Of a DNA stretch of 64,000 nt, positions 1 to 64,000 are shown in pieces. Position 1 is the stretch's first letter; each line of letters begins with the position of its first letter. The notes below the pieces were generated by a model. The model was given only the letters and a program-made list of their open reading frames with translations. It had not been told where the DNA came from and searched no databases. A program made the translations under genes and the position numbers. The stretch comes from an uncultured Chloroflexia bacterium (GTDB taxonomy: Bacteria; Chloroflexota; Dehalococcoidia; DSTF01; JALHUB01): assembly GCA_963703345.1 (NCBI GenBank), contig OY969814.1, positions 864,001 to 928,000 on the forward strand, given 5' to 3'.

Positions 1-2
1 TG

Positions 3-119
3 GCCATCCCCGTCGTCGACGAGCACGGCCACCTGAAGGGCATGGTCACCGTGGACGCCGTGCTGGACCTGGTGACGCCGCGCGCCTGGCAGAACCAGCC
101 GCGTCGGATGACGGGATAG
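3..119 (+). CDS. 3' end of CBS-domain protein, MgtE-like (partial, runs off window start)
   Basis: Frame 3 reads AIPVVDEHGHLKGMVTVDAVLDLVTPRAWQNQPRRMTG*. PVVD..G.L.G.VT.D is a CBS motif, and the gene lies directly upstream of an NRAMP-like gene. Confidence 0.7.
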   Translation, partial: AIPVVDEHGHLKGMVTVDAVLDLVTPRAWQNQPRRMTG

Positions 120-134
120 ACAGGCCGATGGACG

Positions 135-1454
135 ATGACAAACCAGGTTATCCCTCCGGTGCGCCTCGGCCGGCCGGCGTTGCGCGTTCTAGCGTATCTG
201 AACCGCATGGGGCCCTGGCGACGGCTCGCCCTCTTCCTGGCCGTGATGGGCCCCGGCCTGATCACCGGCATCGTCGACGATGATTCGACGGGAATCGCCG
301 GCTATGCCATTGCCGGCTCACGCTTCGGCTACAACCTTCTCTGGACGCTTGTCCTCGCGGCCGTCGCGCTGGCGATAGTCGGAGAGATGGCGGCCCGAAT
401 GGGCGCCGTCACCGGCAAGGGCCTCGGCGAGGTAATCCGCGAGCGTTTCGGCGTACGCATAACTTCCTTCGCGCTGCTCATACTCCTGGTTGCCAACACG
501 GCCACGGTGATCGCCGAATTCGCCGGAATTGCCGCCGCGTCGGAGATATTCCACATTTCGCGCTACATAGCCGTGCCGCTTGCAGCGCTGCTGGTGTTCG
601 TCGTCGTGGCCTACGGCTCGTACCGGCGCATGGAGAAAGTGCTGCTGCTCTTCTCCGCCGTATCCATTGCCTACGTCATCACCGGCTTCCTCGCGCGTCC
701 CGATTGGGGCGCCGTGGCGACGCATTCGGTCGTTCCGCACATTCAGACGAACCTGGCGTATCTCTCCGTCCTCATCGGCGTCATCGGCACCACAATAACA
801 CCGTGGCAGCAGTTCTATCTTCAATCGACCGTCGTGGACAAGGGCCTGGGGGAGCGCGAGTTCAAGCTGGAGCGTTTGGACGTGTTCATCGGGGCGTTCG
901 CCTCCGCGACCATCGCCTTCTTCATCATTGTGACGACAGCCGCAACGTTGCACGCGCACGGCGAGCCGTCGGGGACAGTGGAGGAGGTGGCGCAGTCGCT
1001 GCGTCCGCTGGCCGGCGACTTCTCCGCCAATCTCTTCGCGATAGGGCTGCTGAATGCGTCGCTGCTGGCGGCGGCGGTCCTGCCGCTCACGACGGCCTAT
1101 GCAGTCTGCGGCGCCTTCGGCTGGGAGCGCAGCGTCAACCGGCCCATCCGCGAGGCGCCGGTGTTCTTCGGCCTTTTCGGCGGGCTGCTGATCGTGGGCG
1201 CGACGGCAGTGCTCTTGCCGGGCATGCCCCTCCTCCTGCTGCTGCTGATTCCAAACGTCGTCGGCGCTGTGCTCCTGCCGGTCATCCTTGTCCTGATGCT
1301 GAAAGTGCTGAACGACTCCAAGATAATGGGTCGTTGGACGAACTCGACGGGCTGGAACGTGGCCGCGTGGACCGTGACGGGCGCGCTCATCGGGCTGACC
1401 GTGGCGTACGCCTTCATCGCTATCCTGCAAGCGATGGGGGGTGTCAGCGGCTGA
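135..1454 (+). CDS. NRAMP-family divalent metal transporter (NRMT-like, probably Mg2+)
   Basis: About 11 hydrophobic segments. MGPGLITGIVDDDSTGIAGY (no DPGN) and GTTITPW match NRAMP-related transporters that are coupled to MgtE/CBS genes. Confidence 0.85.
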   Translation: MTNQVIPPVRLGRPALRVLAYLNRMGPWRRLALFLAVMGPGLITGIVDDDSTGIAGYAIAGSRFGYNLLWTLVLAAVALAIVGEMAARMGAVTGKGLGEVIRERFGVRITSFALLILLVANTATVIAEFAGIAAASEIFHISRYIAVPLAALLVFVVVAYGSYRRMEKVLLLFSAVSIAYVITGFLARPDWGAVATHSVVPHIQTNLAYLSVLIGVIGTTITPWQQFYLQSTVVDKGLGEREFKLERLDVFIGAFASATIAFFIIVTTAATLHAHGEPSGTVEEVAQSLRPLAGDFSANLFAIGLLNASLLAAAVLPLTTAYAVCGAFGWERSVNRPIREAPVFFGLFGGLLIVGATAVLLPGMPLLLLLLIPNVVGAVLLPVILVLMLKVLNDSKIMGRWTNSTGWNVAAWTVTGALIGLTVAYAFIAILQAMGGVSG

Positions 1455-1633
1455 CGGCTGTCCCAGCGACCACTGCTCTCGCGAGAGCAGTCTCTCGATT
1501 CTGGATAACCCCGATTGGCACTCGGTTTTCGCCAGTACAAAATGCCCGAAAGGACTGTGCCAGGTCGCTCGTCGCCGCGGCGTGAGTGGAGCAACCGTCC
1601 TGCCTGGCCGAAGTGTGATAGGAGGAGGCTGAA

Positions 1634-2962
1634 ATGACAGTGCTGTGCAAGGAGTGCGGTGCCGAGTCTCCGGACGACGGCGTCTTTTGCGAACAGTGCG
1701 GTCTAAAGCTGGAGAGCCCGGCGGCAGACGCCGTGCCGACGGTGGCCTGTCCTAATTGCGGCACGGCCAATCCGCCCGACAGCGCCTTCTGTGAGGAGTG
1801 CGGCGGCGAGATACCGCCTGAGGCCGAGAAGGGGGGCCGAAAGCCCGGCTTTCTCGGCACGGCGGCGAAAGCCGCCATCGGCGGCACCGTGCTGGGAGGC
1901 GCCGGCATCGGGATAGCATCCGTGCTTGGCGGTGGTGGAGGAGGAGGCGCGGCAGCGGCGGCAGGTGCCGGCGCGGCGGAGACGGCCGCACAAGCAGGGG
2001 CGGAGACGCTCGGGCAGGCCGCGGGGCAGGCCGCGGGACAGGCGGGCGGATCGGCCGGCGGCGCGTCTTCGGGCGGCGCTGCGGGAGGAGCGCACACAGG
2101 CTTGTCCGGCGGGGTGCAGGGAGCTGGGCCTCATGTGGGCGCCCAGCACCTCGGCACCGTGCACGGTGGAGCGCCCGGAGGTGGCGCACCCGGAGGCACA
2201 GCGACCGGTGGCGGCGGCGTACCGGGTAGCGGCGCGTCGGGCGGAGGACCAACCGGGGGATTCGGCGGTCCGCCAACGGGAGGCACGAGCCACGTCGGCC
2301 ATCATGGCCACGGCGCACATGTCGGCGCCGGCGCGGGAGCAGGCGCAGGCGCGGGAGCCGGAGGCGGCATGGGCATTGCCGCCCTTATCGGCGCGATCAT
2401 CAAATGGGGGCTGATCGGCTTGATTACATTGATCGGCCTCGGACTGGGTGCGTCGGTCGTCGGCGCGGCGCTCATCTTCACCGGCAATCCGAGCCCCTGC
2501 GTCAACCGTCCAATCACGCCGTCGACGGCGGCGAGTCAGGCGCTGCGCAACAAGTGGGACGCTTTCGAGCAGGCCGCTCTCAAGGGCGCCTCGCTGATCA
2601 CTTTCGATGAGACGGGCGTTACGTCGCGAGGCGTGGAGTATATCAAAGAGAAAGACCTGCCGCTAAAGGACCTGCAGGTCAACTTCTGCCCCGATGGCCT
2701 CGGCGAAGCGCGTGGTACAATCGACGCGCCGGGACGGCCCATTCACGTCCTGCTGCGCGGAACGCTCGACCTGTCGGGCCCAAAGCCGCGTATCGACGTC
2801 AAGACGATAAAGGCCGGCAATCTTCCCAGCCTCTTCGGTGGCACCGACTGGATAATCACCAACATCATTAAGAAGAGCAACGCGGACATTCTCGACGTGA
2901 AGCCTCATCTGACGAGGCTGGAGATCGCGGACGGCTCGGCGACGCTCATGGGAGGCCCGTAG
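1634..2962 (+). CDS. Double zinc-ribbon, Gly-rich membrane-anchored hypothetical protein
   Basis: Four CxxC pairs at the N-terminus, a long Gly/Ala low-complexity tract, a hydrophobic segment and a globular C-terminal domain. Strong RBS GGAGGAGG. Confidence 0.75.
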   Translation: MTVLCKECGAESPDDGVFCEQCGLKLESPAADAVPTVACPNCGTANPPDSAFCEECGGEIPPEAEKGGRKPGFLGTAAKAAIGGTVLGGAGIGIASVLGGGGGGGAAAAAGAGAAETAAQAGAETLGQAAGQAAGQAGGSAGGASSGGAAGGAHTGLSGGVQGAGPHVGAQHLGTVHGGAPGGGAPGGTATGGGGVPGSGASGGGPTGGFGGPPTGGTSHVGHHGHGAHVGAGAGAGAGAGAGGGMGIAALIGAIIKWGLIGLITLIGLGLGASVVGAALIFTGNPSPCVNRPITPSTAASQALRNKWDAFEQAALKGASLITFDETGVTSRGVEYIKEKDLPLKDLQVNFCPDGLGEARGTIDAPGRPIHVLLRGTLDLSGPKPRIDVKTIKAGNLPSLFGGTDWIITNIIKKSNADILDVKPHLTRLEIADGSATLMGGP

Positions 2963-3008
2963 CGGCCCTCGGGCCGAGCAAAGGGAAGGGTCGGGGGTTG
3001 GAACGAAC

Positions 3009-3034
3009 GGCCGCTCGGCAAGCCGAGCGGCCCG
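3009..3034 (-). terminator. GC-rich palindrome, probable terminator downstream of metV (copy 1 of a 26-bp repeat)
   Basis: GGCCGCTCGGC-AA-GCCGAGCGGCC inverted repeat between convergent genes. Confidence 0.55.
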
Positions 3035-3100
3035 AGATGGCAGGCAGACCTCGCTCTCAATTGAGCGGCTGGTCAGGGCACACGGCGAGGCTGCAACTGC

Positions 3101-3769
3101 CTAGATGCGGTGCTCCTCGCGAACAACGCGTCGCGGCCCGCTGTGCCAGCTCGTCCGCCAATCACGCGCCGGAACGATCTCCGCCAGCCTGTCGAGCTGC
3201 CCGATAGCTTCAAGTCGACGGTAGATTAGCTGCCAGGCGCAGGGTCGCTCCGAGTCGACTTCGCAGCCGTCTTCGCTGGAGCCGGCGCAAGGCCCGTTGA
3301 GCATGCGCTTGGCGCAGCGGGTGATGGGGCAGATGCCGCCGAAGTCGGCAAGGACGCAGGCGCCGCAGCCCAGGCACTTCTCCGTCCAGACGCCCTGCTC
3401 TTCGAGAATGCCGATGAACTGCGTGTCGAGCGCGGCGTAGACGGGCTTCTCCGGGAAGCGCTCCGCTATCGCCTGAACGCCGGCGCCGCAACCGAACGAC
3501 AGGACCGCCTCGTTGCGCGCCGCCGCGGCCGCCAGGTCGGCGATGAACTCGTTTTCGCACTGCCTCTCGATGGTCATCTGCTCGATCTCTATCGGCCGGC
3601 CCTCCAGGCGTCGCGCCATGCGCATCGCGTAGCTCATGATGCTGACTTCCCGGTCGCCGCCGGCGAGGCAGACGGTGACGCAGGTTCCGCAGCCCACAAA
3701 CAGCACCTTGTCGTGGCCGGCAAGCAGGCTCCTGACTTCAGCGATCGATTTTCCAGTTGCGACTATCAT
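3101..3769 (-). CDS. metV: Methylene-THF reductase small subunit MetV (MTHFR C-terminal-like zinc/FeS protein)
   Basis: MIVA..K start, GCGTCVTVCLAGG, ERQCE, CGAGVQ, CLGCGAC...GGICPITRCAKRMLNGPC, CAW motifs. Confidence 0.85.
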   Translation of the reverse strand: MIVATGKSIAEVRSLLAGHDKVLFVGCGTCVTVCLAGGDREVSIMSYAMRMARRLEGRPIEIEQMTIERQCENEFIADLAAAAARNEAVLSFGCGAGVQAIAERFPEKPVYAALDTQFIGILEEQGVWTEKCLGCGACVLADFGGICPITRCAKRMLNGPCAGSSEDGCEVDSERPCAWQLIYRRLEAIGQLDRLAEIVPARDWRTSWHSGPRRVVREEHRI

Positions 3770-4227
3770 TCTTGCCCTCTATTCTCAGTCTGCCGCAGCG
3801 GGCTGGGCCCCAGCCGTTCGACGGTCTCCACCATTTCCCGCACGCGCGCCACAAACGTCGGCGCCTCCGACGCTGAGAGGTTGACCATCCGCAGACGCTC
3901 GCCGCCGATGCCGATGTCGTCCAGGAGCTTTCGCGCGGCCGCGATCCGGCGCTTCGCGCGCAGGTTCCCCTCGACGAAGTGGCAGCTGCCCTCCAGGCAG
4001 CCGGCGATAAGCACGCCGTCGATGCCCCGCTCGAACGCCGCCAGTATCTGCTGCACCTCCACCTTGCCGCTGCAGGGCACGTGGACGATGCGGACGTTCG
4101 CCGGGTACTGCATGCGTCGCGAACCGGCCAGGTCGGCGGCGGCGTAAGCGCAGAAGTTGCAGCAGAACGCCAGTATCTCGCAGCGCTCCGTCGTTGCGCC
4201 GGCCTTCGTCTCTTCCGTCTCAATCAT
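3766..4227 (-). CDS. mvhD: Hydrogenase iron-sulfur subunit MvhD/FlpD
   Basis: FCCNFCAYAAADLAG, VPCSGKV, GCLEGSCHF.EGN, ERL motifs. Confidence 0.9.
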   Translation of the reverse strand: MIETEETKAGATTERCEILAFCCNFCAYAAADLAGSRRMQYPANVRIVHVPCSGKVEVQQILAAFERGIDGVLIAGCLEGSCHFVEGNLRAKRRIAAARKLLDDIGIGGERLRMVNLSASEAPTFVARVREMVETVERLGPSPLRQTENRGQE

Positions 4228-7200
4228 GTAGCGTTCCCACCAGCAGCTCGTCCAGCATCGCCGTGAGCTGGCCTTCCTCCTGGTTCTGAAGCTGAATCGC
4301 CTGCGCAGGGCAGGCCGCGACGCAGCTCCCGCAGCCCAGACACTTCGCCGCCTGTATCGCGACCTTGTGCTCGACGAGGACGGGCGCGCCGTATGGGCAG
4401 ACCTTGACGCAGGTCATGCAAGCCGTGCAGGCGGAAGCGTCGACTTTCGCGATTTGCCCGCCGACCTCCAGGTACGGCTTCGAAAGCACCGTCGCCGCCC
4501 GCGCGGCGGCCGCCAGCGCCTGCGCTATCGTCTCGTCGACGAAGCGGGGCGAGTGGGCCAGCCCGCAGACGAAGACGCCCTCGCTGGCCAGGTCGACCGG
4601 CCGCAGCTTGGGGTGTGCCTCCAGGAAGAAGCCGTCGGCGGTTAGCGACGTTCGGATGATGGACGACAGCTTCGGGTTGTCCGTCGCCGGCGCGATGCCG
4701 GTGCTCAGCACGAGCAGGTCCGGCCGCAAGACGAGCCTTCGACGCGTTCCGGCGTCGGTGACGCGCACCGTCAGGCCGCCGTCGTCGCTGGTTGCGGGCT
4801 CCTCGTCTTCGCGGTAGCGGATGAACAGCACGCCGGCCTCGCGCGCCTTCTGATAGTACGTCTCGCGGAAGCCGTAGGTGCGCATGTCTTTCATCAGGAC
4901 GATGACGCGGGCGTCCGGTCGCGCCGATTTGAGGGCCAAGGCGTTCTTCACCGCCTCGGCGCAGCAGACGCGACTGCAGTAGTTGTTCTCCTCGGTGCGC
5001 GAGCCGACGCACTGGATCATGACCACGGTCGGGCTTTCGCCGAGGCCTGCCGGGTCGCCGGCGGCAAGTCGTGCCTCCAGCTCGCGTTGGGTTACCACGC
5101 GCTCGTTCTTCCCATACAGATGCGCCTCAGACACGCGCTCGACGCCTCCGGTCGCGACGATGGCGACGCCGTGGGAGATCGTCTCCTCGCGTCCGTTCGA
5201 CATAACTACGCTCTTGAAGTTGCCGACGTGTCCGTTGAGCTCGACAAGCTCCGAGTTGAGATGAGTGTGAATCTGCGGATGCGCCTGCACGCGGTCGATG
5301 AGCCCCGCTGCGAACTGCTGGATGTCGTCGCGCTCCAGCGTATAGTGGAGCTGGCGGAGGTTGCCGCCGAGGACGTCGCTCTTCTCCACCAGGTGCGTCT
5401 CGAAGCCCTGGTCCGCGAGCGAGAGCGCCGCCGTCATGCCGGCCAGCCCGCCGCCGAGCACCAGCGCCGAGCGCGTTATCGGCAGGCGGCTCCGCTCCAG
5501 CGAGCGCAGCAGTCGCGCCCGCCCAACCGCCATGCGCATCAGGTCGCAGGCCTTCTCCGTCGCCTGGACGGGGTCGTCCCGGTGCACCCACGAGCACTGG
5601 TCGCGGATGTTCGTCATAGCGAAGAGAAACGGGTTGAGGCCGGACTCGCGCAGCGTCTCCTGGAACAAGGGCTCGTGCGTCCGCGGCGAGCAGGAGGCGA
5701 CGACGACGCGGTTCAGCCGCTTTTGCTTGATGATCTGCTTTATCGCCTCCTGGCAGTTGTCGGAGCAGGTGTAGAGGTCCGTCTCGGCGTGGACGACGTT
5801 GCCCATGGCCGCCGCCTCGCGTTTCACCGCTTCGACGTTGACGACGGAGGCGATGTTGTGGCCGCAGTGGCAGATGAACACGCCGACGCGCGGCTCTTCG
5901 TCCGTCACGTCGCGCTCCCAGGGATACTCGTGCCGCTCGACCTGTGTGCCGCGGCCTTCCCGCAGCAGCTCCATCGCCGCCGCGGCCGCCGCGCTCGCCT
6001 GGGCGACCGATTCCGGGATGTCCTTCGGCTCCTGGAAGGCGCCGGCGACAAAAACGCCGGGTCGCGATGAGATGACGGGCGCCAGGCGGTCGGTGCGGCA
6101 GAAGCCGAACTCGTCGCGCTCGACACCGAGGTGTCGGGCCAGCTCGTCGGCGCTTGCTCCGGGCTTCAGGCCGATGGAGAGCACCACCAGGTCGAAGTCT
6201 TCCAGCTTCTCCGCGCCCTCCTCGTCGAAATAGCGGAGGCTGAGGTCTTTCGTGTTCGGCCTCTCGACGACGCGTGAAGGGATGGCGCGGACGTAGCGAA
6301 CACCGTATTCGCTTTGGGCGCGGCTGACGTAGCGGTCGAACTCCTTGCCGAAGGCGCGCACGTCGATGCAAAAGATGGCGATCTCCAGATTCGCGTCGTG
6401 CTCCAGCGCGACCATCGCCTCCTTCGTCGCCGACATGCAGCAGACCGCGGAGCAGTAGCCGTTGCCGCAGGCGCTGTCGCGGGAGCCGACACACTGGATG
6501 AAGGCGACGCGCCGCACCGGACCGCCGTCGGAGGGTCGGACGAGCGTGCCTTCCGTCGGCCCGGAGGCGCTAAGCATGCGTTCGAACTGGATGGAGCTGA
6601 GGACGTTGGCGTAGCGCCCGTGGCCGTACTCGCCGCGCAGCGACGCTTCGATCTCCTCCGTCCCCGGCGTCAGAATGACCGCGCCCACCCGCAGCGTCTC
6701 GGTCCGCGTCCGCATGTCGTGGACGATGGCGCCCGGGCCGCAGGCCTTCTCGCAGAGGCGGCAGTCGGAGCATAGGCCGCAGTTGAGGCAGCGCAGCGCT
6801 TCGGCGACGGCGTCGTCCTCCGAGTAGCCGAGGTCGATCTCACGCATGTCGCCGCGGCGCTCGACGACGGGCGACTGCGGCATGGCGTGTCGCGGCTGGA
6901 CGGTGGCGGCTGGGTTGGGGTTCGGCGCCGCTGTCTTGCCGGCATCGCTCTGCCTCGGCTGGGGTGACGCTCCGCGCAGGTAGTCGTGGATCGTCTGGGC
7001 GGCGCGATGACCGTGCGCCATCGCCTCGACGAGCGAGGCAGGGCCGAGGACCGCGTCGCCCCCGGCGAAAACGCCCGGCAGCGAGGTCGAAAGGCAGTCG
7101 TCGCAGTCAATGCGCGAGGCGCCGGCGAACGGTAGGCCCTCCAGGTCGGAGCTCTGGCCGATGGCGAGAATGACCGTGTCGGCGTCGAAGACGAAGTTTG

Positions 7201-8647
7201 AGCCTTCGATGGGCTGGGGTCGCCGCCGGCCGCTCTCGTCCGGCTCGCCCAGCTTCATGCGCAGGCACTCCAGGCCCGTGACGGAACCCTCGCCGATAGC
7301 GCGCACGGGGTTGGCAAGATAGAGGAACTCGACGCCCTCTTCCTCGGCGAGTTGGATCTCTTCGTCCAGCGCCGGCATCTCCGCGCGCGAGCGCCGGTAG
7401 ACGACGGTGACTTTCTCCGCGCCGAGGCGCAGCGCCGTGCGGGAGGCGTCCATCGCCACGTTGCCGCCGCCGATGACGGCGACCCGCCTGCCGACGGACA
7501 CGGGCTCGCCCAGGTTCGCCGATTTCAGGAAGTCGAGGCCCTGGAGAACGCCCGGCAGGCCGGCGCCTTCGATGTCCAGGCGTTCGCTGCGGTGAGCGCC
7601 GCAGGCGACGAAGAACGCCGCGTATCCTTCCTCGCGCAGGCCGTCCAGCGTCACGTCGCGGCCGACGCGGCAGTCCAGGCGCACGTCGATGCGGTCGTTC
7701 AGCAGACGGCCGATCTCGAAGTCCAGCACGTCGTAAGGCAGGCGATAGGCCGGGATGCCGAGGCGCAGCATTCCGCCGAGGAAGGGCAGCGCCTCAATAA
7801 TCGTCGCCCGGTAGCCCATGCGGCTGAGGTCATGCGCCGCCGTAAGGCCCGCCGGCCCGCCGCCGATAACGGCGACCCGCTGCTCGCGCAACTCCGCGAA
7901 GCCTTCCGACGGCGAGTCGTCGCCGAGCTCGTCGCGGTGGGTGTACACCCAGTCCGTTGCGAAGCGCTTCAAGTCGCGAATGGCGACGGGGGCGTCGATT
8001 TCGGCGCGATTGCACTGCGTCTCGCAGGGGTGCTGGCAGATGCGTCCGCAGACCGCCGGCAGGGGGCACTGCTCGCGGATGACCTCGTAGGCCTCCTTGA
8101 AGCGCCGCTGGCCGATGAGAGCGACGTACGCCTGCGCGTTGACGCCGGCCGGGCAGGCCAGCTTGCAGGGCGCCTCGCCGTCGGCTTTGGCGATGGTGAA
8201 GGCGTTGGGCACGGCCTGCGGGTATTCGCGGAAGATCGCTTTGCGCTGGCCAAGGCCACGGTCGAAAGCGCTTTCGAGGCTGACGGGGCAGACTTCCGCG
8301 CAGTCGCCGCAGCCGTTGCACTTCGCCAGGTCGACGAAGCGGGCGTTTCGTTTGACAGTGACGTCGAAGCGGCCCGGCTCGCCGCTGATCCCTTCGATCT
8401 CGCCCAGCGTGATGATCTCGATGTTCTTGTTGCGCCCGCACTCGACGAGCTTGGGCGAGAGGATGCACATGGAGCAGTCGCCGGTGGGGAAAGTCTTGTC
8501 GAGCTGCGGCATGCGGCCGCCGACCGCGGAAGAGCGCTCGACGAGGTAGACCTTGAAGCCGGAGTCAGCCAGGTCCAGCGACGCCTGGATGCCGGCGATG
8601 CCGCCGCCGTAGACGAGCACAGCGCCGCTGGGGCGTTCGTCCGTCAT
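4220..8647 (-). CDS. hdrA: Large heterodisulfide reductase A-like flavoprotein (HdrL type, with GltD-like NAD(P)H-binding insert)
   Basis: Starts MTDERPSGAVLVYGGGIAG; contains LDKTFPTGDCSMC, ferredoxin CxxCxxCxxxCP motifs, a GltD-like block (CGRICQHPCE, GGGPAGL, GGGNVAMD), two IQCVGSR..YCS..CC motifs and a C-terminal ferredoxin. About 1475 aa. Confidence 0.9.
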   Translation of the reverse strand: MTDERPSGAVLVYGGGIAGIQASLDLADSGFKVYLVERSSAVGGRMPQLDKTFPTGDCSMCILSPKLVECGRNKNIEIITLGEIEGISGEPGRFDVTVKRNARFVDLAKCNGCGDCAEVCPVSLESAFDRGLGQRKAIFREYPQAVPNAFTIAKADGEAPCKLACPAGVNAQAYVALIGQRRFKEAYEVIREQCPLPAVCGRICQHPCETQCNRAEIDAPVAIRDLKRFATDWVYTHRDELGDDSPSEGFAELREQRVAVIGGGPAGLTAAHDLSRMGYRATIIEALPFLGGMLRLGIPAYRLPYDVLDFEIGRLLNDRIDVRLDCRVGRDVTLDGLREEGYAAFFVACGAHRSERLDIEGAGLPGVLQGLDFLKSANLGEPVSVGRRVAVIGGGNVAMDASRTALRLGAEKVTVVYRRSRAEMPALDEEIQLAEEEGVEFLYLANPVRAIGEGSVTGLECLRMKLGEPDESGRRRPQPIEGSNFVFDADTVILAIGQSSDLEGLPFAGASRIDCDDCLSTSLPGVFAGGDAVLGPASLVEAMAHGHRAAQTIHDYLRGASPQPRQSDAGKTAAPNPNPAATVQPRHAMPQSPVVERRGDMREIDLGYSEDDAVAEALRCLNCGLCSDCRLCEKACGPGAIVHDMRTRTETLRVGAVILTPGTEEIEASLRGEYGHGRYANVLSSIQFERMLSASGPTEGTLVRPSDGGPVRRVAFIQCVGSRDSACGNGYCSAVCCMSATKEAMVALEHDANLEIAIFCIDVRAFGKEFDRYVSRAQSEYGVRYVRAIPSRVVERPNTKDLSLRYFDEEGAEKLEDFDLVVLSIGLKPGASADELARHLGVERDEFGFCRTDRLAPVISSRPGVFVAGAFQEPKDIPESVAQASAAAAAAMELLREGRGTQVERHEYPWERDVTDEEPRVGVFICHCGHNIASVVNVEAVKREAAAMGNVVHAETDLYTCSDNCQEAIKQIIKQKRLNRVVVASCSPRTHEPLFQETLRESGLNPFLFAMTNIRDQCSWVHRDDPVQATEKACDLMRMAVGRARLLRSLERSRLPITRSALVLGGGLAGMTAALSLADQGFETHLVEKSDVLGGNLRQLHYTLERDDIQQFAAGLIDRVQAHPQIHTHLNSELVELNGHVGNFKSVVMSNGREETISHGVAIVATGGVERVSEAHLYGKNERVVTQRELEARLAAGDPAGLGESPTVVMIQCVGSRTEENNYCSRVCCAEAVKNALALKSARPDARVIVLMKDMRTYGFRETYYQKAREAGVLFIRYREDEEPATSDDGGLTVRVTDAGTRRRLVLRPDLLVLSTGIAPATDNPKLSSIIRTSLTADGFFLEAHPKLRPVDLASEGVFVCGLAHSPRFVDETIAQALAAAARAATVLSKPYLEVGGQIAKVDASACTACMTCVKVCPYGAPVLVEHKVAIQAAKCLGCGSCVAACPAQAIQLQNQEEGQLTAMLDELLVGTLHD

Positions 8648-9531
8648 CGCGCTACCGCCTTCTCCGCGCGCAGGATGCCTTTTCGCGCCAGCAGCGGCAG
8701 CGGGTCGACCAGCAGGCTTCGCAGGCCTAGCTGCTGCGCCGGAAGGCCGAGCGCCAGCCCGAGGAGCTGCGTGAAATAGAAGACGGGCAGCCCGAAGCGT
8801 TCGCCGTGCTTCTTTTCGATGTCGCTCTGCCGCATGTCCAGGTTGAGCTGGCAGAGGGGGCAGGCCGTGACGATGCAATCGGCGCCGGCTTCTCGCGCCG
8901 CAATCAGTATTGCGCGAGACAGGCGCAGGACGATCTCCGTCTTCGTTATCGAGTAGCTGGCGCCGCAGCAGTCCGTCTTTGCCGGCCAGTCGATGGCTTG
9001 AGCGCCGCTGGCAGTCATCAGCTTGTCGAGCAGCGTCGGGTTCTCCGCGTCGTCGAAGCGCATTATCGCCGGCGGCCGCACGAGGAGGCAGCCGTAATAG
9101 GCGGCGACGCGCAGACCGGCGAGCGGCTTCGTCACTTTCTCAGACAGGCTGACGAAGCCAATGTCGTCGCGCAATATCTCCAGGAAGTGCTTTACCGGCG
9201 TCGAGCCGTCGTAGTCGGCGCCGATGGCGTCGGCGACCATACGCCGGCTCTCCGCATCGCCTGCGATCTCATGGTTCGCCAGCTTGAGGCGACTGTAGCA
9301 GGCGGCGCAGGCCACGGCGACGGTCTGGCCCGAAGCAGCGGCGAGATTGGCGGCCGGCAACGCGAGGGCGAGCAGGGCGTCGGTCTGATGGGCGGCCGTG
9401 GAGCCGCAGCACGTCCAGCCGGCAAGCTCCGGCAGGTCGATGCCGAGAGCGGCCGCAACCGCCTTCGTGGAGAGCGCGTAGTCCTTCGCCGTCGATTCCA
9501 GCGAGCAGCCGGGGTAGAAGACGTAGCTCAC
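8644..9531 (-). CDS. hdrB: Heterodisulfide reductase subunit B (CCG domains)
   Basis: YPGCSL, WTCCG, ACAACY, YYGCLL.RP, DCCG, TACPLCQLNLD. Confidence 0.9.
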   Translation of the reverse strand: MSYVFYPGCSLESTAKDYALSTKAVAAALGIDLPELAGWTCCGSTAAHQTDALLALALPAANLAAASGQTVAVACAACYSRLKLANHEIAGDAESRRMVADAIGADYDGSTPVKHFLEILRDDIGFVSLSEKVTKPLAGLRVAAYYGCLLVRPPAIMRFDDAENPTLLDKLMTASGAQAIDWPAKTDCCGASYSITKTEIVLRLSRAILIAAREAGADCIVTACPLCQLNLDMRQSDIEKKHGERFGLPVFYFTQLLGLALGLPAQQLGLRSLLVDPLPLLARKGILRAEKAVAR

Positions 9532-10097
9532 GGCGCCCCCTTCCTTTGCTCTCGCGCCCGACGGAAGATGCGTTGGCGCTTGGCGCGGTCGCCGGACAGG
9601 CGTGGCAGAAGCGCGAACTTGCCCTTTCGCAGCATCGTCGGGAACTTGGCAACGTCTTGCGAGAAGCGACGCGTGCGCAGCTTGAAGGCAGCCATCAGCA
9701 CCAGTTCATGCGTGCGGCCGAGCTGTCGCACCATCGCAAGAAAGATATCGTTGAAGGCGGGAACGGCGGCGTCAGCGGCGACTTTCCTTTCGCGCGAGAG
9801 GCGTCGCAGGGCATCGATGGCCGCGGGCAGGGCGACCGCCTGCGGGCAACGGGCTTCGCAGGTGCCGCAGGACGTGCATTCCCAGATGAAGCGGCTGGCC
9901 AGCAGCTCGTCCGTGGCGCCGAGTTGCACAAGGCGAACGATCTCGTGCGGCTTCACGTCCGCGTCCGCAGCGACGGGACAGCCGGAGGTGCACTTGCAGC
10001 ACTGGAAGCACAACGAGAGCGCGGCGTCCGCCAGGAGCCTCTTGAGGGCGCCGGAGGGCATTGCCGGAGAAAGAGGACGTTCTATAGCCGAGGTCAT
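9528..10097 (-). CDS. hdrC: Heterodisulfide reductase subunit C (2x[4Fe-4S])
   Basis: CFQCCKCTSGCP and WECTSCGTCEARCP. Start overlaps the metF stop. Confidence 0.88.
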   Translation of the reverse strand: MTSAIERPLSPAMPSGALKRLLADAALSLCFQCCKCTSGCPVAADADVKPHEIVRLVQLGATDELLASRFIWECTSCGTCEARCPQAVALPAAIDALRRLSRERKVAADAAVPAFNDIFLAMVRQLGRTHELVLMAAFKLRTRRFSQDVAKFPTMLRKGKFALLPRLSGDRAKRQRIFRRAREQRKGAP

Positions 10098-10972
10098 GAG
10101 AGCCCTTTCGCCAGGCCGGCGCGCGAGATCACCTCGGCGACGACGCCCGGCGTTCCGCCCCAGGCGATGTGGACGCCGCGCACGCCTTCGAGGCTCGCCA
10201 GCTTTGATGCCATCTCCGCGCAGATGGCGATGCCTTCGGCGGCGGCGTCTGTCGCGTCCCTGAGGCGCGCAACGACGGCTTCGGGAACGCGGCCGCGGCG
10301 CTGGAGCGCTTCCGCCTGCGCCACGTCGGTCAGCGGCTGGACGGCGGCGATTATAGCGACGGTCTTGCTGAGCTTCTCCTGTCGCGCTGCGTCGAGCCAT
10401 TCGACGAAGGACGCGGCATCGAAGACGGGGCTCGTCATAAGGAAGCGGGCACCGGCCTTCACCTTCTTTCGGGCGTCGATGAGGCTCAGCTCGAGCGGGC
10501 GCAGATGCGGGTAGGCCTCGGCGCCGATGAAGAGCGAGAACGGCGCGCCGTCCGACGGGTCGGCGAGCAGTTGGATGAGCTGAACGGGGTCGACGTCATA
10601 TACGCCGGCGGCTTCCGGCTGGGCGCCGAGCGATTGGTGGTCGCCCGGCAGGCAGACGACGTTCTTGACGCCAAGCGCCGCCGCTCCGGCGACGTCGGCG
10701 AGAAGGGCTGTGCGGTTGCGGTCCCGCGTGAGCAGCGTTAAGACCGGCTCCGCGCGCTGCGCCGCCAGCAGAGTGGAGCACACGAGGGCGGAGATGGCCC
10801 GTTCGCCACCGCTGGAGACGACGAGCGCATCGAGGGAGGACGGGAACGCGGCGGCCAGGGCTCTTACGGCGTCGGCGTCTCTGGCGCCCGCCGTCATGAG
10901 CTCCGCGGTCACCACGCGGCGTCCGCTCTCCAGGGCCCGCGCCAGACTCGATGTCTCCGTAGCCTGACTCAT
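10094..10972 (-). CDS. metF: Methylenetetrahydrofolate reductase-like protein (divergent MetF)
   Basis: VTAEL, EPVLTLLTRDRNR, GVKNVVCLPGDH, KKVKAGARFLMTSPVFD, GVHI. MTHFR fold with several substitutions. Confidence 0.8.
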   Translation of the reverse strand: MSQATETSSLARALESGRRVVTAELMTAGARDADAVRALAAAFPSSLDALVVSSGGERAISALVCSTLLAAQRAEPVLTLLTRDRNRTALLADVAGAAALGVKNVVCLPGDHQSLGAQPEAAGVYDVDPVQLIQLLADPSDGAPFSLFIGAEAYPHLRPLELSLIDARKKVKAGARFLMTSPVFDAASFVEWLDAARQEKLSKTVAIIAAVQPLTDVAQAEALQRRGRVPEAVVARLRDATDAAAEGIAICAEMASKLASLEGVRGVHIAWGGTPGVVAEVISRAGLAKGLS

Positions 10973-10973
10973 C

Positions 10974-11444
10974 TTACCCGCCTCTCTGATTGGCGTTCCT
11001 GGACAGCGGGCTTCGTTGGAGGCCGGCAAGCGCCGCCGCGACCGCCTGTGCCAGGTCACCCTCGCCGCCGTCCGGCGTCGGGTCGATTAAGGTGAGCCGA
11101 TTTCCGCCGAGGCTGATGTCGTCCAGGATGCTTTTCACGTAGTCGATTCGTCGTTGGACGCGACGGCGTCCTTCCATGTAGCGGCACCGGCCGTCGCCGC
11201 AGGCGGCCACGAGCACGAGGTCCACGCCCTGCTCGAAAGCCTTGAGGAAGTGCTCCGGCTGGAGCTTCCCGGCGCAGGGGACACGGATCTCTCGCACGGA
11301 AGGCGGGGTGGGCTCCCGGGGAGGTGTGGCTTCCCGCGCCGCGCCGCCCGACGACTTGGAGACGCAGCGGAACAGGACGACGTCCAGCGGGAAATCAGGG
11401 GGGACCGCCGTAATGGCGGTGCTCTGGTTCAAGCTGCCTTCCAT
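10974..11444 (-). CDS. Second, divergent MvhD-like iron-sulfur subunit
   Basis: IRVPCAGKL...LKAFEQGVD...ACGDGRCRYMEG. The N-terminal CC.xC motif is reduced to one Cys. Confidence 0.75.
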   Translation of the reverse strand: MEGSLNQSTAITAVPPDFPLDVVLFRCVSKSSGGAAREATPPREPTPPSVREIRVPCAGKLQPEHFLKAFEQGVDLVLVAACGDGRCRYMEGRRRVQRRIDYVKSILDDISLGGNRLTLIDPTPDGGEGDLAQAVAAALAGLQRSPLSRNANQRGG

Positions 11445-11656
11445 GTCTGCCGATGTGCCTCCGGCTGCGCATCTGAAAGCCTGCTACCTAGTCTGCCACA
11501 TCCGGCGAGACAAGGGAACGGTAGCTTCGGCAAGAGGATGCGATGCTTGTCCTCGGCCGCATTCTGTAACGAAGCGGCAACCGGTTACCGTTAGCCTGTA
11601 TCCATGATCGGCGGAAAGGAGCGGCGGTGTCAAGTTCGGGCCGCGAGGCATGGAAG

Positions 11657-11682
11657 GGCCGCTCGGCAACCCGAGCGGCCCG
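11657..11682 (-). terminator. GC-rich palindrome, probable terminator downstream of marR (copy 2 of the 26-bp repeat)
   Basis: GGCCGCTCGG-CAAC-CCGAGCGGCC; 25/26 identical to 3009-3034. Confidence 0.55.
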
Positions 11683-11795
11683 GAGTGAGCGTACCGTCAG
11701 CGGCTCGCCGGCTTCACGCTTCATTGCCGTCGAAACGCCGTGCTGGCAGTCGCCCGTTGACTGCTGTTGACGCCGCGAATGCGCCCTTCGGCTTG

Positions 11796-12293
11796 TTAGA
11801 CGCGGAAGCCCGGCTTGCGAGAGAGGTTTGCCGCCGCGGCGTCGCGGATCTTCTCGCAGGACGTCTTGAGATGCTCCTTCTCGGCGGGGGTCAAAGCGCC
11901 AAACAGCTTCGCTGCCGCCTGGTCCGCCACCGCCGAAGCCTCTTCGTACTTCTTGACGCCGGCCTTCGTGAACTCCACCAGCCTCTTGCGGCGGTCCTTG
12001 GGGTCGCCGTGCGTGTGCACCCAGGCCTTGGCCTCCGTGCGGTCCACGAGGCCGGTCAGGCTGTTGGGCTCCTTCACCATCCACTTCGCCAGAGCGCTAA
12101 TCGTCAGCGGGCGTCGCTCGCGGGCCAAAAGGCCCAGGAGCTGTAGTTGCGGCAGGGAGATCCCCTGCGGTATGAGCGCCGATTCCTGCACCTTGAACAC
12201 AGCGTTATATGCCTGATACAGTGGCTGCCACTCACCTACTACCTGAGCTTTGCCTGCACCGGACGTCTTTGCGGCAGGGGTTTTTCTTGGCAC
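11796..12293 (-). CDS. MarR family transcriptional regulator
   Basis: ISLPQLQLLGLL, LTISALA, LTGLVDRTEAKAWV, DPKDRRKRLVEFTKAG winged-helix pattern. GTG start after GGGAGG. Confidence 0.85.
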   Translation of the reverse strand: MPRKTPAAKTSGAGKAQVVGEWQPLYQAYNAVFKVQESALIPQGISLPQLQLLGLLARERRPLTISALAKWMVKEPNSLTGLVDRTEAKAWVHTHGDPKDRRKRLVEFTKAGVKKYEEASAVADQAAAKLFGALTPAEKEHLKTSCEKIRDAAAANLSRKPGFRV

Positions 12294-12439
12294 TATCTGG
12301 GTCCTCCCTTTCCTTGTCTGAAGTTGCTCGCTCCTTCGATTGGAGCATTGTCCTTGAGCGGTCATTCGGACGTACTGTTCTTTGGTAACGCGAATGATAC
12401 CGAATTGTCAAGCCCTTTGCGTTTTTCTGCAAGAATTGA

Positions 12440-13000
12440 GGAGAAACCCCACGATCTCCAGCTCAACGAGGCCGACCTGCATGCGGTAGCCGGCAGCGTC
12501 TTCGCCTTCTACAAGTCGCTCGGAGCCCACTTTGACCTGCTCTTCTTCGACCCATCGGACCGCGACGCCGCTTACTACCAGGTGCAGCGCGGCGACGGCG
12601 GCGCCCACTGGCGGAAGGACGCCGACTTCGAGAGGTTCGGGACTTTCGTCAGCAGCATCGTAAGGGAGACGGGCCGCTGGGCGATCGTTTGGCAGGTGCC
12701 CGTCGGCAACACCATCTATCGCAGCATGGACAATAGCTGGGGGCACTACCAGGACAATCGCCTTCAGTACTGGCTCGGCGACCGGGCGCACGCGCAGGTG
12801 CTGGCGGATGGCGGCGTCATCGCCGTCCTGTTCGGCGCCGGCGCGGATGGCTGCACGACGTACACGGACGAGATGAACGACGGCGTCACCAATCCGCCAC
12901 CCATCGACGGCAATGACCAGGAAGCGCAGTACTCGGACGACGACGGCGGCTATCTACGGCTGAGCGCGTCGGCATACTACCAGGCCGGCGCGCTCTCTCG
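12440..13000 (+). pseudogene. 5'-truncated fragment of a hypothetical protein (possibly a carbohydrate-active TIM-barrel C-terminus)
   Basis: Protein-like stretch (SDRDAAYY, WQVPVGN, MDNSWGHYQDNR, LFGAG, DDDGGY) with genome-typical codon use. No clear start, and the frame reads through into non-coding-looking sequence. Confidence 0.45.
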
Positions 13001-13274
13001 GGACGCCGCAGTAGCGAAACACCGTCGAGGCGTCCCCGGGCGCGGCGAAAATAAAAGGGCCGCGCTAACCCCCCGATTCGCAAGCAATGGCTTAATCTGT
13101 TGGAGGTGCGCTAGGCCCTACTCATCTAACGCAGGAAACGGCGCGATTGTTACAGGCGGCGATGCGCCGTTCTTGTCATAACAATTCCCGTTCCCACGCC
13201 GCTCAGCTTTGACGGGCCAATCGGCAGGTAGTAAGATCCTGACATCTATCGGGCGGTTCCCTTAGGTCGCAGAG

Positions 13275-15338
13275 GTGGTCGTCGTGTTCCGGCAGGTCCC
13301 TTCGCAAACTCTCCGTCCGGGGAGACCTGCGGCGTCGGCTGAACGACACATCCCCTATCGACCGGCTCTCGATGGGATTCGCGCCCTTGCCGTCGCCGCC
13401 GTCCTTGCTTATCATGGCGGCCTCTCTCACGCGCGCGGCGGCTTCCTCGGCGTCGACGCTTTTTTCGTCCTCAGCGGCTTCCTTATCACCAGCCTCCTCC
13501 TCGCCGAATGGCGCTCTCGCGGCGAGATCCGGCTCATCGCGTTCTGGTCGCGACGGGCGAGGCGCCTGCTGCCGGCGCTCTTCCTGATGCTCCTAGGCGT
13601 GGCCTTCTACGCCGTCGCGCTCGCGCAGCCGGATGAGCTGGACAAGCTGCGCGGCGACGCTCTGGCGACCATCGGCTACGTCGCCAACTGGCGGCCGATC
13701 TTCGTCGGTCAGTCCTACTTCGACCAGTTCTCAGTCCCTTCGCCGTTGCTGCATACCTGGTCGCTGGCCATAGAAGAGCAATACTACGCCGTCTGGCCGC
13801 TTCTCGTCTTCCTGCTGCTATGGCTCCGGCGTGGCTCGCTGAAGCTGCTGCTGCCGGCTTCGGCGTTGATGCTGGCGGGCTCGGCGCTGCTGATGGCGCT
13901 GCTCTTCCAGCCCGGTCACGACCCGTCGCGCGTCTACTACGGCACCGACACTCGGGCGCAATCGCTGCTGGTGGGAGCGCTGCTGGCGATGCTGCTGATG
14001 CGTTTGGGCCCGCTGAAGGGACGCTGGACGCGGCCGGCCCTGGAGGTCGGGGCTATCGGCTGCGCAGCCGGGATCGGCTGGACGTGGACGCACGCTACCG
14101 GCGACGATACGCTGCTCTATCGCGGCGGCTTCCTGATGCTGGCCATGGGCGTCGCCGTCGTTGTCACCGCGGCGGTGCAGCCCCAGCCGGGCGTAGTCGG
14201 AAGAGCGCTGGCGTTGCCGCCGTTGCGAGGGCTCGGACTCATCTCCTACGGCGTGTACCTCTGGCACTGGCCGATCTTCATGATGCTGACGCCCGGCCGA
14301 ACGGGCTGGAACGGCTACGAGCTCTTCCTGCTGCGCGTGGCGGTGACGCTCATCGTATCTATTGTCTCCTACAACCTGGTTGAAATGCCGATACGCCGCG
14401 GCGCCTTCCGAGGCTGGAATCTCTCGTGGACGCTGGCGCCTTCGGCCGCCGCCTGCGTCGCTGTCGCCGTCGTTATCGTCACCAGGGGAGGCATGGCGCC
14501 GGTTACCCATGCGCTTTCGCCGACGGAGGACATGCCGACGTCGCAGCCGACCGGCCAGATGGCGAGCGCCAAGACCGGCCCGGTGCGCGTGCTCGTGAAG
14601 GGCGACTCCATCTCGCTGTCGTTGGGAGCCGGATTGGAGGGCACGGGGCCCTCGGTCGGATTGCTAGCCTGGAACAGGGGCATCATCGGCTGCGGCTTCT
14701 TCCCGGTCGATGAAGATCTTGGCGACAACGGCCAGTGGACGCTGGAACGGGCGAAGCTGTGCAAGAACTGGCGCGCGCTGTGGGCCACAGACGTTCAGAA
14801 CTTCCAGCCCGATGTCGTCCTTATGCTATCCGGGCCCTGGGATGCGATTGACCTGAAGGTCGCGGGCCACATGATCGAGGTCGGCACGCAGGAGTGGCAC
14901 GATTACGCCATGAGCTCGCTGGAGAACGCGCTGGCGGCGTTCACGTCGCAGGGCGCTAAGGTGGCGCTATTGACCGCTCCCTGCTTCAAGCCGCGTCAGA
15001 CGGAACTGACGCAGCCAATAAAAGGGGAGCATTTGCTTGTCTGGCCGGTCAACGACTTGAACGCGGTCTACCGTGAGTTCGCGGACGAACATCCCGACAA
15101 GGTGAAGCTGATCGACCTGTACGCCGCCGTGTGCCCTAACGGCTTGTACGAGGACTTGACGACGCCGGACGGCGCGCAGATGCGCGGCGACGGCGTCCAC
15201 TTCACGTCGGAGGGCGCCGCGGCGATGACGCGCTGGCTGGCGCCGCAGCTAATAGCGCTGGTCCGCGGCGAGAGCGGCGTCGATGCCGAGGGTGCGGTGT
15301 CGAACGTTCAGCCGCCGATGGCGACGGCGGTGCCCTGA
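13275..15338 (+). CDS. Acyltransferase-3 + SGNH domain O-acetyltransferase (OafA/OatA-like)
   Basis: LDGIRALAV, GGFLGVDAFFVLSGFLIT, FWSRRARRLLP, HTWSLAIEEQYY, ISYGVYLWHWP; C-terminal GDS and DGVH SGNH motifs. Confidence 0.9.
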   Translation: MVVVFRQVPSQTLRPGRPAASAERHIPYRPALDGIRALAVAAVLAYHGGLSHARGGFLGVDAFFVLSGFLITSLLLAEWRSRGEIRLIAFWSRRARRLLPALFLMLLGVAFYAVALAQPDELDKLRGDALATIGYVANWRPIFVGQSYFDQFSVPSPLLHTWSLAIEEQYYAVWPLLVFLLLWLRRGSLKLLLPASALMLAGSALLMALLFQPGHDPSRVYYGTDTRAQSLLVGALLAMLLMRLGPLKGRWTRPALEVGAIGCAAGIGWTWTHATGDDTLLYRGGFLMLAMGVAVVVTAAVQPQPGVVGRALALPPLRGLGLISYGVYLWHWPIFMMLTPGRTGWNGYELFLLRVAVTLIVSIVSYNLVEMPIRRGAFRGWNLSWTLAPSAAACVAVAVVIVTRGGMAPVTHALSPTEDMPTSQPTGQMASAKTGPVRVLVKGDSISLSLGAGLEGTGPSVGLLAWNRGIIGCGFFPVDEDLGDNGQWTLERAKLCKNWRALWATDVQNFQPDVVLMLSGPWDAIDLKVAGHMIEVGTQEWHDYAMSSLENALAAFTSQGAKVALLTAPCFKPRQTELTQPIKGEHLLVWPVNDLNAVYREFADEHPDKVKLIDLYAAVCPNGLYEDLTTPDGAQMRGDGVHFTSEGAAAMTRWLAPQLIALVRGESGVDAEGAVSNVQPPMATAVP

Positions 15339-15418
15339 CTGCGGCGTTTGGCTGCCGTCTTCCGCTTCCTGCGCGGCAGGAGGTCGATGAGTCCGAATTC
15401 GTCGTCGGGCGCCGGTCT

Positions 15419-16024
15419 CTACGCCAGGGGCATCGCCTCCGGTCCGGTGTCCAGCGCAAACGGCGGGTACGGCTCCACCAGCGAGCTCATATACGCCAGC
15501 AATCGCGCCTCCCAGCGCAACAGCCCGAGCTGGAAGCCCCAAAGTCCGTCAGGGTAGTTCTCCTGGATGAGCACCATTATCGCCGCGACGATCAAGATGA
15601 TGCCGCCTACGATGCCCAGAAGACCCAAAACGAACGCGCTTGGAATGGCCAGGATGATTCGCAGCAGCGCTGAGCCGGCCGTCGGCGTGCCGCTTGTCTT
15701 CACCTCAAACCGGACTATCGATTCCGGGCTCTCCGTCGGAAACTGGTCCGTCAGAATGAAGAGATAAGCGTAGAGCGCCAGGATCCAGCGCAGCCACGCC
15801 GTCATCCGCGGCCCATCCTCCTGCAGGAACTTCTCCGAGCCCTTCTGCGATATGAATATCGCCGCCATGATCGGAAACGCGAGGTAGACAAGGCCGAAGA
15901 ACCAGCCGAGAATCCCGCCCAATAGGGCCAGCACTAGCAGCACCAGCACACGAATCACCACGTGCGGCCGCTGGAACTTCTCCGGCCGCGCCACGTCGAA
16001 GATTACAGGGTAGTCGGTTGCCAT
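15419..16024 (-). CDS. DUF4389-like membrane protein
   Basis: Two repeats ending AY..ILTDQFP / AY..LVEPYPPF; LRIILAIP; YPDGLWGF..GLLRW. Confidence 0.75.
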   Translation of the reverse strand: MATDYPVIFDVARPEKFQRPHVVIRVLVLLVLALLGGILGWFFGLVYLAFPIMAAIFISQKGSEKFLQEDGPRMTAWLRWILALYAYLFILTDQFPTESPESIVRFEVKTSGTPTAGSALLRIILAIPSAFVLGLLGIVGGIILIVAAIMVLIQENYPDGLWGFQLGLLRWEARLLAYMSSLVEPYPPFALDTGPEAMPLA

Positions 16025-16113
16025 GGGGGATCTCCTTTCCAACTTGTCGCGACGCCATGTCGCCTATACCGTCGAACGGGACTCTACCCGAAGGCTGCCC
16101 GCTCCTCTCGAAC

Positions 16114-16123
16114 GTGGTAGAAT
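16114..16123 (+). promoter_or_regulatory. Extended -10 promoter for the GRE operon
   Basis: GTGGTAGAAT (TGn-TAGAAT) about 45 bp before the RBS GAGGAGG/ATG. The same decamer occurs upstream of tkt. Confidence 0.5.
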
Positions 16124-16166
16124 CGACGTACGATCTTCGTTGGCGAGCGCGAAGAGGAGGTCGACC

Positions 16167-19142
16167 ATGGCACTGCGGGATACTCTCGTTGAGCGCACGA
16201 CCGGTCCCTACCTGGCGACCGTCCTCAAGCTCATGGCGCTCAACTTCAATCGCAACGCCGACCTGAGGCGCGAGCTCTACCAGCGACGGAACGGCTTGTC
16301 GAAACCTTTCGATTCCCGCTACCAGTTTCGCACCGTCGATGGTGCCCTCTCTCTGTATCTTACCATCGAGGGCGGGCGCATGCGCGGCGGCAGCGGCGCC
16401 GTCCGCGAGCCGCATGTCGTCGCCACCTTCCGCGACGCGGCCGCCATGCGCGCCTTCCTGTCGCCTTTCGCCCGCAGCGACCCGCTGAACCTGATGATCG
16501 ATAACAAGCTCTCCTTCGAAGGCAACCTCAGCCACCTGGGGCGCTTGGGCCATCTTACCGCTGTCGCCCGCAACCGTCACTGGCGAAAAAAGCTCAGCGC
16601 CGCGCCCGAAGCCGGCGATCTGACGAAGACGGGCGATTCGATGCTGGCGGCCTCGCGCGCGGAGCGGCGTCGCGAGACGCTGCGCTGCGCTCCAACAGAC
16701 GAAGTCGCCGTCCTCGACGACCCTTACCTCAGCCGCTACACTATCGACGATTTCCCGCGTCTCAAGGCGATGCGCGCCGAGTTCTTCGGCGCCCACGGAG
16801 AGGTCTGCACCGAACGCCCGCGCCTCGTCACCGAGTACTATCGCGAGCACGGCTTCGAGACCGACCCGGAAGGCGGTGAGATCGACCCGGAGGTCAGGCA
16901 GGCCGGCGCGCTTCACCACGTCCTCGCAAACAAGGAGCCCATCATCCGCGAGCGGGCCCTCCTGCCCGGAACAACGACCACCAAGTTCCCCGGCGTGGTC
17001 ATCTACCCCGAGATCGGCGGCACGACGATCTGGGCCGAGCTCACCACCGTCGGCGACCGCGCCCTCAATCCCTACCGCATCTCGCCGGAGGATGTCGACC
17101 TGCTCAGTCGCGAAGTCTTTCCGTTCTGGGTCGATCGCAACATACGAGAGTGGACGCGACGCCGCTGGAACAACCCCCGCTGCCAGCAGCTCGACGAGCG
17201 ATGGGTGCTGTACTTCATGTGGAAGACGGCGGCCGTCTCGCACACGATCCCCGACTACCCGGGCGTGCTCCAGCGCGGCCTCCTCGCCTTCCGGGAAGAC
17301 GCGGCCCGCGGCGAAGCCACCGCCACCGACGAGCGCTCGCGCAATTTCTACCGCGCCGTCCAGACGGTCATCGACGGCGTGCTGCGCTACGCTGAGCGGC
17401 TCGCGGACAAGGCGGAGTCGATGGCGGCGGAAACGGGCGACGCCCAACGCCGCGACGAGCTCCAGGAGATGGCGCGCATCTGCCACAAAGTGCCTGCCGG
17501 CCCTGCCGAGTCGCTGCACGAGGCGCTGAGCGTAATCCTGCTCATCCAGATCGCCCTTCACATGGAGAACATGAACGCCGGACTATCCATCGGCCGTCTG
17601 GACGCCTGGCTCCAGCCCTACTTCCTCCACGATGTCGCCCTCGCGAAGACGGAGGAGGAGAAGGAGACGGTAGTGCGGCGCGCCGTCGAGCTCGTCGGCT
17701 CCTTCTTCCTCCAGTGCAACGACCACCTGCCGCTGGTGCCGAGCGTCGGGATGCGACTCTTCGCCGGCAGCTCGTCCGACATGGCGGTCACGCTCGGCGG
17801 CGTCGACGCTGAAGGCAAGAGCGCCGTCTGCGACATGACCTACGTCATCCTCAAGGCGGCGGAGATGCTGACCTTACGGGACCCAAACCTGAACGCCCGC
17901 TACCATCCCAGGGCGAACTCTCTCGAATACCTGCGCCGCCTCTGCGAAGTGAACGTCATTACCACCTCCACGCCCTCGATTCACAATGACGAAGCGGTCA
18001 TCGCGGCGCTCGTCGAGCAGGGGTTCGCACTGGAGGACGCGCGCGACTGGGGCGCCACCGGCTGCGTCGAGCCGACGAGTTGCGGGCGCCACATGGGCCA
18101 CACCAACTCCATGCTCTTGAACACGGTCGCGGCGCTGGAGATGGTCCTCAACGACGGCTTCCACCCGCTCGTCGGCGAGCAAATCGGCCCGCACAGCGGC
18201 GACCCTGCCGGCGGCGCCTTTGGTACGTTCGACAAGTTCCTCGCCGCCTACAAGCAGCAGCTTGGCTACCTGATCGGCCAGTCGGTCGAGTACAACAATT
18301 TTCTCGGGCAGGCGCACCAGTACCTGCACCCGACGCCGCTGCTATCGTCGCTGGTCGGCGGCTGCCTGGAGAGCGGCCGCGACGTTATCGAAGGCGGCGC
18401 GAAGTACAACAGCTCCGGCTCCGCGCTCGTCTCCCTCGCCGACGTGGTCGACAGCCTGCTGGCCATCAAGCAACTGGTCTACGAAGAGAAGGCGGTCGAC
18501 TTCCGAACGCTGCTTCAGGCCTTGCGCGACGACTTCGCCGGCCACGAGGCGCTGCACGCCCGCATCATGAAGCGCGTCCCCAAGTTCGGTTCCGACGCGC
18601 CCGGCACCCGAGAGATGGCGCAGGACATCATCAACTTCATCTACGATGAATATCAATCGCGGGCCAACTATCGCGGCGGGCGCTACACCAGCGGCTTCTG
18701 GAGCATGTCGAACCACGTTGTCTTCGGCTCGCTCTCCGGCGCTCTGCCCAGCGGGCGCAAGAAGGGGAAGGCGTTCACGCCCGGCATTACGCCCTCGGCG
18801 TCGGCCTCGCCCAACCTGCTGGACAACATCCGCACCATCGCCGCCCTCGACCCGCTGAAGATGCCGAACAACATCGCCTTCAACGTCAAGCTCACGCCCG
18901 CGCCCGGCGAGCCGCACGCCGACTTCGTCGAGCACGCGACGGCCTACGCGAGGACCTACTTCGAGCTCGGCGGCATGCAGATGCAGTTCAACATGGTGAC
19001 AACGGAGACCCTGCGGGACGCCATGGAGCACCCCGAGAACTACCGCAACCTCATGGTCCGCATCTCCGGCTACAACGCCTATTTCGTCGAGCTGAACCGC
19101 GAGATGCAGATCGAGCTCATCGAGCGGGCGGAGTACCGCTAG
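16167..19142 (+). CDS. Glycyl radical enzyme (PFL2/dehydratase-like) with N-terminal SCP2-like domain
   Basis: Cys loop GATGCVEP, Gly loop VRISGYNAYF, SIGRLD, PKFG, GALPSGR; about 991 aa with an N-terminal extension. Confidence 0.92.
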   Translation: MALRDTLVERTTGPYLATVLKLMALNFNRNADLRRELYQRRNGLSKPFDSRYQFRTVDGALSLYLTIEGGRMRGGSGAVREPHVVATFRDAAAMRAFLSPFARSDPLNLMIDNKLSFEGNLSHLGRLGHLTAVARNRHWRKKLSAAPEAGDLTKTGDSMLAASRAERRRETLRCAPTDEVAVLDDPYLSRYTIDDFPRLKAMRAEFFGAHGEVCTERPRLVTEYYREHGFETDPEGGEIDPEVRQAGALHHVLANKEPIIRERALLPGTTTTKFPGVVIYPEIGGTTIWAELTTVGDRALNPYRISPEDVDLLSREVFPFWVDRNIREWTRRRWNNPRCQQLDERWVLYFMWKTAAVSHTIPDYPGVLQRGLLAFREDAARGEATATDERSRNFYRAVQTVIDGVLRYAERLADKAESMAAETGDAQRRDELQEMARICHKVPAGPAESLHEALSVILLIQIALHMENMNAGLSIGRLDAWLQPYFLHDVALAKTEEEKETVVRRAVELVGSFFLQCNDHLPLVPSVGMRLFAGSSSDMAVTLGGVDAEGKSAVCDMTYVILKAAEMLTLRDPNLNARYHPRANSLEYLRRLCEVNVITTSTPSIHNDEAVIAALVEQGFALEDARDWGATGCVEPTSCGRHMGHTNSMLLNTVAALEMVLNDGFHPLVGEQIGPHSGDPAGGAFGTFDKFLAAYKQQLGYLIGQSVEYNNFLGQAHQYLHPTPLLSSLVGGCLESGRDVIEGGAKYNSSGSALVSLADVVDSLLAIKQLVYEEKAVDFRTLLQALRDDFAGHEALHARIMKRVPKFGSDAPGTREMAQDIINFIYDEYQSRANYRGGRYTSGFWSMSNHVVFGSLSGALPSGRKKGKAFTPGITPSASASPNLLDNIRTIAALDPLKMPNNIAFNVKLTPAPGEPHADFVEHATAYARTYFELGGMQMQFNMVTTETLRDAMEHPENYRNLMVRISGYNAYFVELNREMQIELIERAEYR

Positions 19143-19147
19143 CCGCC

Positions 19148-20069
19148 ATGACCGGCAACGTGGCGTCCGCGCCGGAGCGGAGGCGGCCCCTCATCGTCGA
19201 CGTGCGCCACAACTCGCTCGACGACGGCCCGGGCGTTCGCACGACTATCTTCTTCAAAGGCTGCCCGCTGGCCTGTGTCTGGTGCCATAACCCAGAGGCT
19301 ATCTCGTCCGCGCCTGAGATAGCCTTCATGGAGAAGGGCTGCATTGTCTGCGGCGACTGCCAGCCGGTCTGCGAGGCGCGGGCGCTCGGTCCCGGCCCGG
19401 CCGTCGCCTTCGATCGCTCGCGCTGCAACCTCTGCGGCGCTTGCGTCGAACGTGTGTCCCACGGGCGCCCTCAAGCGGGTGGGACGCCACTGGGAGATCG
19501 ACGACCTTCTGGCGGACCTCCTCCGCGACGAGCCTTTCTATCGAAACTCCGGCGGCGGCGTCACCCTCTCCGGCGGCGAAGCGACGATGTTCCCACGCTA
19601 CGCCGAAGAGCTGCTGGCGCGTCTTCACGAAGCGGGCGTACACACGCTCATCGAGACCTGCGGGCTCTTCCGGCTGGAGACGTTCCGCGAGCGCCTCCTC
19701 CCGCATCTCGACCAGGTGTACTACGACGTCAAGTTCGTAGACGAAGGGCTGCACCGGCGCTACGCCGGCCGGCCCAACGGCATTATCCTGGCGAACCTGG
19801 AAGCGCTGGCCAGCATCGCGCCCGGCCGAGTGCTGCCGCGCGTGCCGCTGGTCCCCGGCCTGACCGCCGACCTGGACAACCTGCGCGCTATCGGGCTCTT
19901 CCTGCATCGCCTGGGCTTCGCGGAGGCGCGCTTGCTGCCCTACAACCCGCTTTGGGCGGAGAAGGCGGCGAGCGTCGGGCGGGAGAGCGGCTACCGCCAC
20001 GATGGATGGCTTGCTCGCGAGGAGCAGGCGGCCTGCGAGAGTGCTTTCTTCGAAGCGCTACGCGGCTAA
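19148..20069 (+). CDS. Glycyl-radical activating enzyme (radical SAM, 2x[4Fe-4S] insert); +1 frameshift near 19450
   Basis: DDGPGVRTTIFFKGCPLACVWCHNPE and CIVCGDCQPVC. Removing one A at 19449-19450 gives CNLCGACVDVCP, followed by GGGVTLSGGEA and LLPYN. Confidence 0.9.
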
Positions 20070-20228
20070 CGGGCGACGCGACCCGACCGTCATCGGCTTC
20101 CCGTTGCGACGGCTGTAGCGCCGCGCCGCGCGCCAACCTTCATCCTTTTTTCACAGCCAGGGAGAGTCGCTTCACGCCCTTCGCACTCTGGCGCCGCAAA
20201 CTGACGATTATGAGGAGCGTCGGGTGGT

Positions 20229-21128
20229 TTGGCGCTCGCGTTGGGAGATGCCGGAGAGGGAGGACGGTCCGTGGAGCTGGGAAGGCCGCCATTACAGCAA
20301 TTCAGGCTGCCCTTGCTCAACCGGGCCTGGTTCCAGGTCCTCGTCACGGGCGCCGCTCTCTTCTTCATCGTCCAGGCTGCATTTCGGGCGACTGACAATC
20401 CAAGCTTCCTGCCGACGCTCCTCGTCCTCGGCGGCTTCGTCGTCCCGGCAAGCTTCGTCCTCTACGTCTACGAGCGGGAGCCTGTGGACGACCTGCCGCT
20501 GCCGACGATTGCTGTCTGCTTTCTCTGGGGCGGCGTCGTCGCCACCGTCGCGGCGGGTGTCCTCGAGTATCAGACGCTGCGGGCGCTTGGGCCGCTGCAG
20601 CTCTTCGGCGTCGGCTTCATCGAGGAAGTGACGAAGCTTTTCCTGCCGCTGATCCTGTTCGTCGGCTGGCGCTATCGGACCCAGGCGCACGGCCTCGTCT
20701 TCGGCGTTGCGGCCGGGATGGGCTTCGCGGCGCTGGAAAGCATGGGATACGGCTTCGTCGCGCTCGGGCAGTCGCAGGGGAACGTGAGCGACGCGGTTTC
20801 CGTGCTGCTGGTCCGCGGCCTGCTCTCACCCGCCGCTCACGCGGCCTGGACGGGGCTGGTCTGCGCCGTGCTGTGGCGGGAGCGTCAGAAAGCCGGCCAT
20901 TTCGCCCTCAACTTCCCGGTCGTCGGCGCGTTCGCCCTGGCTGTCATCCTTCATGCCCTCTGGGACTTCTTCGACAGCTTGACCGGTTTCACTTTCATCG
21001 GCGCCGCCGGCATAGAGCTCCTTAGCGCAACCGTCGCGCTGGCAAGCCTGAGGTTCCTCTTCCAGATGGTCAGCGAAGCGGCGCGGAACGGTCGCCCCGT
21101 CAACGGGATGTCGGGTGCGATAAGCTGA
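20229..21128 (+). CDS. PrsW family intramembrane glutamic/metalloprotease
   Basis: GFIEEVTK, GFAALES, HAAWT, LHALWD motifs. Confidence 0.85.
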   Translation: MALALGDAGEGGRSVELGRPPLQQFRLPLLNRAWFQVLVTGAALFFIVQAAFRATDNPSFLPTLLVLGGFVVPASFVLYVYEREPVDDLPLPTIAVCFLWGGVVATVAAGVLEYQTLRALGPLQLFGVGFIEEVTKLFLPLILFVGWRYRTQAHGLVFGVAAGMGFAALESMGYGFVALGQSQGNVSDAVSVLLVRGLLSPAAHAAWTGLVCAVLWRERQKAGHFALNFPVVGAFALAVILHALWDFFDSLTGFTFIGAAGIELLSATVALASLRFLFQMVSEAARNGRPVNGMSGAIS

Positions 21129-21279
21129 TCTTCCGTTCCTCCGGCTCGGCAGAAGGTAAGCGTTTGCGCTGGGCGTTGCCGTTGCGGCGCCGCTAGGATC
21201 GGTTGGCGCGAGCGTCGTGCGCGCCGGACTGCTCTAGGGAATTGCTGCGGCGGTTGCGGTGGGACTGGGGGGCGTCCGC

Positions 21280-21666
21280 TCAGGCGGGACGTTGATGATA
21301 AGGGACGTGGCGCGCGCCGCCGCGAGGCCAGGCTTCCATGCGCAGGCAGGGGCCGATCCGCGTCGAAACGCCGTCGGAGCTGGTGAGCAGATCGCCGTTG
21401 CGATTGTAGAGGCGGTAGCAGATGTTCTCGCCGATCTTCGCCGGCAGCTCCAGGAGAAGCTCGCCGTCCGCCGCCTGGACCCGGACACCTTCGGGAAAGC
21501 CCGCGGCCTCGCCTGATTCAGCGATGGAATGGCCGGCGGAGTCGTAAAGGTGGAACGTGACGCGCAGGCGGCCTTCCTCGTCGGAGCCGATGCGCAGGAT
21601 CAGCTCTCCGGTCGGCCCGTCGAGGAAAGAGATTGACGTTCCGGGGTGCCTCAACTCAAGCCTCAT
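21280..21666 (-). CDS. Hypothetical protein with internal duplication
   Basis: RBS AGGAG; two similar halves (GELILRI..HLYDSAG / GELLLEL..RLYNRNG). Confidence 0.6.
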   Translation of the reverse strand: MRLELRHPGTSISFLDGPTGELILRIGSDEEGRLRVTFHLYDSAGHSIAESGEAAGFPEGVRVQAADGELLLELPAKIGENICYRLYNRNGDLLTSSDGVSTRIGPCLRMEAWPRGGARHVPYHQRPA

Positions 21667-21711
21667 GAACCTTCTCCTATCCGGATGGATTCGATTACAA
21701 AGCGGATAACC

Positions 21712-22005
21712 CTAGCGTCCCCGCCGTGAACCCCGTCCACCCCGGCCGCCGTGTCGTCTGCCGCCCGCCGACGAGGTGTCCACCACTACGTCCATGAGCC
21801 GGCCTCTGAGCTCGACGCCTCTCAGCGCGTTCAACGCTTTGGCCGCCGCTTCCTGGTCGAGCTCGACAAAGGCGTAACCGCGGGCCCGGCCGGCCCTGTC
21901 GCGGGCGACTCGTAGCGAGCCGATTTCGCCGAAAGGCGAAAAAACGGCCTGGAGGTCGCTGGCGGTGGCTTCCGGGGACAGATTGCCGACGTACAGAGTA
22001 GTCAA
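21712..22005 (-). CDS. RRM RNA-binding protein
   Basis: RNP2 LYVGNL, RNP1 RGYAFVEL, RGG-rich tail; TTG start with RBS. Confidence 0.9.
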   Translation of the reverse strand: MTTLYVGNLSPEATASDLQAVFSPFGEIGSLRVARDRAGRARGYAFVELDQEAAAKALNALRGVELRGRLMDVVVDTSSAGGRRHGGRGGRGSRRGR

Positions 22006-22103
22006 CTGCTTTCCTCCGCAGCCATGTCAGCCCCGGGCGGGCTAAGTTAACTCGCCTGCGCCCTAACGTATCAGAGCGCAGGTACGAGTCAGTGGAGTCG
22101 GTC

Positions 22104-22424
22104 CTAGTAGCGGCCGCGTGACGGCGTGCGCTGCGAAAAGCAGTCGCGGCAGTAAACGGGGCGGTCTCCGCGCGGCTCGAACGGGACCTCAGCGGTCTTG
22201 CCGCACTGGGCGCAGACGGCGGAAAACATCTGGCGCGGAGATGATCCGTAGCCGCCGCCGCCGCGACCTTCGCCGCGCTCCGACTTTCGCGCTGATCGGC
22301 AGGAGGTGCACCGCTTCGGCTCGTTCGTAAAGCCGCGGCTGGCGTGGTATTCCTGGTCCTCCGCTGAGAACGTGAACTGGGCGCCGCAATCGACGCAGGT
22401 TAGGGTTTTGTCTGTGTAAGACAC
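22104..22424 (-). CDS. Zinc-ribbon / CxxC-x17-CxxC domain protein
   Basis: DKTLTCVDCG..F.FS..DQ, NEPKRCTSCR, CAQCG..AEVPFEPRGDRPVYCRDCF. Confidence 0.9.
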   Translation of the reverse strand: MSYTDKTLTCVDCGAQFTFSAEDQEYHASRGFTNEPKRCTSCRSARKSERGEGRGGGGYGSSPRQMFSAVCAQCGKTAEVPFEPRGDRPVYCRDCFSQRTPSRGRY

Positions 22425-22525
22425 TCAACGACCTCCTTAGGGTCTGCTATTCCTCAGTCGCCGAGTGCAATACAAGATTGGGGGTCTGCTTGCAGACGAA
22501 GACAAGGACAATTGGCTTGCGATCG

Positions 22526-22534
22526 TAGTATAAC
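22526..22534 (-). promoter_or_regulatory. Extended -10 promoter for the zinc-ribbon/RRM genes
   Basis: Minus strand reads TG-T-TATACT about 100 bp upstream of the GTG start. Confidence 0.55.
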
Positions 22535-22702
22535 ACATAACCGCCCACCGGGCCATGCCGTAGCGGCGCTTGACGCAAGAACATCGCGACGCCCACGATC
22601 GTTGCGCCTCAGGCGCGTCGCTGGCCGGATGCCCCGCGCTGGCCTATACTGAACCCGCCGACGAAGCAGCCCGCTTTGCGGCGAAAGAAAGAGGGGCAGG
22701 CG

Positions 22703-24244
22703 ATGACGGCTATCGTTGCGACGAGCAGGGGGAAGCTTCGGGGCGCCCGCGAAGGCGACCAGGTGGTCTTCAAAGGCATCCCTTACGCGTCGCCCCCGGT
22801 CGGCGAGCTCCGTTTTCGCGCGCCTGCGGAGGCGCCGCCGTGGCAGGGCGTCCGCGAAGCGACAGACTTCGGGCCGCGGGCAATGCAAGTTCCCAGCGAG
22901 GCGCTGGAAGCCCTGCTCGGCCGGCCCGAGGGCCAACCGCCCATCGATGAAGACTGCCTCTATCTCAACGTGCGCACGCCCGCCCTCGACGGCGCCCGGC
23001 GACCCGTGATGGTGTGGGTGCACGGCGGTGGCTTCGCCGTTGGCGCCGGCTCCGACCCCCTTTACCACGGCAGCGCCCTCATCGACCGCGGCGTCGTGCT
23101 GGTTACCATCAACTACCGCCTTGGGCCGTTTGGCTTCCTTTACGCCCCGGACTTCGCCTCCGCGCCGGATGATCCTTGCGCCAACTTCGGCCTCCTCGAC
23201 CAGATCGCGGCGCTGAAGTGGGTGCGGTCCGAGATAGCGGCGTTCGGTGGCGACCCCGAGAACGTCACCGTCTTCGGCGAGTCCGCCGGCGCCATGAGCA
23301 TCGGCGCGGTCCTCTCCTCGCCGCTCGCCGCCGGGCTCTTCGACAAGGCGATCCTCCAGAGCGGCGCCGCGCACCAGGTTCTGAGCACAGACACGGCCGC
23401 CGCCAACGCCGCCGCTTTCGCCGAAGCCCTGGGCTCCCCCGCGCTCGACGCCTCCCTTCGCTCTCGACCCGTGAGCGAGCTGCTGGCCGCGCAGGCGAAG
23501 CTGGGGGGGGGCGAGGGTTGGACCAGACGCCGCGCGGTCGGGCTCGGGCTGCTCTACCAACCGGTAATTGACCGACGCGTCATCCCCGGGCCACCGATAG
23601 AGGCGATTCGAAAGGGCTTCTCCAGCGGTGTCCCCATCCTCATCGGGACCACGCTTGATGAGTTCAAGCTTTTCGCCGCCATGGCGCCGCACCTGAGGGA
23701 TGCTTCCGAAGAACAGGCGGTGAAACGCGTCTCGCGACTGCTCCCGGGCGGCGAACTAGAGCGCGCCCGCTCACTGCTCGATGTCTATCGCCGCGAACGG
23801 ACCGCCCGAGGCCAAGAGACGTCTGCTTACGAGCTCTTCTGCTCGATCGCGACCGACTGGCTCTTCCGCGTGCCGGCCGACCGCCTGGCCGAGGCGCAGT
23901 CGGCGCACAACCGGCGCGTCTTCTCCTACCGGCTCGACTGGCCCTCGCCCCTCGGCGACGGCATCCTCGGCGCCTGCCACGCCATCGACCTGCCGTTCGT
24001 CTTCGGGACGCAGCGCCTGGCGCGACGCTGGGTCGGAAAGGGAGAGGAGTTGGATGCGCTGGCCGCGAAGATTGGCGACGCCTGGGTCGCCTTCGCGAGG
24101 ACCGGCGACCCTGGTACACCGTCCCTGCCCTGGCCGCCGTTCGAGGCGAAGGAGCGGCGGACGCTCATCCTCGACCGCGAGTGCCACGTCGAGAGCCGCC
24201 CGCGCGAGGCGGAGCGACGCTGCTGGGACGGCGCTATCCCTTGA
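22703..24244 (+). CDS. Carboxylesterase type B (PnbA-like)
   Basis: FKGIPYA, EDCLYLNV, VHGGGF, NYRLG, GESAG nucleophile elbow, catalytic Glu (DEF) and His (ACHAIDL). Confidence 0.92.
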   Translation: MTAIVATSRGKLRGAREGDQVVFKGIPYASPPVGELRFRAPAEAPPWQGVREATDFGPRAMQVPSEALEALLGRPEGQPPIDEDCLYLNVRTPALDGARRPVMVWVHGGGFAVGAGSDPLYHGSALIDRGVVLVTINYRLGPFGFLYAPDFASAPDDPCANFGLLDQIAALKWVRSEIAAFGGDPENVTVFGESAGAMSIGAVLSSPLAAGLFDKAILQSGAAHQVLSTDTAAANAAAFAEALGSPALDASLRSRPVSELLAAQAKLGGGEGWTRRRAVGLGLLYQPVIDRRVIPGPPIEAIRKGFSSGVPILIGTTLDEFKLFAAMAPHLRDASEEQAVKRVSRLLPGGELERARSLLDVYRRERTARGQETSAYELFCSIATDWLFRVPADRLAEAQSAHNRRVFSYRLDWPSPLGDGILGACHAIDLPFVFGTQRLARRWVGKGEELDALAAKIGDAWVAFARTGDPGTPSLPWPPFEAKERRTLILDRECHVESRPREAERRCWDGAIP

Positions 24245-24253
24245 AAGACCGCG

Positions 24254-27245
24254 CTAACGCTTCCGTTGGCGCGCCAGCACCAGCCCCACGTGGTCCAGCA
24301 ACTGCTGCGGCGAGAACGGCTTCTCCAGCCACGTCGTCCCGCCGAACTCGCGGCCGCGCACAACGTCCTCGCGGTTCTGCGTCGCGGTGATGAAGGCGAC
24401 CGGCGTCTGGGAGAACCTTCGTATCTCCTCCAGCACCTCCAGGCCGCTCATGCCCGGCATCCGCATGTCGAGAAGGACGATCTCCGGTGTGTGGAAGCGC
24501 ACCAGCTCCGCCGCCGCCAGCGGATCGCTCGTTCAACACGACCTCGCAGCCGGCGCTTCGCAGGCAGTGCTCGATGTAGTGCAGAATGTCCGGCTCATCG
24601 TCGACAGCGACGACGCGGACGGGCTTGGCGTGGACGCCGCGGGCCGCCCGCTGCCGTCCGGCGCCCCTCTCCTCGCGCGCTGTCTTCGCCCGGCCGGCGA
24701 TGGCGGGCAGCGTGAAGGCGAAGACCGTCCCCTTCCCCCTGCCTGCGCTCTCCGCCCAGATGCGACCGCCGTGCGCCTCGACGATACCCTTGCAGATGAA
24801 CAGGCCGAGCCCCGTCCCTTTCACGCCCCTCTCCTGCACCCGGACGAACTTCTGGAATAGAAGCGGCATCTTGTCGGCGGGGATGCCGACGCCGGCGTCG
24901 CGCACGCGGACCGTCACTTCTCCTTTGGCGCTCTCCGCAGTAACGATGATCGGCGCCGTGGGCGCGGAGTACTTCGCCGCGTTGGTGAAGAGATTGGTCA
25001 GCACCTGGACAATGCGGCGGCCGTCGGCCCGCAGCGCCGGCAGCTTAGCCGGCAGCATCACCTCCAGCGGGTGCGGGTACTGACTGTGCTCGAAGATCAC
25101 TCTCGCCTCTTCCACGGTGGTCGCCAGGTCCGCCGCGCCCGGCTCTATCGAAAGGCGCCCCGCTTCGATGCGCGTCACGTCTAGCAGGTTGGCGACGAGA
25201 TCGGTTAGGCGGTTCGCCTGCGCGTCGATGATGTCGAACAGCTCGCGCGTCTCGACGGCGTCCGGCGGTATCGGCGCGGAAAGCGCCATGGAGGCGCACC
25301 CTTTGATAGCCGTCAGCGGCGTCTTCAGCTCGTGGCTCACCTCGCCCAGGAACTCGCTGCGTGTCTGCTCCAGCTCGGCTTCCAGCCGCTTGCGCGCCGA
25401 GATGTCCTGCTTGATGGCGATGAAGCGGCTGACGACGCGGTTGTCGTCGAGCACCGGCGTGATCGTCATCTCCTCCGTGTAGAAGCTGCCGTCCTTGCGC
25501 TTGTTGACGATTTCGCCCTGCCAAACGCGACCGGCCAGGATCGTGTTCCACAGCTTTTCGTAGAACGCCTGGTCGTGCCGGCCGGACTTGAGGACGCGCG
25601 GGTTCTGGCCTATCGCTTCGGCGGCGCTGTAGCCGGTAAGACGGGTAAAGGCGGGATTGACCCACTGGATCGTCCCGTCGCTGTCCGTGATGACGATGCC
25701 GTTGGCGGCGGCTTGCAGCGCGTTCGCCTGCAACCGCAATGCCTCCTCAGTGTTTACGCGCCGCGTCACGTTCCTGAAGTAACCGACGAGCCCGCTCACC
25801 CGGCCTTCGGAGTCATATGTCGGCACGTACGAACCTTCGAAGTACTCCGTACTTCCCTCGCGAGAAGCGAGGGGAGTAAAAACGTACTCGGGATTCCCCG
25901 TCTCAAGCACTCTCCTTTTGACTGTCGTGATCGTGGCCGCGTCCTCCGCGGACAGGAAGTCGAAATCCGTCTTGCCGATCATGTCGTCCAACGTGAGGCC
26001 CAGTTGGGGATTCAGCACCCAGGTGTACCGCAGCTCCTTATCCTGAACCAGGATGTGGTCCGGCGTGTGGGTGGCGATGACTTTGAACCTCTCCTCGCTC
26101 TCGCGCAGCGCCTCTTCCGCCCGCTTGCGCTCCGTCACGTTGACGTTGACGCCGAAGACACGAACAGGCCTGCCTGAGTCGTCGTAGGTCGCGCTGCCCT
26201 TGGCATTGACCCAGCGGACCTCGCTGGAGCCACGCAGAATGCGGAACTCCAAATCGAAGGACTCGTGGCGGGCCAACGCCTGATCCCTCTCGGCCTCGAT
26301 TCGTTCAATGTCGTCTGGATGCGCGAAGCTTCGCCAGTCGTCGTAGGTCTTGATGGTGCCGGGGGCAAGCCCGTATATCTCGTTGAGCTCCGGCGTGAAA
26401 GTGAAGACATCCCTGCCGAGATCCCAGTCCCAGGCCCATACCTTGGCGCCGCTTTGCGCCAGCCTCAGCCGCTCCTCGCTCTCGCGCAGCGCCTCCTCCG
26501 CCCGCTTCCGCACGGTGATATCCCGGCCGTAGATATTGGCATAGCCGGCGTTGGCCACCGGCACGACGCCGAGGGACCAGATTCGCCCGCCTAGCTCGAC
26601 ATCGACGGCGATCTCTTTCGGTTTCCGCCTTTTGAGCGCTTCGGCGACGAGCAAGCGCAGCGTTTCGGGCGCCATCTCACCCACGGCGCAGCCCCAATCC
26701 TCCAGCAGCGCCCGGCTTGCCTGGTTGGCGTACATGAGCACGCCGTGCTGGCTGACCCGCAAGACGGGGTTGGGGTTTTCGCCGGGGAACCTGGCCAGGC
26801 TCTCGATCTCCGTCTGGGCCCGCTTGCGGTCGCTGATGTCGCGGATCATGGCCTGGACGGCGAGTTCGCCGCCGTACTTGACGGGTGAAGAGATGACCTC
26901 AACCGGCACCTGCCGCCCGTCCAGCCGGATGATAGATGTTTCTCGCAGGGGTACCTTCTGGCCGGCCATGAGAGTGCGGACGCGCTTCTGGAGCTCATTC
27001 GCGTGGTTGGGGTTGGCGAGCTCCAAGATATTGCGTGTCGCCAGCTCCTCGAAGCTACCCGCGCCGTAGAGGTCAATGGCGGCGGGATTAGCGTAGAGGA
27101 CGTTGCCATCGCGGTGCACGAGTATAGCGTCCTGGGCCGAATCGAGAAGCGAGCGGTAGAACTCCCCGCTCTCGGGCAGCGCGGGGGCGCTTTTCGCTGC
27201 GCGGCGTCTTGGTGCTTTGTCGCGGTCGGATTGCTTAGCGCACAT
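24254..27245 (-). CDS. Multi-PAS hybrid sensor histidine kinase with C-terminal receiver; +1 frameshift near 24533
   Basis: Several PAS/PAC units, VSHELKTPLT H-box, N/G1/F/G2 boxes, VDDEP receiver start. The receiver continues in another frame (LLDMRMPGMSG, KPF). Confidence 0.88.
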
Positions 27246-27487
27246 CGGCTGACCTCATTCTCTCAGGGATCGGCTGGTGTAATGCTCAAGGGGACGCGCA
27301 GAAGGCATCGGGAGCGGGAACAGCGCCTTTGACTGCTGGGCAAGCTGCATCGATCCATTATATCAAAGCTCGAAGTCGGCGAACGGTCCGCGACCCTCTA
27401 TTTGAAGTGTCGCACCGGCGTTCGTTGACCGCTTCCGGCGCGGGCGGTAGATTGGTTTGGGGGAGCGGCACGTTGGAGGCGACTGCG

Positions 27488-28786
27488 ATGAAACGGCTCG
27501 GATTGTGCGTACCTGTGGCCTTCCTTCTGGTGGCGGGCCTCTTCCTGACGGCCTGTGGCGGCGGTGAGGACGTGTCGGGTTCGGCGGACGGCGCTGCGCC
27601 CGGCGTCACCGACAGCGAGATCGTACTCGGCACGCACCTGCCCCTGAGCGGCTCGCCGGCGGCCGCTTATGGCGTCATCGCCGAGGGCATGAGCGCCTAC
27701 TTCGACTACGTCAACTCGCTGGGCGGCGTCTACGGCCGGAAGATCAAGCTGATCATCGGGGACGACCACTTCAGCCCGCCGGACGCCATGGAGGTGGTAC
27801 GGAACCAGGTCGAGCAGCAGCACGTGCTTGCCATCGTCGGCGGTGTGGGCGATCAGACGGAGCTGGCCGTCATGAAGTACCTTGAAGACAAGGGCGTTCC
27901 GGACATGTTCATCGGCGGCGGCCTTCCGATCTTCACGGATCCGGTCGTGCGGACGCGCTTCACGATGGAGACGGACTACGTGACCGAGACGAAGATAATG
28001 GGCGATTTCGTGGACAGGAACTTCACCGGCAGGCGCGAGGGCATTCTCTATGAAAACGATGAGGGCGGCCTTACCGGCGTGTCAGCGGTGGAGGCGCTGC
28101 TGAAGGACAAGGGCAGCGACATTCAGATTGTTTCTAAGCAGGCATACGACCCTACCGCGGCGGACGTGACGGCTCAGATGGAGCGGCTGAAGGCGGATAA
28201 TCCGGACTTCGTCGTCCTGATGGCGAACGCGGGCGCCGCCGCCAACGCCATCAAAGTCAGCCGCGAGGTGCTGAACTGGAACGTGCCCTTCATCACCAGC
28301 GCGGTCTCTGCCGTCGAAGCGACGATAGCCCTGGCGGGACCGGCGAACATCGAGGGGACTATCAGCATGACGACCGGCAAGATGATCTCCGAGACGAACG
28401 ACGCCGGCGTGCAACGCCACATTGAGTTGATGAAGGAATTCGCCCCAAGCGTCCAGCCGAGCGGTCTCACGGAGTACGGCATGGCGGTCGCGGAGTTGAC
28501 CGTCGAGGCGCTGAAGAACGCCGGCCCAAACCTGACTCGCGACAGCCTCATCACGGGGGCGGAGAGCATCCGCGATTACTGCGGCCTCCTCGGCCTCGGC
28601 CCCGTCAACCTCAGCCCGACGGACCACCGCGTGGCAGAGGGCGGGTGGCCGGAGAAGGTGATCGACGGCAAGTGGGTGCGCATCGACGCGCCCTCGAACT
28701 ACGAATCGACGCCCGGCAAGGTGTACGCCTGCACGGGAGAGGGCCAGCCGATCTACAAAGCCACCAGTACTCCCGATTCTCCCTGA
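27488..28786 (+). CDS. ABC transporter substrate-binding lipoprotein (LivJ/LivK-like fold)
   Basis: Lipobox LTAC; GVTDSEIVLG, PLSG, GGVYGRKI..DD. Confidence 0.85.
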   Translation: MKRLGLCVPVAFLLVAGLFLTACGGGEDVSGSADGAAPGVTDSEIVLGTHLPLSGSPAAAYGVIAEGMSAYFDYVNSLGGVYGRKIKLIIGDDHFSPPDAMEVVRNQVEQQHVLAIVGGVGDQTELAVMKYLEDKGVPDMFIGGGLPIFTDPVVRTRFTMETDYVTETKIMGDFVDRNFTGRREGILYENDEGGLTGVSAVEALLKDKGSDIQIVSKQAYDPTAADVTAQMERLKADNPDFVVLMANAGAAANAIKVSREVLNWNVPFITSAVSAVEATIALAGPANIEGTISMTTGKMISETNDAGVQRHIELMKEFAPSVQPSGLTEYGMAVAELTVEALKNAGPNLTRDSLITGAESIRDYCGLLGLGPVNLSPTDHRVAEGGWPEKVIDGKWVRIDAPSNYESTPGKVYACTGEGQPIYKATSTPDSP

Positions 28787-28880
28787 AGAAGATCTTGCCC
28801 GCCGGTTGAACATCCAAACGGTGGCAAGTACCATTATCTAAGCAACTAGAATCCTAGAGAGAGGTCACCGCGTCCCTCAC

Positions 28881-30173
28881 ATGCCTCTTCCTGCCGCAAG
28901 TCCCGTCTCGTCCCGTCGCCGCAGCTTTTTCATGCTGCCGGCGCTCCTTCTGGCCGTCCTCGCCGTGGCCTGCGGCGCGAAGGCGGCGAACAAGGACAAT
29001 ATCAGCAACCAGCCGCCGCGCACAGACGCCCTGTCGAAGATCGTCGTTCCCGCCGGGCAACCGCTGATTGTCGGCATCTCGGAGCCGCTCACCGGCTCGG
29101 AGAGCGCGGCCGGAATCGAAGAGCGCGACGCCGCCCTGACCAGCCTGATGCGCTGGAAGACGAAGAACGGCCGCCAGATAGCCGGTCACGAGATTCAGGT
29201 CCGCGTTGAGGACGATGGCTGCACCGATGGTGCCGTCGCCGTGCAGGCGGCAGAGCGGCTGCTGCGCACGCCCGGGCTTGTCGGCGTGCTGGGACCGAGC
29301 TGCAGCGCCGGCGCGAAGCAGGCGATACCGGCGTACGAAACCGGCGGCATCGTTGCCATCTCCGGCTCGGCAACCGAATCGGACCTGGCGGCGGGCCAAC
29401 CGTCCGGCGGTTTCTTTTTCCGCACGTCGTATCGCAGCGAGTTGCAGGGCCTCATCGGCGGCCAGTTCGTCGCCCAGACGCTGCAAGCCAAGACCGCCTA
29501 TCTCATCGACGACGGCGAATCGTACGGGCGGGACCTGGTCGAGGCGGCGCGTGGCGCGATGCAAGCCGGCGGCGTCAGCGTGACGCGGGAGAGCATCAGC
29601 CGCGTCACCGTCGACTTCAGCGCGCTGGCGAAGAAGATCGCCGCGGACAAGCCGGATTTCGTCGGCTTCGGCGGCTACAACCCGGAGGCGGTGCTCCTCT
29701 ACCGCCAGTTGCGCGACGCCGGCTATGAGGGCCCCTTCGGTGCCGGCGACGCGGCGGCAACGATATCGACGTTCGTGGAGCCCGTCGGCGCGCAGGCCGC
29801 AGAGGGCGTCTACTTCGTCGGCTGTCCGCTGACTCTTCCCGGCGACTTCCCGAAGGACTTCGAGAGCGTGCACGGCGGTCCGCCCGTCGCCTCCGCCTTC
29901 GTAGCCCAATACGCGGACGCCGCAACAATCCTGCTCGACGCCGTGTCGCAGGCCGCGCAGCAGCAGCCCGACGGCTCTCTGACCGTCGACCCCGCGACGC
30001 TGCGAGACGCCGTGCGCGAAACACGGCTGCTCGACGGCGTCTCCGGCCACGTCGCGTTTGACAGCAGCGGCGACCGCATCGGCGCCGGCGGCGGTCTGAA
30101 TGAGCAGGCGAAAGACCTCGGTCTCTCCGCCTGCCAGGTGCAGGGAGGAAAGCTCGTGAACCTGTTCCCCTAG
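28881..30173 (+). CDS. Branched-chain amino acid-type ABC substrate-binding lipoprotein
   Basis: Lipobox AVAC; PLTG, EDDGC, GVLGPSCS, ISGSAT, YG..L, GVSG.VAFD..GD. Confidence 0.85.
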   Translation: MPLPAASPVSSRRRSFFMLPALLLAVLAVACGAKAANKDNISNQPPRTDALSKIVVPAGQPLIVGISEPLTGSESAAGIEERDAALTSLMRWKTKNGRQIAGHEIQVRVEDDGCTDGAVAVQAAERLLRTPGLVGVLGPSCSAGAKQAIPAYETGGIVAISGSATESDLAAGQPSGGFFFRTSYRSELQGLIGGQFVAQTLQAKTAYLIDDGESYGRDLVEAARGAMQAGGVSVTRESISRVTVDFSALAKKIAADKPDFVGFGGYNPEAVLLYRQLRDAGYEGPFGAGDAAATISTFVEPVGAQAAEGVYFVGCPLTLPGDFPKDFESVHGGPPVASAFVAQYADAATILLDAVSQAAQQQPDGSLTVDPATLRDAVRETRLLDGVSGHVAFDSSGDRIGAGGGLNEQAKDLGLSACQVQGGKLVNLFP

Positions 30174-30195
30174 GGGCGGACAGGAAACGTCAGAG

Positions 30196-32493
30196 ATGAA
30201 GATAGCAGCCAATCCCGGTCCGGCAGACAAACCCTCGTACACGGCCCGGATCGCCTTGTGGAGTGCGCGCCACCGATGGCGTGTGGTCCTCGCCTGGCTC
30301 GTCATCGTCATTGCCGCGGTCGTGTGTACGTCGCTCGTCAAGACCAACACCGATCTCGAGCCGACAGCGCCGGGCGAAGCAGGCGCGGCGTTCAAACTAT
30401 TCCAACAGCGCTTCGGCGATGCCCAGGTCCCGACGCAAGAAGTCGTTGTCTTCTCGTCGACCAAGTACAAGGTCACCGACCCTATCTACCAGAGCACCGT
30501 TCAGGAGCTGATGGCGCAGCTTCTAGGCCTCCGCGAGACGCAGACGCAAATGCTCGGCGGGACGGAGGTCGTCTCCAGCACGCGCGTCGTCTCCAGCACG
30601 GTGACGCACTACGATATCGGCCTTCCTCGTGAGTCCTCGCCCTTTGTCGCGCCCCGAGACACTGGCGACGTAACCCTTGCCCTCGTAAGCCTTCAGGGGA
30701 CAGCGCTGACGGCTAAGGACCACGTACAGCCCGTGCTCGACGCCGTCAAGGCGGCGAACGCCTCGTCGAGCGGATTCAGCATCGTCAGCGGCGGGCCCGC
30801 CTCGATCAACAAAGAGATGGATACTGTCATCGCCCAGGACCTCTCCTTTGCTCTTGTCATGAACTTGACGGTGACGCTCGTCATCCTGCTCCTTGTCTTC
30901 CGCGCGCCGGTGGCCGCATTCATTCCACTGGCCCTGGCGCTGGCAGCCGTCATAACGGCCATGGCGGTCTTGAGCGTCATCAGCCAGGCGATGGCGTTGA
31001 GCTCGATTTACACGGAGGTGGTGCTCCTGATGGGCCTGGCGACAGGGATAGACTACGCTCTCTTTGTCGTCAGCCGCTTTCGGACGGAGCGACGGCGCGG
31101 CCGCTCCAAGGAAGAGGCGTTGCGCGCGGCCTCGGGCACTTCAGGGAAAGCCGTAGTCTTCGCCGGCTGCACCGTCGTCCTTGCCGTCGGCGGCATGTTC
31201 CTCGTCGGCGATTCAACGTTCAGCAGCCTCGGCCTGGCGGCGATCGTCGTCGTCGTGCTGGCGGTGCTCATCTCGGTGACGCTGCTGCCGGCATTGCTGA
31301 TGCTGCTCGCCAACCACATAGACCGCTTCAGCCTGCCGTTCCTCCGGAGCACGGGCGAAGGAGGCGGCGTCTGGGGCTTTATCACCGACCATGTGCTGCG
31401 ACGCCCGGTCGTGCTTGCGGTCGGCGTGCTGGCCGTGCTCATAGCCGTCGCTTCCCCGACGCTATCGCTCAACCTGGGCTTCAACGGCGCCAAGGGTCTT
31501 CCCGACGCCGTGGAGGCGAAGAAGGCATTGCTCGCGCTGCAGGACAACTTCACGCTGGGGCTCACCTCGCCGGCGCTGGTCGTCGTCGATGCGGGCAAGG
31601 ATCAGAACATTTACGCTTCCGACGTGCAGGACCGCGTGAACCGGCTGATCGACAGCGTGAAGAGCCAGTCGACGGCTTCGGCGGGTCCCGACGCACCCTA
31701 CGGCGCGCCCATCCAGACGAACATCAACGACGCTGGCGACACTGAGGCGATACGCATTCCCATCAACGCCGATACGGGTGAGCAGAAAGCGCTGGACGCC
31801 GTCGACAACCTGCGCCATAATCTCATACCGGCTGCGTTCAGCGGCAGCGTGGCTAAAGCGTCTGTGACCGGCGACAGCGCTGCCAACATCGACTTCCGTG
31901 ACAACATCATCTTTCGCACGCCGTTCGTGTTCGCCTTCGTCCTCGGGCTGGCCTTCATTATCCTGCTGCTGACCTTCCGGTCCATCGTCATCGCCGTCAA
32001 GGCGATTATCCTCAACCTCCTGTCGGTCGGCGCGACCTACGGGCTGCTGGTGCTGGTGTTCCAGAAGGGCTGGTTCCTGGAACGAGTCCTGAGCTACAAG
32101 GCGACCGGCATCATCGAGTCGTGGTTGCCGCTGTTCCTGTTCACGATTCTGTTCGGGCTGTCGATGGACTACCACATGTTCGTGCTCAGCCGCATAAAGG
32201 AGGCGCACGAGCGCGGCGCCAGCAGCGACGAGGCGGTCTCGATCGGCATCAAGGCGACGGCGGGAACGATCACCAGCGCGGCGATAATAATGGTCGCGGT
32301 CGCCATGATCTTCGCGTTCACGCGCTTCATCGGGCTCAAGCAGTTCGGCTTCGGGCTGGCGATTGCCATTCTGATCGACGCGACGGTCATCCGCTCCATC
32401 CTGCTGCCCGCGAGTATGAAGCTCCTAGGCGACTACAACTGGTACTTGCCGAAGTGGCTGGAGTGGCTTCCCCGCGTCCGCATGGCCGAATAG
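30196..32493 (+). CDS. MMPL/RND family transporter
   Basis: GIDYALFVVSRFR.E, SGKAVVFAG, LFGLSMDYHMFVLSRIKE, IDATVIR, WYLPKWL. Confidence 0.92.
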   Translation: MKIAANPGPADKPSYTARIALWSARHRWRVVLAWLVIVIAAVVCTSLVKTNTDLEPTAPGEAGAAFKLFQQRFGDAQVPTQEVVVFSSTKYKVTDPIYQSTVQELMAQLLGLRETQTQMLGGTEVVSSTRVVSSTVTHYDIGLPRESSPFVAPRDTGDVTLALVSLQGTALTAKDHVQPVLDAVKAANASSSGFSIVSGGPASINKEMDTVIAQDLSFALVMNLTVTLVILLLVFRAPVAAFIPLALALAAVITAMAVLSVISQAMALSSIYTEVVLLMGLATGIDYALFVVSRFRTERRRGRSKEEALRAASGTSGKAVVFAGCTVVLAVGGMFLVGDSTFSSLGLAAIVVVVLAVLISVTLLPALLMLLANHIDRFSLPFLRSTGEGGGVWGFITDHVLRRPVVLAVGVLAVLIAVASPTLSLNLGFNGAKGLPDAVEAKKALLALQDNFTLGLTSPALVVVDAGKDQNIYASDVQDRVNRLIDSVKSQSTASAGPDAPYGAPIQTNINDAGDTEAIRIPINADTGEQKALDAVDNLRHNLIPAAFSGSVAKASVTGDSAANIDFRDNIIFRTPFVFAFVLGLAFIILLLTFRSIVIAVKAIILNLLSVGATYGLLVLVFQKGWFLERVLSYKATGIIESWLPLFLFTILFGLSMDYHMFVLSRIKEAHERGASSDEAVSIGIKATAGTITSAAIIMVAVAMIFAFTRFIGLKQFGFGLAIAILIDATVIRSILLPASMKLLGDYNWYLPKWLEWLPRVRMAE

Positions 32494-32513
32494 GTGCGCG
32501 GCCCAGCCGGTGG

Positions 32514-34085
32514 CTAGTCGGCGGCCGCTTCGCCTTCCATCGGCGGTGCCTCCTCTTTCCCCACGTGGGCGTACTCGCGCAGGGGGATGTCCTGCAGCAG
32601 CCACGAGACCAGGAACGCCACGAACATCATCGGGACTGCCCAGAGGAAGACCGTATCCAGCGATAGGGAAAAGGCGTGAATGACGCCGGCATGGACCGCC
32701 GCCGGCAGAGCCTTGAGCTGCGCGGGACTGGCCGTCAGCATGTCGGGATTGAGCTGCCCGAGCACCTGCGGCGGGACGGTCTGCTTCAGCTCGGAAGTCA
32801 GCCGGTTGCTGAGGATGGCGCCGAAGATGGCGACGCCGAAGGCCGACCCCAGCGATCGGAACAGGTTGACGCTGGCGGTCCCCGCGCCCAGGTCCTTGTG
32901 CATCACGGCGTTCTGCACGGCCAGGATAGGCACCTGCATCACCATACCGAGGCCGATGCCGAGCACCGCCATGAAGAGCGCGGCATGAAGCGATGAAGTC
33001 GCATCGTTCATCCTCGAGAGCAGGTACATGCCGACGATCATGATCGCGGTGCCGATGATCGGGAACATCCGGTAGCGTCCGATCTTGCTGATGATTCGTC
33101 CGCCTCCCACCGCACCGAGGAGCACCGTCGCCATCAACGGCAGCATCGACAGCCCGGACAGCGTGGCGCTCGTGCCGCGCACGACCTGGAAGTAGATCGG
33201 CAGGTACGATACCGATCCCAGAAAACCGATGCCGACGATGAACGAAAGGGCGGTGGCTACGGCAAAGACCTTGTTCCGGAAAAGCCGTAGCGGCAGCAGG
33301 GGTTCCGACACCCGGGCTTCGTTCAGAAGGAAGAATCCGAGAAGGACGATGCCTACGACTCCGAGGCCGATTATCAACGGCGAGAGCCAGGCGTATTCGA
33401 TGCCCCCCAGGGACGTCAGCAACAGCAGCGCGCTGATACCCGAAACCATCAGCAGCGAGCCCGAGTAGTCGATGCGCTGTTCGAAGCGGCGGACGGGCAT
33501 CCGCAGGACAAAGGACGTCACTATCAGCGCCATTATACCGATGGGAAGGTTCACATAGAACACCCAGCGCCAGGTGAGGTTGTCGGTAAAGAAGCCGCCG
33601 ATGAGCGGGCCGGCGACGGCAGCGACCGCGAATATCGAACCCATGTAGCCCTGGTAGCGACCCCTTTCCCGAGGGGCGATGATATCGCCGACGATCGTCT
33701 GCGACAGGATCATGATGCCGCCGGCGCCGAGGCCCTGGATGCCACGGCAGGCGATTAGCTCTGCCATGTTCTGCGATAGGCCGCATAGCAATGAGCCGAT
33801 GAGAAAGACCACTATCGCCGCCTGGAAGAGGATCTTCCGGCCGTATAGATCGCTCAGCTTGCCATAGAGCGGCATGGAGGCGGTCGAGGTCAGGAGGTAG
33901 GCGGTGATGACCCAGGAAAGGTGCTCCAGCCCGCCCAATTCGCCGACGATGGTGGGCATGGCGGTGGCGACGACCGTCTGGTCGAGGGAAGACACCAGCA
34001 TCCCGGCCATCAGACCGAGGAAGACGATCTGTATCTGTCGGTGCGAAAGCTGCACCGGGGGCCGAAACTCGCCGTTCCCGTTCAT
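32514..34085 (-). CDS. DHA2 (EmrB/QacA) MDR MFS transporter
   Basis: SLDQTVVATAMP, YGKLSDLYGRK, RGIQGLGAGG, WRWVFYVNLPIG. Confidence 0.92.
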   Translation of the reverse strand: MNGNGEFRPPVQLSHRQIQIVFLGLMAGMLVSSLDQTVVATAMPTIVGELGGLEHLSWVITAYLLTSTASMPLYGKLSDLYGRKILFQAAIVVFLIGSLLCGLSQNMAELIACRGIQGLGAGGIMILSQTIVGDIIAPRERGRYQGYMGSIFAVAAVAGPLIGGFFTDNLTWRWVFYVNLPIGIMALIVTSFVLRMPVRRFEQRIDYSGSLLMVSGISALLLLTSLGGIEYAWLSPLIIGLGVVGIVLLGFFLLNEARVSEPLLPLRLFRNKVFAVATALSFIVGIGFLGSVSYLPIYFQVVRGTSATLSGLSMLPLMATVLLGAVGGGRIISKIGRYRMFPIIGTAIMIVGMYLLSRMNDATSSLHAALFMAVLGIGLGMVMQVPILAVQNAVMHKDLGAGTASVNLFRSLGSAFGVAIFGAILSNRLTSELKQTVPPQVLGQLNPDMLTASPAQLKALPAAVHAGVIHAFSLSLDTVFLWAVPMMFVAFLVSWLLQDIPLREYAHVGKEEAPPMEGEAAAD

Positions 34086-34247
34086 TTGCTGTCTGCCACG
34101 CCTATCGAGAGTCTGCGCCGTCGCACAAAAGTACCATGCGTCGATTCTTCATGGAACAGCTTCTACTTTATGTCGGCCGCGTGATTGAGGCAACACGGTC
34201 GAGCGATTGACCGGGCCTCGCGGCGATGATAACTTCATAGCTTGAAA

Positions 34248-35936
34248 ATGGACAGCATACGAGACGGAAACGTGCCCGCGCTCGACGCCGGAGCGGCGCC
34301 GGAAGGCCAACGCGAGGAGCTGGCGAGGGTCCTGCCGTTTCTCTACGCCGTTCGCTGGGGAGCCTGGGCCATAGCCTGGATCGTCATCTGGGTCGGCCAC
34401 CTGTCGAAGGACAACGGCGCCCACGAGCCCGTTCTCCTCGGCGTCACCTTCGTCCAGATCCTGGCCGCGACGCTCTACGTCCCGCTGCTGCGCTCGCGCG
34501 TGCGAGAGGCCTGGGGCAGGCGCTGGGGCCCCCGCGACGACCTCATCGTCATCGGGCTGGCGGACATCGCGCTGGTGCTGGTCGTCATCTACTTCAGCGG
34601 CGGCTGGAGCAGCCCCTACTACCACTACGCCCTTGCTTCGCTGCTCGTGCCGGCGTTCCTCGTCGGCTGGCGGCGCTCCGCGCTGCTGCTGGTCGGCTTC
34701 CTCGGCGCCTACTTCGCCGTGCTGATGACCGCTGGCAGAGGCCTCGACGGCACGTGGGTCAACGAGAGCATCGCGGCGATAATCCTCACGCCCGCGCTCG
34801 TGGTCGTCGTCGTGCAGTACATGGCGCAACTGGTGCGTCGGCTCGACGAGCGGCGCGAGCAGGCGCAGGCGGCGCTTCGCGAGACGTCGGCGCTCTACAA
34901 AGTCGCGCAGACGGTCGCCGGCGTCGACCAGCCGGAGGCCCTGCTGGAACGCGTCGTCGAAAGCCTGCAAGCGCTGGCGCGATTCCGCGGCCTGGCCGTC
35001 TTCGGCCTGAAGGAAGACGGGCGCCTCTCGCAGGAGGTTGGATTCGGCGAGACGGAGGTCACGCAGTCCTCCCTTTCGCCGGACGAGCGGCAGGCGCTGG
35101 CATCGGCGGAGGGCGTCATACGGCTGGAGGCGCGACAGGGCGCGACGACGGCGCTGGCGGTGCCGCTGCACGTCCAGGAGTGGCTCTGGGGCGTCGTTGT
35201 CTTCAGCAGCCGCGGCGCTGGGCCCGCGGATCTGCGTCTGGTGCAGACGGTCGCCGGCCAGCTTTCGCTTGGGCTTACGAAGATCGCGCTCAGCCGACAG
35301 AAGGAGGAACTGGCGGCCCAGGAGGAGCGAAGCCGCATCGCCAGGGAGATCCACGACGGCATAGCGCAGTCGATCTATATGCTGTCGCTCAACCTGGAGA
35401 AGGCGGCGGAAGTGGCGCGCGACGACGAGCGCTTGGGACAGCGCCTGGGAGGGCTTGTCGGCCTGGCGAAGGAAGCGCTGCTGGAGGTGCGTCACTACAT
35501 CTTCGACCTCAAGCCGCTGCTCGCCGGCGACGCGAGCCTTGCCGGCACAATCCGCGCCCAGATGCGCGAGTTCAGCGCGGTGTCCGGCCTCCCCGTCGAT
35601 CTGCGCCTTGACGGGACGGAGCGGACGGTCTCGCCGGCCGTCGGCAGCGCTCTCTATCGCATCACCCAGGAGGCGCTGGCCAACGTCTTCCGCCACGCCG
35701 GCGCGAAAAGCATCGAGGCGCGGCTGGCGTTCAACGGCGACGGCCTCTTGCTGGAGATAAAGGACGACGGCCGCGGCTTCGGCGTGGCCGGGGACAGCGC
35801 AGCATCGCAAGGACGCGGGCTGCGCAACATCCATCAACGCGCGACGGAAGCCGGGGGCGCGGCGGAGATACTGAGCACGCCGGGCCGGGGCACCACCGTC
35901 AGGGTCAATCTGCCGCTTGGAGGTAGGATGCCATGA
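34248..35936 (+). CDS. Membrane GAF-containing sensor histidine kinase (HisKA_3, NarX-like)
   Basis: N-terminal TM bundle, GAF-like segment, ERSRIAREIHD, QEALANV.RHA, DDGRGF, G.GL. Confidence 0.9.
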   Translation: MDSIRDGNVPALDAGAAPEGQREELARVLPFLYAVRWGAWAIAWIVIWVGHLSKDNGAHEPVLLGVTFVQILAATLYVPLLRSRVREAWGRRWGPRDDLIVIGLADIALVLVVIYFSGGWSSPYYHYALASLLVPAFLVGWRRSALLLVGFLGAYFAVLMTAGRGLDGTWVNESIAAIILTPALVVVVVQYMAQLVRRLDERREQAQAALRETSALYKVAQTVAGVDQPEALLERVVESLQALARFRGLAVFGLKEDGRLSQEVGFGETEVTQSSLSPDERQALASAEGVIRLEARQGATTALAVPLHVQEWLWGVVVFSSRGAGPADLRLVQTVAGQLSLGLTKIALSRQKEELAAQEERSRIAREIHDGIAQSIYMLSLNLEKAAEVARDDERLGQRLGGLVGLAKEALLEVRHYIFDLKPLLAGDASLAGTIRAQMREFSAVSGLPVDLRLDGTERTVSPAVGSALYRITQEALANVFRHAGAKSIEARLAFNGDGLLLEIKDDGRGFGVAGDSAASQGRGLRNIHQRATEAGGAAEILSTPGRGTTVRVNLPLGGRMP

Positions 35937-36610
35937 GCGACATCAATCTGCGTGTGCTTCTCGTCGACGATCACGCCATCGTCCGCAAAGGATTACAGGC
36001 GGTGCTGGCCGACGAAGAGGGGATCGAAGTCGTCGGCGAAGCGGCGAACGCGGGCGAGTCCGTTGACAAGGCGCGGGTGCTGCGGCCGGACGTTGTCCTG
36101 ATGGACATCCGCATGGGCGACGGCGACGACGCCAGCGGCATCGACGCCTGCCGGCGCATCCGCAGCGAGCTCGCGGAGACGCAAGTCATCATGTTCACCT
36201 CGTTTGGTGAGCGCGAGGCCGTCCTGTCGTCCATCGTCGCCGGCGCCACCGGCTTCCTGACCAAGAACGTCAGTCACGCGCGCCTCGTGGAAGCGATTCG
36301 CGCCGCCGGCCGCGGCGAGTCGCTCCTCGACCCCAGCGTCACCCGCGACGTGATCAACTCGCTCGCAAAGCTGAGCAAGACGCCCGCGAAGACCGACGAC
36401 GACCTTTCCCAGCGGGAGAAAGAGGTGCTGTCGCTGATAGCGCAGGGCTACACCAACAAAGAGATAGCGGCCAAGCTGATGGTCAGCCCGTTCACGGCAC
36501 GGAACCACGTGATCCGCATCCTCGACAAGATGGGGCTGTCGCGCCGCTCTGAGGCGGCGGCCGAGGCGGTGAAGCTGGGCATCGTCCCCGCCGAAGAGGA
36601 GGCAGGCTAA
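35933..36610 (+). CDS. NarL/LuxR family response regulator
   Basis: VDDH, DVVLMDIRM, LSQREKEVL, G.TNKEIA HTH; ATGA overlap with the kinase. Confidence 0.93.
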   Translation: MSDINLRVLLVDDHAIVRKGLQAVLADEEGIEVVGEAANAGESVDKARVLRPDVVLMDIRMGDGDDASGIDACRRIRSELAETQVIMFTSFGEREAVLSSIVAGATGFLTKNVSHARLVEAIRAAGRGESLLDPSVTRDVINSLAKLSKTPAKTDDDLSQREKEVLSLIAQGYTNKEIAAKLMVSPFTARNHVIRILDKMGLSRRSEAAAEAVKLGIVPAEEEAG

Positions 36611-36677
36611 TCCTCCCAGGCCATCCGAGGCCGTCGTCGTCCAATCAAACGCCCATCGTCCCCTCATAGCCGAAGCA

Positions 36678-36687
36678 GTGGTAGAAT
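36678..36687 (+). promoter_or_regulatory. Extended -10 promoter for the pentose-phosphate operon
   Basis: GTGGTAGAAT about 80 bp upstream of tkt. Confidence 0.5.
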
Positions 36688-36767
36688 TATCTTGACAGGC
36701 CCGCCTGTCCGGCGACGAGGCGTCGCTTCGGATGCCAATCCCCATCAGTCTCAGGGAGGAGACGCCG

Positions 36768-38807
36768 TTGACGGAAGACCCCAGCATGGAGCTCAGGCCG
36801 GACGTCACAGTCCGCGCTCACGACGCCGCGAAGCACGGCCATCCCGCCAGCCAGATCGACCAGCTCTGCATCAACACCATCCGCACGCTCGCCATGGACG
36901 CGGTGCAGAAGGCGAACTCCGGCCACCCGGGCACGCCGATGGGACTGGCGCCGCTCGCCTACGTCCTCTGGCGCAAGTATCTGCGATACAATCCGCGCAA
37001 TCCCGCCTGGCCGAACCGCGACCGCTTCGTCCTCTCCGCCGGGCACGCGTCGATGCTGCTGTATTCTCTCCTCTATCTCACGGGCTACGACCTGACGCTC
37101 GACGACATCAAGCAGTTCCGCCAGTGGGACTCGAAGACGCCGGGCCACCCGGAGCGCGGCCGCACGCCGGGCGTGGAAGTGACCACCGGACCGCTGGGAC
37201 AGGGCATATCCAACGCCGTCGGCTTCGCAATTGCGGAGCACATGCTGGCGGAGCGCTTCAACCGCCCGGACGGCGAGATCGTCGACCACTACACCTACGT
37301 CATCGCCAGCGACGGCGACATGATGGAGGGCGTCTCGTCCGAAGTCTGTTCGCTGGCGGGCGGCATGCGCCTGGGCAAGCTCATCGTCTTCTACGACGAC
37401 AACCACATCACCATCGAGGGCTCGACCGACCTGGCGTTCCTGGAGAGCGTTGGCGACCGGTTTCGCGCCTACGGCTGGCACGTCCTGGAGCTCCCCGACG
37501 GCAACGACCTGGAGGCGATTGACAGCGTCATCGCCGAGGCTCGCGCCGAGCGGGAAAGGCCGGTGCTCGTCGTCGTCCGCACACACATCGCCTATGGCTC
37601 GCCGAATAAGCAGGACACGGCGGCGGCGCACGGGGCTCCGTTGGGCGAGGAAGAGGTGCGGCTGACGAAGAAGAACCTCGGCTGGCCGTATGAAGAGCCC
37701 TTCACGGTGCCGGACGAAGTGCTCGCCGTCTTCCGCGAGGCCGTCGAGAAAGGGCTCGTGGCCGAAGAGGCGTGGCGACGGCTGTTCGACGAATACAACG
37801 TCACTCATCCCGAGGAAGCGGCGGAGTTCCAGCGAGTACTCTCGCGCCGCCTTCCCGACGGCTGGGAGAAGGCGCTGCCGTCCTTCAACGAAGGCGAGAA
37901 GATGGCGACGCGCTCGGCTTCCGGCGCCGTGCTCAACGCCCTCGCTCCCCTCATGCCCGAGCTCGTCGGCGGCTCCGCGGATCTTGCGCCTTCCACCGAC
38001 ACGTACCTGAAGGGCTACGCCGACGTCATGAGCGGCAGCTTCTCCGGGCGCAACTTCCACTTCGGTGTGCGGGAGCATGCGATGGCGGCCGTGCTCAACG
38101 GCATGGCGGCCCATAGCGGCTTTCGCGTCTACGGCGGCACCTTCCTCATCTTCTCCGACTACATGCGTCCGGCGATCCGGCTGGCGGCGCTGCAGTCGCT
38201 GCCGGTCGTCTTCGTCTACAGCCACGACTCCATCGGCCTCGGCGAGGACGGACCGACGCATCAGCCGATAGAGCACCTGGCCAGCCTCCGCGCCATACCA
38301 AACCTGCTGCTGCTGCGACCCGCCGACGCCAACGAGACGGTCTCTGCTTGGCGGCTGGCGCTGGAGCGTGACGACGGCCCGACGGCGCTGATCCTGACGC
38401 GTCAGAAGCTGCCGGTGCTCCGGCCCGGCGGCGCCGTGGAGCGTGGCGCCTATGTGATGGAGGACGGCTCGGGTGTCGTGCTCATCGGTACCGGCTCCGA
38501 AGTGTGGCTCTGCCTGGCGGCGCGAAGGTTGCTCGCCGAGGAGGGCATCTCGGCGCGCGTCGTTTCCATGCCTTCGTGGAAGCTCTTCCGGGAGCAGCCG
38601 TCGGCCTACCGCGACGCGGTGCTGCCACCGGGCGTGCCGCGTCTCGCCGTCGAGGCGGCGGCGACGTTCGGCTGGCGCGAGTGGGCGGACGACGTGATAG
38701 GAATCGATCATTTCGGCGAGTCGGCGCCGGGAGAGGTGCTGTTCGAGAAGTTCGGCTTCACGCCGGAGAACGTCGCCGCGCGGGCGAAGAAGCTGGTGCG
38801 ACGATGA
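36768..38807 (+). CDS. tkt: Transketolase
   Basis: [47 protein letters not shown]. Confidence 0.96.
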
Positions 38808-39253
38808 GAGTCGCCGTTGCTGCCGACCACGGTGGATTCGAGCTGAAGCAGCGTCTGGCCGCGTCCCTGCGCGATTGGGGCCATGACGTGCTGGACCTAG
38901 GCACCGATTCGCTCCAGCCCGTTGACTACCCGGACTTCGCGCTTGCCCTCGGGCGCGCCGTCATTGATGGACGCGCCGAACGCGGCGTCCTCGTCTGCGG
39001 CTCGGGTGCCGGCGCCGCCGTTGCCGCCAATAAGATACGGGGAATCCGCGCCGCCCTCGCCCATGACTGCTACACGGCGCATCAGATGGTGGAGCACGAC
39101 GACGTCAACGTCTGCTGCCTGGGAGCGCGTGTCATCGGGCCGGAGCTTGCCGTCGAGATCGTGCGCACCTTCATAGGCGCCACATTCAGCGGCGAGGAGC
39201 GGCACGTGCGAAGGCTGGCAAAGGTTGCGGCTATGGAGAAGGATAAGCTATGA
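38804..39253 (+). CDS. rpiB: Ribose-5-phosphate isomerase B
   Basis: AADHGG, DYPD, CGSGAG, ANK, RH.RR. Confidence 0.95.
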
Positions 39254-41868
39254 ACCCCCCTCACGCGTTGAGAGAGCTCGGGCAAAGCGTCTGGCTGGAC
39301 TATCTCCGGCGCGGCCTCGTCGAATCGGGCGAGCTCAAGCGTCTCATGGACGAATTCGCTGTTGCCGGCATTACTTCGAACCCCACCATCTTCAACAAGG
39401 CGATCTCCGGCTCCACCGACTACGACCAGGCCTTGCGCGCCCTCGTCGAGAGCGGCGAGCGCGACCCGAAGGCGTTGTTTTGGCGCCTCGCGGTTGACGA
39501 CATCGCGATGGCGGCGGATGTGTTCCGCCCGCTCTTCGACAGCCAGGACGGCGGCGACGGCTTCGTTAGCCTGGAGGCGTCGCCGGGGCTTGCCCACGAC
39601 ACCGCGGGCACCGTCGCCGAGGTCAAGGAGCTATGGCGTCGGCTGGGGCGCCCGAACGTCATGATCAAGGTGCCCGGCACGCCGGAAGGCGTCCCCGCCA
39701 TCGAAGAGCTGACGGCGCTAGGCATCAATATCAACGTCACGCTGCTCTTCAGCGTGACGGCCTACGAGCAGGTCGCGCTGGCCTACGTCAAGGCGCTGGA
39801 GCGGCGGCTGGAAGCAGGGCAGTCGCTGAAGGGCATCAGCAGTGTCGCCTCTTTCTTCGTCTCGCGCGTTGACACCGCGGTGGATGCGCTCCTGCCGAAC
39901 GATTCGCCGCTACGGGGCAAAGTCGCCATCGCCAACGCGAAGACCGCCTACCAGCTCTTCAAGCGTCTCTTCTCCGGCGAGCGCTGGGAGCGGCTGGCGG
40001 CGGCGGGCGCGCGGGTGCAGCGGCCTCTATGGGCCTCCACCGGCACTAAGAATCCCGCCTACTCCGACGTCCTCTACGTCGAAGAGCTCATCGGGCCGGA
40101 CACGGTGAACACGCTGCCCGAAGCGACCCTGCGGGCTTTCGCCGACCACGGGCGCGTCGCCCCGACGCTGGAGAAAGGCGTCGACGAGGCGGAACGCGTC
40201 ATCGCCTCGCTTCCTGCGGCCGGCGTCGACCTCGACGCGGCAACCGCCAAGCTGCTGGACGACGGCGTGGCCGCCTTTACGGGAGACTTTGAGAAGTTGC
40301 TGGAGACGATCGACAAGAAGTGCGGCGCGATCCTGGAAGAGGAGCGGCGGCCGCTGGTCAGCCTCGGTGCGCTGGGGCCCGCCGTCGAGGTGCGGCTGGC
40401 GCAACTGGCACGCGAGGACGTGCCGCGACGCATCTGGGGCAGAGACCACACCGTCTGGAAGCTGGACCCGAAGGAGATCAGTGACCGCCTCGGCTGGCTG
40501 ACTGTCGCGGAGCAGATGACCGACGCCGTGTCGGAACTGACCGCGTTCGGCCGCCGCGTTGCCGACGAGGGTTTCCAGGACGCGGTGCTCATGGGCATGG
40601 GCGGCTCCAGCCTCGCGCCGGAGGTCATTCACGCCACCTTCGGCGCAATGCCCGCATTCCCTCGCCTGCACGTCCTCGACACGACGGACCCGAGCAGTAT
40701 CCTGGCGCTGGAGCGCTCGCTCGACCTCAATCGGACGCTGTTCATCGTCGCCAGCAAGTCCGGCGGCACCGTCGAGACGGCCTGCCAGTGCGCCTATTTC
40801 TATGGCAAAGTGCCGCGCGGCGACCAGTTCGTCGCCATCACCGACGCCGGCTCTTCGCTTGACGATTTCGCGCGGGAGAAGCGCTTCCGACGGGTCTTTC
40901 TCAATCCGACCGACATTGGCGGGCGCTACTCGGCGCTCTCCTACTTCGGCCTAGCGCCGGCGGCGATCGTCGGCGCGCCCATCGGCGAGCTCATCGAACA
41001 GGCGACGGAGATGGCCTGTGCCTGCGCCTCCTACGTCCCGGTCGCGGACAACCCGGGGCTGTGGCTCGGCGCCGTCATGGCGGAGGCGGCGCTGGCAGGT
41101 CGCGACAAGCTGACGCTGGTCCTGCCGCCCGCCATCTCGACATTCGGGACGTGGGTGGAGCAGCTCGTGGCGGAATCGACGGGCAAGGAGGGCAAAGGCA
41201 TTCTGCCCGTGGAAGGCGAGCCGCTGGGGCCGGCCGGCGTCTACGGCGACGACCGCCTCTTCGTCTCGTTGGGCGAGTCAATCGACCTGCGCCCGCTCGC
41301 CACTCTCAAGTTCGACGGCCCAACGCGGCTGGGAGCGGAGTTCTTCCGCTGGGAGTTCGCGACAGCCGTCGCCGGCGCCATCCTCGGTATCAATCCCTTC
41401 GACCAGCCGAACGTCCAGGAGGCGAAAGATGCCACTAATCGCATTCTTTCGGCTTCCGACGACGTACTGCCGGAGGTCACGAACGACGACCTCGCGACGC
41501 TCCTCAGCCATGTCCGGCCCGGCGACTACATCGCAATTACCGCCTTCATCCCGCGCAACGCGGAGAGCGAAGAGGCGCTGCGGAGCGTGCGCGTTCGCCT
41601 GCGCGGTCACTTCAAGGTCGCGACCACGGTCGGCTTCGGGCCGCGCTACCTCCATTCGACGGGCCAGCTCCACAAGGGCGGCCCCAACAAGGGCCTCTTC
41701 ATCCAGGTCGTCTCGCCCGACGCCGAAGACGTGCCTATACCAGGCCGTCCGTACACTTTCGGAAAGCTGAAGGCGGCGCAGGCGCTCGGCGACCTGGAAT
41801 CGCTGCGAGCGCACGGGCGTCGCGCCGGCCGCGTGCCCCTCGATGCGCTGCTTAGCTGGAGGGCATGA
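39250..41868 (+). CDS. tal: Bifunctional transaldolase / glucose-6-phosphate isomerase
   Basis: Tal half: GQSVWLD, TSNPTIF, IKVP, SFFVSRVD, LWASTG. Pgi half: GMGGSSL, SKSGGT, GGRYS, AESTGK, NPFDQPNV, HSTGQLHKGG. Confidence 0.93.
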   Translation: MNPPHALRELGQSVWLDYLRRGLVESGELKRLMDEFAVAGITSNPTIFNKAISGSTDYDQALRALVESGERDPKALFWRLAVDDIAMAADVFRPLFDSQDGGDGFVSLEASPGLAHDTAGTVAEVKELWRRLGRPNVMIKVPGTPEGVPAIEELTALGININVTLLFSVTAYEQVALAYVKALERRLEAGQSLKGISSVASFFVSRVDTAVDALLPNDSPLRGKVAIANAKTAYQLFKRLFSGERWERLAAAGARVQRPLWASTGTKNPAYSDVLYVEELIGPDTVNTLPEATLRAFADHGRVAPTLEKGVDEAERVIASLPAAGVDLDAATAKLLDDGVAAFTGDFEKLLETIDKKCGAILEEERRPLVSLGALGPAVEVRLAQLAREDVPRRIWGRDHTVWKLDPKEISDRLGWLTVAEQMTDAVSELTAFGRRVADEGFQDAVLMGMGGSSLAPEVIHATFGAMPAFPRLHVLDTTDPSSILALERSLDLNRTLFIVASKSGGTVETACQCAYFYGKVPRGDQFVAITDAGSSLDDFAREKRFRRVFLNPTDIGGRYSALSYFGLAPAAIVGAPIGELIEQATEMACACASYVPVADNPGLWLGAVMAEAALAGRDKLTLVLPPAISTFGTWVEQLVAESTGKEGKGILPVEGEPLGPAGVYGDDRLFVSLGESIDLRPLATLKFDGPTRLGAEFFRWEFATAVAGAILGINPFDQPNVQEAKDATNRILSASDDVLPEVTNDDLATLLSHVRPGDYIAITAFIPRNAESEEALRSVRVRLRGHFKVATTVGFGPRYLHSTGQLHKGGPNKGLFIQVVSPDAEDVPIPGRPYTFGKLKAAQALGDLESLRAHGRRAGRVPLDALLSWRA

Positions 41869-42738
41869 TGCAGATCGGCATGGTCGGTCTTGGCCGCATG
41901 GGCGGCAACATGGCGGAGCGACTGCGTCGCGGCGGCCACGACGTCATCGGCTACGACAACGACCCGGCGAAGTCCCAGGCGGCATCGCTTTCAGAGCTTG
42001 TCGCCAAGCTCCAGGCGCCACGAGCCGTCTGGCTGATGGTTCCGGCCGGCGAAGTGACCGAGCAGAGTATCAAGGAGATCGCCGGCCTCCTTCAACCGGG
42101 CGACTTCAGTCGTCGACGGCGGCAACTCCTACTTCCGCGACAGTATCCGACGCGGCGGCGAGCTGGCGGAGCGCGGTTTTCTCTTCGTCGACGCCGGCGT
42201 CTCCGGCGGCATCTGGGGGCTGGAGATCGGCTACTGCCTCATGGTCGGCGGCAGCGACGAGGCCTTCCAGCGCATCGAGCCCGCGCTGAAGACGCTCGCG
42301 CCTCCAGACGGCTACGCCCGCGTCGGTCCCGTTGGTGCCGGGCATTTCGCTAAGATGGTGCACAACGGCATCGAATACGCGATGCTGGAAGCCTACGCGG
42401 AGGGCTTCGACGTCCTGGCGGCATCGCAGTTCGACTTCGACCTCCACGAACTGGCGCGGCTCTGGAATCAGGGCAGCGTCGTGCGGTCCTGGCTGCTGGA
42501 ACTGGCGGAGCGCGCCTTCGCCGCCGACCCGCGCCTGGCCGACATCCGCGGCTACGTCGAGGACTCCGGCGAAGGGCGTTGGACCGTGCTGGAAGCGATC
42601 GGCGAGAGCGTTCCCGCTCCGGCAATCACGCTGAGCCTGTTCCGTCGTTTCGCCTCGCGGCAGGAGGACTCATTCGCCATGAAAGTCATCGCCGCGCTGC
42701 GCAAGGAGTTCGGCGGCCACGCGGTGAAGACGGAGTAG
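41865..42738 (+). CDS. gnd: 6-phosphogluconate dehydrogenase, short decarboxylating (YqeC/GntZ) type; +1 frameshift near 42108
   Basis: GLGRMG and WLMVPAG. Removing A42108 restores DGGNS, then GVSGG, GHFAKMVHNGIEY, DSGEGRWT, FGGH. Confidence 0.92.
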
Positions 42739-42759
42739 CGGCTGGCAGAGGCGGCCGCC

Positions 42760-43386
42760 ATGAGACGTGAGCTGGTCGTGACGGACGACATCCCCGAGGC
42801 GGCGGTGCGGCTGTTCCGCGAGGCTAGGCCGCGAACGCTCGTGCTTGCCGGCGGCGAGACGCCTCGACCGACCTATCGGCGCCTCGCGCGGGAAAAGTAC
42901 TGCTGGAATGAGGTGGACGTGTTCTTCGGCGATGAGCGCTGCGTGCCGCCGGACCATCCCGACTCCAATTACCGCATGGCAAACGAAGCGCTTCTTTCCT
43001 CCGTCGCGGCGCGCGTCCACCGCATGCCCGGCGAGAGCTGCGACGCCGAATCGTACGAGCGGGAGTTGCGCGAGATCTTCGGCGACATGCCGCGCTTCGA
43101 CCTTGCTTTCCTGGGACTCGGGCCGGAAGGCCACACCGCGTCGCTCTTCTCGGGAGATCCGGCCCTCGATGAGAAGGAGAGTTGGGTGGTCCGCGTGTCG
43201 CGCCCGGACCATGAGCGCCTGACGCTCACGCCGCCGGTGCTCTCAGCGGTGCGACTGGCTGTCTTCCTGGTCGCCGGCGCGGAAAAGCGCGACGCGTTGC
43301 GACGAATGATGGCCGGCGAAGACATACCGGCGAATCGGGTCGCGGCCGAGCGCGTTATCGTGCTGGCGGACGCCGCGGCGTCGTGA
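42760..43386 (+). CDS. pgl: 6-phosphogluconolactonase
   Basis: LAGGETP, FFGDERCVPPDHPDSNY, LGLGPEGHTASLF, R.TLT. Confidence 0.93.
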   Translation: MRRELVVTDDIPEAAVRLFREARPRTLVLAGGETPRPTYRRLAREKYCWNEVDVFFGDERCVPPDHPDSNYRMANEALLSSVAARVHRMPGESCDAESYERELREIFGDMPRFDLAFLGLGPEGHTASLFSGDPALDEKESWVVRVSRPDHERLTLTPPVLSAVRLAVFLVAGAEKRDALRRMMAGEDIPANRVAAERVIVLADAAAS

Positions 43387-43601
43387 AGCTGGTCCGATCC
43401 CTGCTCGCACGTCGCGGAGGCGGTGGCGCTTCTGGGAGAGAGCGTGCGCAAGGCGGAGCCGCTGCCTTGAGACCGGACGATCCTATTGCCTTATTAGCCC
43501 ACTCGTTTTACTGTCGTAGACGGAGGAGGGACCCATCGCCGATGACTCCCATGGTTCGAAGGGAGCGAGCGTGAGACGGGCCGCGGCGGGCTTCCTTCCG
43601 C

Positions 43602-43650
43602 TTGCATTTTAATTCACGAGGCCGCTATGCTCGCACTGGCATAGCGGCCT
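43602..43650 (+). promoter_or_regulatory. Putative nuo promoter (TTGCAT-18-TATGCT) overlapped by a perfect 12-bp inverted repeat
   Basis: AGGCCGCTATGC-N8-GCATAGCGGCCT at 43619-43650. Confidence 0.5.
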
Positions 43651-43694
43651 TGCTGCGCGGAGTCCTGTCGTCAGGGAGCGTGAATCGAGGGTAG

Positions 43695-44084
43695 ATGAGG
43701 ACTGATCTCTGGCCCTTTTTCGTCTACCTCGGCGCCAGCCTTGTTGTGCTGGGCGGTATGCTGGTCTTCTCCTTCCTGCTCGGGCAGCGCCATCGTGAGC
43801 CGGCCACCGGGACCCCCTACGAGTCGGGAATCCTGCCCACGGGCACGGCGCGCGTCCGCTACGATGTCCTCTACTACCTGGTCGCCATGTTCTTCGTCAT
43901 CTTCGACCTAGAGGCGGTCTTTATCTTCCTCTGGGCCGTTGCCCTGCGAAGCGCCGGCTGGACCGGCTACATCGACGCCGCCGTCTTCATAGGCGTCCTA
44001 GTCGCCGGCCTGGCCTATCTGTGGCGACTGGGCGCGCTGGATTGGGGAGGCCTTGGTCAGGGAGGGCAGCGACTTGACAGATAG
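43695..44084 (+). CDS. nuoA: NADH-quinone oxidoreductase subunit A
   Basis: [25 protein letters not shown]. Confidence 0.93.
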
Positions 44085-44724
44085 CAACGCGACGCGGTTC
44101 CCCGACGCGATCGAACGCCCAGGCGAAGGCGGCGGCCGGGGCGCGCTCGACGCCCTGGTCTCGCGCATCGTCGTCCTGTCGCGCGTTCAGGACCTCATCG
44201 CCTGGGGCCGCAAGAACTCCCTTTGGCCCTTTAACTTCGGCCTTTCCTGCTGCTACGTCGAGATGGCGACCAGCCTCACCAGCCGGTTCGACCTCGCCCG
44301 CTTCGGCGCCGAGGTGATCCGCGGCACGCCCCGCGAGGCCGACGTGATGATCGTCGCCGGCACCGTCTTCCGGAAGATGGCGCCCTCTATCAAACGACTT
44401 TACGAGCAGATGATGGAGCCGCGCTGGATCATTTCGATGGGGTCCTGCGCCAACTCCGGCGGGATGTATGACATCTACAGCGTCGTGCAGGGCGTCGACA
44501 AGTTCATGCCGGTGGATGTGTACGTGCCCGGTTGTCCGCCGCGGCCCGACGCGTTCTTGGAAGGGCTGATCCTGCTGCAGAAAGCGGTGGGCAACGAGAA
44601 GCGCCCGCTGAGCTGGGTTGTCGGCGACCAGCGCGTCTACAGGCAGACGCCGCCCTCGCTGCGGGACCTCAAGCGGTCGGAGCGGCAGGCGATGGAGACG
44701 TATCACCCCATGAACGAAGTTTAG
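44074..44724 (+). CDS. nuoB: NADH-quinone oxidoreductase subunit B
   Basis: [27 protein letters not shown]. Confidence 0.95.
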
Positions 44725-44735
44725 AGACAGACCGA

Positions 44736-46518
44736 ATGCCGGAAGCTGAAGTTCAGACGCAACAGGACGCCGCCGCCGAGCCCGGCATCGCCCGGGAGCT
44801 GCGCGCGCGCTTCCCCGGCGCCGCCTTCACCCTCCAGCAGACCCGCGACGGCATTCCGACGCTCTGGACGGCAAAGGAGGACGTCGTTCAAGTCCTGCGC
44901 TTCCTAAAGTCCGAGGCGGCTCGCCCTTATGCCCAGCTCTACGACTTAACGGCGATCGACGAGCGCCTCCGTGGGCACCGCGAGGGCCAGCCGCCGAGCG
45001 ATTTCACCGTCGTCTACCACCTCATCTCCTACGAGCGCAACGAAGACGTGCGGATCAAGGTCGCGCTCACCGGCGACAAGCTGTCGATGCCCAGCGCAGT
45101 GGGAGTCTTCCCGAACGCCAACTGGTACGAACGCGAGGCCTGGGACATGTTCGGCGTCACCTTCGAGGGGCATCCAAACCTTCGACGCATCCTCATGCCG
45201 AACACCTGGAAGGGCCATCCCCTGCGCAAGGATTACCCCGCTCGCGCTACTGAGCTGCCGCCGTTCAGCCTGTCGGACGCGCAGGAGGAGGAAGAGCAGA
45301 AGGCGATGCAGTTCCGCCCCGAGGACTGGGGCATGCAGCGCCAGACCGAAGACGCCGATCTCATCTTCCTCAACCTGGGGCCGCAGCATCCCGGGACGCA
45401 CGGCATACTGCGCGTCGTCCTCCAGCTTGACGGCGAGCGGATCGTCGATGCAGTGCCCGACATCGGCTACCACCATCGCGGCGCCGAGAAGATGGGCGAG
45501 CGGCAATCCTGGCATAGCTACATCCCCTATACCGACCGCGTGGAGTATCTGGGCGGCGTGATGAACAACCTGCCTTACGTGATGGCCGTCGAGAAGCTGG
45601 CGGGCATCGAGGTGCCGGACAGGGTGAAGGTCATCCGCGTGATGATGTGCGAGCTTTTCCGTATTATGAGCCACCTCGTCTGGTACGGAACCTTCGCCGG
45701 CGACGTCGGCGCCCTTTCGCCCGTCTTCTACATGTTCAGCGACCGCGAGCGCGCCTTCGAAATCATCCAGGCCGTGTGTGGCGCCCGCATGCACCCGAGC
45801 TGGTTCCGCATCGGCGGCGTCGCCCATGACCTGCCGAACGGCTGGGACCAGATGATGCGCGACTTCGTCGCCTCGATGCCGCCGCGCCTCACCGAATATG
45901 ACAACCTTGTGATGAAGAACCCCATCTTTAAGGCCCGCACGCAGGGAATCGGCGCTTACACGCTGCGGGACGCCATCGAATGGGGCGTGACCGGCCCCGG
46001 CCTGCGCGCCTGCGGATTCAAGTGGGACTGGCGCAAGAACCGACCCTACTCCGGCTATGACCAGTTTGATTTCGAGATTCCGACGGCGACGAAGGGCGAC
46101 TGCTACGACCGCGCCGTCGTCCGCGTCGAGGAGATGCGGCAGAGCCTGCGCATCATTCGAGCAGTGCATCGACAACATGCCGTCCGGCCCCTACAAGTCG
46201 GACCATCCGCTGGCGACGCCGCCGCTCAAAGAGCGCACGATGCACGACATCGAGACGCTGATCACCCACTTCCTCGGCGTGAGCTGGGGCCCGGTGATTC
46301 CGCCGGGCGAGGCGTGCGTCGGCGTCGAGGCGACGAAGGGGAACAACAGCTATTACCTGATCAGCGATGGGAACACCATGTCCTATCGCACCCGCATCCG
46401 GACGCCGACGTTCCCGCACATGCAGATGGTGCCGCTGATGTCGCGCGGCGCCCTGATCCCGGACCTGATGGCGATCCTGGGCAGCATCGACTATGTGCTT
46501 TCGGACGTGGACCGTTGA
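44736..46518 (+). CDS. nuoCD: Fused NADH-quinone oxidoreductase subunit C/D; +1 frameshift near 46157
   Basis: [39 protein letters not shown]; the C-terminus ending SDVDR is in the shifted frame. Confidence 0.93.
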
Positions 46519-46527
46519 GGTGACAGT

Positions 46528-46993
46528 TTGCTGACGCAAGAGGAGCGAGAGGAGATAGACGCCGCGGTCGCCATGTCGGGGCGAAACCGCGCCGCCTGCA
46601 TCGATGCCATGATGGCGGTGCAGCAGCATCGTGGCTGGCTCTCCGACGAGACGCTCGCCGACCTCGCCGACTACCTGCGCCTGACAACGGCGGAGCTTGA
46701 CTCCGTCGCGACGTTCTACAATCTGATCTTCCGCAAGCCGGTGGGCCGGCACGTCATTCTCGTCTGCGACAGCGTGAGCTGCTGGCTCCTGGACTACGAG
46801 ACGCTGCTGGACCACCTGAAGTCGCGCCTGGGCGTCGAAGTCGGCGGGACGACGGAGGACGGGCGCTTCACGCTGCTGCCGTCGGTTTGCCTGGGCGCCT
46901 GCGACCACGCGCCGGCGATGATGGTCGACGGCGACGCAGTACGGGAACCTGACGCCGGAGAAGATCGACGCGATCCTCGGGGAGTGCAAGTGA
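46528..46993 (+). CDS. nuoE: NADH-quinone oxidoreductase subunit E; +1 frameshift near 46936
   Basis: VATFY, CDSVSC, CLGACD.AP; after correction it ends YGNLTPEKIDAILGECK*. Confidence 0.9.
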
Positions 46994-48274
46994 TGGACGA
47001 GAAGCCGCTGACCGGTCGCATCCGTTCCGGCGAAGGCCCGGTCGACCCTCGCCGAGTACGAGCGCACGGGCGGCTATCAGGGCCTGCGCAAGGCGCTCAA
47101 GATGCCGCCCAGCGACGTCATCGACATGGTGAAGGCCTCGACCCTCAAGGGACGCGGCGGCGCCGGCTTCCTGACGGGCATGAAGTGGAGCTTTGTCCCA
47201 ATGGGCGCGGACGCCCCGCAGCCCAAGTACGTCGTCGCCAACGCCGACGAGATGGAGCCGGGCACGTTCAAGGACCGCGTCCTAATGGAAGGCGACCCGC
47301 ACATGCTCATCGAGGGCATGATCATCGCCGCCTACGCCATCGAGGCGGAAGCGGCCTATATCTTCCTGCGCCGCGAGTACGGGCCATCCGCCGCGGCGCC
47401 TCAAGAAAGCTATCGCCGAGGCTTACGCCGCCGGTTATCTCGGCAAGAACATCCTCGGCTCGGGCCTCAACCTGGAGATGCACCTCCATCTCAGCGCCGG
47501 ACGCTACATGTGCGGCGAGGAAACAGGTCTCATCAACTCGCTGGAAGGGAAGCGCGCCAACCCGCGCGACAAACCGCCCTTCCCCGCCGTCGTCGGCCTC
47601 TGGGGCAAGCCGACCATCGTCAACAACGTCGAGACGTTCTGCAACGTGCCGCACATCATCGACAAAGGCGCCGAATGGTATCGCGGTCTCAGCAAGACGA
47701 ACGACGGCGGCACCAAGCTCTACGGCGTCAGCGGCAGGGTCAAGCGCCCCGGCTGCTGGGAGCTGCCCATGGGCACGACGATGCGCGAGCTCCTGGAAGA
47801 GCATGCCGGCGGCATGCAGGATGGCTATCGCTTCCGCGGCGCTCCTGCCGGGCGGCGCCTCGACGGACTTTCTCCTGGAAGAACACCTGGATACGCCGCT
47901 GGACTTCAGTTCGCTTCAGCAGCACGGCAGCCGCCTGGGCACCGGCACGATGATCGTCCTCGACGACAAGACCTGTCCCGTCGCGATGCAGCGTGAACCT
48001 CGAGCACTTCTTCGCCCAGGAGTCCTGCGGCTGGTGCACGCCCTGCTGGGGTGGACTGCACTGGGCCGAGCACACTCTGCGCAAGATCGAAGCGGGCAGC
48101 GGCACGCCCGCCGATCTCGAGATACTCGAAAAGCATCTCGCGTCGCCTGCAGCCCGGGCAACACCTTCTGCGCCCTGGCGCCCGGCGCCAATGGAGCCGC
48201 TCCAGAGCGCTCTGGTGCACTTCCGCGACGATTTCGAGCAGCACGTTCGCGAGCAGCGGTGCCCCTGGAGATAG
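46993..48274 (+). CDS. nuoF: NADH-quinone oxidoreductase subunit F; several frameshifts
   Basis: [56 protein letters not shown], spread over different frames. Confidence 0.9.
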
Positions 48275-48275
48275 C

Positions 48276-51004
48276 ATGGCGACGATTAGTCATCGACGAG
48301 CGCGAGTACGAGGTGCGGGACGGCCAGAACCTGCTCCAGGCAGCCTGTCGCTGGGGCTCGACATGCCGTACTTCTGCTGGCACCCGGCCATGGGCTCCGT
48401 CGGCGCCTGCCGTCAGTGCGCGGTCAAGCAGTTCAGAGACGAGAACGACACCCAGGGCCGGATCGTGATGGCCTGCATGACTCCCGCGACCGACGGCATG
48501 CCGCATCTCCATCGACGACCCGGAGGCGCGCGATTTCCGCGCCGGCGTCATCGAGCTGGCTCATGATCAACCACCCGCACGACTGCCCGGTCTGCGACGA
48601 GGGCGGCGAGTGCCATCTCCAGGACATGACGGTCATGACCGGCCACAACTATCGCCGCTACCGCGGCAAGAAGCGCACCTTCCGCAATCAGGACCTCGGC
48701 CCGCTCGTCAACCACGAGATGAACCGCTGCATCCAGTGCTATCGCTGCGTGCGCTTCTACCGCGACTACGCCGGCGGCCGCGACTTCGACGTCTTCGGCC
48801 TGCGCAGACCGCGTCTACTTCGGCCGCCAGGACGACGGCGTGCTGGAGAGCGAGTTCAGCGGCAACCTGGTGGAGGTCTGCCCCACCGGCGTCTTCACCG
48901 ACAAGACGCTTAAGGAGCACTACACGCGCAAGTGGGACCTGCAGACCGCGCCGTCCGATCTGCGTGCACTGCAGCCTCGGCTGCAACACCATCCCCGGCG
49001 AGCGCTACGGCATGCTGCGGCGCATCCGCAATCGCTACAACGGCGAGGTGAACGGCTACTTCCTCTGCGACCGCGGCCGCTACGGCTACGAGTTCGTCAA
49101 CGGCGACCGCCGCCTCCGCAGCGCCCTCGTCCGCGAGAAGCGCGGCGATGAGGCGACGCCGGTGGAAAGCGGCCAAGCGCTGCGTGCGGCGGCCTCGGCG
49201 CTCAAGGCAAGGGAAGCGCCTGATCGGGATCGGCTCGCCGCGGGCGTCGCTGGAGGCGAACTTCGCGCTGCGCACGCTCGTCGGGCCCGACAACTTCTAC
49301 GCCGGCGTCTCGGCGCTCGAACAGCGACTCGCCCGGCTCACACTCGACATAATACAAAGTGGCCCCGCTCGATCACCCTCGCTCGCCGACGTGGCCCGTT
49401 GCGATGCCGCTCTCGTCCTCGGCGAAGACGTGACGCAAACAGCGCCGAGACTGGCGCTCGCTCTCCGTCAGTCGCAGAAGCGGGCGCCCCTCCGGGAAGC
49501 AGCGAAGCTGCGCGTGCCGGAATGGGACGCCGCCGGCGTTCGCAACTCCACACAGGAAGCGCGCGGGCCGCTCTACATTGCCGCAACGCAGGGAACGCGA
49601 CTGGACGAGGTGGCGACGCGAAGCTATCGCGCCGCGCCGGAAGAGATAGCGCGGCTGGGGTTCGCTGTCGCCCACGCCATCGATGACGCGTCGCCCGCCG
49701 TGCCCGGCCCGCCAGCGGATGTCGCGGCGCTGGCAGCCGAGATCGCGGCTTCGCTCGTCGCCGCTGAGGCGCCGCTCGTCGTCAGCGGCGGCGGTTGCGG
49801 CAGCGAGGACATCTTGCGCGCGGCCGCGAACGTCGCCCGGGCGCTGCGACGCAAAGGACGCCCCGCGCAGCTTTGCCTGACTGTCCCCGAGTGCGACAGC
49901 CTCGGCCTGTCGCTCCTGGGCGGCGGAAGCCTGGCCGACGCGCTCGCCGCCGCACCGGACATGGTCGTCATTCTGGAGAACGACCTCTATCGGCGTGCCG
50001 ACGCGGCTTCCGTCAATGCGTTCCTGGGCGCGGCCAAGCGCGTCATCGTCGTCGACCACACCGCGAACGCGACGACCGCGCGCGCCGACATCCTCCTGCC
50101 CGCGGCGACCTTCGCGGAGAGCGATGGCACTCTCGTGAACAACGAGGGCCGGGCTCAACGCTCCTACCAGGTGTTCCCGCCGCCCGGCGACGTGTCCGAG
50201 AGCTGGCGCTGGCTCCGGGATCTGGGGGTCGAGGCCGGGCGTCGCGAGTTCGAAAGCTGGGCGAATATCGACGCCGTTGGCGCCGCGCTGGCGACGGCCG
50301 TGCCCGTCCTCGCGCCCATCACGGAAATCGGGCCGCCAGCCGAATTCCTCATCGTTGGCCGGCCCATCGCCCGACAACCCGGTCGCTACAGTGGTCGCAC
50401 GGCCATGAACGCCAACGCCAACGTGAGTGAGTCGCCGCCGCCGGAGGACGGCGATTCGCCGTTCGTGTTCTCCATGGAGGGCTATCAGGGGCAGCCGCCG
50501 TCGCCGCTTATCCCGCGCTTCTGGGCGCCCGGCTGGAACTCCGTGCAGGCGCTGAACAAGTTCCAGGAGGAGATTGCCGGCCCTCTGCGCGGCGGCGATC
50601 CGGGACGTCGACTCATCGAGGCACCGGAGAACGCCGAAACGCCCTATTACGGCGATGTCCCCGAAGCGCGCGCGCCCCCAAGCGGCAACTATCGCGTCGT
50701 TGCGGCGCACCACATCTTCGGCTCCGAGGAGCTGAGCGCTCTCGCGCCGGGAATCGCGAAGCTGGCGCCGCAGCCTTACGCCGGCCTCAGCCCCGACGAC
50801 GCCAATGACATGTCCTTGAGCCCTGGCCAGGAGGTCGAAGTGACGCTGGCCGGCCAGACGTTGCGCCTGCCGGTGCGCATCCTCCAAGGCCTGCCGAGGG
50901 GGATGGTCGCGCTGCCGGTTGGGCTGGAGCGCATGGAGTCGTTTGAGCTTCCGGCATTTGGCCGGCTTGGAAACCCGCGCGATGAGAAGGAGTCGGCGTC
51001 TTGA
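48276..51004 (+). CDS. nuoG: NADH-quinone oxidoreductase subunit G (long form); several frameshifts in the 5' third
   Basis: [49 protein letters not shown] (N7 cluster), [11 protein letters not shown]. Confidence 0.9.
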
Positions 51005-51954
51005 ACGAAATCATACGCTCGCTCCTCATCGTCTTCGGTCTACTCTTCGCGGCGCTCACGGTTGCCGCCATGTCCACCTGGCTGGAGCGGCGAATGCTGG
51101 GACTCTGGCAGGACCGCTACGGGCCGAACCGCGTTGGTCCCTTCGGGCTGTTGCAGGTGGCTGCGGACGCGATCAAGATGTTCATGAAGGAGGACTGGGT
51201 CCCGCCCTACGCCGACAAGGTGGTCTTCATCCTCGCGCCGGCGGTCATCATGCTGGCGGTGCTGATGTCCTTTACCGTTATCCCCTTCTCGGCGAGCCTG
51301 GGCGTCATCGACCTGAACGTAGGACTTCTCTTCTTCCTCGGCATGTCGTCGATGGGCGTCTACAGCGTCGTCCTTGGCGGCTGGGCATCCAACAACAAGT
51401 ACTCGCTGCTCGGCGGCCTGCGGGCGTCTGCCCAGATGTTGAGCTACGAGGTGTTCATGGGTCTTTCCATAACCGGCGTCGTGATGCTGGCCGGCTCCTT
51501 CAACCTGCGGGCGATAGTTGAGTCGCAGAAAGCGGTCTGGTATTGCGTCCCACAGGTGCTCGGGTTCCTCGTCTTCATGGTGGCCGGCGTCGCCGAGACA
51601 CGGCGCATCCCCTTCGACCTGCCGGAGGCGGACAGCGAGCTTGTCGCCGGCTTCCACTCTGAGTACTCGGCGATGAAGTTCGGCATGTTCTTCGTCGGCG
51701 AATACTTGGGCGTCGCCCTCATCTCGGTCATGATCGCAACGCTCTTCTTCGGCGGCTGGCTCGGTCCGATCCTGCCGCCGCCGATGTGGCTGGCGCTCAA
51801 GATGTTCGTCTTCATCTGCTTCTTCATACTGTTGCGTGCCACCTTGCCGCGGCTGCGCTACGACCAGCTCATGTCTTTCGGCTGGAAAGTCATGCTGCCG
51901 CTGGCGTTGTTGAACCTGCTGGTCACCGGCGCGGTTCGGCTGGGAATGGGTTAG
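51001..51954 (+). CDS. nuoH: NADH-quinone oxidoreductase subunit H
   Basis: [31 protein letters not shown]. Confidence 0.95.
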
Positions 51955-51965
51955 GACAGGAACGA

Positions 51966-52478
51966 ATGCTGGGCATACTGAAAGGGTTGTGGATCGTCTT
52001 CCTGCACGCTTTTCGGAAGCGCGTCACGGTCCAGTATCCGGAGCAGCGGCCCTACCTGGCGCCGCGGTGGCGCGGCCGGATCATCCTGTCGCGCCTCAAC
52101 GGCGAAGAGCGCTGCGTCGCCTGCAATCTCTGCGCCGCCGTCTGCCCGGTCGACTGCATTGCCCTTCAGGCGACGGAGGACGAGACGGGCCGCCGCTATC
52201 CCGCCTTCTTCCGCATCAACTTCTCGCGCTGCATCTTCTGCGGCTTCTGCGAGGAAGCCTGCCCGACATACGCTATCCAGCTCACCCCCGACTTCGAGAT
52301 GGGCGAGTACGTGCGGCAGAACCTGGTCTATGAGAAGGAGGACCTTCTGATCAGCGGGCCGGGCAAGTATCCTGATCACGATTTCTACCGCGTCGCCGGC
52401 CTGGCGATCGGCGGCAAAGACAAAGGAGAGGCAGAGAACGAAGAAGCGCCGCGGGACGTGCGCACGCTGCTGCCCTGA
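51966..52478 (+). CDS. nuoI: NADH-quinone oxidoreductase subunit I
   Basis: [24 protein letters not shown]. Confidence 0.95.
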
Positions 52479-52493
52479 CGCTACGAGGCTGAT

Positions 52494-53084
52494 ATGAACG
52501 ATGTCTACTACATATCATCCGTGGTGGCGGTAATCGCCACGGCGGCCGCGATTACCGGCCTCAACGCCGTGCATTCGCTGCTGTACCTGATCGTCTCCTT
52601 CCTGGCGATTGCGCTCGTATTCTTCACGCTCGGCGCGCCGGTCATCGCGGCGCTGGAGGTGATAATCTACGCCGGCGCCATCATCGTCCTGTTCATCTTC
52701 GTCGTTATGATCCTGAATCTCGGCAACGAAGCCGTCGAGCAGGAGAAGCGCTGGACGCTGGGAAAGGCGTGGATCGGCCCCGGGTTCCTGGCCTTCGTGC
52801 TCATCGCGGAGGTCGTGTACGTCCTCTTCCAGAACAGCAGCCACCTTGTGGGCGGGGGCGCGATCGAGCCCGGTGAGCTGGGCGCCACGCTGTTCGGGCC
52901 GTACATGCTGGGAGTGGAGCTGGCGTCGATGGTGCTGCTGGCCGGCCTGATAGGCGCCTATCACCTGGGGCGACGCCGCCAGCCCGACGAGACGCAACAG
53001 AAGCGGGAGGAGCCTCCGGTGGATAGCCCGGCCGGCGGCGGACCCGAGCAACAGGAGCCGGTCGATGCGAGCCTTGCGCGGTAA
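52494..53084 (+). CDS. nuoJ: NADH-quinone oxidoreductase subunit J
   Basis: NAVHSLLYL, IIYAGAIIVLFIFVVM, ELAS. Confidence 0.93.
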   Translation: MNDVYYISSVVAVIATAAAITGLNAVHSLLYLIVSFLAIALVFFTLGAPVIAALEVIIYAGAIIVLFIFVVMILNLGNEAVEQEKRWTLGKAWIGPGFLAFVLIAEVVYVLFQNSSHLVGGGAIEPGELGATLFGPYMLGVELASMVLLAGLIGAYHLGRRRQPDETQQKREEPPVDSPAGGGPEQQEPVDASLAR

Positions 53085-53100
53085 GAAGAGGGAGGACTGA

Positions 53101-53409
53101 ATGGCCTCTATACCGATGGAACAGGGTCTTCTCCTGGCCACGGTGCTCTTCGCCCTCGGCCTGATCGGCGTGCTCGTGCGACGCAACATCATCTTCGTGC
53201 TCCTGTCCCTGGAGGTGATGCTGAACGCTTCCGGGCTGGCCTTCATCGTCGCCGGCTATCGCTGGTCGCAGCCGGATGGCCAGATACTGTTCCTCTTCGT
53301 CCTGACGATGGCCGCGGCGGAGGTTTCGGTGGGCCTGGCGCTGGTGCTGCAGCTCCACCGCCTGTTCAAGACGCTCGACATCGACGTAGCCAGCAGAATG
53401 AGAGGCTGA
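53101..53409 (+). CDS. nuoK: NADH-quinone oxidoreductase subunit K
   Basis: [24 protein letters not shown]. Confidence 0.95.
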
Positions 53410-53410
53410 T

Positions 53411-55303
53411 TTGCTGCATCTCCTCTTCCTGGTGCCTATCCTGCCGTTCTGCGGCTTTGTCGTCCTGGCGCTTGGCGGGCGCTGGCTGACGAAGACCCAG
53501 ATCGCTCTGGTCGGCGTCGGTTCCGTTGGGCTGTCGGCGGTCATCGCTGTGGCTATCAGTCTGAACTTCGTCGCGGACGCGCCGCCAGGCAACGCCTTCT
53601 CGCAGTCGATCTGGACGTGGATAAATGTGGACGGCTTCTCGCCCCACATCGCTTTCTACCTCGATTCGCTCTCCGTGATCATGATCCTGGTCGTGACCGT
53701 CGTCGGCTTCCTTATCCACCTCTACTCCGCCGAGTACATGGAGGACGAGCCGGACGGCTACGCGCGCTTCTTCGCCTGCATGAACCTGTTCGTCGGCTCC
53801 ATGCTCACGCTCGTCCTTGCCGACAACCTGCTGCTCCTCTACCTCGGCTGGGAAGGCGTGGGCCTGTGCAGCTACCTGCTCATCGGCTTCTGGTACACCG
53901 ACCCCGTGAACGGCCGGGCGGCGCGCAAAGCCTTCACCGTCACCCGCGTCGGCGACACGGCGATGCTCGTCGGCTTGCTGCTGCTGTTCACCAAGCTGGG
54001 GACGCTCCAGATCCAGCCGCTGATGCAGGCCGCTCAGACGCACTGGGTCGTCGGCTCCAGCATCACCGTTGCTGCCGCCGGGCTGCTTCTCGGCGGCGCC
54101 CTGGGGAAGTCGGCGCAGTTGCCGCTCCAGACGTGGCTCCCGGACGCCATGGCCGGTCCGACGCCCGTGAGCGCGCTCATCCACGCCGCGACGATGGTCA
54201 CTGCCGGCGTCTACCTGATAGCCCGCATGAACGTCCTGTTCACTATCTCGCCGGTCATCCACACGACCGTTGCGGCCGTCGGCGCCGGGACGCTCATCCT
54301 CGCCGGCTTCAGCGCCCTTGTCCAGCGCGACATCAAGCGCGTCCTGGCCTACTCGACGATCAGCCAGATCGGCTACATGTTCCTGGCCGTCGGCGTCGGC
54401 GCCTGGTCGGCGGCGATGTTCCACTTCATGACGCACGCCTTCTTCAAGGCCCTCCTCTTCATGGGCGCGGGCGTCGTCATCCTGGGGCTGCACCACGAGC
54501 AGGACATGTTCAAGATGGGCGGCCTCCGGAAGCAGGCGCCCCTGGTCTTCTGGACGTTTCTTGCCGGGTCCGTGTCGCTGGCCGCGCTGCCGCTTGTCAC
54601 CGCCGGCTTCTACAGCAAGGACGCCATCCTTGCCGGAGCGTGGGCGTCGGATGCAGGCGGGCGCTGGCTGTGGGCGGCAGGCTTCGGTGGCGCGCTGCTG
54701 ACCTCGCTATACACGTTCCGCATGGTCTTCTATGTGTTCTTCGGAGAGGTGCGGACGCCGTTCCACCTGAAGCCGGGCCTGCGGTTGATGCTGCCGCTGG
54801 TCGTGCTCGCCTGCCTGTCCATCGTCGCGGGCTATCTCGACCTGCCGGGCACGCTCGGCAACCACCTGTGGTTCTCCGACTTCATGCACACCTCCCTGCC
54901 GGAGACGAAGGAGTTGGCCACAAGCACGGAGCGCAACCTTCAGATTGGCGCTTCGCTGATATCGCTCATCGGCATTCTCTTCGCCTATTACTTCTTCCTG
55001 CGTGAGCCCGGACTGGTGCGCAGGCTGGTGGCGACGCCGGTGGGCGCGGCGCTGCACCGCTTCTGGTTCCTGGGCTGGGGCTTCGACTGGGTCTACGACA
55101 ACTTCATCGTCGGCACGTACGTCAAGGTGTCGCGCGCCAACCGCAGCGACGCGTTCGACCAGCCGATTCGGGCGGTCGCGCTTATCAGTCAGGCAGCCAA
55201 CATCGTCCTCAGTTGGTCGGAGACGGGGCGATTGCGCTGGTACGCGGCGAGCGTGGTGGCAGGCGCCATCGTCGCCGTAGGAATCGTGGTGTTCTTCGCA
55301 TGA
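53411..55303 (+). CDS. nuoL: NADH-quinone oxidoreductase subunit L
   Basis: WEGVGLCSYLLIGF, GKSAQLPL.TWLPDAMAGPTPVSALIHAATMV, HAFFKA. Confidence 0.95.
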   Translation: MLHLLFLVPILPFCGFVVLALGGRWLTKTQIALVGVGSVGLSAVIAVAISLNFVADAPPGNAFSQSIWTWINVDGFSPHIAFYLDSLSVIMILVVTVVGFLIHLYSAEYMEDEPDGYARFFACMNLFVGSMLTLVLADNLLLLYLGWEGVGLCSYLLIGFWYTDPVNGRAARKAFTVTRVGDTAMLVGLLLLFTKLGTLQIQPLMQAAQTHWVVGSSITVAAAGLLLGGALGKSAQLPLQTWLPDAMAGPTPVSALIHAATMVTAGVYLIARMNVLFTISPVIHTTVAAVGAGTLILAGFSALVQRDIKRVLAYSTISQIGYMFLAVGVGAWSAAMFHFMTHAFFKALLFMGAGVVILGLHHEQDMFKMGGLRKQAPLVFWTFLAGSVSLAALPLVTAGFYSKDAILAGAWASDAGGRWLWAAGFGGALLTSLYTFRMVFYVFFGEVRTPFHLKPGLRLMLPLVVLACLSIVAGYLDLPGTLGNHLWFSDFMHTSLPETKELATSTERNLQIGASLISLIGILFAYYFFLREPGLVRRLVATPVGAALHRFWFLGWGFDWVYDNFIVGTYVKVSRANRSDAFDQPIRAVALISQAANIVLSWSETGRLRWYAASVVAGAIVAVGIVVFFA

Positions 55304-56862
55304 TACTGACCTGGCTTATCATCTGGGCGTTTGCCGGCGGCATGCTGGCCTGGATATCCGGTCGCTGGAGTCAGCTCTGGCCGCGAGTCATATCGCTGGT
55401 GACGCTGGCTATCAACATGGTCGTTCTCATCGTTATGTGGGTGCACTACTTCGGGCCGAGCAGCCCGGTCCCCAACGGCTCCTACGTCATCGAGACGAGC
55501 CATTCGTGGATCCCGCAGCTCGGCATCAGCTTCCATCTGGCGCTGGACGGCCTGAGCATGCTGCTGGTCATTCTGACGAACTTCCTCGGCATCATGTCCG
55601 TCGCGACGTCCTGGAACGCGATCAAGGTGCGAGTCGGTTTCTTCCACTTCAACCTCCTCTGGATCGTCGCCTCTATTATGGGGGTCTTCCTGGCCCTCGA
55701 CCTTTTCCTGTTCTACTTCTTCTGGGAGATGATGCTCGTCCCACTGTACTTCCTCATCGCCTTCTGGGGCTACGAGAACCGCATCTACGCCTCCATCAAG
55801 TTCTTCATCTTTACCCAGGCGGGCGGTTTGCTGATGCTTCTCTCCATCCTGGGGCTGTACTTCGTCCACGGCCGTGCGACCGGCGTCTACACGTTCAACT
55901 ACACGGAGCTCCTCGGCACGCCGATGGCCGAGTCGACGGCGCGCTGGCTGATGCTGGGCTTCTTCGCCGCCTTCGCCGTCAAGCTGCCGGTGGTGCCGCT
56001 CCACACGTGGTTGCCCGATGCCCATACGCAGGCGCCGACGGCCGGAAGCGTGAACCTGGCGGGACTGGTGCTGAAGGTCGGCGCGTACGGGATGATCCGC
56101 TTCCTGGTGCCGCTCTTCCCGAAGGCCGCCCTCGACTTCTCCGGCGTAGCGATGGGCCTGGCCGTCGCCAGCATTCTGTACGGCGCCGTGCTCGCCTTCG
56201 CCCAGACGGACATCAAGCGACTGGTTGCCTATACCAGCGTCAGCCACATGGGCTTCGTGCTGCTGGGCATCTTCGCCTGGAACCAGTTGGCGCTCGAGGG
56301 CGCGATCATGATTATGCTGGCACATGCCATCACCACGGGCGCCCTCTTCATGCTCTGCGGCGACCTGAACGAGCGGATGCACACGCGCGACATGGGGAGA
56401 ATGGGAGGACTGTGGCAGACGATACCGAAAATGGGGGCCGTGGGTATGTTCTTCGCCGTGGCCTCACTGGGCCTGCCCGGCCTCGGCAACTTCGTCGGCG
56501 AGTTCCTGGTAGTGCTTGGCACCTTCCATGCGAATACGACGATGGCGGTGGTTGCGACGCTGGGACTCATCGTCTCCGCCGTCTACTCGCTGTGGATGCT
56601 GCAGGTCGCCTTCCAGGGGCCGAACGCTCACGGCTGGAAGCTGCCGGACATGTCGCGGCGTGAGGCGGCGATCATGGGCACTATGATAGCGGTCATCGCC
56701 TGGTTCGGGCTGTACCCGCAGAGCGTTCTCTCAACCGCCAGGCAGTCGCTGGACAACTTGCAGCAGATTGTGACGACGACGAAGCCGGCCGAGACGCAGG
56801 GCTACAGCCTCGACCAGCACCAGGCTATGGCCCCGCCGGTCGACGAAGGGAACACGCAATGA
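55300..56862 (+). CDS. nuoM: NADH-quinone oxidoreductase subunit M
   Basis: FFWEMML.P, KLPVVPLHTWLPDAH, AYTSVSHMG, LGLPGL.NFVGE. Confidence 0.95.
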   Translation: MILTWLIIWAFAGGMLAWISGRWSQLWPRVISLVTLAINMVVLIVMWVHYFGPSSPVPNGSYVIETSHSWIPQLGISFHLALDGLSMLLVILTNFLGIMSVATSWNAIKVRVGFFHFNLLWIVASIMGVFLALDLFLFYFFWEMMLVPLYFLIAFWGYENRIYASIKFFIFTQAGGLLMLLSILGLYFVHGRATGVYTFNYTELLGTPMAESTARWLMLGFFAAFAVKLPVVPLHTWLPDAHTQAPTAGSVNLAGLVLKVGAYGMIRFLVPLFPKAALDFSGVAMGLAVASILYGAVLAFAQTDIKRLVAYTSVSHMGFVLLGIFAWNQLALEGAIMIMLAHAITTGALFMLCGDLNERMHTRDMGRMGGLWQTIPKMGAVGMFFAVASLGLPGLGNFVGEFLVVLGTFHANTTMAVVATLGLIVSAVYSLWMLQVAFQGPNAHGWKLPDMSRREAAIMGTMIAVIAWFGLYPQSVLSTARQSLDNLQQIVTTTKPAETQGYSLDQHQAMAPPVDEGNTQ

Positions 56863-58295
56863 CCCGCAGCGGCTGGATCGACATCCTCCCTCTGATCGTC
56901 CTGGCGGCGACGCCGGTGGCCGTGATGATAGCCGTCGCGGTGCGGCGCAACATGACCGTCTCCACCGCCATAACGCTCATCGGGCTCGTGGCGTCGTTCG
57001 CAATGCTGCCCATCGTCCGGACGCAAGACAATCGCCAGGCGACGCCGCTGATCGTGATGGACAACTACGCGCTCTTCTACATTGGGCTGCTGCTGGCGTT
57101 GACGCTGATTCTAGTGTTTCTCTCCTACCGCTACCTGAACTCGCATCCCGGCAACAAGGACGAATACTGGATCCTGCTCCTCCTGGCGACGCTCGGTTCA
57201 TCGGTGCTCGTGGCCAGCACGCACTTCGCCTCATTCTTCCTGGGGCTGGAGATACTGAGCATCTCGCTCTACGCGCTCATCGGCTACAATCGGACGAGCG
57301 CGATCGGCGTCGAGGCCGCGATCAAATACCTTGTGCTTGCGGCCGCTTCCACGGGTTTTCTCCTGTTCGGTATGGCGCTGGTGTACGGCGAGATCGGCTC
57401 GATGGAGTTCGGGCAGATCGCCTCCCTGCACGGCGCCCTCGACGATGGACAGCGCGTCTTCTTCCTGGCGGGCCTTGGGCTGATGACCGTCGGCTTCGGC
57501 TACAAGCTGGCGGTCGTGCCGTTCCACATGTGGGCGCCGGACGTCTACCAGGGCGCCCCGGCTCCGGTGACGGCGTTTATCGCGTCGGTGTCCAAAGGGG
57601 GCGTGTTCGCGCTGCTGCTCCGCTTCTTCACCCAGATCAATTTCCGAGCTGACGACACGCTCTTCTGGATATTCTTCGCCGTCGCCGTCGCCTCGATGCT
57701 GGCGGGCAACCTGCTGGCGCTGCTGCAGAACAACGTGAAGCGCATCCTGGCCTACTCGTCGATCGCTCACTTCGGTTATCTCCTCGTCGCGTTCCTGGCG
57801 AGCGGCAATCTGCGCGTCACCGCGGTCACGCTCTATCTGATAGCCTACTTCATCGCCAGCACCGGCTGCTTCGGCGTCATCACCGTCCTCTCCGGCCCGG
57901 AGCGCGACGCCGACCGCCTCGAGGACTACCGCGGCCTGTTCTGGACGCGCCCGTGGTTGGCGGGCGTGTTCACGGGCATGCTCCTGTCACTGGCCGGCAT
58001 TCCGCTGACGGCCGGCTTCATCGGCAAGTTCTACCTCGTGGCGGCGGGAGCGCAGGACTCGCTGTGGGCGCTCATCATCATCCTCGTGACGGCGAGCGTC
58101 ATCTCGCTCTTCTACTACATCCGCATCATCGTGACCATGTACTCGCGGCCCGAAGGCGAGCCGGAGTCGGCGCCCGTCCCGCCGCTGGCCTCGCCGTCGG
58201 AGGGCTTTGTCCTCGTCGCCACGTCGCTGCTGGCGCTGTGGCTGGGGATCTATCCCGCGGCGCTCATCCACATCATCCCGTCCGTCGTCCACTAG
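56859..58295 (+). CDS. nuoN: NADH-quinone oxidoreductase subunit N
   Basis: EAAIKY, KLAVVPFHMWAPDVYQGAP, KRILAYSSIAH, LAGIPLTAGF.GK. Confidence 0.95.
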   Translation: MTRSGWIDILPLIVLAATPVAVMIAVAVRRNMTVSTAITLIGLVASFAMLPIVRTQDNRQATPLIVMDNYALFYIGLLLALTLILVFLSYRYLNSHPGNKDEYWILLLLATLGSSVLVASTHFASFFLGLEILSISLYALIGYNRTSAIGVEAAIKYLVLAAASTGFLLFGMALVYGEIGSMEFGQIASLHGALDDGQRVFFLAGLGLMTVGFGYKLAVVPFHMWAPDVYQGAPAPVTAFIASVSKGGVFALLLRFFTQINFRADDTLFWIFFAVAVASMLAGNLLALLQNNVKRILAYSSIAHFGYLLVAFLASGNLRVTAVTLYLIAYFIASTGCFGVITVLSGPERDADRLEDYRGLFWTRPWLAGVFTGMLLSLAGIPLTAGFIGKFYLVAAGAQDSLWALIIILVTASVISLFYYIRIIVTMYSRPEGEPESAPVPPLASPSEGFVLVATSLLALWLGIYPAALIHIIPSVVH

Positions 58296-58419
58296 CGATC
58301 GGACGTGCGGTCCCTCTCTTCACGGATCTGGCACGGCAGTCGCTTCGGTCTTCATGCTCCACACATCGCCAATAGGTTAATATCGGAGCGGTTCGACGAC
58401 GACCACGGAAAGGACTGCC

Positions 58420-59835
58420 ATGGCCCTCAAAGCACCGTCGCCACAAGACATCGTTATCATGGGTGCGTCCGGCGACCTTTCGCAGCGCAAGCTCATACCC
58501 GCGCTCTACAATCTAGCCGCCGTGAGTCTACTGCCGCCGAGAGGGTCGATCGTCGGCTTCGCCCGCACCGAGCTCAACGAGCAAGAATTCCGCGACCTTG
58601 CCCGGCGCGCGGTGCAGCAGTACTCCCGTACCGGCTTCGATGAGACCGTTTGGGCGGAGCTCGTCCCGCGGCTGACCTACGTCCGCCACGAGGAGGACGG
58701 CTTCGGTTTGCTGGCGCAGAAACTGCACGAGAAGGAGCGGCTGGTATACCTGGCGATCCCTCCCTCCGTGATCCCGGACAGGGTCAACGGCCTGAAGGAA
58801 GCCGACCTCGTTGCTGGCACGCGCGTCGTTGTGGAGAAGCCGTTTGGTCACGACCTGGAGTCGGCCCGCGAGCTGAACCGAATCATCCACCGCGTATTCC
58901 ACGAATCGCAGGTCTTTCGGATCGATCACTACCTGGGCAAAGAGACCGTCCAGAACATCCTCGTATTCCGCTTCGGCAACTCGGTCTTCGAGCGAGTGTG
59001 GAACCGCGATGCCGTTGACCACGTGCAGATGACCGTCGCTGAGTCAATCGGCATCGAAAACAGGGGCGCCTACTTCGAAGAAGCGGGCATTCTACGCGAC
59101 ATGGTCCAGAACCACGTCCTCCAGGTCCTCAGTCTTCTAACGATGGAGCCGCCCTCGAGCGTAGCGCCGGAGTCGATCCGCGACGAGAAGATAAAGGTCC
59201 TGCGCTCCATGCGGCCGCTGAACCCCGCTCGGACAGTGCGCGGCCAGTACGCCGCCGGCGCCGTCGACGGTGTCGGCGTGCCGGGCTATCGCGAGGAGAA
59301 AGACGTGGCACCGCAGTCGATGACAGAGACGTTCTTCGCGGCGGAACTGGAGATCGACTCCTGGCGCTGGGCCGGCGTGCCCTTCTACCTGCGCGCGGGC
59401 AAGCGGCTGGCAACGCGGGCGACAGAGATAACGGTCGATTTTCGCGAGCCGCCACTCTGCTTCTTCGAAGGTACGGCTGTCAAGCACCTGACCTCCGACC
59501 ACCTTGTCATCCGCATCCAGCCGGACGAAGGCATTCGCTTCGCCTTTCTGGCCAAGCGCCCGGGGCCGGAGATCAACGTGCAGCAGGTCAGGATGGAGTT
59601 CTCCTACAGCAGCTCGTTCATGACGAGCCCGCCGGAAGCCTACGAGCGCCTCCTCCACGACGTGATGGTCGGCGACCACACGCTCTTTATGCGCGAGGAC
59701 GCTGCGGAGCGGGCGTGGGAGGTAGTGCAGCCCGCGCTCGAGCAGCCGGCGCCTCTCTGCACGTACCCCGCCGGAAGCTGGGGGCCGGAAGACGCGGACA
59801 AGCTCATCGCGCCGCGGGCCTGGCATCTGCACTAG
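58420..59835 (+). CDS. zwf: Glucose-6-phosphate 1-dehydrogenase
   Basis: GASGDL, EKPFG, RIDHYLGKE, RDMVQNH, RW.GVPFYLR.GKR. Confidence 0.96.
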   Translation: MALKAPSPQDIVIMGASGDLSQRKLIPALYNLAAVSLLPPRGSIVGFARTELNEQEFRDLARRAVQQYSRTGFDETVWAELVPRLTYVRHEEDGFGLLAQKLHEKERLVYLAIPPSVIPDRVNGLKEADLVAGTRVVVEKPFGHDLESARELNRIIHRVFHESQVFRIDHYLGKETVQNILVFRFGNSVFERVWNRDAVDHVQMTVAESIGIENRGAYFEEAGILRDMVQNHVLQVLSLLTMEPPSSVAPESIRDEKIKVLRSMRPLNPARTVRGQYAAGAVDGVGVPGYREEKDVAPQSMTETFFAAELEIDSWRWAGVPFYLRAGKRLATRATEITVDFREPPLCFFEGTAVKHLTSDHLVIRIQPDEGIRFAFLAKRPGPEINVQQVRMEFSYSSSFMTSPPEAYERLLHDVMVGDHTLFMREDAAERAWEVVQPALEQPAPLCTYPAGSWGPEDADKLIAPRAWHLH

Positions 59836-59845
59836 CGGGGAACGA

Positions 59846-60847
59846 CTAGGGAGCGCATCTGAGGACCGCCGCGCCGCTGATCTCGCCGGCGGCAAGACGC
59901 CGCAGCGCCTCGTTCGCGTCCTCTAGGTCAAACACGTCGGTCTCCGTCCGAATCGGTATCTCCGCCGCCAGGTCCAGAAACTCGCGGGCGTCGGCGCGGG
60001 TGTAGTTCGCGACGCTGCAAAGATTGCGCTCCCACCACAGGAGCTCGTAGGGGAACTCCGGCACCTTGTCGAGATGGATGGCGTTGATGGCGACGGTGCC
60101 GCCGCGGTCAACCGCTCGCAAGGCGTCGACGACGACCTGCCCCGCCGGCGTGAAGGTTATCGCCCCATCGAGCGGCGCGGGCGGCAGATCGTCGTAGCCG
60201 CCGGCCCACGTCGCCCCGAAGCTCCGTGCCCGCTCCTGCTCGCGTGCCGAGCGAGTGCAAACGTAGACCTCGCAACCCCAATGCAGCGCGACCTGAATCG
60301 TCAGCAGGGCAGACGCCCCAAAGCCGTACAGGCCGAGCCGCTCGCCGGGCTTCACGCCCGATCGCTTCAGCGAGCGGTAGCCGATGACGCCGCCGCAGAG
60401 GAGAGGCGACGCCTGTAGGTCGCCGAAGCCGTCGGGAAGGCGGAACGCGAAGTCAGCGCGCACCGTAACGTACTCCCCGTAGCCGCCGTCGCGGTCCCAG
60501 CCCGTGAAGCGCGCCTCCGCGCAGAGGTTCTCCCGTCCGGAGCGGCAGAAAGAGCAGCGGCCGCAGCTTCCCGCCAACCAGCCGATTCCCGCCCGCTCGC
60601 CCACGTGCCAGCCCTCGACGCCTCCGCCCACCGCCTCGACGCGCCCGACGATCTGGTGGCCCGGAACGACGGGCAGCTTTCGGGCCGCGATGTCGCCCTC
60701 GCAGATCTGCAGATCGGTGCGACAGATGCCGCAGGCCGCGACGCGCAGCAGGAGCTCGCCGGCGGCCGGTTCGGGCACGGGAAGGTCGGTTAGCTTCAGC
60801 GGCTTCTCGTCGATGGGCGCGGCCTTCTCCAGCAGCATCGCCTTCAC
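59846..60847 (-). CDS. Zinc-dependent alcohol dehydrogenase family protein
   Basis: CGICRTDL, PGHQIVG, CGRCSFC..G.ENLC, PLLCGG.IGYR, YGFGASA. Confidence 0.92.
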   Translation of the reverse strand: MKAMLLEKAAPIDEKPLKLTDLPVPEPAAGELLLRVAACGICRTDLQICEGDIAARKLPVVPGHQIVGRVEAVGGGVEGWHVGERAGIGWLAGSCGRCSFCRSGRENLCAEARFTGWDRDGGYGEYVTVRADFAFRLPDGFGDLQASPLLCGGVIGYRSLKRSGVKPGERLGLYGFGASALLTIQVALHWGCEVYVCTRSAREQERARSFGATWAGGYDDLPPAPLDGAITFTPAGQVVVDALRAVDRGGTVAINAIHLDKVPEFPYELLWWERNLCSVANYTRADAREFLDLAAEIPIRTETDVFDLEDANEALRRLAAGEISGAAVLRCAP

Positions 60848-61722
60848 GGGCTCACGCTCGCTCTCTGGTCGAGCACCGCATTCAACTCGCCTCCGAGGAT
60901 AAGGATGAAGGCCGTCAGGTAGAACCACACCAGCAGGATCACCACGCCTCCCAGCGTGCCGTAGGTCGAGTTGTAGGAAGCGAAGTGGGCGATATATAGA
61001 CCGAACAGGTACGTGGCGATCAGCCAGACGCCGGTGAACATTACTGTGCCGGGGAGAATGCGCTTGACCGAGAGCTTCGCGTTCGGACCCACACGGTAGA
61101 GGACGCCGACTGCGACAAGGATCATCACTATCGATATGGGCCAGCTCACGAGCGGTAGAAGCGCGGCCGTGGCGCCGCCCAGGCCGATCTTGTCGGCGAT
61201 CTTCGTGCCGGCGGCCTGCGAGATGACGAGCAGCAAGAAGGAGGCGATGATGAGGATCCCGGCGAAGACCGTCAACCCGATGGCGAGCAGGTACCTCTCC
61301 CAGAGCGGTCGCGTCTCGCGAACGCCGTAGGCCCGGTTGAGAATCCTGGTGGTCGCCAGGACGCCGGTAGCGGATGCCCACAGGGTGCCGGCGGCGCCCG
61401 CCGACAGCAGCGCAGCGTTGCGGGAGCTGATGACGGACTCGAGCTGCGTGCGAATGACGCTGATCACGTCGGAAGGGAGCGTGTCGCCGAGAGTGTTGAT
61501 TATCCGGTCGGTCGGATTTTGGACGTTGAACAACTGCGTGATGAAGCCCGAGAGAGCTGCCAGGAAGATGACGAAAGGGAACAGCGCGAGAAAGAATCGA
61601 TAAGCCAGGGCCGCCGCCAGGTTGCCGAGGTCGTCTTCGCCGATTTCCTTGGCGAGTTGCTTGCCTACTCCGGCCGGTCCGCTGTCGGGGATATTGACTC
61701 GCGGCAGGCTCAGCCGTCGCAT
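60844..61722 (-). CDS. YihY/BrkB family membrane protein
   Basis: AAALAY.FFLALFP, LNRAYGV.E.R, YG.LGGVVILLVWFY, G.ELN. Confidence 0.9.
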   Translation of the reverse strand: MRRLSLPRVNIPDSGPAGVGKQLAKEIGEDDLGNLAAALAYRFFLALFPFVIFLAALSGFITQLFNVQNPTDRIINTLGDTLPSDVISVIRTQLESVISSRNAALLSAGAAGTLWASATGVLATTRILNRAYGVRETRPLWERYLLAIGLTVFAGILIIASFLLLVISQAAGTKIADKIGLGGATAALLPLVSWPISIVMILVAVGVLYRVGPNAKLSVKRILPGTVMFTGVWLIATYLFGLYIAHFASYNSTYGTLGGVVILLVWFYLTAFILILGGELNAVLDQRASVSP

Positions 61723-61747
61723 CGTCCCGGACCCGGCCGCCGCGATC

Positions 61748-62575
61748 TCACGAGAGGATGTCCTTCCGATGGAACCACCACCAGGTGAAAATGAGGAAGG
61801 CCAGCGCGTAGGGAAGCTGGATGAGGATGCCGCGCCATACGTCGCCGGTGGCCATGGGCTGCTGGAAAAGGCCGTTCCAGGACTGGAAGTAGTGCGTGGG
61901 CAGGAAGTTGCGACTCGTCTTCAGCGGGGGAATGGCGTCGAGTATCCCCGATACGATCGTGAAGCCGACGCCGCCGAAGACGGCACCGAGAGCGGCGTCG
62001 GTGACGGTGGAAAGCATGAACGCAAAGCAGAGCAGCCCCGCCATGCACCAGGCGACGTAGAAGGTTGAGGCGACGAGACGCCCGAACGCTTCGCCGGGTG
62101 ATAGCGTCGCCACAAGCAGTCCCCCGTTCACTACTGGAATTACGACCGGATGCCAGCCGAAAGCGGCCACTCCGCTCATCAGGCCGATGACGACGATAGC
62201 CAGAGTCGCCACGACCGCGAGAATGGCCGTCACGGCAAGTTTGTTGGCAAGCAGGCGGCTGCGCGATACCGGCCGGACGAGGAGGTAGCGCAGGGTGCCC
62301 CAGTTCGCCTCTTCGGCGATGGCGCCACCGGCAAAGACGGAGACGACGACAGGTAGAAGAAAGCCGGTCATCAGCACGAGCGCGGCGATCGGCAGGTTGA
62401 TACCAGAGCGCGTCACCAGAAGAAAGAGACCCTCCTGCGTTTGGTTGCGCTCGCCGTGCGGCGGGCCGCCAAGCTTGGTGGCCAGCGTTATGATGATGGG
62501 AATGGCGGCCATGAGGCCGAGGGCAAGATAGGTACGAAGCCGCCACACCTGCTTTCGGATTTCGACGCCGATCAT
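61748..62575 (-). CDS. ABC-2 type transporter permease
   Basis: AEEANWGTLRYLLVRPVSR..L...K; six TM segments; ends F.RKDILS. Confidence 0.88.
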   Translation of the reverse strand: MIGVEIRKQVWRLRTYLALGLMAAIPIIITLATKLGGPPHGERNQTQEGLFLLVTRSGINLPIAALVLMTGFLLPVVVSVFAGGAIAEEANWGTLRYLLVRPVSRSRLLANKLAVTAILAVVATLAIVVIGLMSGVAAFGWHPVVIPVVNGGLLVATLSPGEAFGRLVASTFYVAWCMAGLLCFAFMLSTVTDAALGAVFGGVGFTIVSGILDAIPPLKTSRNFLPTHYFQSWNGLFQQPMATGDVWRGILIQLPYALAFLIFTWWWFHRKDILS

Positions 62576-63486
62576 CTCTCCTCCGTCGCCAGCATCTGCA
62601 GGAATGCGTCCTCAAGCCGGTGGCGCGAGGTGATCGTCTCGACGCCGACGCCGGCGTGCACTAACGCGGCGACGATGTCCTTCCGCAGCACGCCGTTTAG
62701 CGTGACGGACAGGCCCGGCGGCTCCAGTTCCACCGGCCCGATGCCCTGGAAGCCCTCCAGCACCTTTCTCGCCTTCTCCAGGTCGTCCACTTCCAGGTAG
62801 GCGGTCTGAGCGGCGCCCACCAGCTCGTTGACCGTGCCCGCCGCGACGAGATGCCCCCGGTCCATCACCGCGACGTGGCTGCACACCTGCTCGACCTCGG
62901 CCAGGATGTGGCTGGACAGGAAGACTGTGGCGCCCCGCTGCGACACGTCGCGCAGCACGTTCCGCGTCTCGCGCATCTCCTCCGGGTCCAGGCCGACCGT
63001 CGGCTCGTCGAGCAGCAGGAGGTCGGTCTGTCCCAGTAGCGCCTGCGCGATGCCGAGTCGCTGCCGCATGCCGGTGGAGTAAGTGCGCACCTTGCGGCGG
63101 ATCGCCTTGCCCAGGTCGGCGATGGCCAGCGCCTCCTCCATGTGCGCCTCGCGCAATGGCTGGCCGCCGGCGCGCCAGAACAGCTTGAGGTTATCGAGGC
63201 CGGACATATGGGGCACGAAAGCCGGTCGCTCCACCAGCGCGCCAACGCGGCGCAGCGTCGGATACCCGGGCCGCACCGGCAGCCCGAAGAGTCGCGCCTC
63301 GCCGGCCGTCGGGTGCACGAGGCCGAGGAGCATGCGAAGGACAGTCGTCTTGCCGGCGCCGTTGGGGCCGAGGAGTCCGAAGACCTGGCCGCTCTCGACC
63401 TTCAGGCTGAGGTTATCCACCACCATGCCGGCGTTCGCGAAGCTCTTGCTCAGGCCGGCAAGCTCGATGGGAAAGGCATCGCTCAC
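62572..63486 (-). CDS. ABC transporter ATP-binding protein
   Basis: GPNGAGKTT, YSTGMRQRL, LLDEPTVGLD, SSH. Confidence 0.93.
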   Translation of the reverse strand: MSDAFPIELAGLSKSFANAGMVVDNLSLKVESGQVFGLLGPNGAGKTTVLRMLLGLVHPTAGEARLFGLPVRPGYPTLRRVGALVERPAFVPHMSGLDNLKLFWRAGGQPLREAHMEEALAIADLGKAIRRKVRTYSTGMRQRLGIAQALLGQTDLLLLDEPTVGLDPEEMRETRNVLRDVSQRGATVFLSSHILAEVEQVCSHVAVMDRGHLVAAGTVNELVGAAQTAYLEVDDLEKARKVLEGFQGIGPVELEPPGLSVTLNGVLRKDIVAALVHAGVGVETITSRHRLEDAFLQMLATEER

Positions 63487-63589
63487 AATGGCAACGTCTC
63501 TGTTCCAGTTCGTAACAGCGAAAGTCGTAGCGCTCGGTTCAATCCGAGGCGTTCTTCTCTTATTCTACGACATTGGCGGGCGCTGCGTG

Positions 63590-63913
63590 TTACAGCCTCA
63601 GTTTGCAAGTGATCATGCCGTCCCACTCGCCGACGGGGTGGTCGGAGGTCAGGACGAAGGACTCGGCATCCGGCTTGTAGCGGATGCTGATCTCGCCGGC
63701 AAGCTCCTGCGCCTGCTGGTCGATGACGAAGGTCAGGCCGTCGACCTCTTCGACGAGGTCCGATTCGTGCCCCTCGTCGACGAGCAGACCCAGCGAGGGG
63801 TCGCAGCAGCCGGTGAACTGCAACTCGATGCGGATGGGCTTCTGCGTCCCCGTTTCGGATAGCAGCGATTTCATTGCCGCAGATGCCGCGGGATCTACTT
63901 TGACTATCGCCAT
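63590..63913 (-). CDS. HesB/IscA-like protein
   Basis: IRI....GCCDPSLGL.VDE...SD...EVDGLTFVID pattern. Confidence 0.75.
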   Translation of the reverse strand: MAIVKVDPAASAAMKSLLSETGTQKPIRIELQFTGCCDPSLGLLVDEGHESDLVEEVDGLTFVIDQQAQELAGEISIRYKPDAESFVLTSDHPVGEWDGMITCKLRL

Positions 63914-64000
63914 GAAGTTGAGGGGACGGGACAAAACGCCCCGTCTCCGTTCTCCCTTCGAATTCAGCTAGTATGCCTGCGTGTAGAGATTCAAGATCTC

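Follow-up and report, generated by a model that had tools for sequence, protein, structure and literature searches.

The window, a 64,000-nucleotide stretch of contig OY969814.1 from an uncultured Chloroflexia bacterium, encodes a glycyl radical enzyme (GRE) fused to an N-terminal SCP2 domain. This GRE belongs to an uncharacterised clade that keeps SCP2 in nearly every examined locus. We put the odds at about even (roughly 50%) that it is a 1,2-eliminase that cleaves a C-O bond in either a glycerol alkyl ether or a long-chain 1,2-diol, with a predicted role for SCP2 in binding and presenting the substrate.

The GRE-activase unit

The following features were annotated in the window.

16115..16123, + strand: extended -10 promoter candidate TGGTAGAAT, from sequence, kept in aligned upstream regions
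16155..16160, + strand: ribosome-binding site AGGAGG, 7 nt 5' of the ATG, conserved in the upstream alignment
16167..19142, + strand: SCP2-fused glycyl radical enzyme, intact ORF of 991 aa
16188..16574, + strand: SCP2-like domain, about residues 8-136, from the family profile, Pfam and the structure model
16575..16754, + strand: linker, about residues 137-196; apart from V-x-x-L-x-D-P-Y-L ahead of the core, its sequence varies
17223..17243, + strand: invariant Lys353 and His359, the latter aligning with glycerol dehydratase His164
18060..18074, + strand: Cys loop GCVEP (Cys633, Glu635; single Cys)
19059..19073, + strand: Gly loop RISGY (Gly968)
19148..20069, + strand: activating enzyme for the glycyl radical, of the radical SAM type, with CxxxCxxC and a two-cluster ferredoxin insert; frameshift near 19450

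By Pfam, the GRE core spans residues 198-854 and 870-974, which leaves an N-terminal extension of 197 aa. A 10-stranded barrel core with the two loops, and the matches to PF02901 (E 1e-165) and PF01228 (E 2e-21), assign the protein to the GRE superfamily. The ORF, the two loop motifs and this core agree with the original prediction of a GRE of about 991 aa. The GRE and its activase also form the standalone two-gene unit that had been proposed, with a divergent DUF4389 gene on one side and, 159 nt downstream, a PrsW gene on the other. The genome, which is 96% complete, yielded no BMC domain, in line with the expected absence of microcompartment genes. The proposed extended -10 promoter fared less evenly. 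The pattern TGnTAnnnT is shared, at matching positions, by 8 of the 10 upstream regions that were aligned, the window's included, but a two-hexamer promoter scan gave no site. By sequence, TGGTAGAAT is a conserved promoter candidate.

A dedicated activase had been predicted, with a hint that it needed correction, and the activase does directly follow the GRE gene; the two genes adjoin in 58 of 80 family loci, and the pair is intact in L003 and L004. As assembled, a single extra base puts the two parts of the window's activase in different frames, so the unit can be functional in this genome only if the frameshift is an assembly error. Should the frameshift be real, this copy would be silent and the unit would be starting to decay, a question separate from that of the substrate. 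We hold this to be the less probable case, though one with a substantial chance. It would fit with the frameshifted activase being the only GRE activase found in the genome, with the genome's aldehyde oxidoreductase (AOR) being a mere remnant, and with an assembly that is not indel-ridden in general. A general high indel rate was not supported as the cause, since 91 orthologues compared with a same-genus genome contained no true frame switches; of the six that were flagged, four were tandem paralogues, one of which also has a stop, and the other two have stops in misassigned upstream starts. A DNA-level gap count was dropped as an indel measure because intergenic indels were mixed in. Against a silent copy, the GRE, promoter and ribosome-binding site are intact, the lesion is a single one within an AA run, an unbroken relative shares 86-87% identity with both activase pieces, and 7 of 8 same-genus genomes have an unbroken orthologue. 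The extra base is absent from one contig of a more distant relative (run X3), and positions 19310-19514 lie outside the coverage of the one read run that contains half the stretch; no RNA run containing it was listed. The ferredoxin insert had been taken to point to eliminases. This does not hold, because the vast majority of GRE activases share the insert, according to a GRE review (PMC13450708).

The N-terminal domain has an SCP2 fold

The first 150 aa of the window's own protein match PF02036 weakly (E 0.048), and the protein scores 14.4-14.8 bits, below the gathering score of 21.3. Its SCP2 domain is that of a divergent subfamily. Among aligned relatives, 52 of 67 N-domains match PF02036 (E ≤ 0.1; best 4.6e-7), and a profile of the aligned N-domains retrieves the solved SCP2 1c44 (E 6.4e-4). 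The top ten structural matches of the domain model (pLDDT 89.7) among 48,161 chains are all SCP2-type, with Z up to 11.7. The model aligns with 8af2 over 112 residues (Z 11.6, rmsd 2.6), and Foldseek matches it to 3bn8 (E 7e-6). Judged by the model, residues 8-136 are a real SCP2 fold; the N-terminus thus models as the original prediction said it should. A Pfam SCP2 search of the same genome gave no match at E ≤ 0.001.

The best structural matches include alkylsulfatase SCP2 domains and fatty-acid-bound SCP2. The alkylsulfatases SdsA1, Pisa1 and YjcS, with a C-terminal SCP2, are likewise enzyme fusions and act on long alkyl chains, but through hydrolytic chemistry on a metallo-beta-lactamase core unrelated to GREs. 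An SCP2 fold by itself does not prove a lipid substrate, because Eis acetyltransferases carry one and yet act on aminoglycosides and arylalkylamines (PMC5799202). Against the N-domain model, lipid-binding SCP2 proteins score Z 9-12 and Eis Z 5-6. A hydrophobic substrate delivered by SCP2, as first proposed, may still be what this domain serves.

An uncharacterised GRE family with SCP2 as its partner

Characterised GREs share about 30% identity with the GRE core, which scores far below every curated family cut-off and falls in its own clade. The scores were 406.9 against a cut-off of 1050 for CutC (TIGR04394), 402.4 against 1100 for HypD (NF043068; 27.6% core identity, separate clade), 376 and 371.6 against 1000 for HpfG/HpsG (NF048009 and NF048011) and 108.8 against 994.2 for pyruvate formate-lyase (TIGR01255), whose Cys-Cys pair is replaced here by a single Cys. 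Overall identity to IslA/IseG, whose sulfonate anchor is Arg-Gln-Arg, is 26%. CutC, HypD, HpfG, HpsG and IslA/IseG have the CXE motif, the fold and a ferredoxin-insert activase in common with the window GRE. An uncharacterised GRE had been expected, and the core does not cluster tightly with any characterised GRE, HypD included.

The window GRE belongs to a large family that also has split and C-terminally fused forms and spans hundreds of sequences from Chloroflexota, Desulfobacterota, Bacillota, Myxococcota and Asgard archaea. Named hosts include the long-chain degraders Desulfatibacillum alkenivorans, Desulfatiferula olefinivorans and Syntrophomonas. Database labels for these proteins read formate acetyltransferase or choline lyase, so metabolic claims built on such labels from genomes are probably wrong. 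In the sister clade, whose loci were located from the sister GRE alignment, 76 of 77 informative loci have SCP2, either encoded by a gene of its own that sits between those for enzyme and activase (68 loci) or as a C-terminal fusion (8 loci), which makes it a near-obligatory partner. On quick IQ-TREE and FastTree trees, the N-terminal fusion is one clade and the C-terminal fusion represents three changes. GRE and SCP2 mirror distances correlate (Spearman 0.72, 36 pairs), but this was set aside as evidence because adjacent genes share their history.

A GRE family with SCP2 was not found in the literature searched. In the sections consulted, the 2026 GRE review mentions no lipid substrate and no SCP2 partner, and the accessory subunits known there are all iron proteins (PMC13450708). 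BSS, MASS and HPAD resemble the family's split form in that a gene next to the catalytic one encodes a small partner; theirs are described there as HiPIP-like or rubredoxin-like iron proteins, unlike the SCP2 fold of the split-form partner. SCP2 is kept in three gene arrangements across phyla and so represents, irrespective of the substrate, a type of partner new to GREs.

The active site retains an eliminase triad

C633-V-E635, Lys353 and His359 are present in all 119 fused and all 87 sister sequences. The review gives the CXE motif as the criterion for GRE 1,2-eliminases and isomerases (PMC13450708), and by its residues the window GRE would belong to that class. The best fold match is the B12-independent glycerol dehydratase from Clostridium butyricum (PDB 1R8W; E 4.6e-54), with a TM of 0.95 on the target for a GRE model of pLDDT 92.7. 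In an alignment that left out IslA and BSS sequences, its His164, Cys433 and Glu435 correspond to His359, Cys633 and Glu635. Its His281, Ser282, Tyr339, Asp447, Tyr640 and Ser642, which we take to be substrate contacts, are replaced by Ala471, Gly472, Asp538, Asn647, Trp845 and Met847. The Asp447 position is Asn or Gly in the family; Asp538 is found in 113 of 119 fused sequences, and 82 of 87 sister sequences have Asn there. In the alignment, the His/Cys/Glu triad of eliminases is retained and the remainder of the pocket remodelled. The eliminase-type catalytic residues named in the original prediction are invariant; agreement with glycerol dehydratase extends to the triad and not to these six contacts.

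Glycerol and 1,2-propanediol dehydratases (5I2G, 9RCP) are 27-31% identical to the window GRE, which keeps Phe333 as well as the triad. Unlike the window GRE, they have no SCP2 module, and the window locus contains neither a 1,3-propanediol dehydrogenase nor a microcompartment. The isomerases YbiW and PflD share the CXE motif and a His at position 359 (30% identity) but differ in their sugar-phosphate substrates, their PTS and aldolase context and their lack of SCP2.

Neighbouring genes

Among 50 loci, 5 contain AOR, where genome-wide copy numbers would predict 0.75; these five loci are not independent (two are 67% identical). ALDH lies immediately 3' in two loci (L024 and L029). One locus (L059) is a single string of acyl-CoA ligase, crotonase, AOR, a 602-aa acyl-CoA dehydrogenase and the GRE, and crotonase and dehydrogenase are retained in two others (L033 and L062). 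Patatin, FadL, acyl-CoA ligase and long acyl-CoA dehydrogenase are present among family neighbours. Most family loci are without lipid genes: any AOR, ALDH or beta-oxidation gene is seen in only 17 of 80 fused-family loci, a count with a baseline for AOR only. The window locus has no AOR, ALDH or beta-oxidation neighbour, and in its genome AOR is reduced to the short remnant and the 602-aa dehydrogenase has no orthologue (best 26%). The best solved matches of that dehydrogenase are a mix of 6ijc (which we take to be DmdC), FadE5 and further acyl-CoA dehydrogenases of the long type. With this mix, and no NCBIfam cut-off reached, reading the dehydrogenase and crotonase as DmdC/DmdD-like was rejected as not diagnostic.

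The commonest neighbours in the sister clade are unknown proteins rather than lipid enzymes. A 614-aa partner matched only hypothetical proteins in an Atlas look-up, and two further neighbours had no solved relative. A metallophosphoesterase-like gene recurs in 8 of 80 sister loci, and GDPD in 3 of 80 fused loci.

Proposed function and alternatives

A C-O eliminase would work as follows. By established GRE chemistry (PMC13450708), the activase would install a radical on Gly968, a thiyl radical on Cys633 would take a hydrogen from the carbinol carbon, Glu635 would deprotonate the hydroxyl of that carbon, and His359 would protonate the adjacent leaving group. Either water or a long-chain alcohol may be the leaving group. 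SCP2 is predicted to bind the long-chain substrate and present its polar head to the GRE, where smaller residues at 471, 472 and 538 would accommodate a long substituent. AOR or ALDH could then oxidise the product, an aldehyde or an alcohol, which would enter beta-oxidation.

The invariant CXE motif and His164 equivalent, with glycerol dehydratase as the best structural match, point to C-O elimination. A long-chain substrate is suggested by the resemblance of the SCP2 fold to alkylsulfatase and fatty-acid-bound SCP2, by the retention of SCP2 in the sister clade, by AOR enrichment and the beta-oxidation genes at some loci, by the long-chain degraders among the hosts, and by the replacement of His281, Ser282 and Tyr339 with Ala, Gly and Asp. 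For a glycerol ether, YbiW and PflD offer a GRE precedent, since they cleave a ring ether C-O bond beside a carbinol radical (PMC13450708). Several points count against a long-chain C-O eliminase: a neutral substrate gives the invariant Lys353 no evident role, and Asp447 has become Asn or Gly; lipid-gene loci are few, the AOR loci non-independent and the window locus without any; Eis has the fold without a lipid substrate, and the commonest sister neighbours are unknown proteins.

In a more specific and doubtful form, the family would be an anaerobic lyase or dehydratase for alkylglycerol ethers, the membrane lipids of bacteria or archaea, with the SCP2 subunit as a lipid shuttle. Fatty alcohol would be freed directly, or by way of a 3-alkoxypropanal, AOR, CoA ligase, dehydrogenase and crotonase. 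This would be the first GRE to act on a membrane lipid, and would imply that bacteria and Asgard archaea recycle ether lipids in soils and sediments free of oxygen. Either a glycerol ether or a long-chain diol as substrate would mean an oxygen-free opening of biomarker lipids that persist in sediments. The family's function is testable in a cultured host, Desulfatibacillum alkenivorans DSM 16219, in which a 46%-identical activase lies away from the GRE gene.

Alternatively, SCP2 could be an accessory with a structural or gating role, comparable to the small subunits of BSS, MASS and HPAD, with a small polar substrate, possibly phosphorylated or carboxylated, anchored by Lys353. Channel gating, control of activation or help with solubility are the roles known for GRE small subunits (PMC13450708), Lys353 is invariant in 206 of 206 sequences, phosphoesterase-like genes recur, and Eis shows that the fold can do without a lipid. 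We judge this unlikely, with the domain nearer to lipid-binding SCP2 than to Eis, acyl-CoA ligase, long acyl-CoA dehydrogenase, patatin and FadL among the neighbours, and no recurring sugar or solute transporter among the genes scanned.

Rather improbable is C-N elimination on sphingoid bases or other long-chain amino alcohols, in which hydrogen abstraction at C1 and ammonia loss at C2 would give a 3-hydroxy aldehyde. CXE chemistry as in CutC, the new acidic Asp538 as a possible holder of the ammonium group, and the AOR and beta-oxidation genes would all suit it. CutC, however, is the sole known C-N 1,2-eliminase and the window GRE scores far below its cut-off; CutC has Asp at the position of His359, which is as in dehydratases, and Phe at 538, where the sister clade has Asn.

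Addition of fumarate to hydrocarbons by an alkyl- or alkenyl-succinate synthase, which has been proposed for Asgard homologues and for Archaeoglobus fulgidus PflD (suggested Ass activity, PMC8163825), is very improbable despite alkene degraders among the hosts and A. fulgidus PFL2/PflD (PDB 2F3O; function unproven) being the best sequence match among solved structures (E 9e-120, about 30% identity), given the invariant Glu635 of CXE, the low placing of MasD (E 1e-69) and TutD (2e-50; both near the bottom, 22-23% identity) against glycerol dehydratase (1e-108), and a two-gene unit without an Fe-S small-subunit gene, the only small partner at sister loci being SCP2. A. fulgidus PFL2/PflD has no SCP2 fusion, and carries Glu at the family's Lys353 and Asp at Asn647; its NQAVTIGG before the TxGG strand is similar to the family's DQAITLGG. 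Two look-alikes of this protein from same-class genomes, with no SCP2 gene at either locus, are 39% identical to the core, with a long branch between.

The SCP2-linked glycyl radical enzymes

Glycyl radical enzymes (GREs) linked to an SCP2 domain form a real, widespread GRE clade that is uncharacterised and carries an accessory module of a new type. Among the titles and abstract openings listed in literature searches, no relevant paper paired GREs with SCP2, sterol carrier or lipid binding, and none on Asgard GREs, Desulfatibacillum or the anaerobic cleavage of ether lipids dealt with this family. The window's member and its activase (radical SAM GRE-activating enzyme) are arranged as follows.

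Features of the unit (window positions, or residues of the GRE)
16115-16123: candidate extended -10 promoter, TGGTAGAAT
16167-19142, + strand: SCP2-fused GRE, 991 aa (ORF reading)
residues 198-854: GRE core (Pfam)
residues 870-974: Gly-radical domain (Pfam)
19148-20069, + strand: activase, starting five bases past the GRE stop

The original prediction of a 991-aa GRE with a GCVEP Cys loop and a RISGY Gly loop was borne out, with Cys633 and Gly968 in the respective loops. An AGGAGG shortly before the start codon and an alignment that includes nine relatives both support this start. The closest named relatives, 88-93% identical, belong to Dehalococcoidia or Chloroflexia MAGs. As anticipated, there was no sign of a microcompartment: no BMC domain was found in the window's own genome (96% complete). 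The proposed extended -10 promoter stands as a candidate: a scan requiring two hexamers found no site, but of 10 upstream regions aligned, 8 keep TGnTAnnnT.

The activase had been called dedicated. Its position directly downstream agrees with this, and no second GRE or GRE activase was found in the 96% complete genome. As assembled, however, it is broken into two frames by a single extra base near 19450. This base is missing from four aligned relatives, whose activase proteins (303-306 aa) match both window pieces at 70-87%. That the frameshift is a real lesion seems doubtful. No true frame switch appeared among 91 orthologues compared with one same-genus genome, which favours a lesion, but the activase has just one such break, it lies inside an AA run, and the activase orthologue is unbroken in 7 of 8 same-genus genomes (80-100% to the query from comparison locus L003; one is cut by a contig edge).

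The SCP2 domain and its link to the GRE

The N-terminal domain is an SCP2 domain, as predicted. Alone, it falls under the Pfam cut-off for PF02036 (E 0.048); 52 of 67 aligned N-domains match this family at E<=0.1 (best 4.6e-7), and a profile of N-domains finds rabbit and human SCP2 (E 6-8e-4). The domain model (pLDDT 89.7) has the helix, five-strand, helix order expected for SCP2. When 48,161 chains were searched by structure, the best ten rows were entirely SCP2-type. They include the alkylsulfatase YjcS at Z 11.7, a human SCP2-like protein at Z 11.6 (rmsd 2.6, 112 aligned) and yeast SCP2 at Z 10.2; Eis-type proteins ranked lower (Z 5-6). Foldseek concurred, and a language-model look-up gave clusters with SCP2 annotated on 16-30% of members. 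The full-length model (pLDDT 92.7, pTM 0.93) suggests that the domain may dock on the GRE core in a fixed position.

A search of same-class genomes also gave an 814-aa GRE without the N-terminal extension (46.5% core identity), followed by a gene for a 151-aa protein (N-domain profile E 1e-29) and then an activase. For this split form, at least 120 relatives exist at 58-81%; when metagenomes were scanned with 38 of these, 588 loci were confirmed, of which 80 were retained. Using a profile built from fused N-domains only, we found a separate SCP2 gene immediately after the GRE in 68 loci and a C-terminal SCP2 fusion in 8; three loci end too early and one (L142) has none. SCP2 is a near-obligatory partner of the GRE clade, present in 76 of 77 informative sister loci. 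The standalone and fused SCP2 profiles match each other with a probability of 99.9. In a 42-row FastTree tree (midpoint-rooted, a subset of rows), every SCP2-linked GRE falls on one side of a branch with 100% support; N-terminal fusions form one group, and C-terminal fusions require three changes. Recurrent fusion, at one end or the other, would be expected if the two proteins work in contact.

Among the 80 sister loci, a repeat protein recurs in 10 (by clustering), a metallophosphoesterase-like protein in 8, small membrane proteins in 7, a flavin oxidoreductase in 4, aldehyde dehydrogenase (ALDH) in 3 and aldehyde oxidoreductase (AOR) in 2. The internally repeated protein follows the activase (L082:10923-12767, L105, L106, L109, L110, L111, L140, L141, L143, L146, L178, L181) and falls into neither a Pfam family nor a named cluster of the Atlas; a similar repeat domain appears fused behind the SCP2 domain of the database protein P0173. 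One or two small membrane proteins (~200 aa) lie beside the split GRE in L110, L119, L120, L144, L145, L147 and L152, accompanied in four loci by the FMN-dependent flavin oxidoreductase. Tail sheath, tail tube and Pvc16 genes, of the contractile-injection type, occur close to the split-form loci L141, L151 and L176.

Distribution of the fused family

Of 7,997 candidates scored, a 15-sequence profile picked out 252 as fused-family proteins; the best 120 of the 252 show 47-93% identity, and most have 980-1030 aa. The distribution is patchy, with the fused form in 3 of 301 same-class genomes, window included. A contig scan gave 260 pattern matches, of which 185 were confirmed and 80 loci kept; the loci come from hosts such as Dehalococcoidia, Desulfobacterales, Syntrophomonadaceae and other Bacillota, Myxococcota and Asgard archaea. 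With the window's locus counted, the N-domain profile matches 71 of 81; all 10 others miss the 5' part of the gene, nine at a contig edge and the other being L079.

The activase adjoins the fused GRE in 58 of 80 loci and is absent from 16; six loci are too short. Twelve of those 16 genomes carry an activase elsewhere (44-51% identical). Several genomes hold two paralogues each (L016 and L019, L018 and L030, L031 and L044), often with just one beside an activase. A metallo-beta-lactamase-fold domain is fused to the activase at L049:11353-13131, and genes of this fold lie downstream of the unit at L036:4730-5611 and L078:12084-12782. A streptomycin-adenylyltransferase-family gene separates GRE and activase in a Dehalococcoidia MAG (L007:1893-2768). 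An uncharacterised GRE and activase lie between transposases on an Acinetobacter towneri plasmid (L102:4917-8292), with similar matches on Moraxella osloensis plasmids; both genera are regarded as aerobes.

Relation to characterised GREs

By sequence comparison, the window GRE falls outside all characterised families compared, in line with the original prediction. It missed every NCBIfam equivalog cut-off (score/cut-off: CutC 407/1050, HypD 402/1100, PflD 413/1109, HpfG 376/1000, HpsG 372/1000, PFL 109/994) and the broad TIGR01774 (568/678). Its core shares 27.6-30.6% identity with the database homologues of glycerol dehydratase, CutC, HypD, PflD and YbiW. In a quick IQ-TREE tree, 33 fused rows group together on a long stem (support 99).

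The active site was mapped by sequence alignment, not superposition. His359, Cys633, Glu635, Lys353, Asp519, Trp845 and His850 are invariant in all 119 fused and 87 sister sequences. The predicted eliminase-type residues are in place: the CXE motif and His359 (= His164) preserve the His164/Cys433/Glu435 triad of glycerol dehydratase. The pocket differs at six residues that we take to contact glycerol: His281 becomes Ala, Ser282 Gly, Tyr339 Asp (Asn in the sister clade), Asp447 Asn or Gly, Tyr640 Trp and Ser642 Met. Tyr339 and Ser642 presumably surround C3. Three of the changes give smaller side chains, which would fit a bulkier substituent, and one (Trp) a larger one. The glycerol dehydratase used is the C. 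butyricum protein, and its triad numbering agrees with PMC13450708. According to that review, CXE is retained by all GRE eliminases and isomerases, Glu435 deprotonates the C1-OH, His164 protonates the C2-OH, and YbiW and PflD cleave a ring ether C-O bond.

Proposed reaction and gene neighbourhood

We infer the substrate class as follows. In the leading reading, at roughly even odds (about 0.5), the enzyme is a C-O eliminase: it would remove H from a carbinol carbon and expel an oxygen substituent from the neighbouring carbon, while SCP2 holds the substrate's long chain. A 1,2-alkanediol would yield an n-alkanal; a 1-O-alkylglycerol would yield either 3-alkoxypropanal or a fatty alcohol together with hydroxyacetone. 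These products would all enter AOR or ALDH and then beta-oxidation, so gene context cannot tell the substrates apart.

No neighbour is constant except the activase and SCP2. BLAST with identified neighbours as queries located AOR in 5 of 80 fused-family loci and ALDH in 2; a beta-oxidation gene (acyl-CoA dehydrogenase, crotonase or acyl-CoA ligase) occurs in 13, and any AOR, ALDH or beta-oxidation gene of these types in 17. GDPD (a phosphoesterase-like family) was located in 3 loci, patatin in 1. A TetR gene lies upstream in 9. AOR is enriched in the flanks (5 seen vs 0.75 genes expected, Poisson P ~0.001), on a baseline from the host genomes of 50 of the 80 loci, picked from the longer loci; AOR occurs in 48 of these 50 genomes. 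Kinship inflates the enrichment, leaving perhaps three or four independent cases. The clearest string is in L059: a second GRE, acyl-CoA ligase, crotonase, AOR, a 602-aa dehydrogenase and the SCP2-GRE. That second, different GRE (L059:2-1681, partial) scores best with the HypD model (477 of 1100 bits). None of these AOR, ALDH or beta-oxidation genes is found in 63 of 80 loci or at the window locus, which counts against a simple pathway story. The window's own genome has three ALDH genes and, as its only AOR match, a remnant of ~700 bases with both ends kept and the middle gone (G000:C1:138979-139697).

SCP2 might instead be structural and the substrate small and polar, a reading that we consider unlikely. 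The Eis proteins are an example of an SCP2 fold that need not imply a lipid (PMC5799202). C-N cleavage is less probable still. Fumarate addition is very improbable; in PMC8163825, this label for PflD-like Asgard enzymes is based on homology.

Other features of the window

A heterodisulfide-reductase-like cluster (4220-11444, - strand) encodes a 1552-aa flavo-iron-sulfur protein, a CCG-domain protein, an Fe-S protein, an MTHFR-like protein and MvhD/FlpD, a set that fits an anaerobic host. Positions 12453-12998 have no Pfam match and look like a truncated gene: they align solely to the 180 C-terminal residues of 420-aa proteins, which loci L002 and L004 carry whole and in duplicate. A PAS histidine kinase (24234-27245, - strand) seems to shift frame near 24500, in its C-terminal receiver-like part; its L004 orthologue is broken too, at another place.
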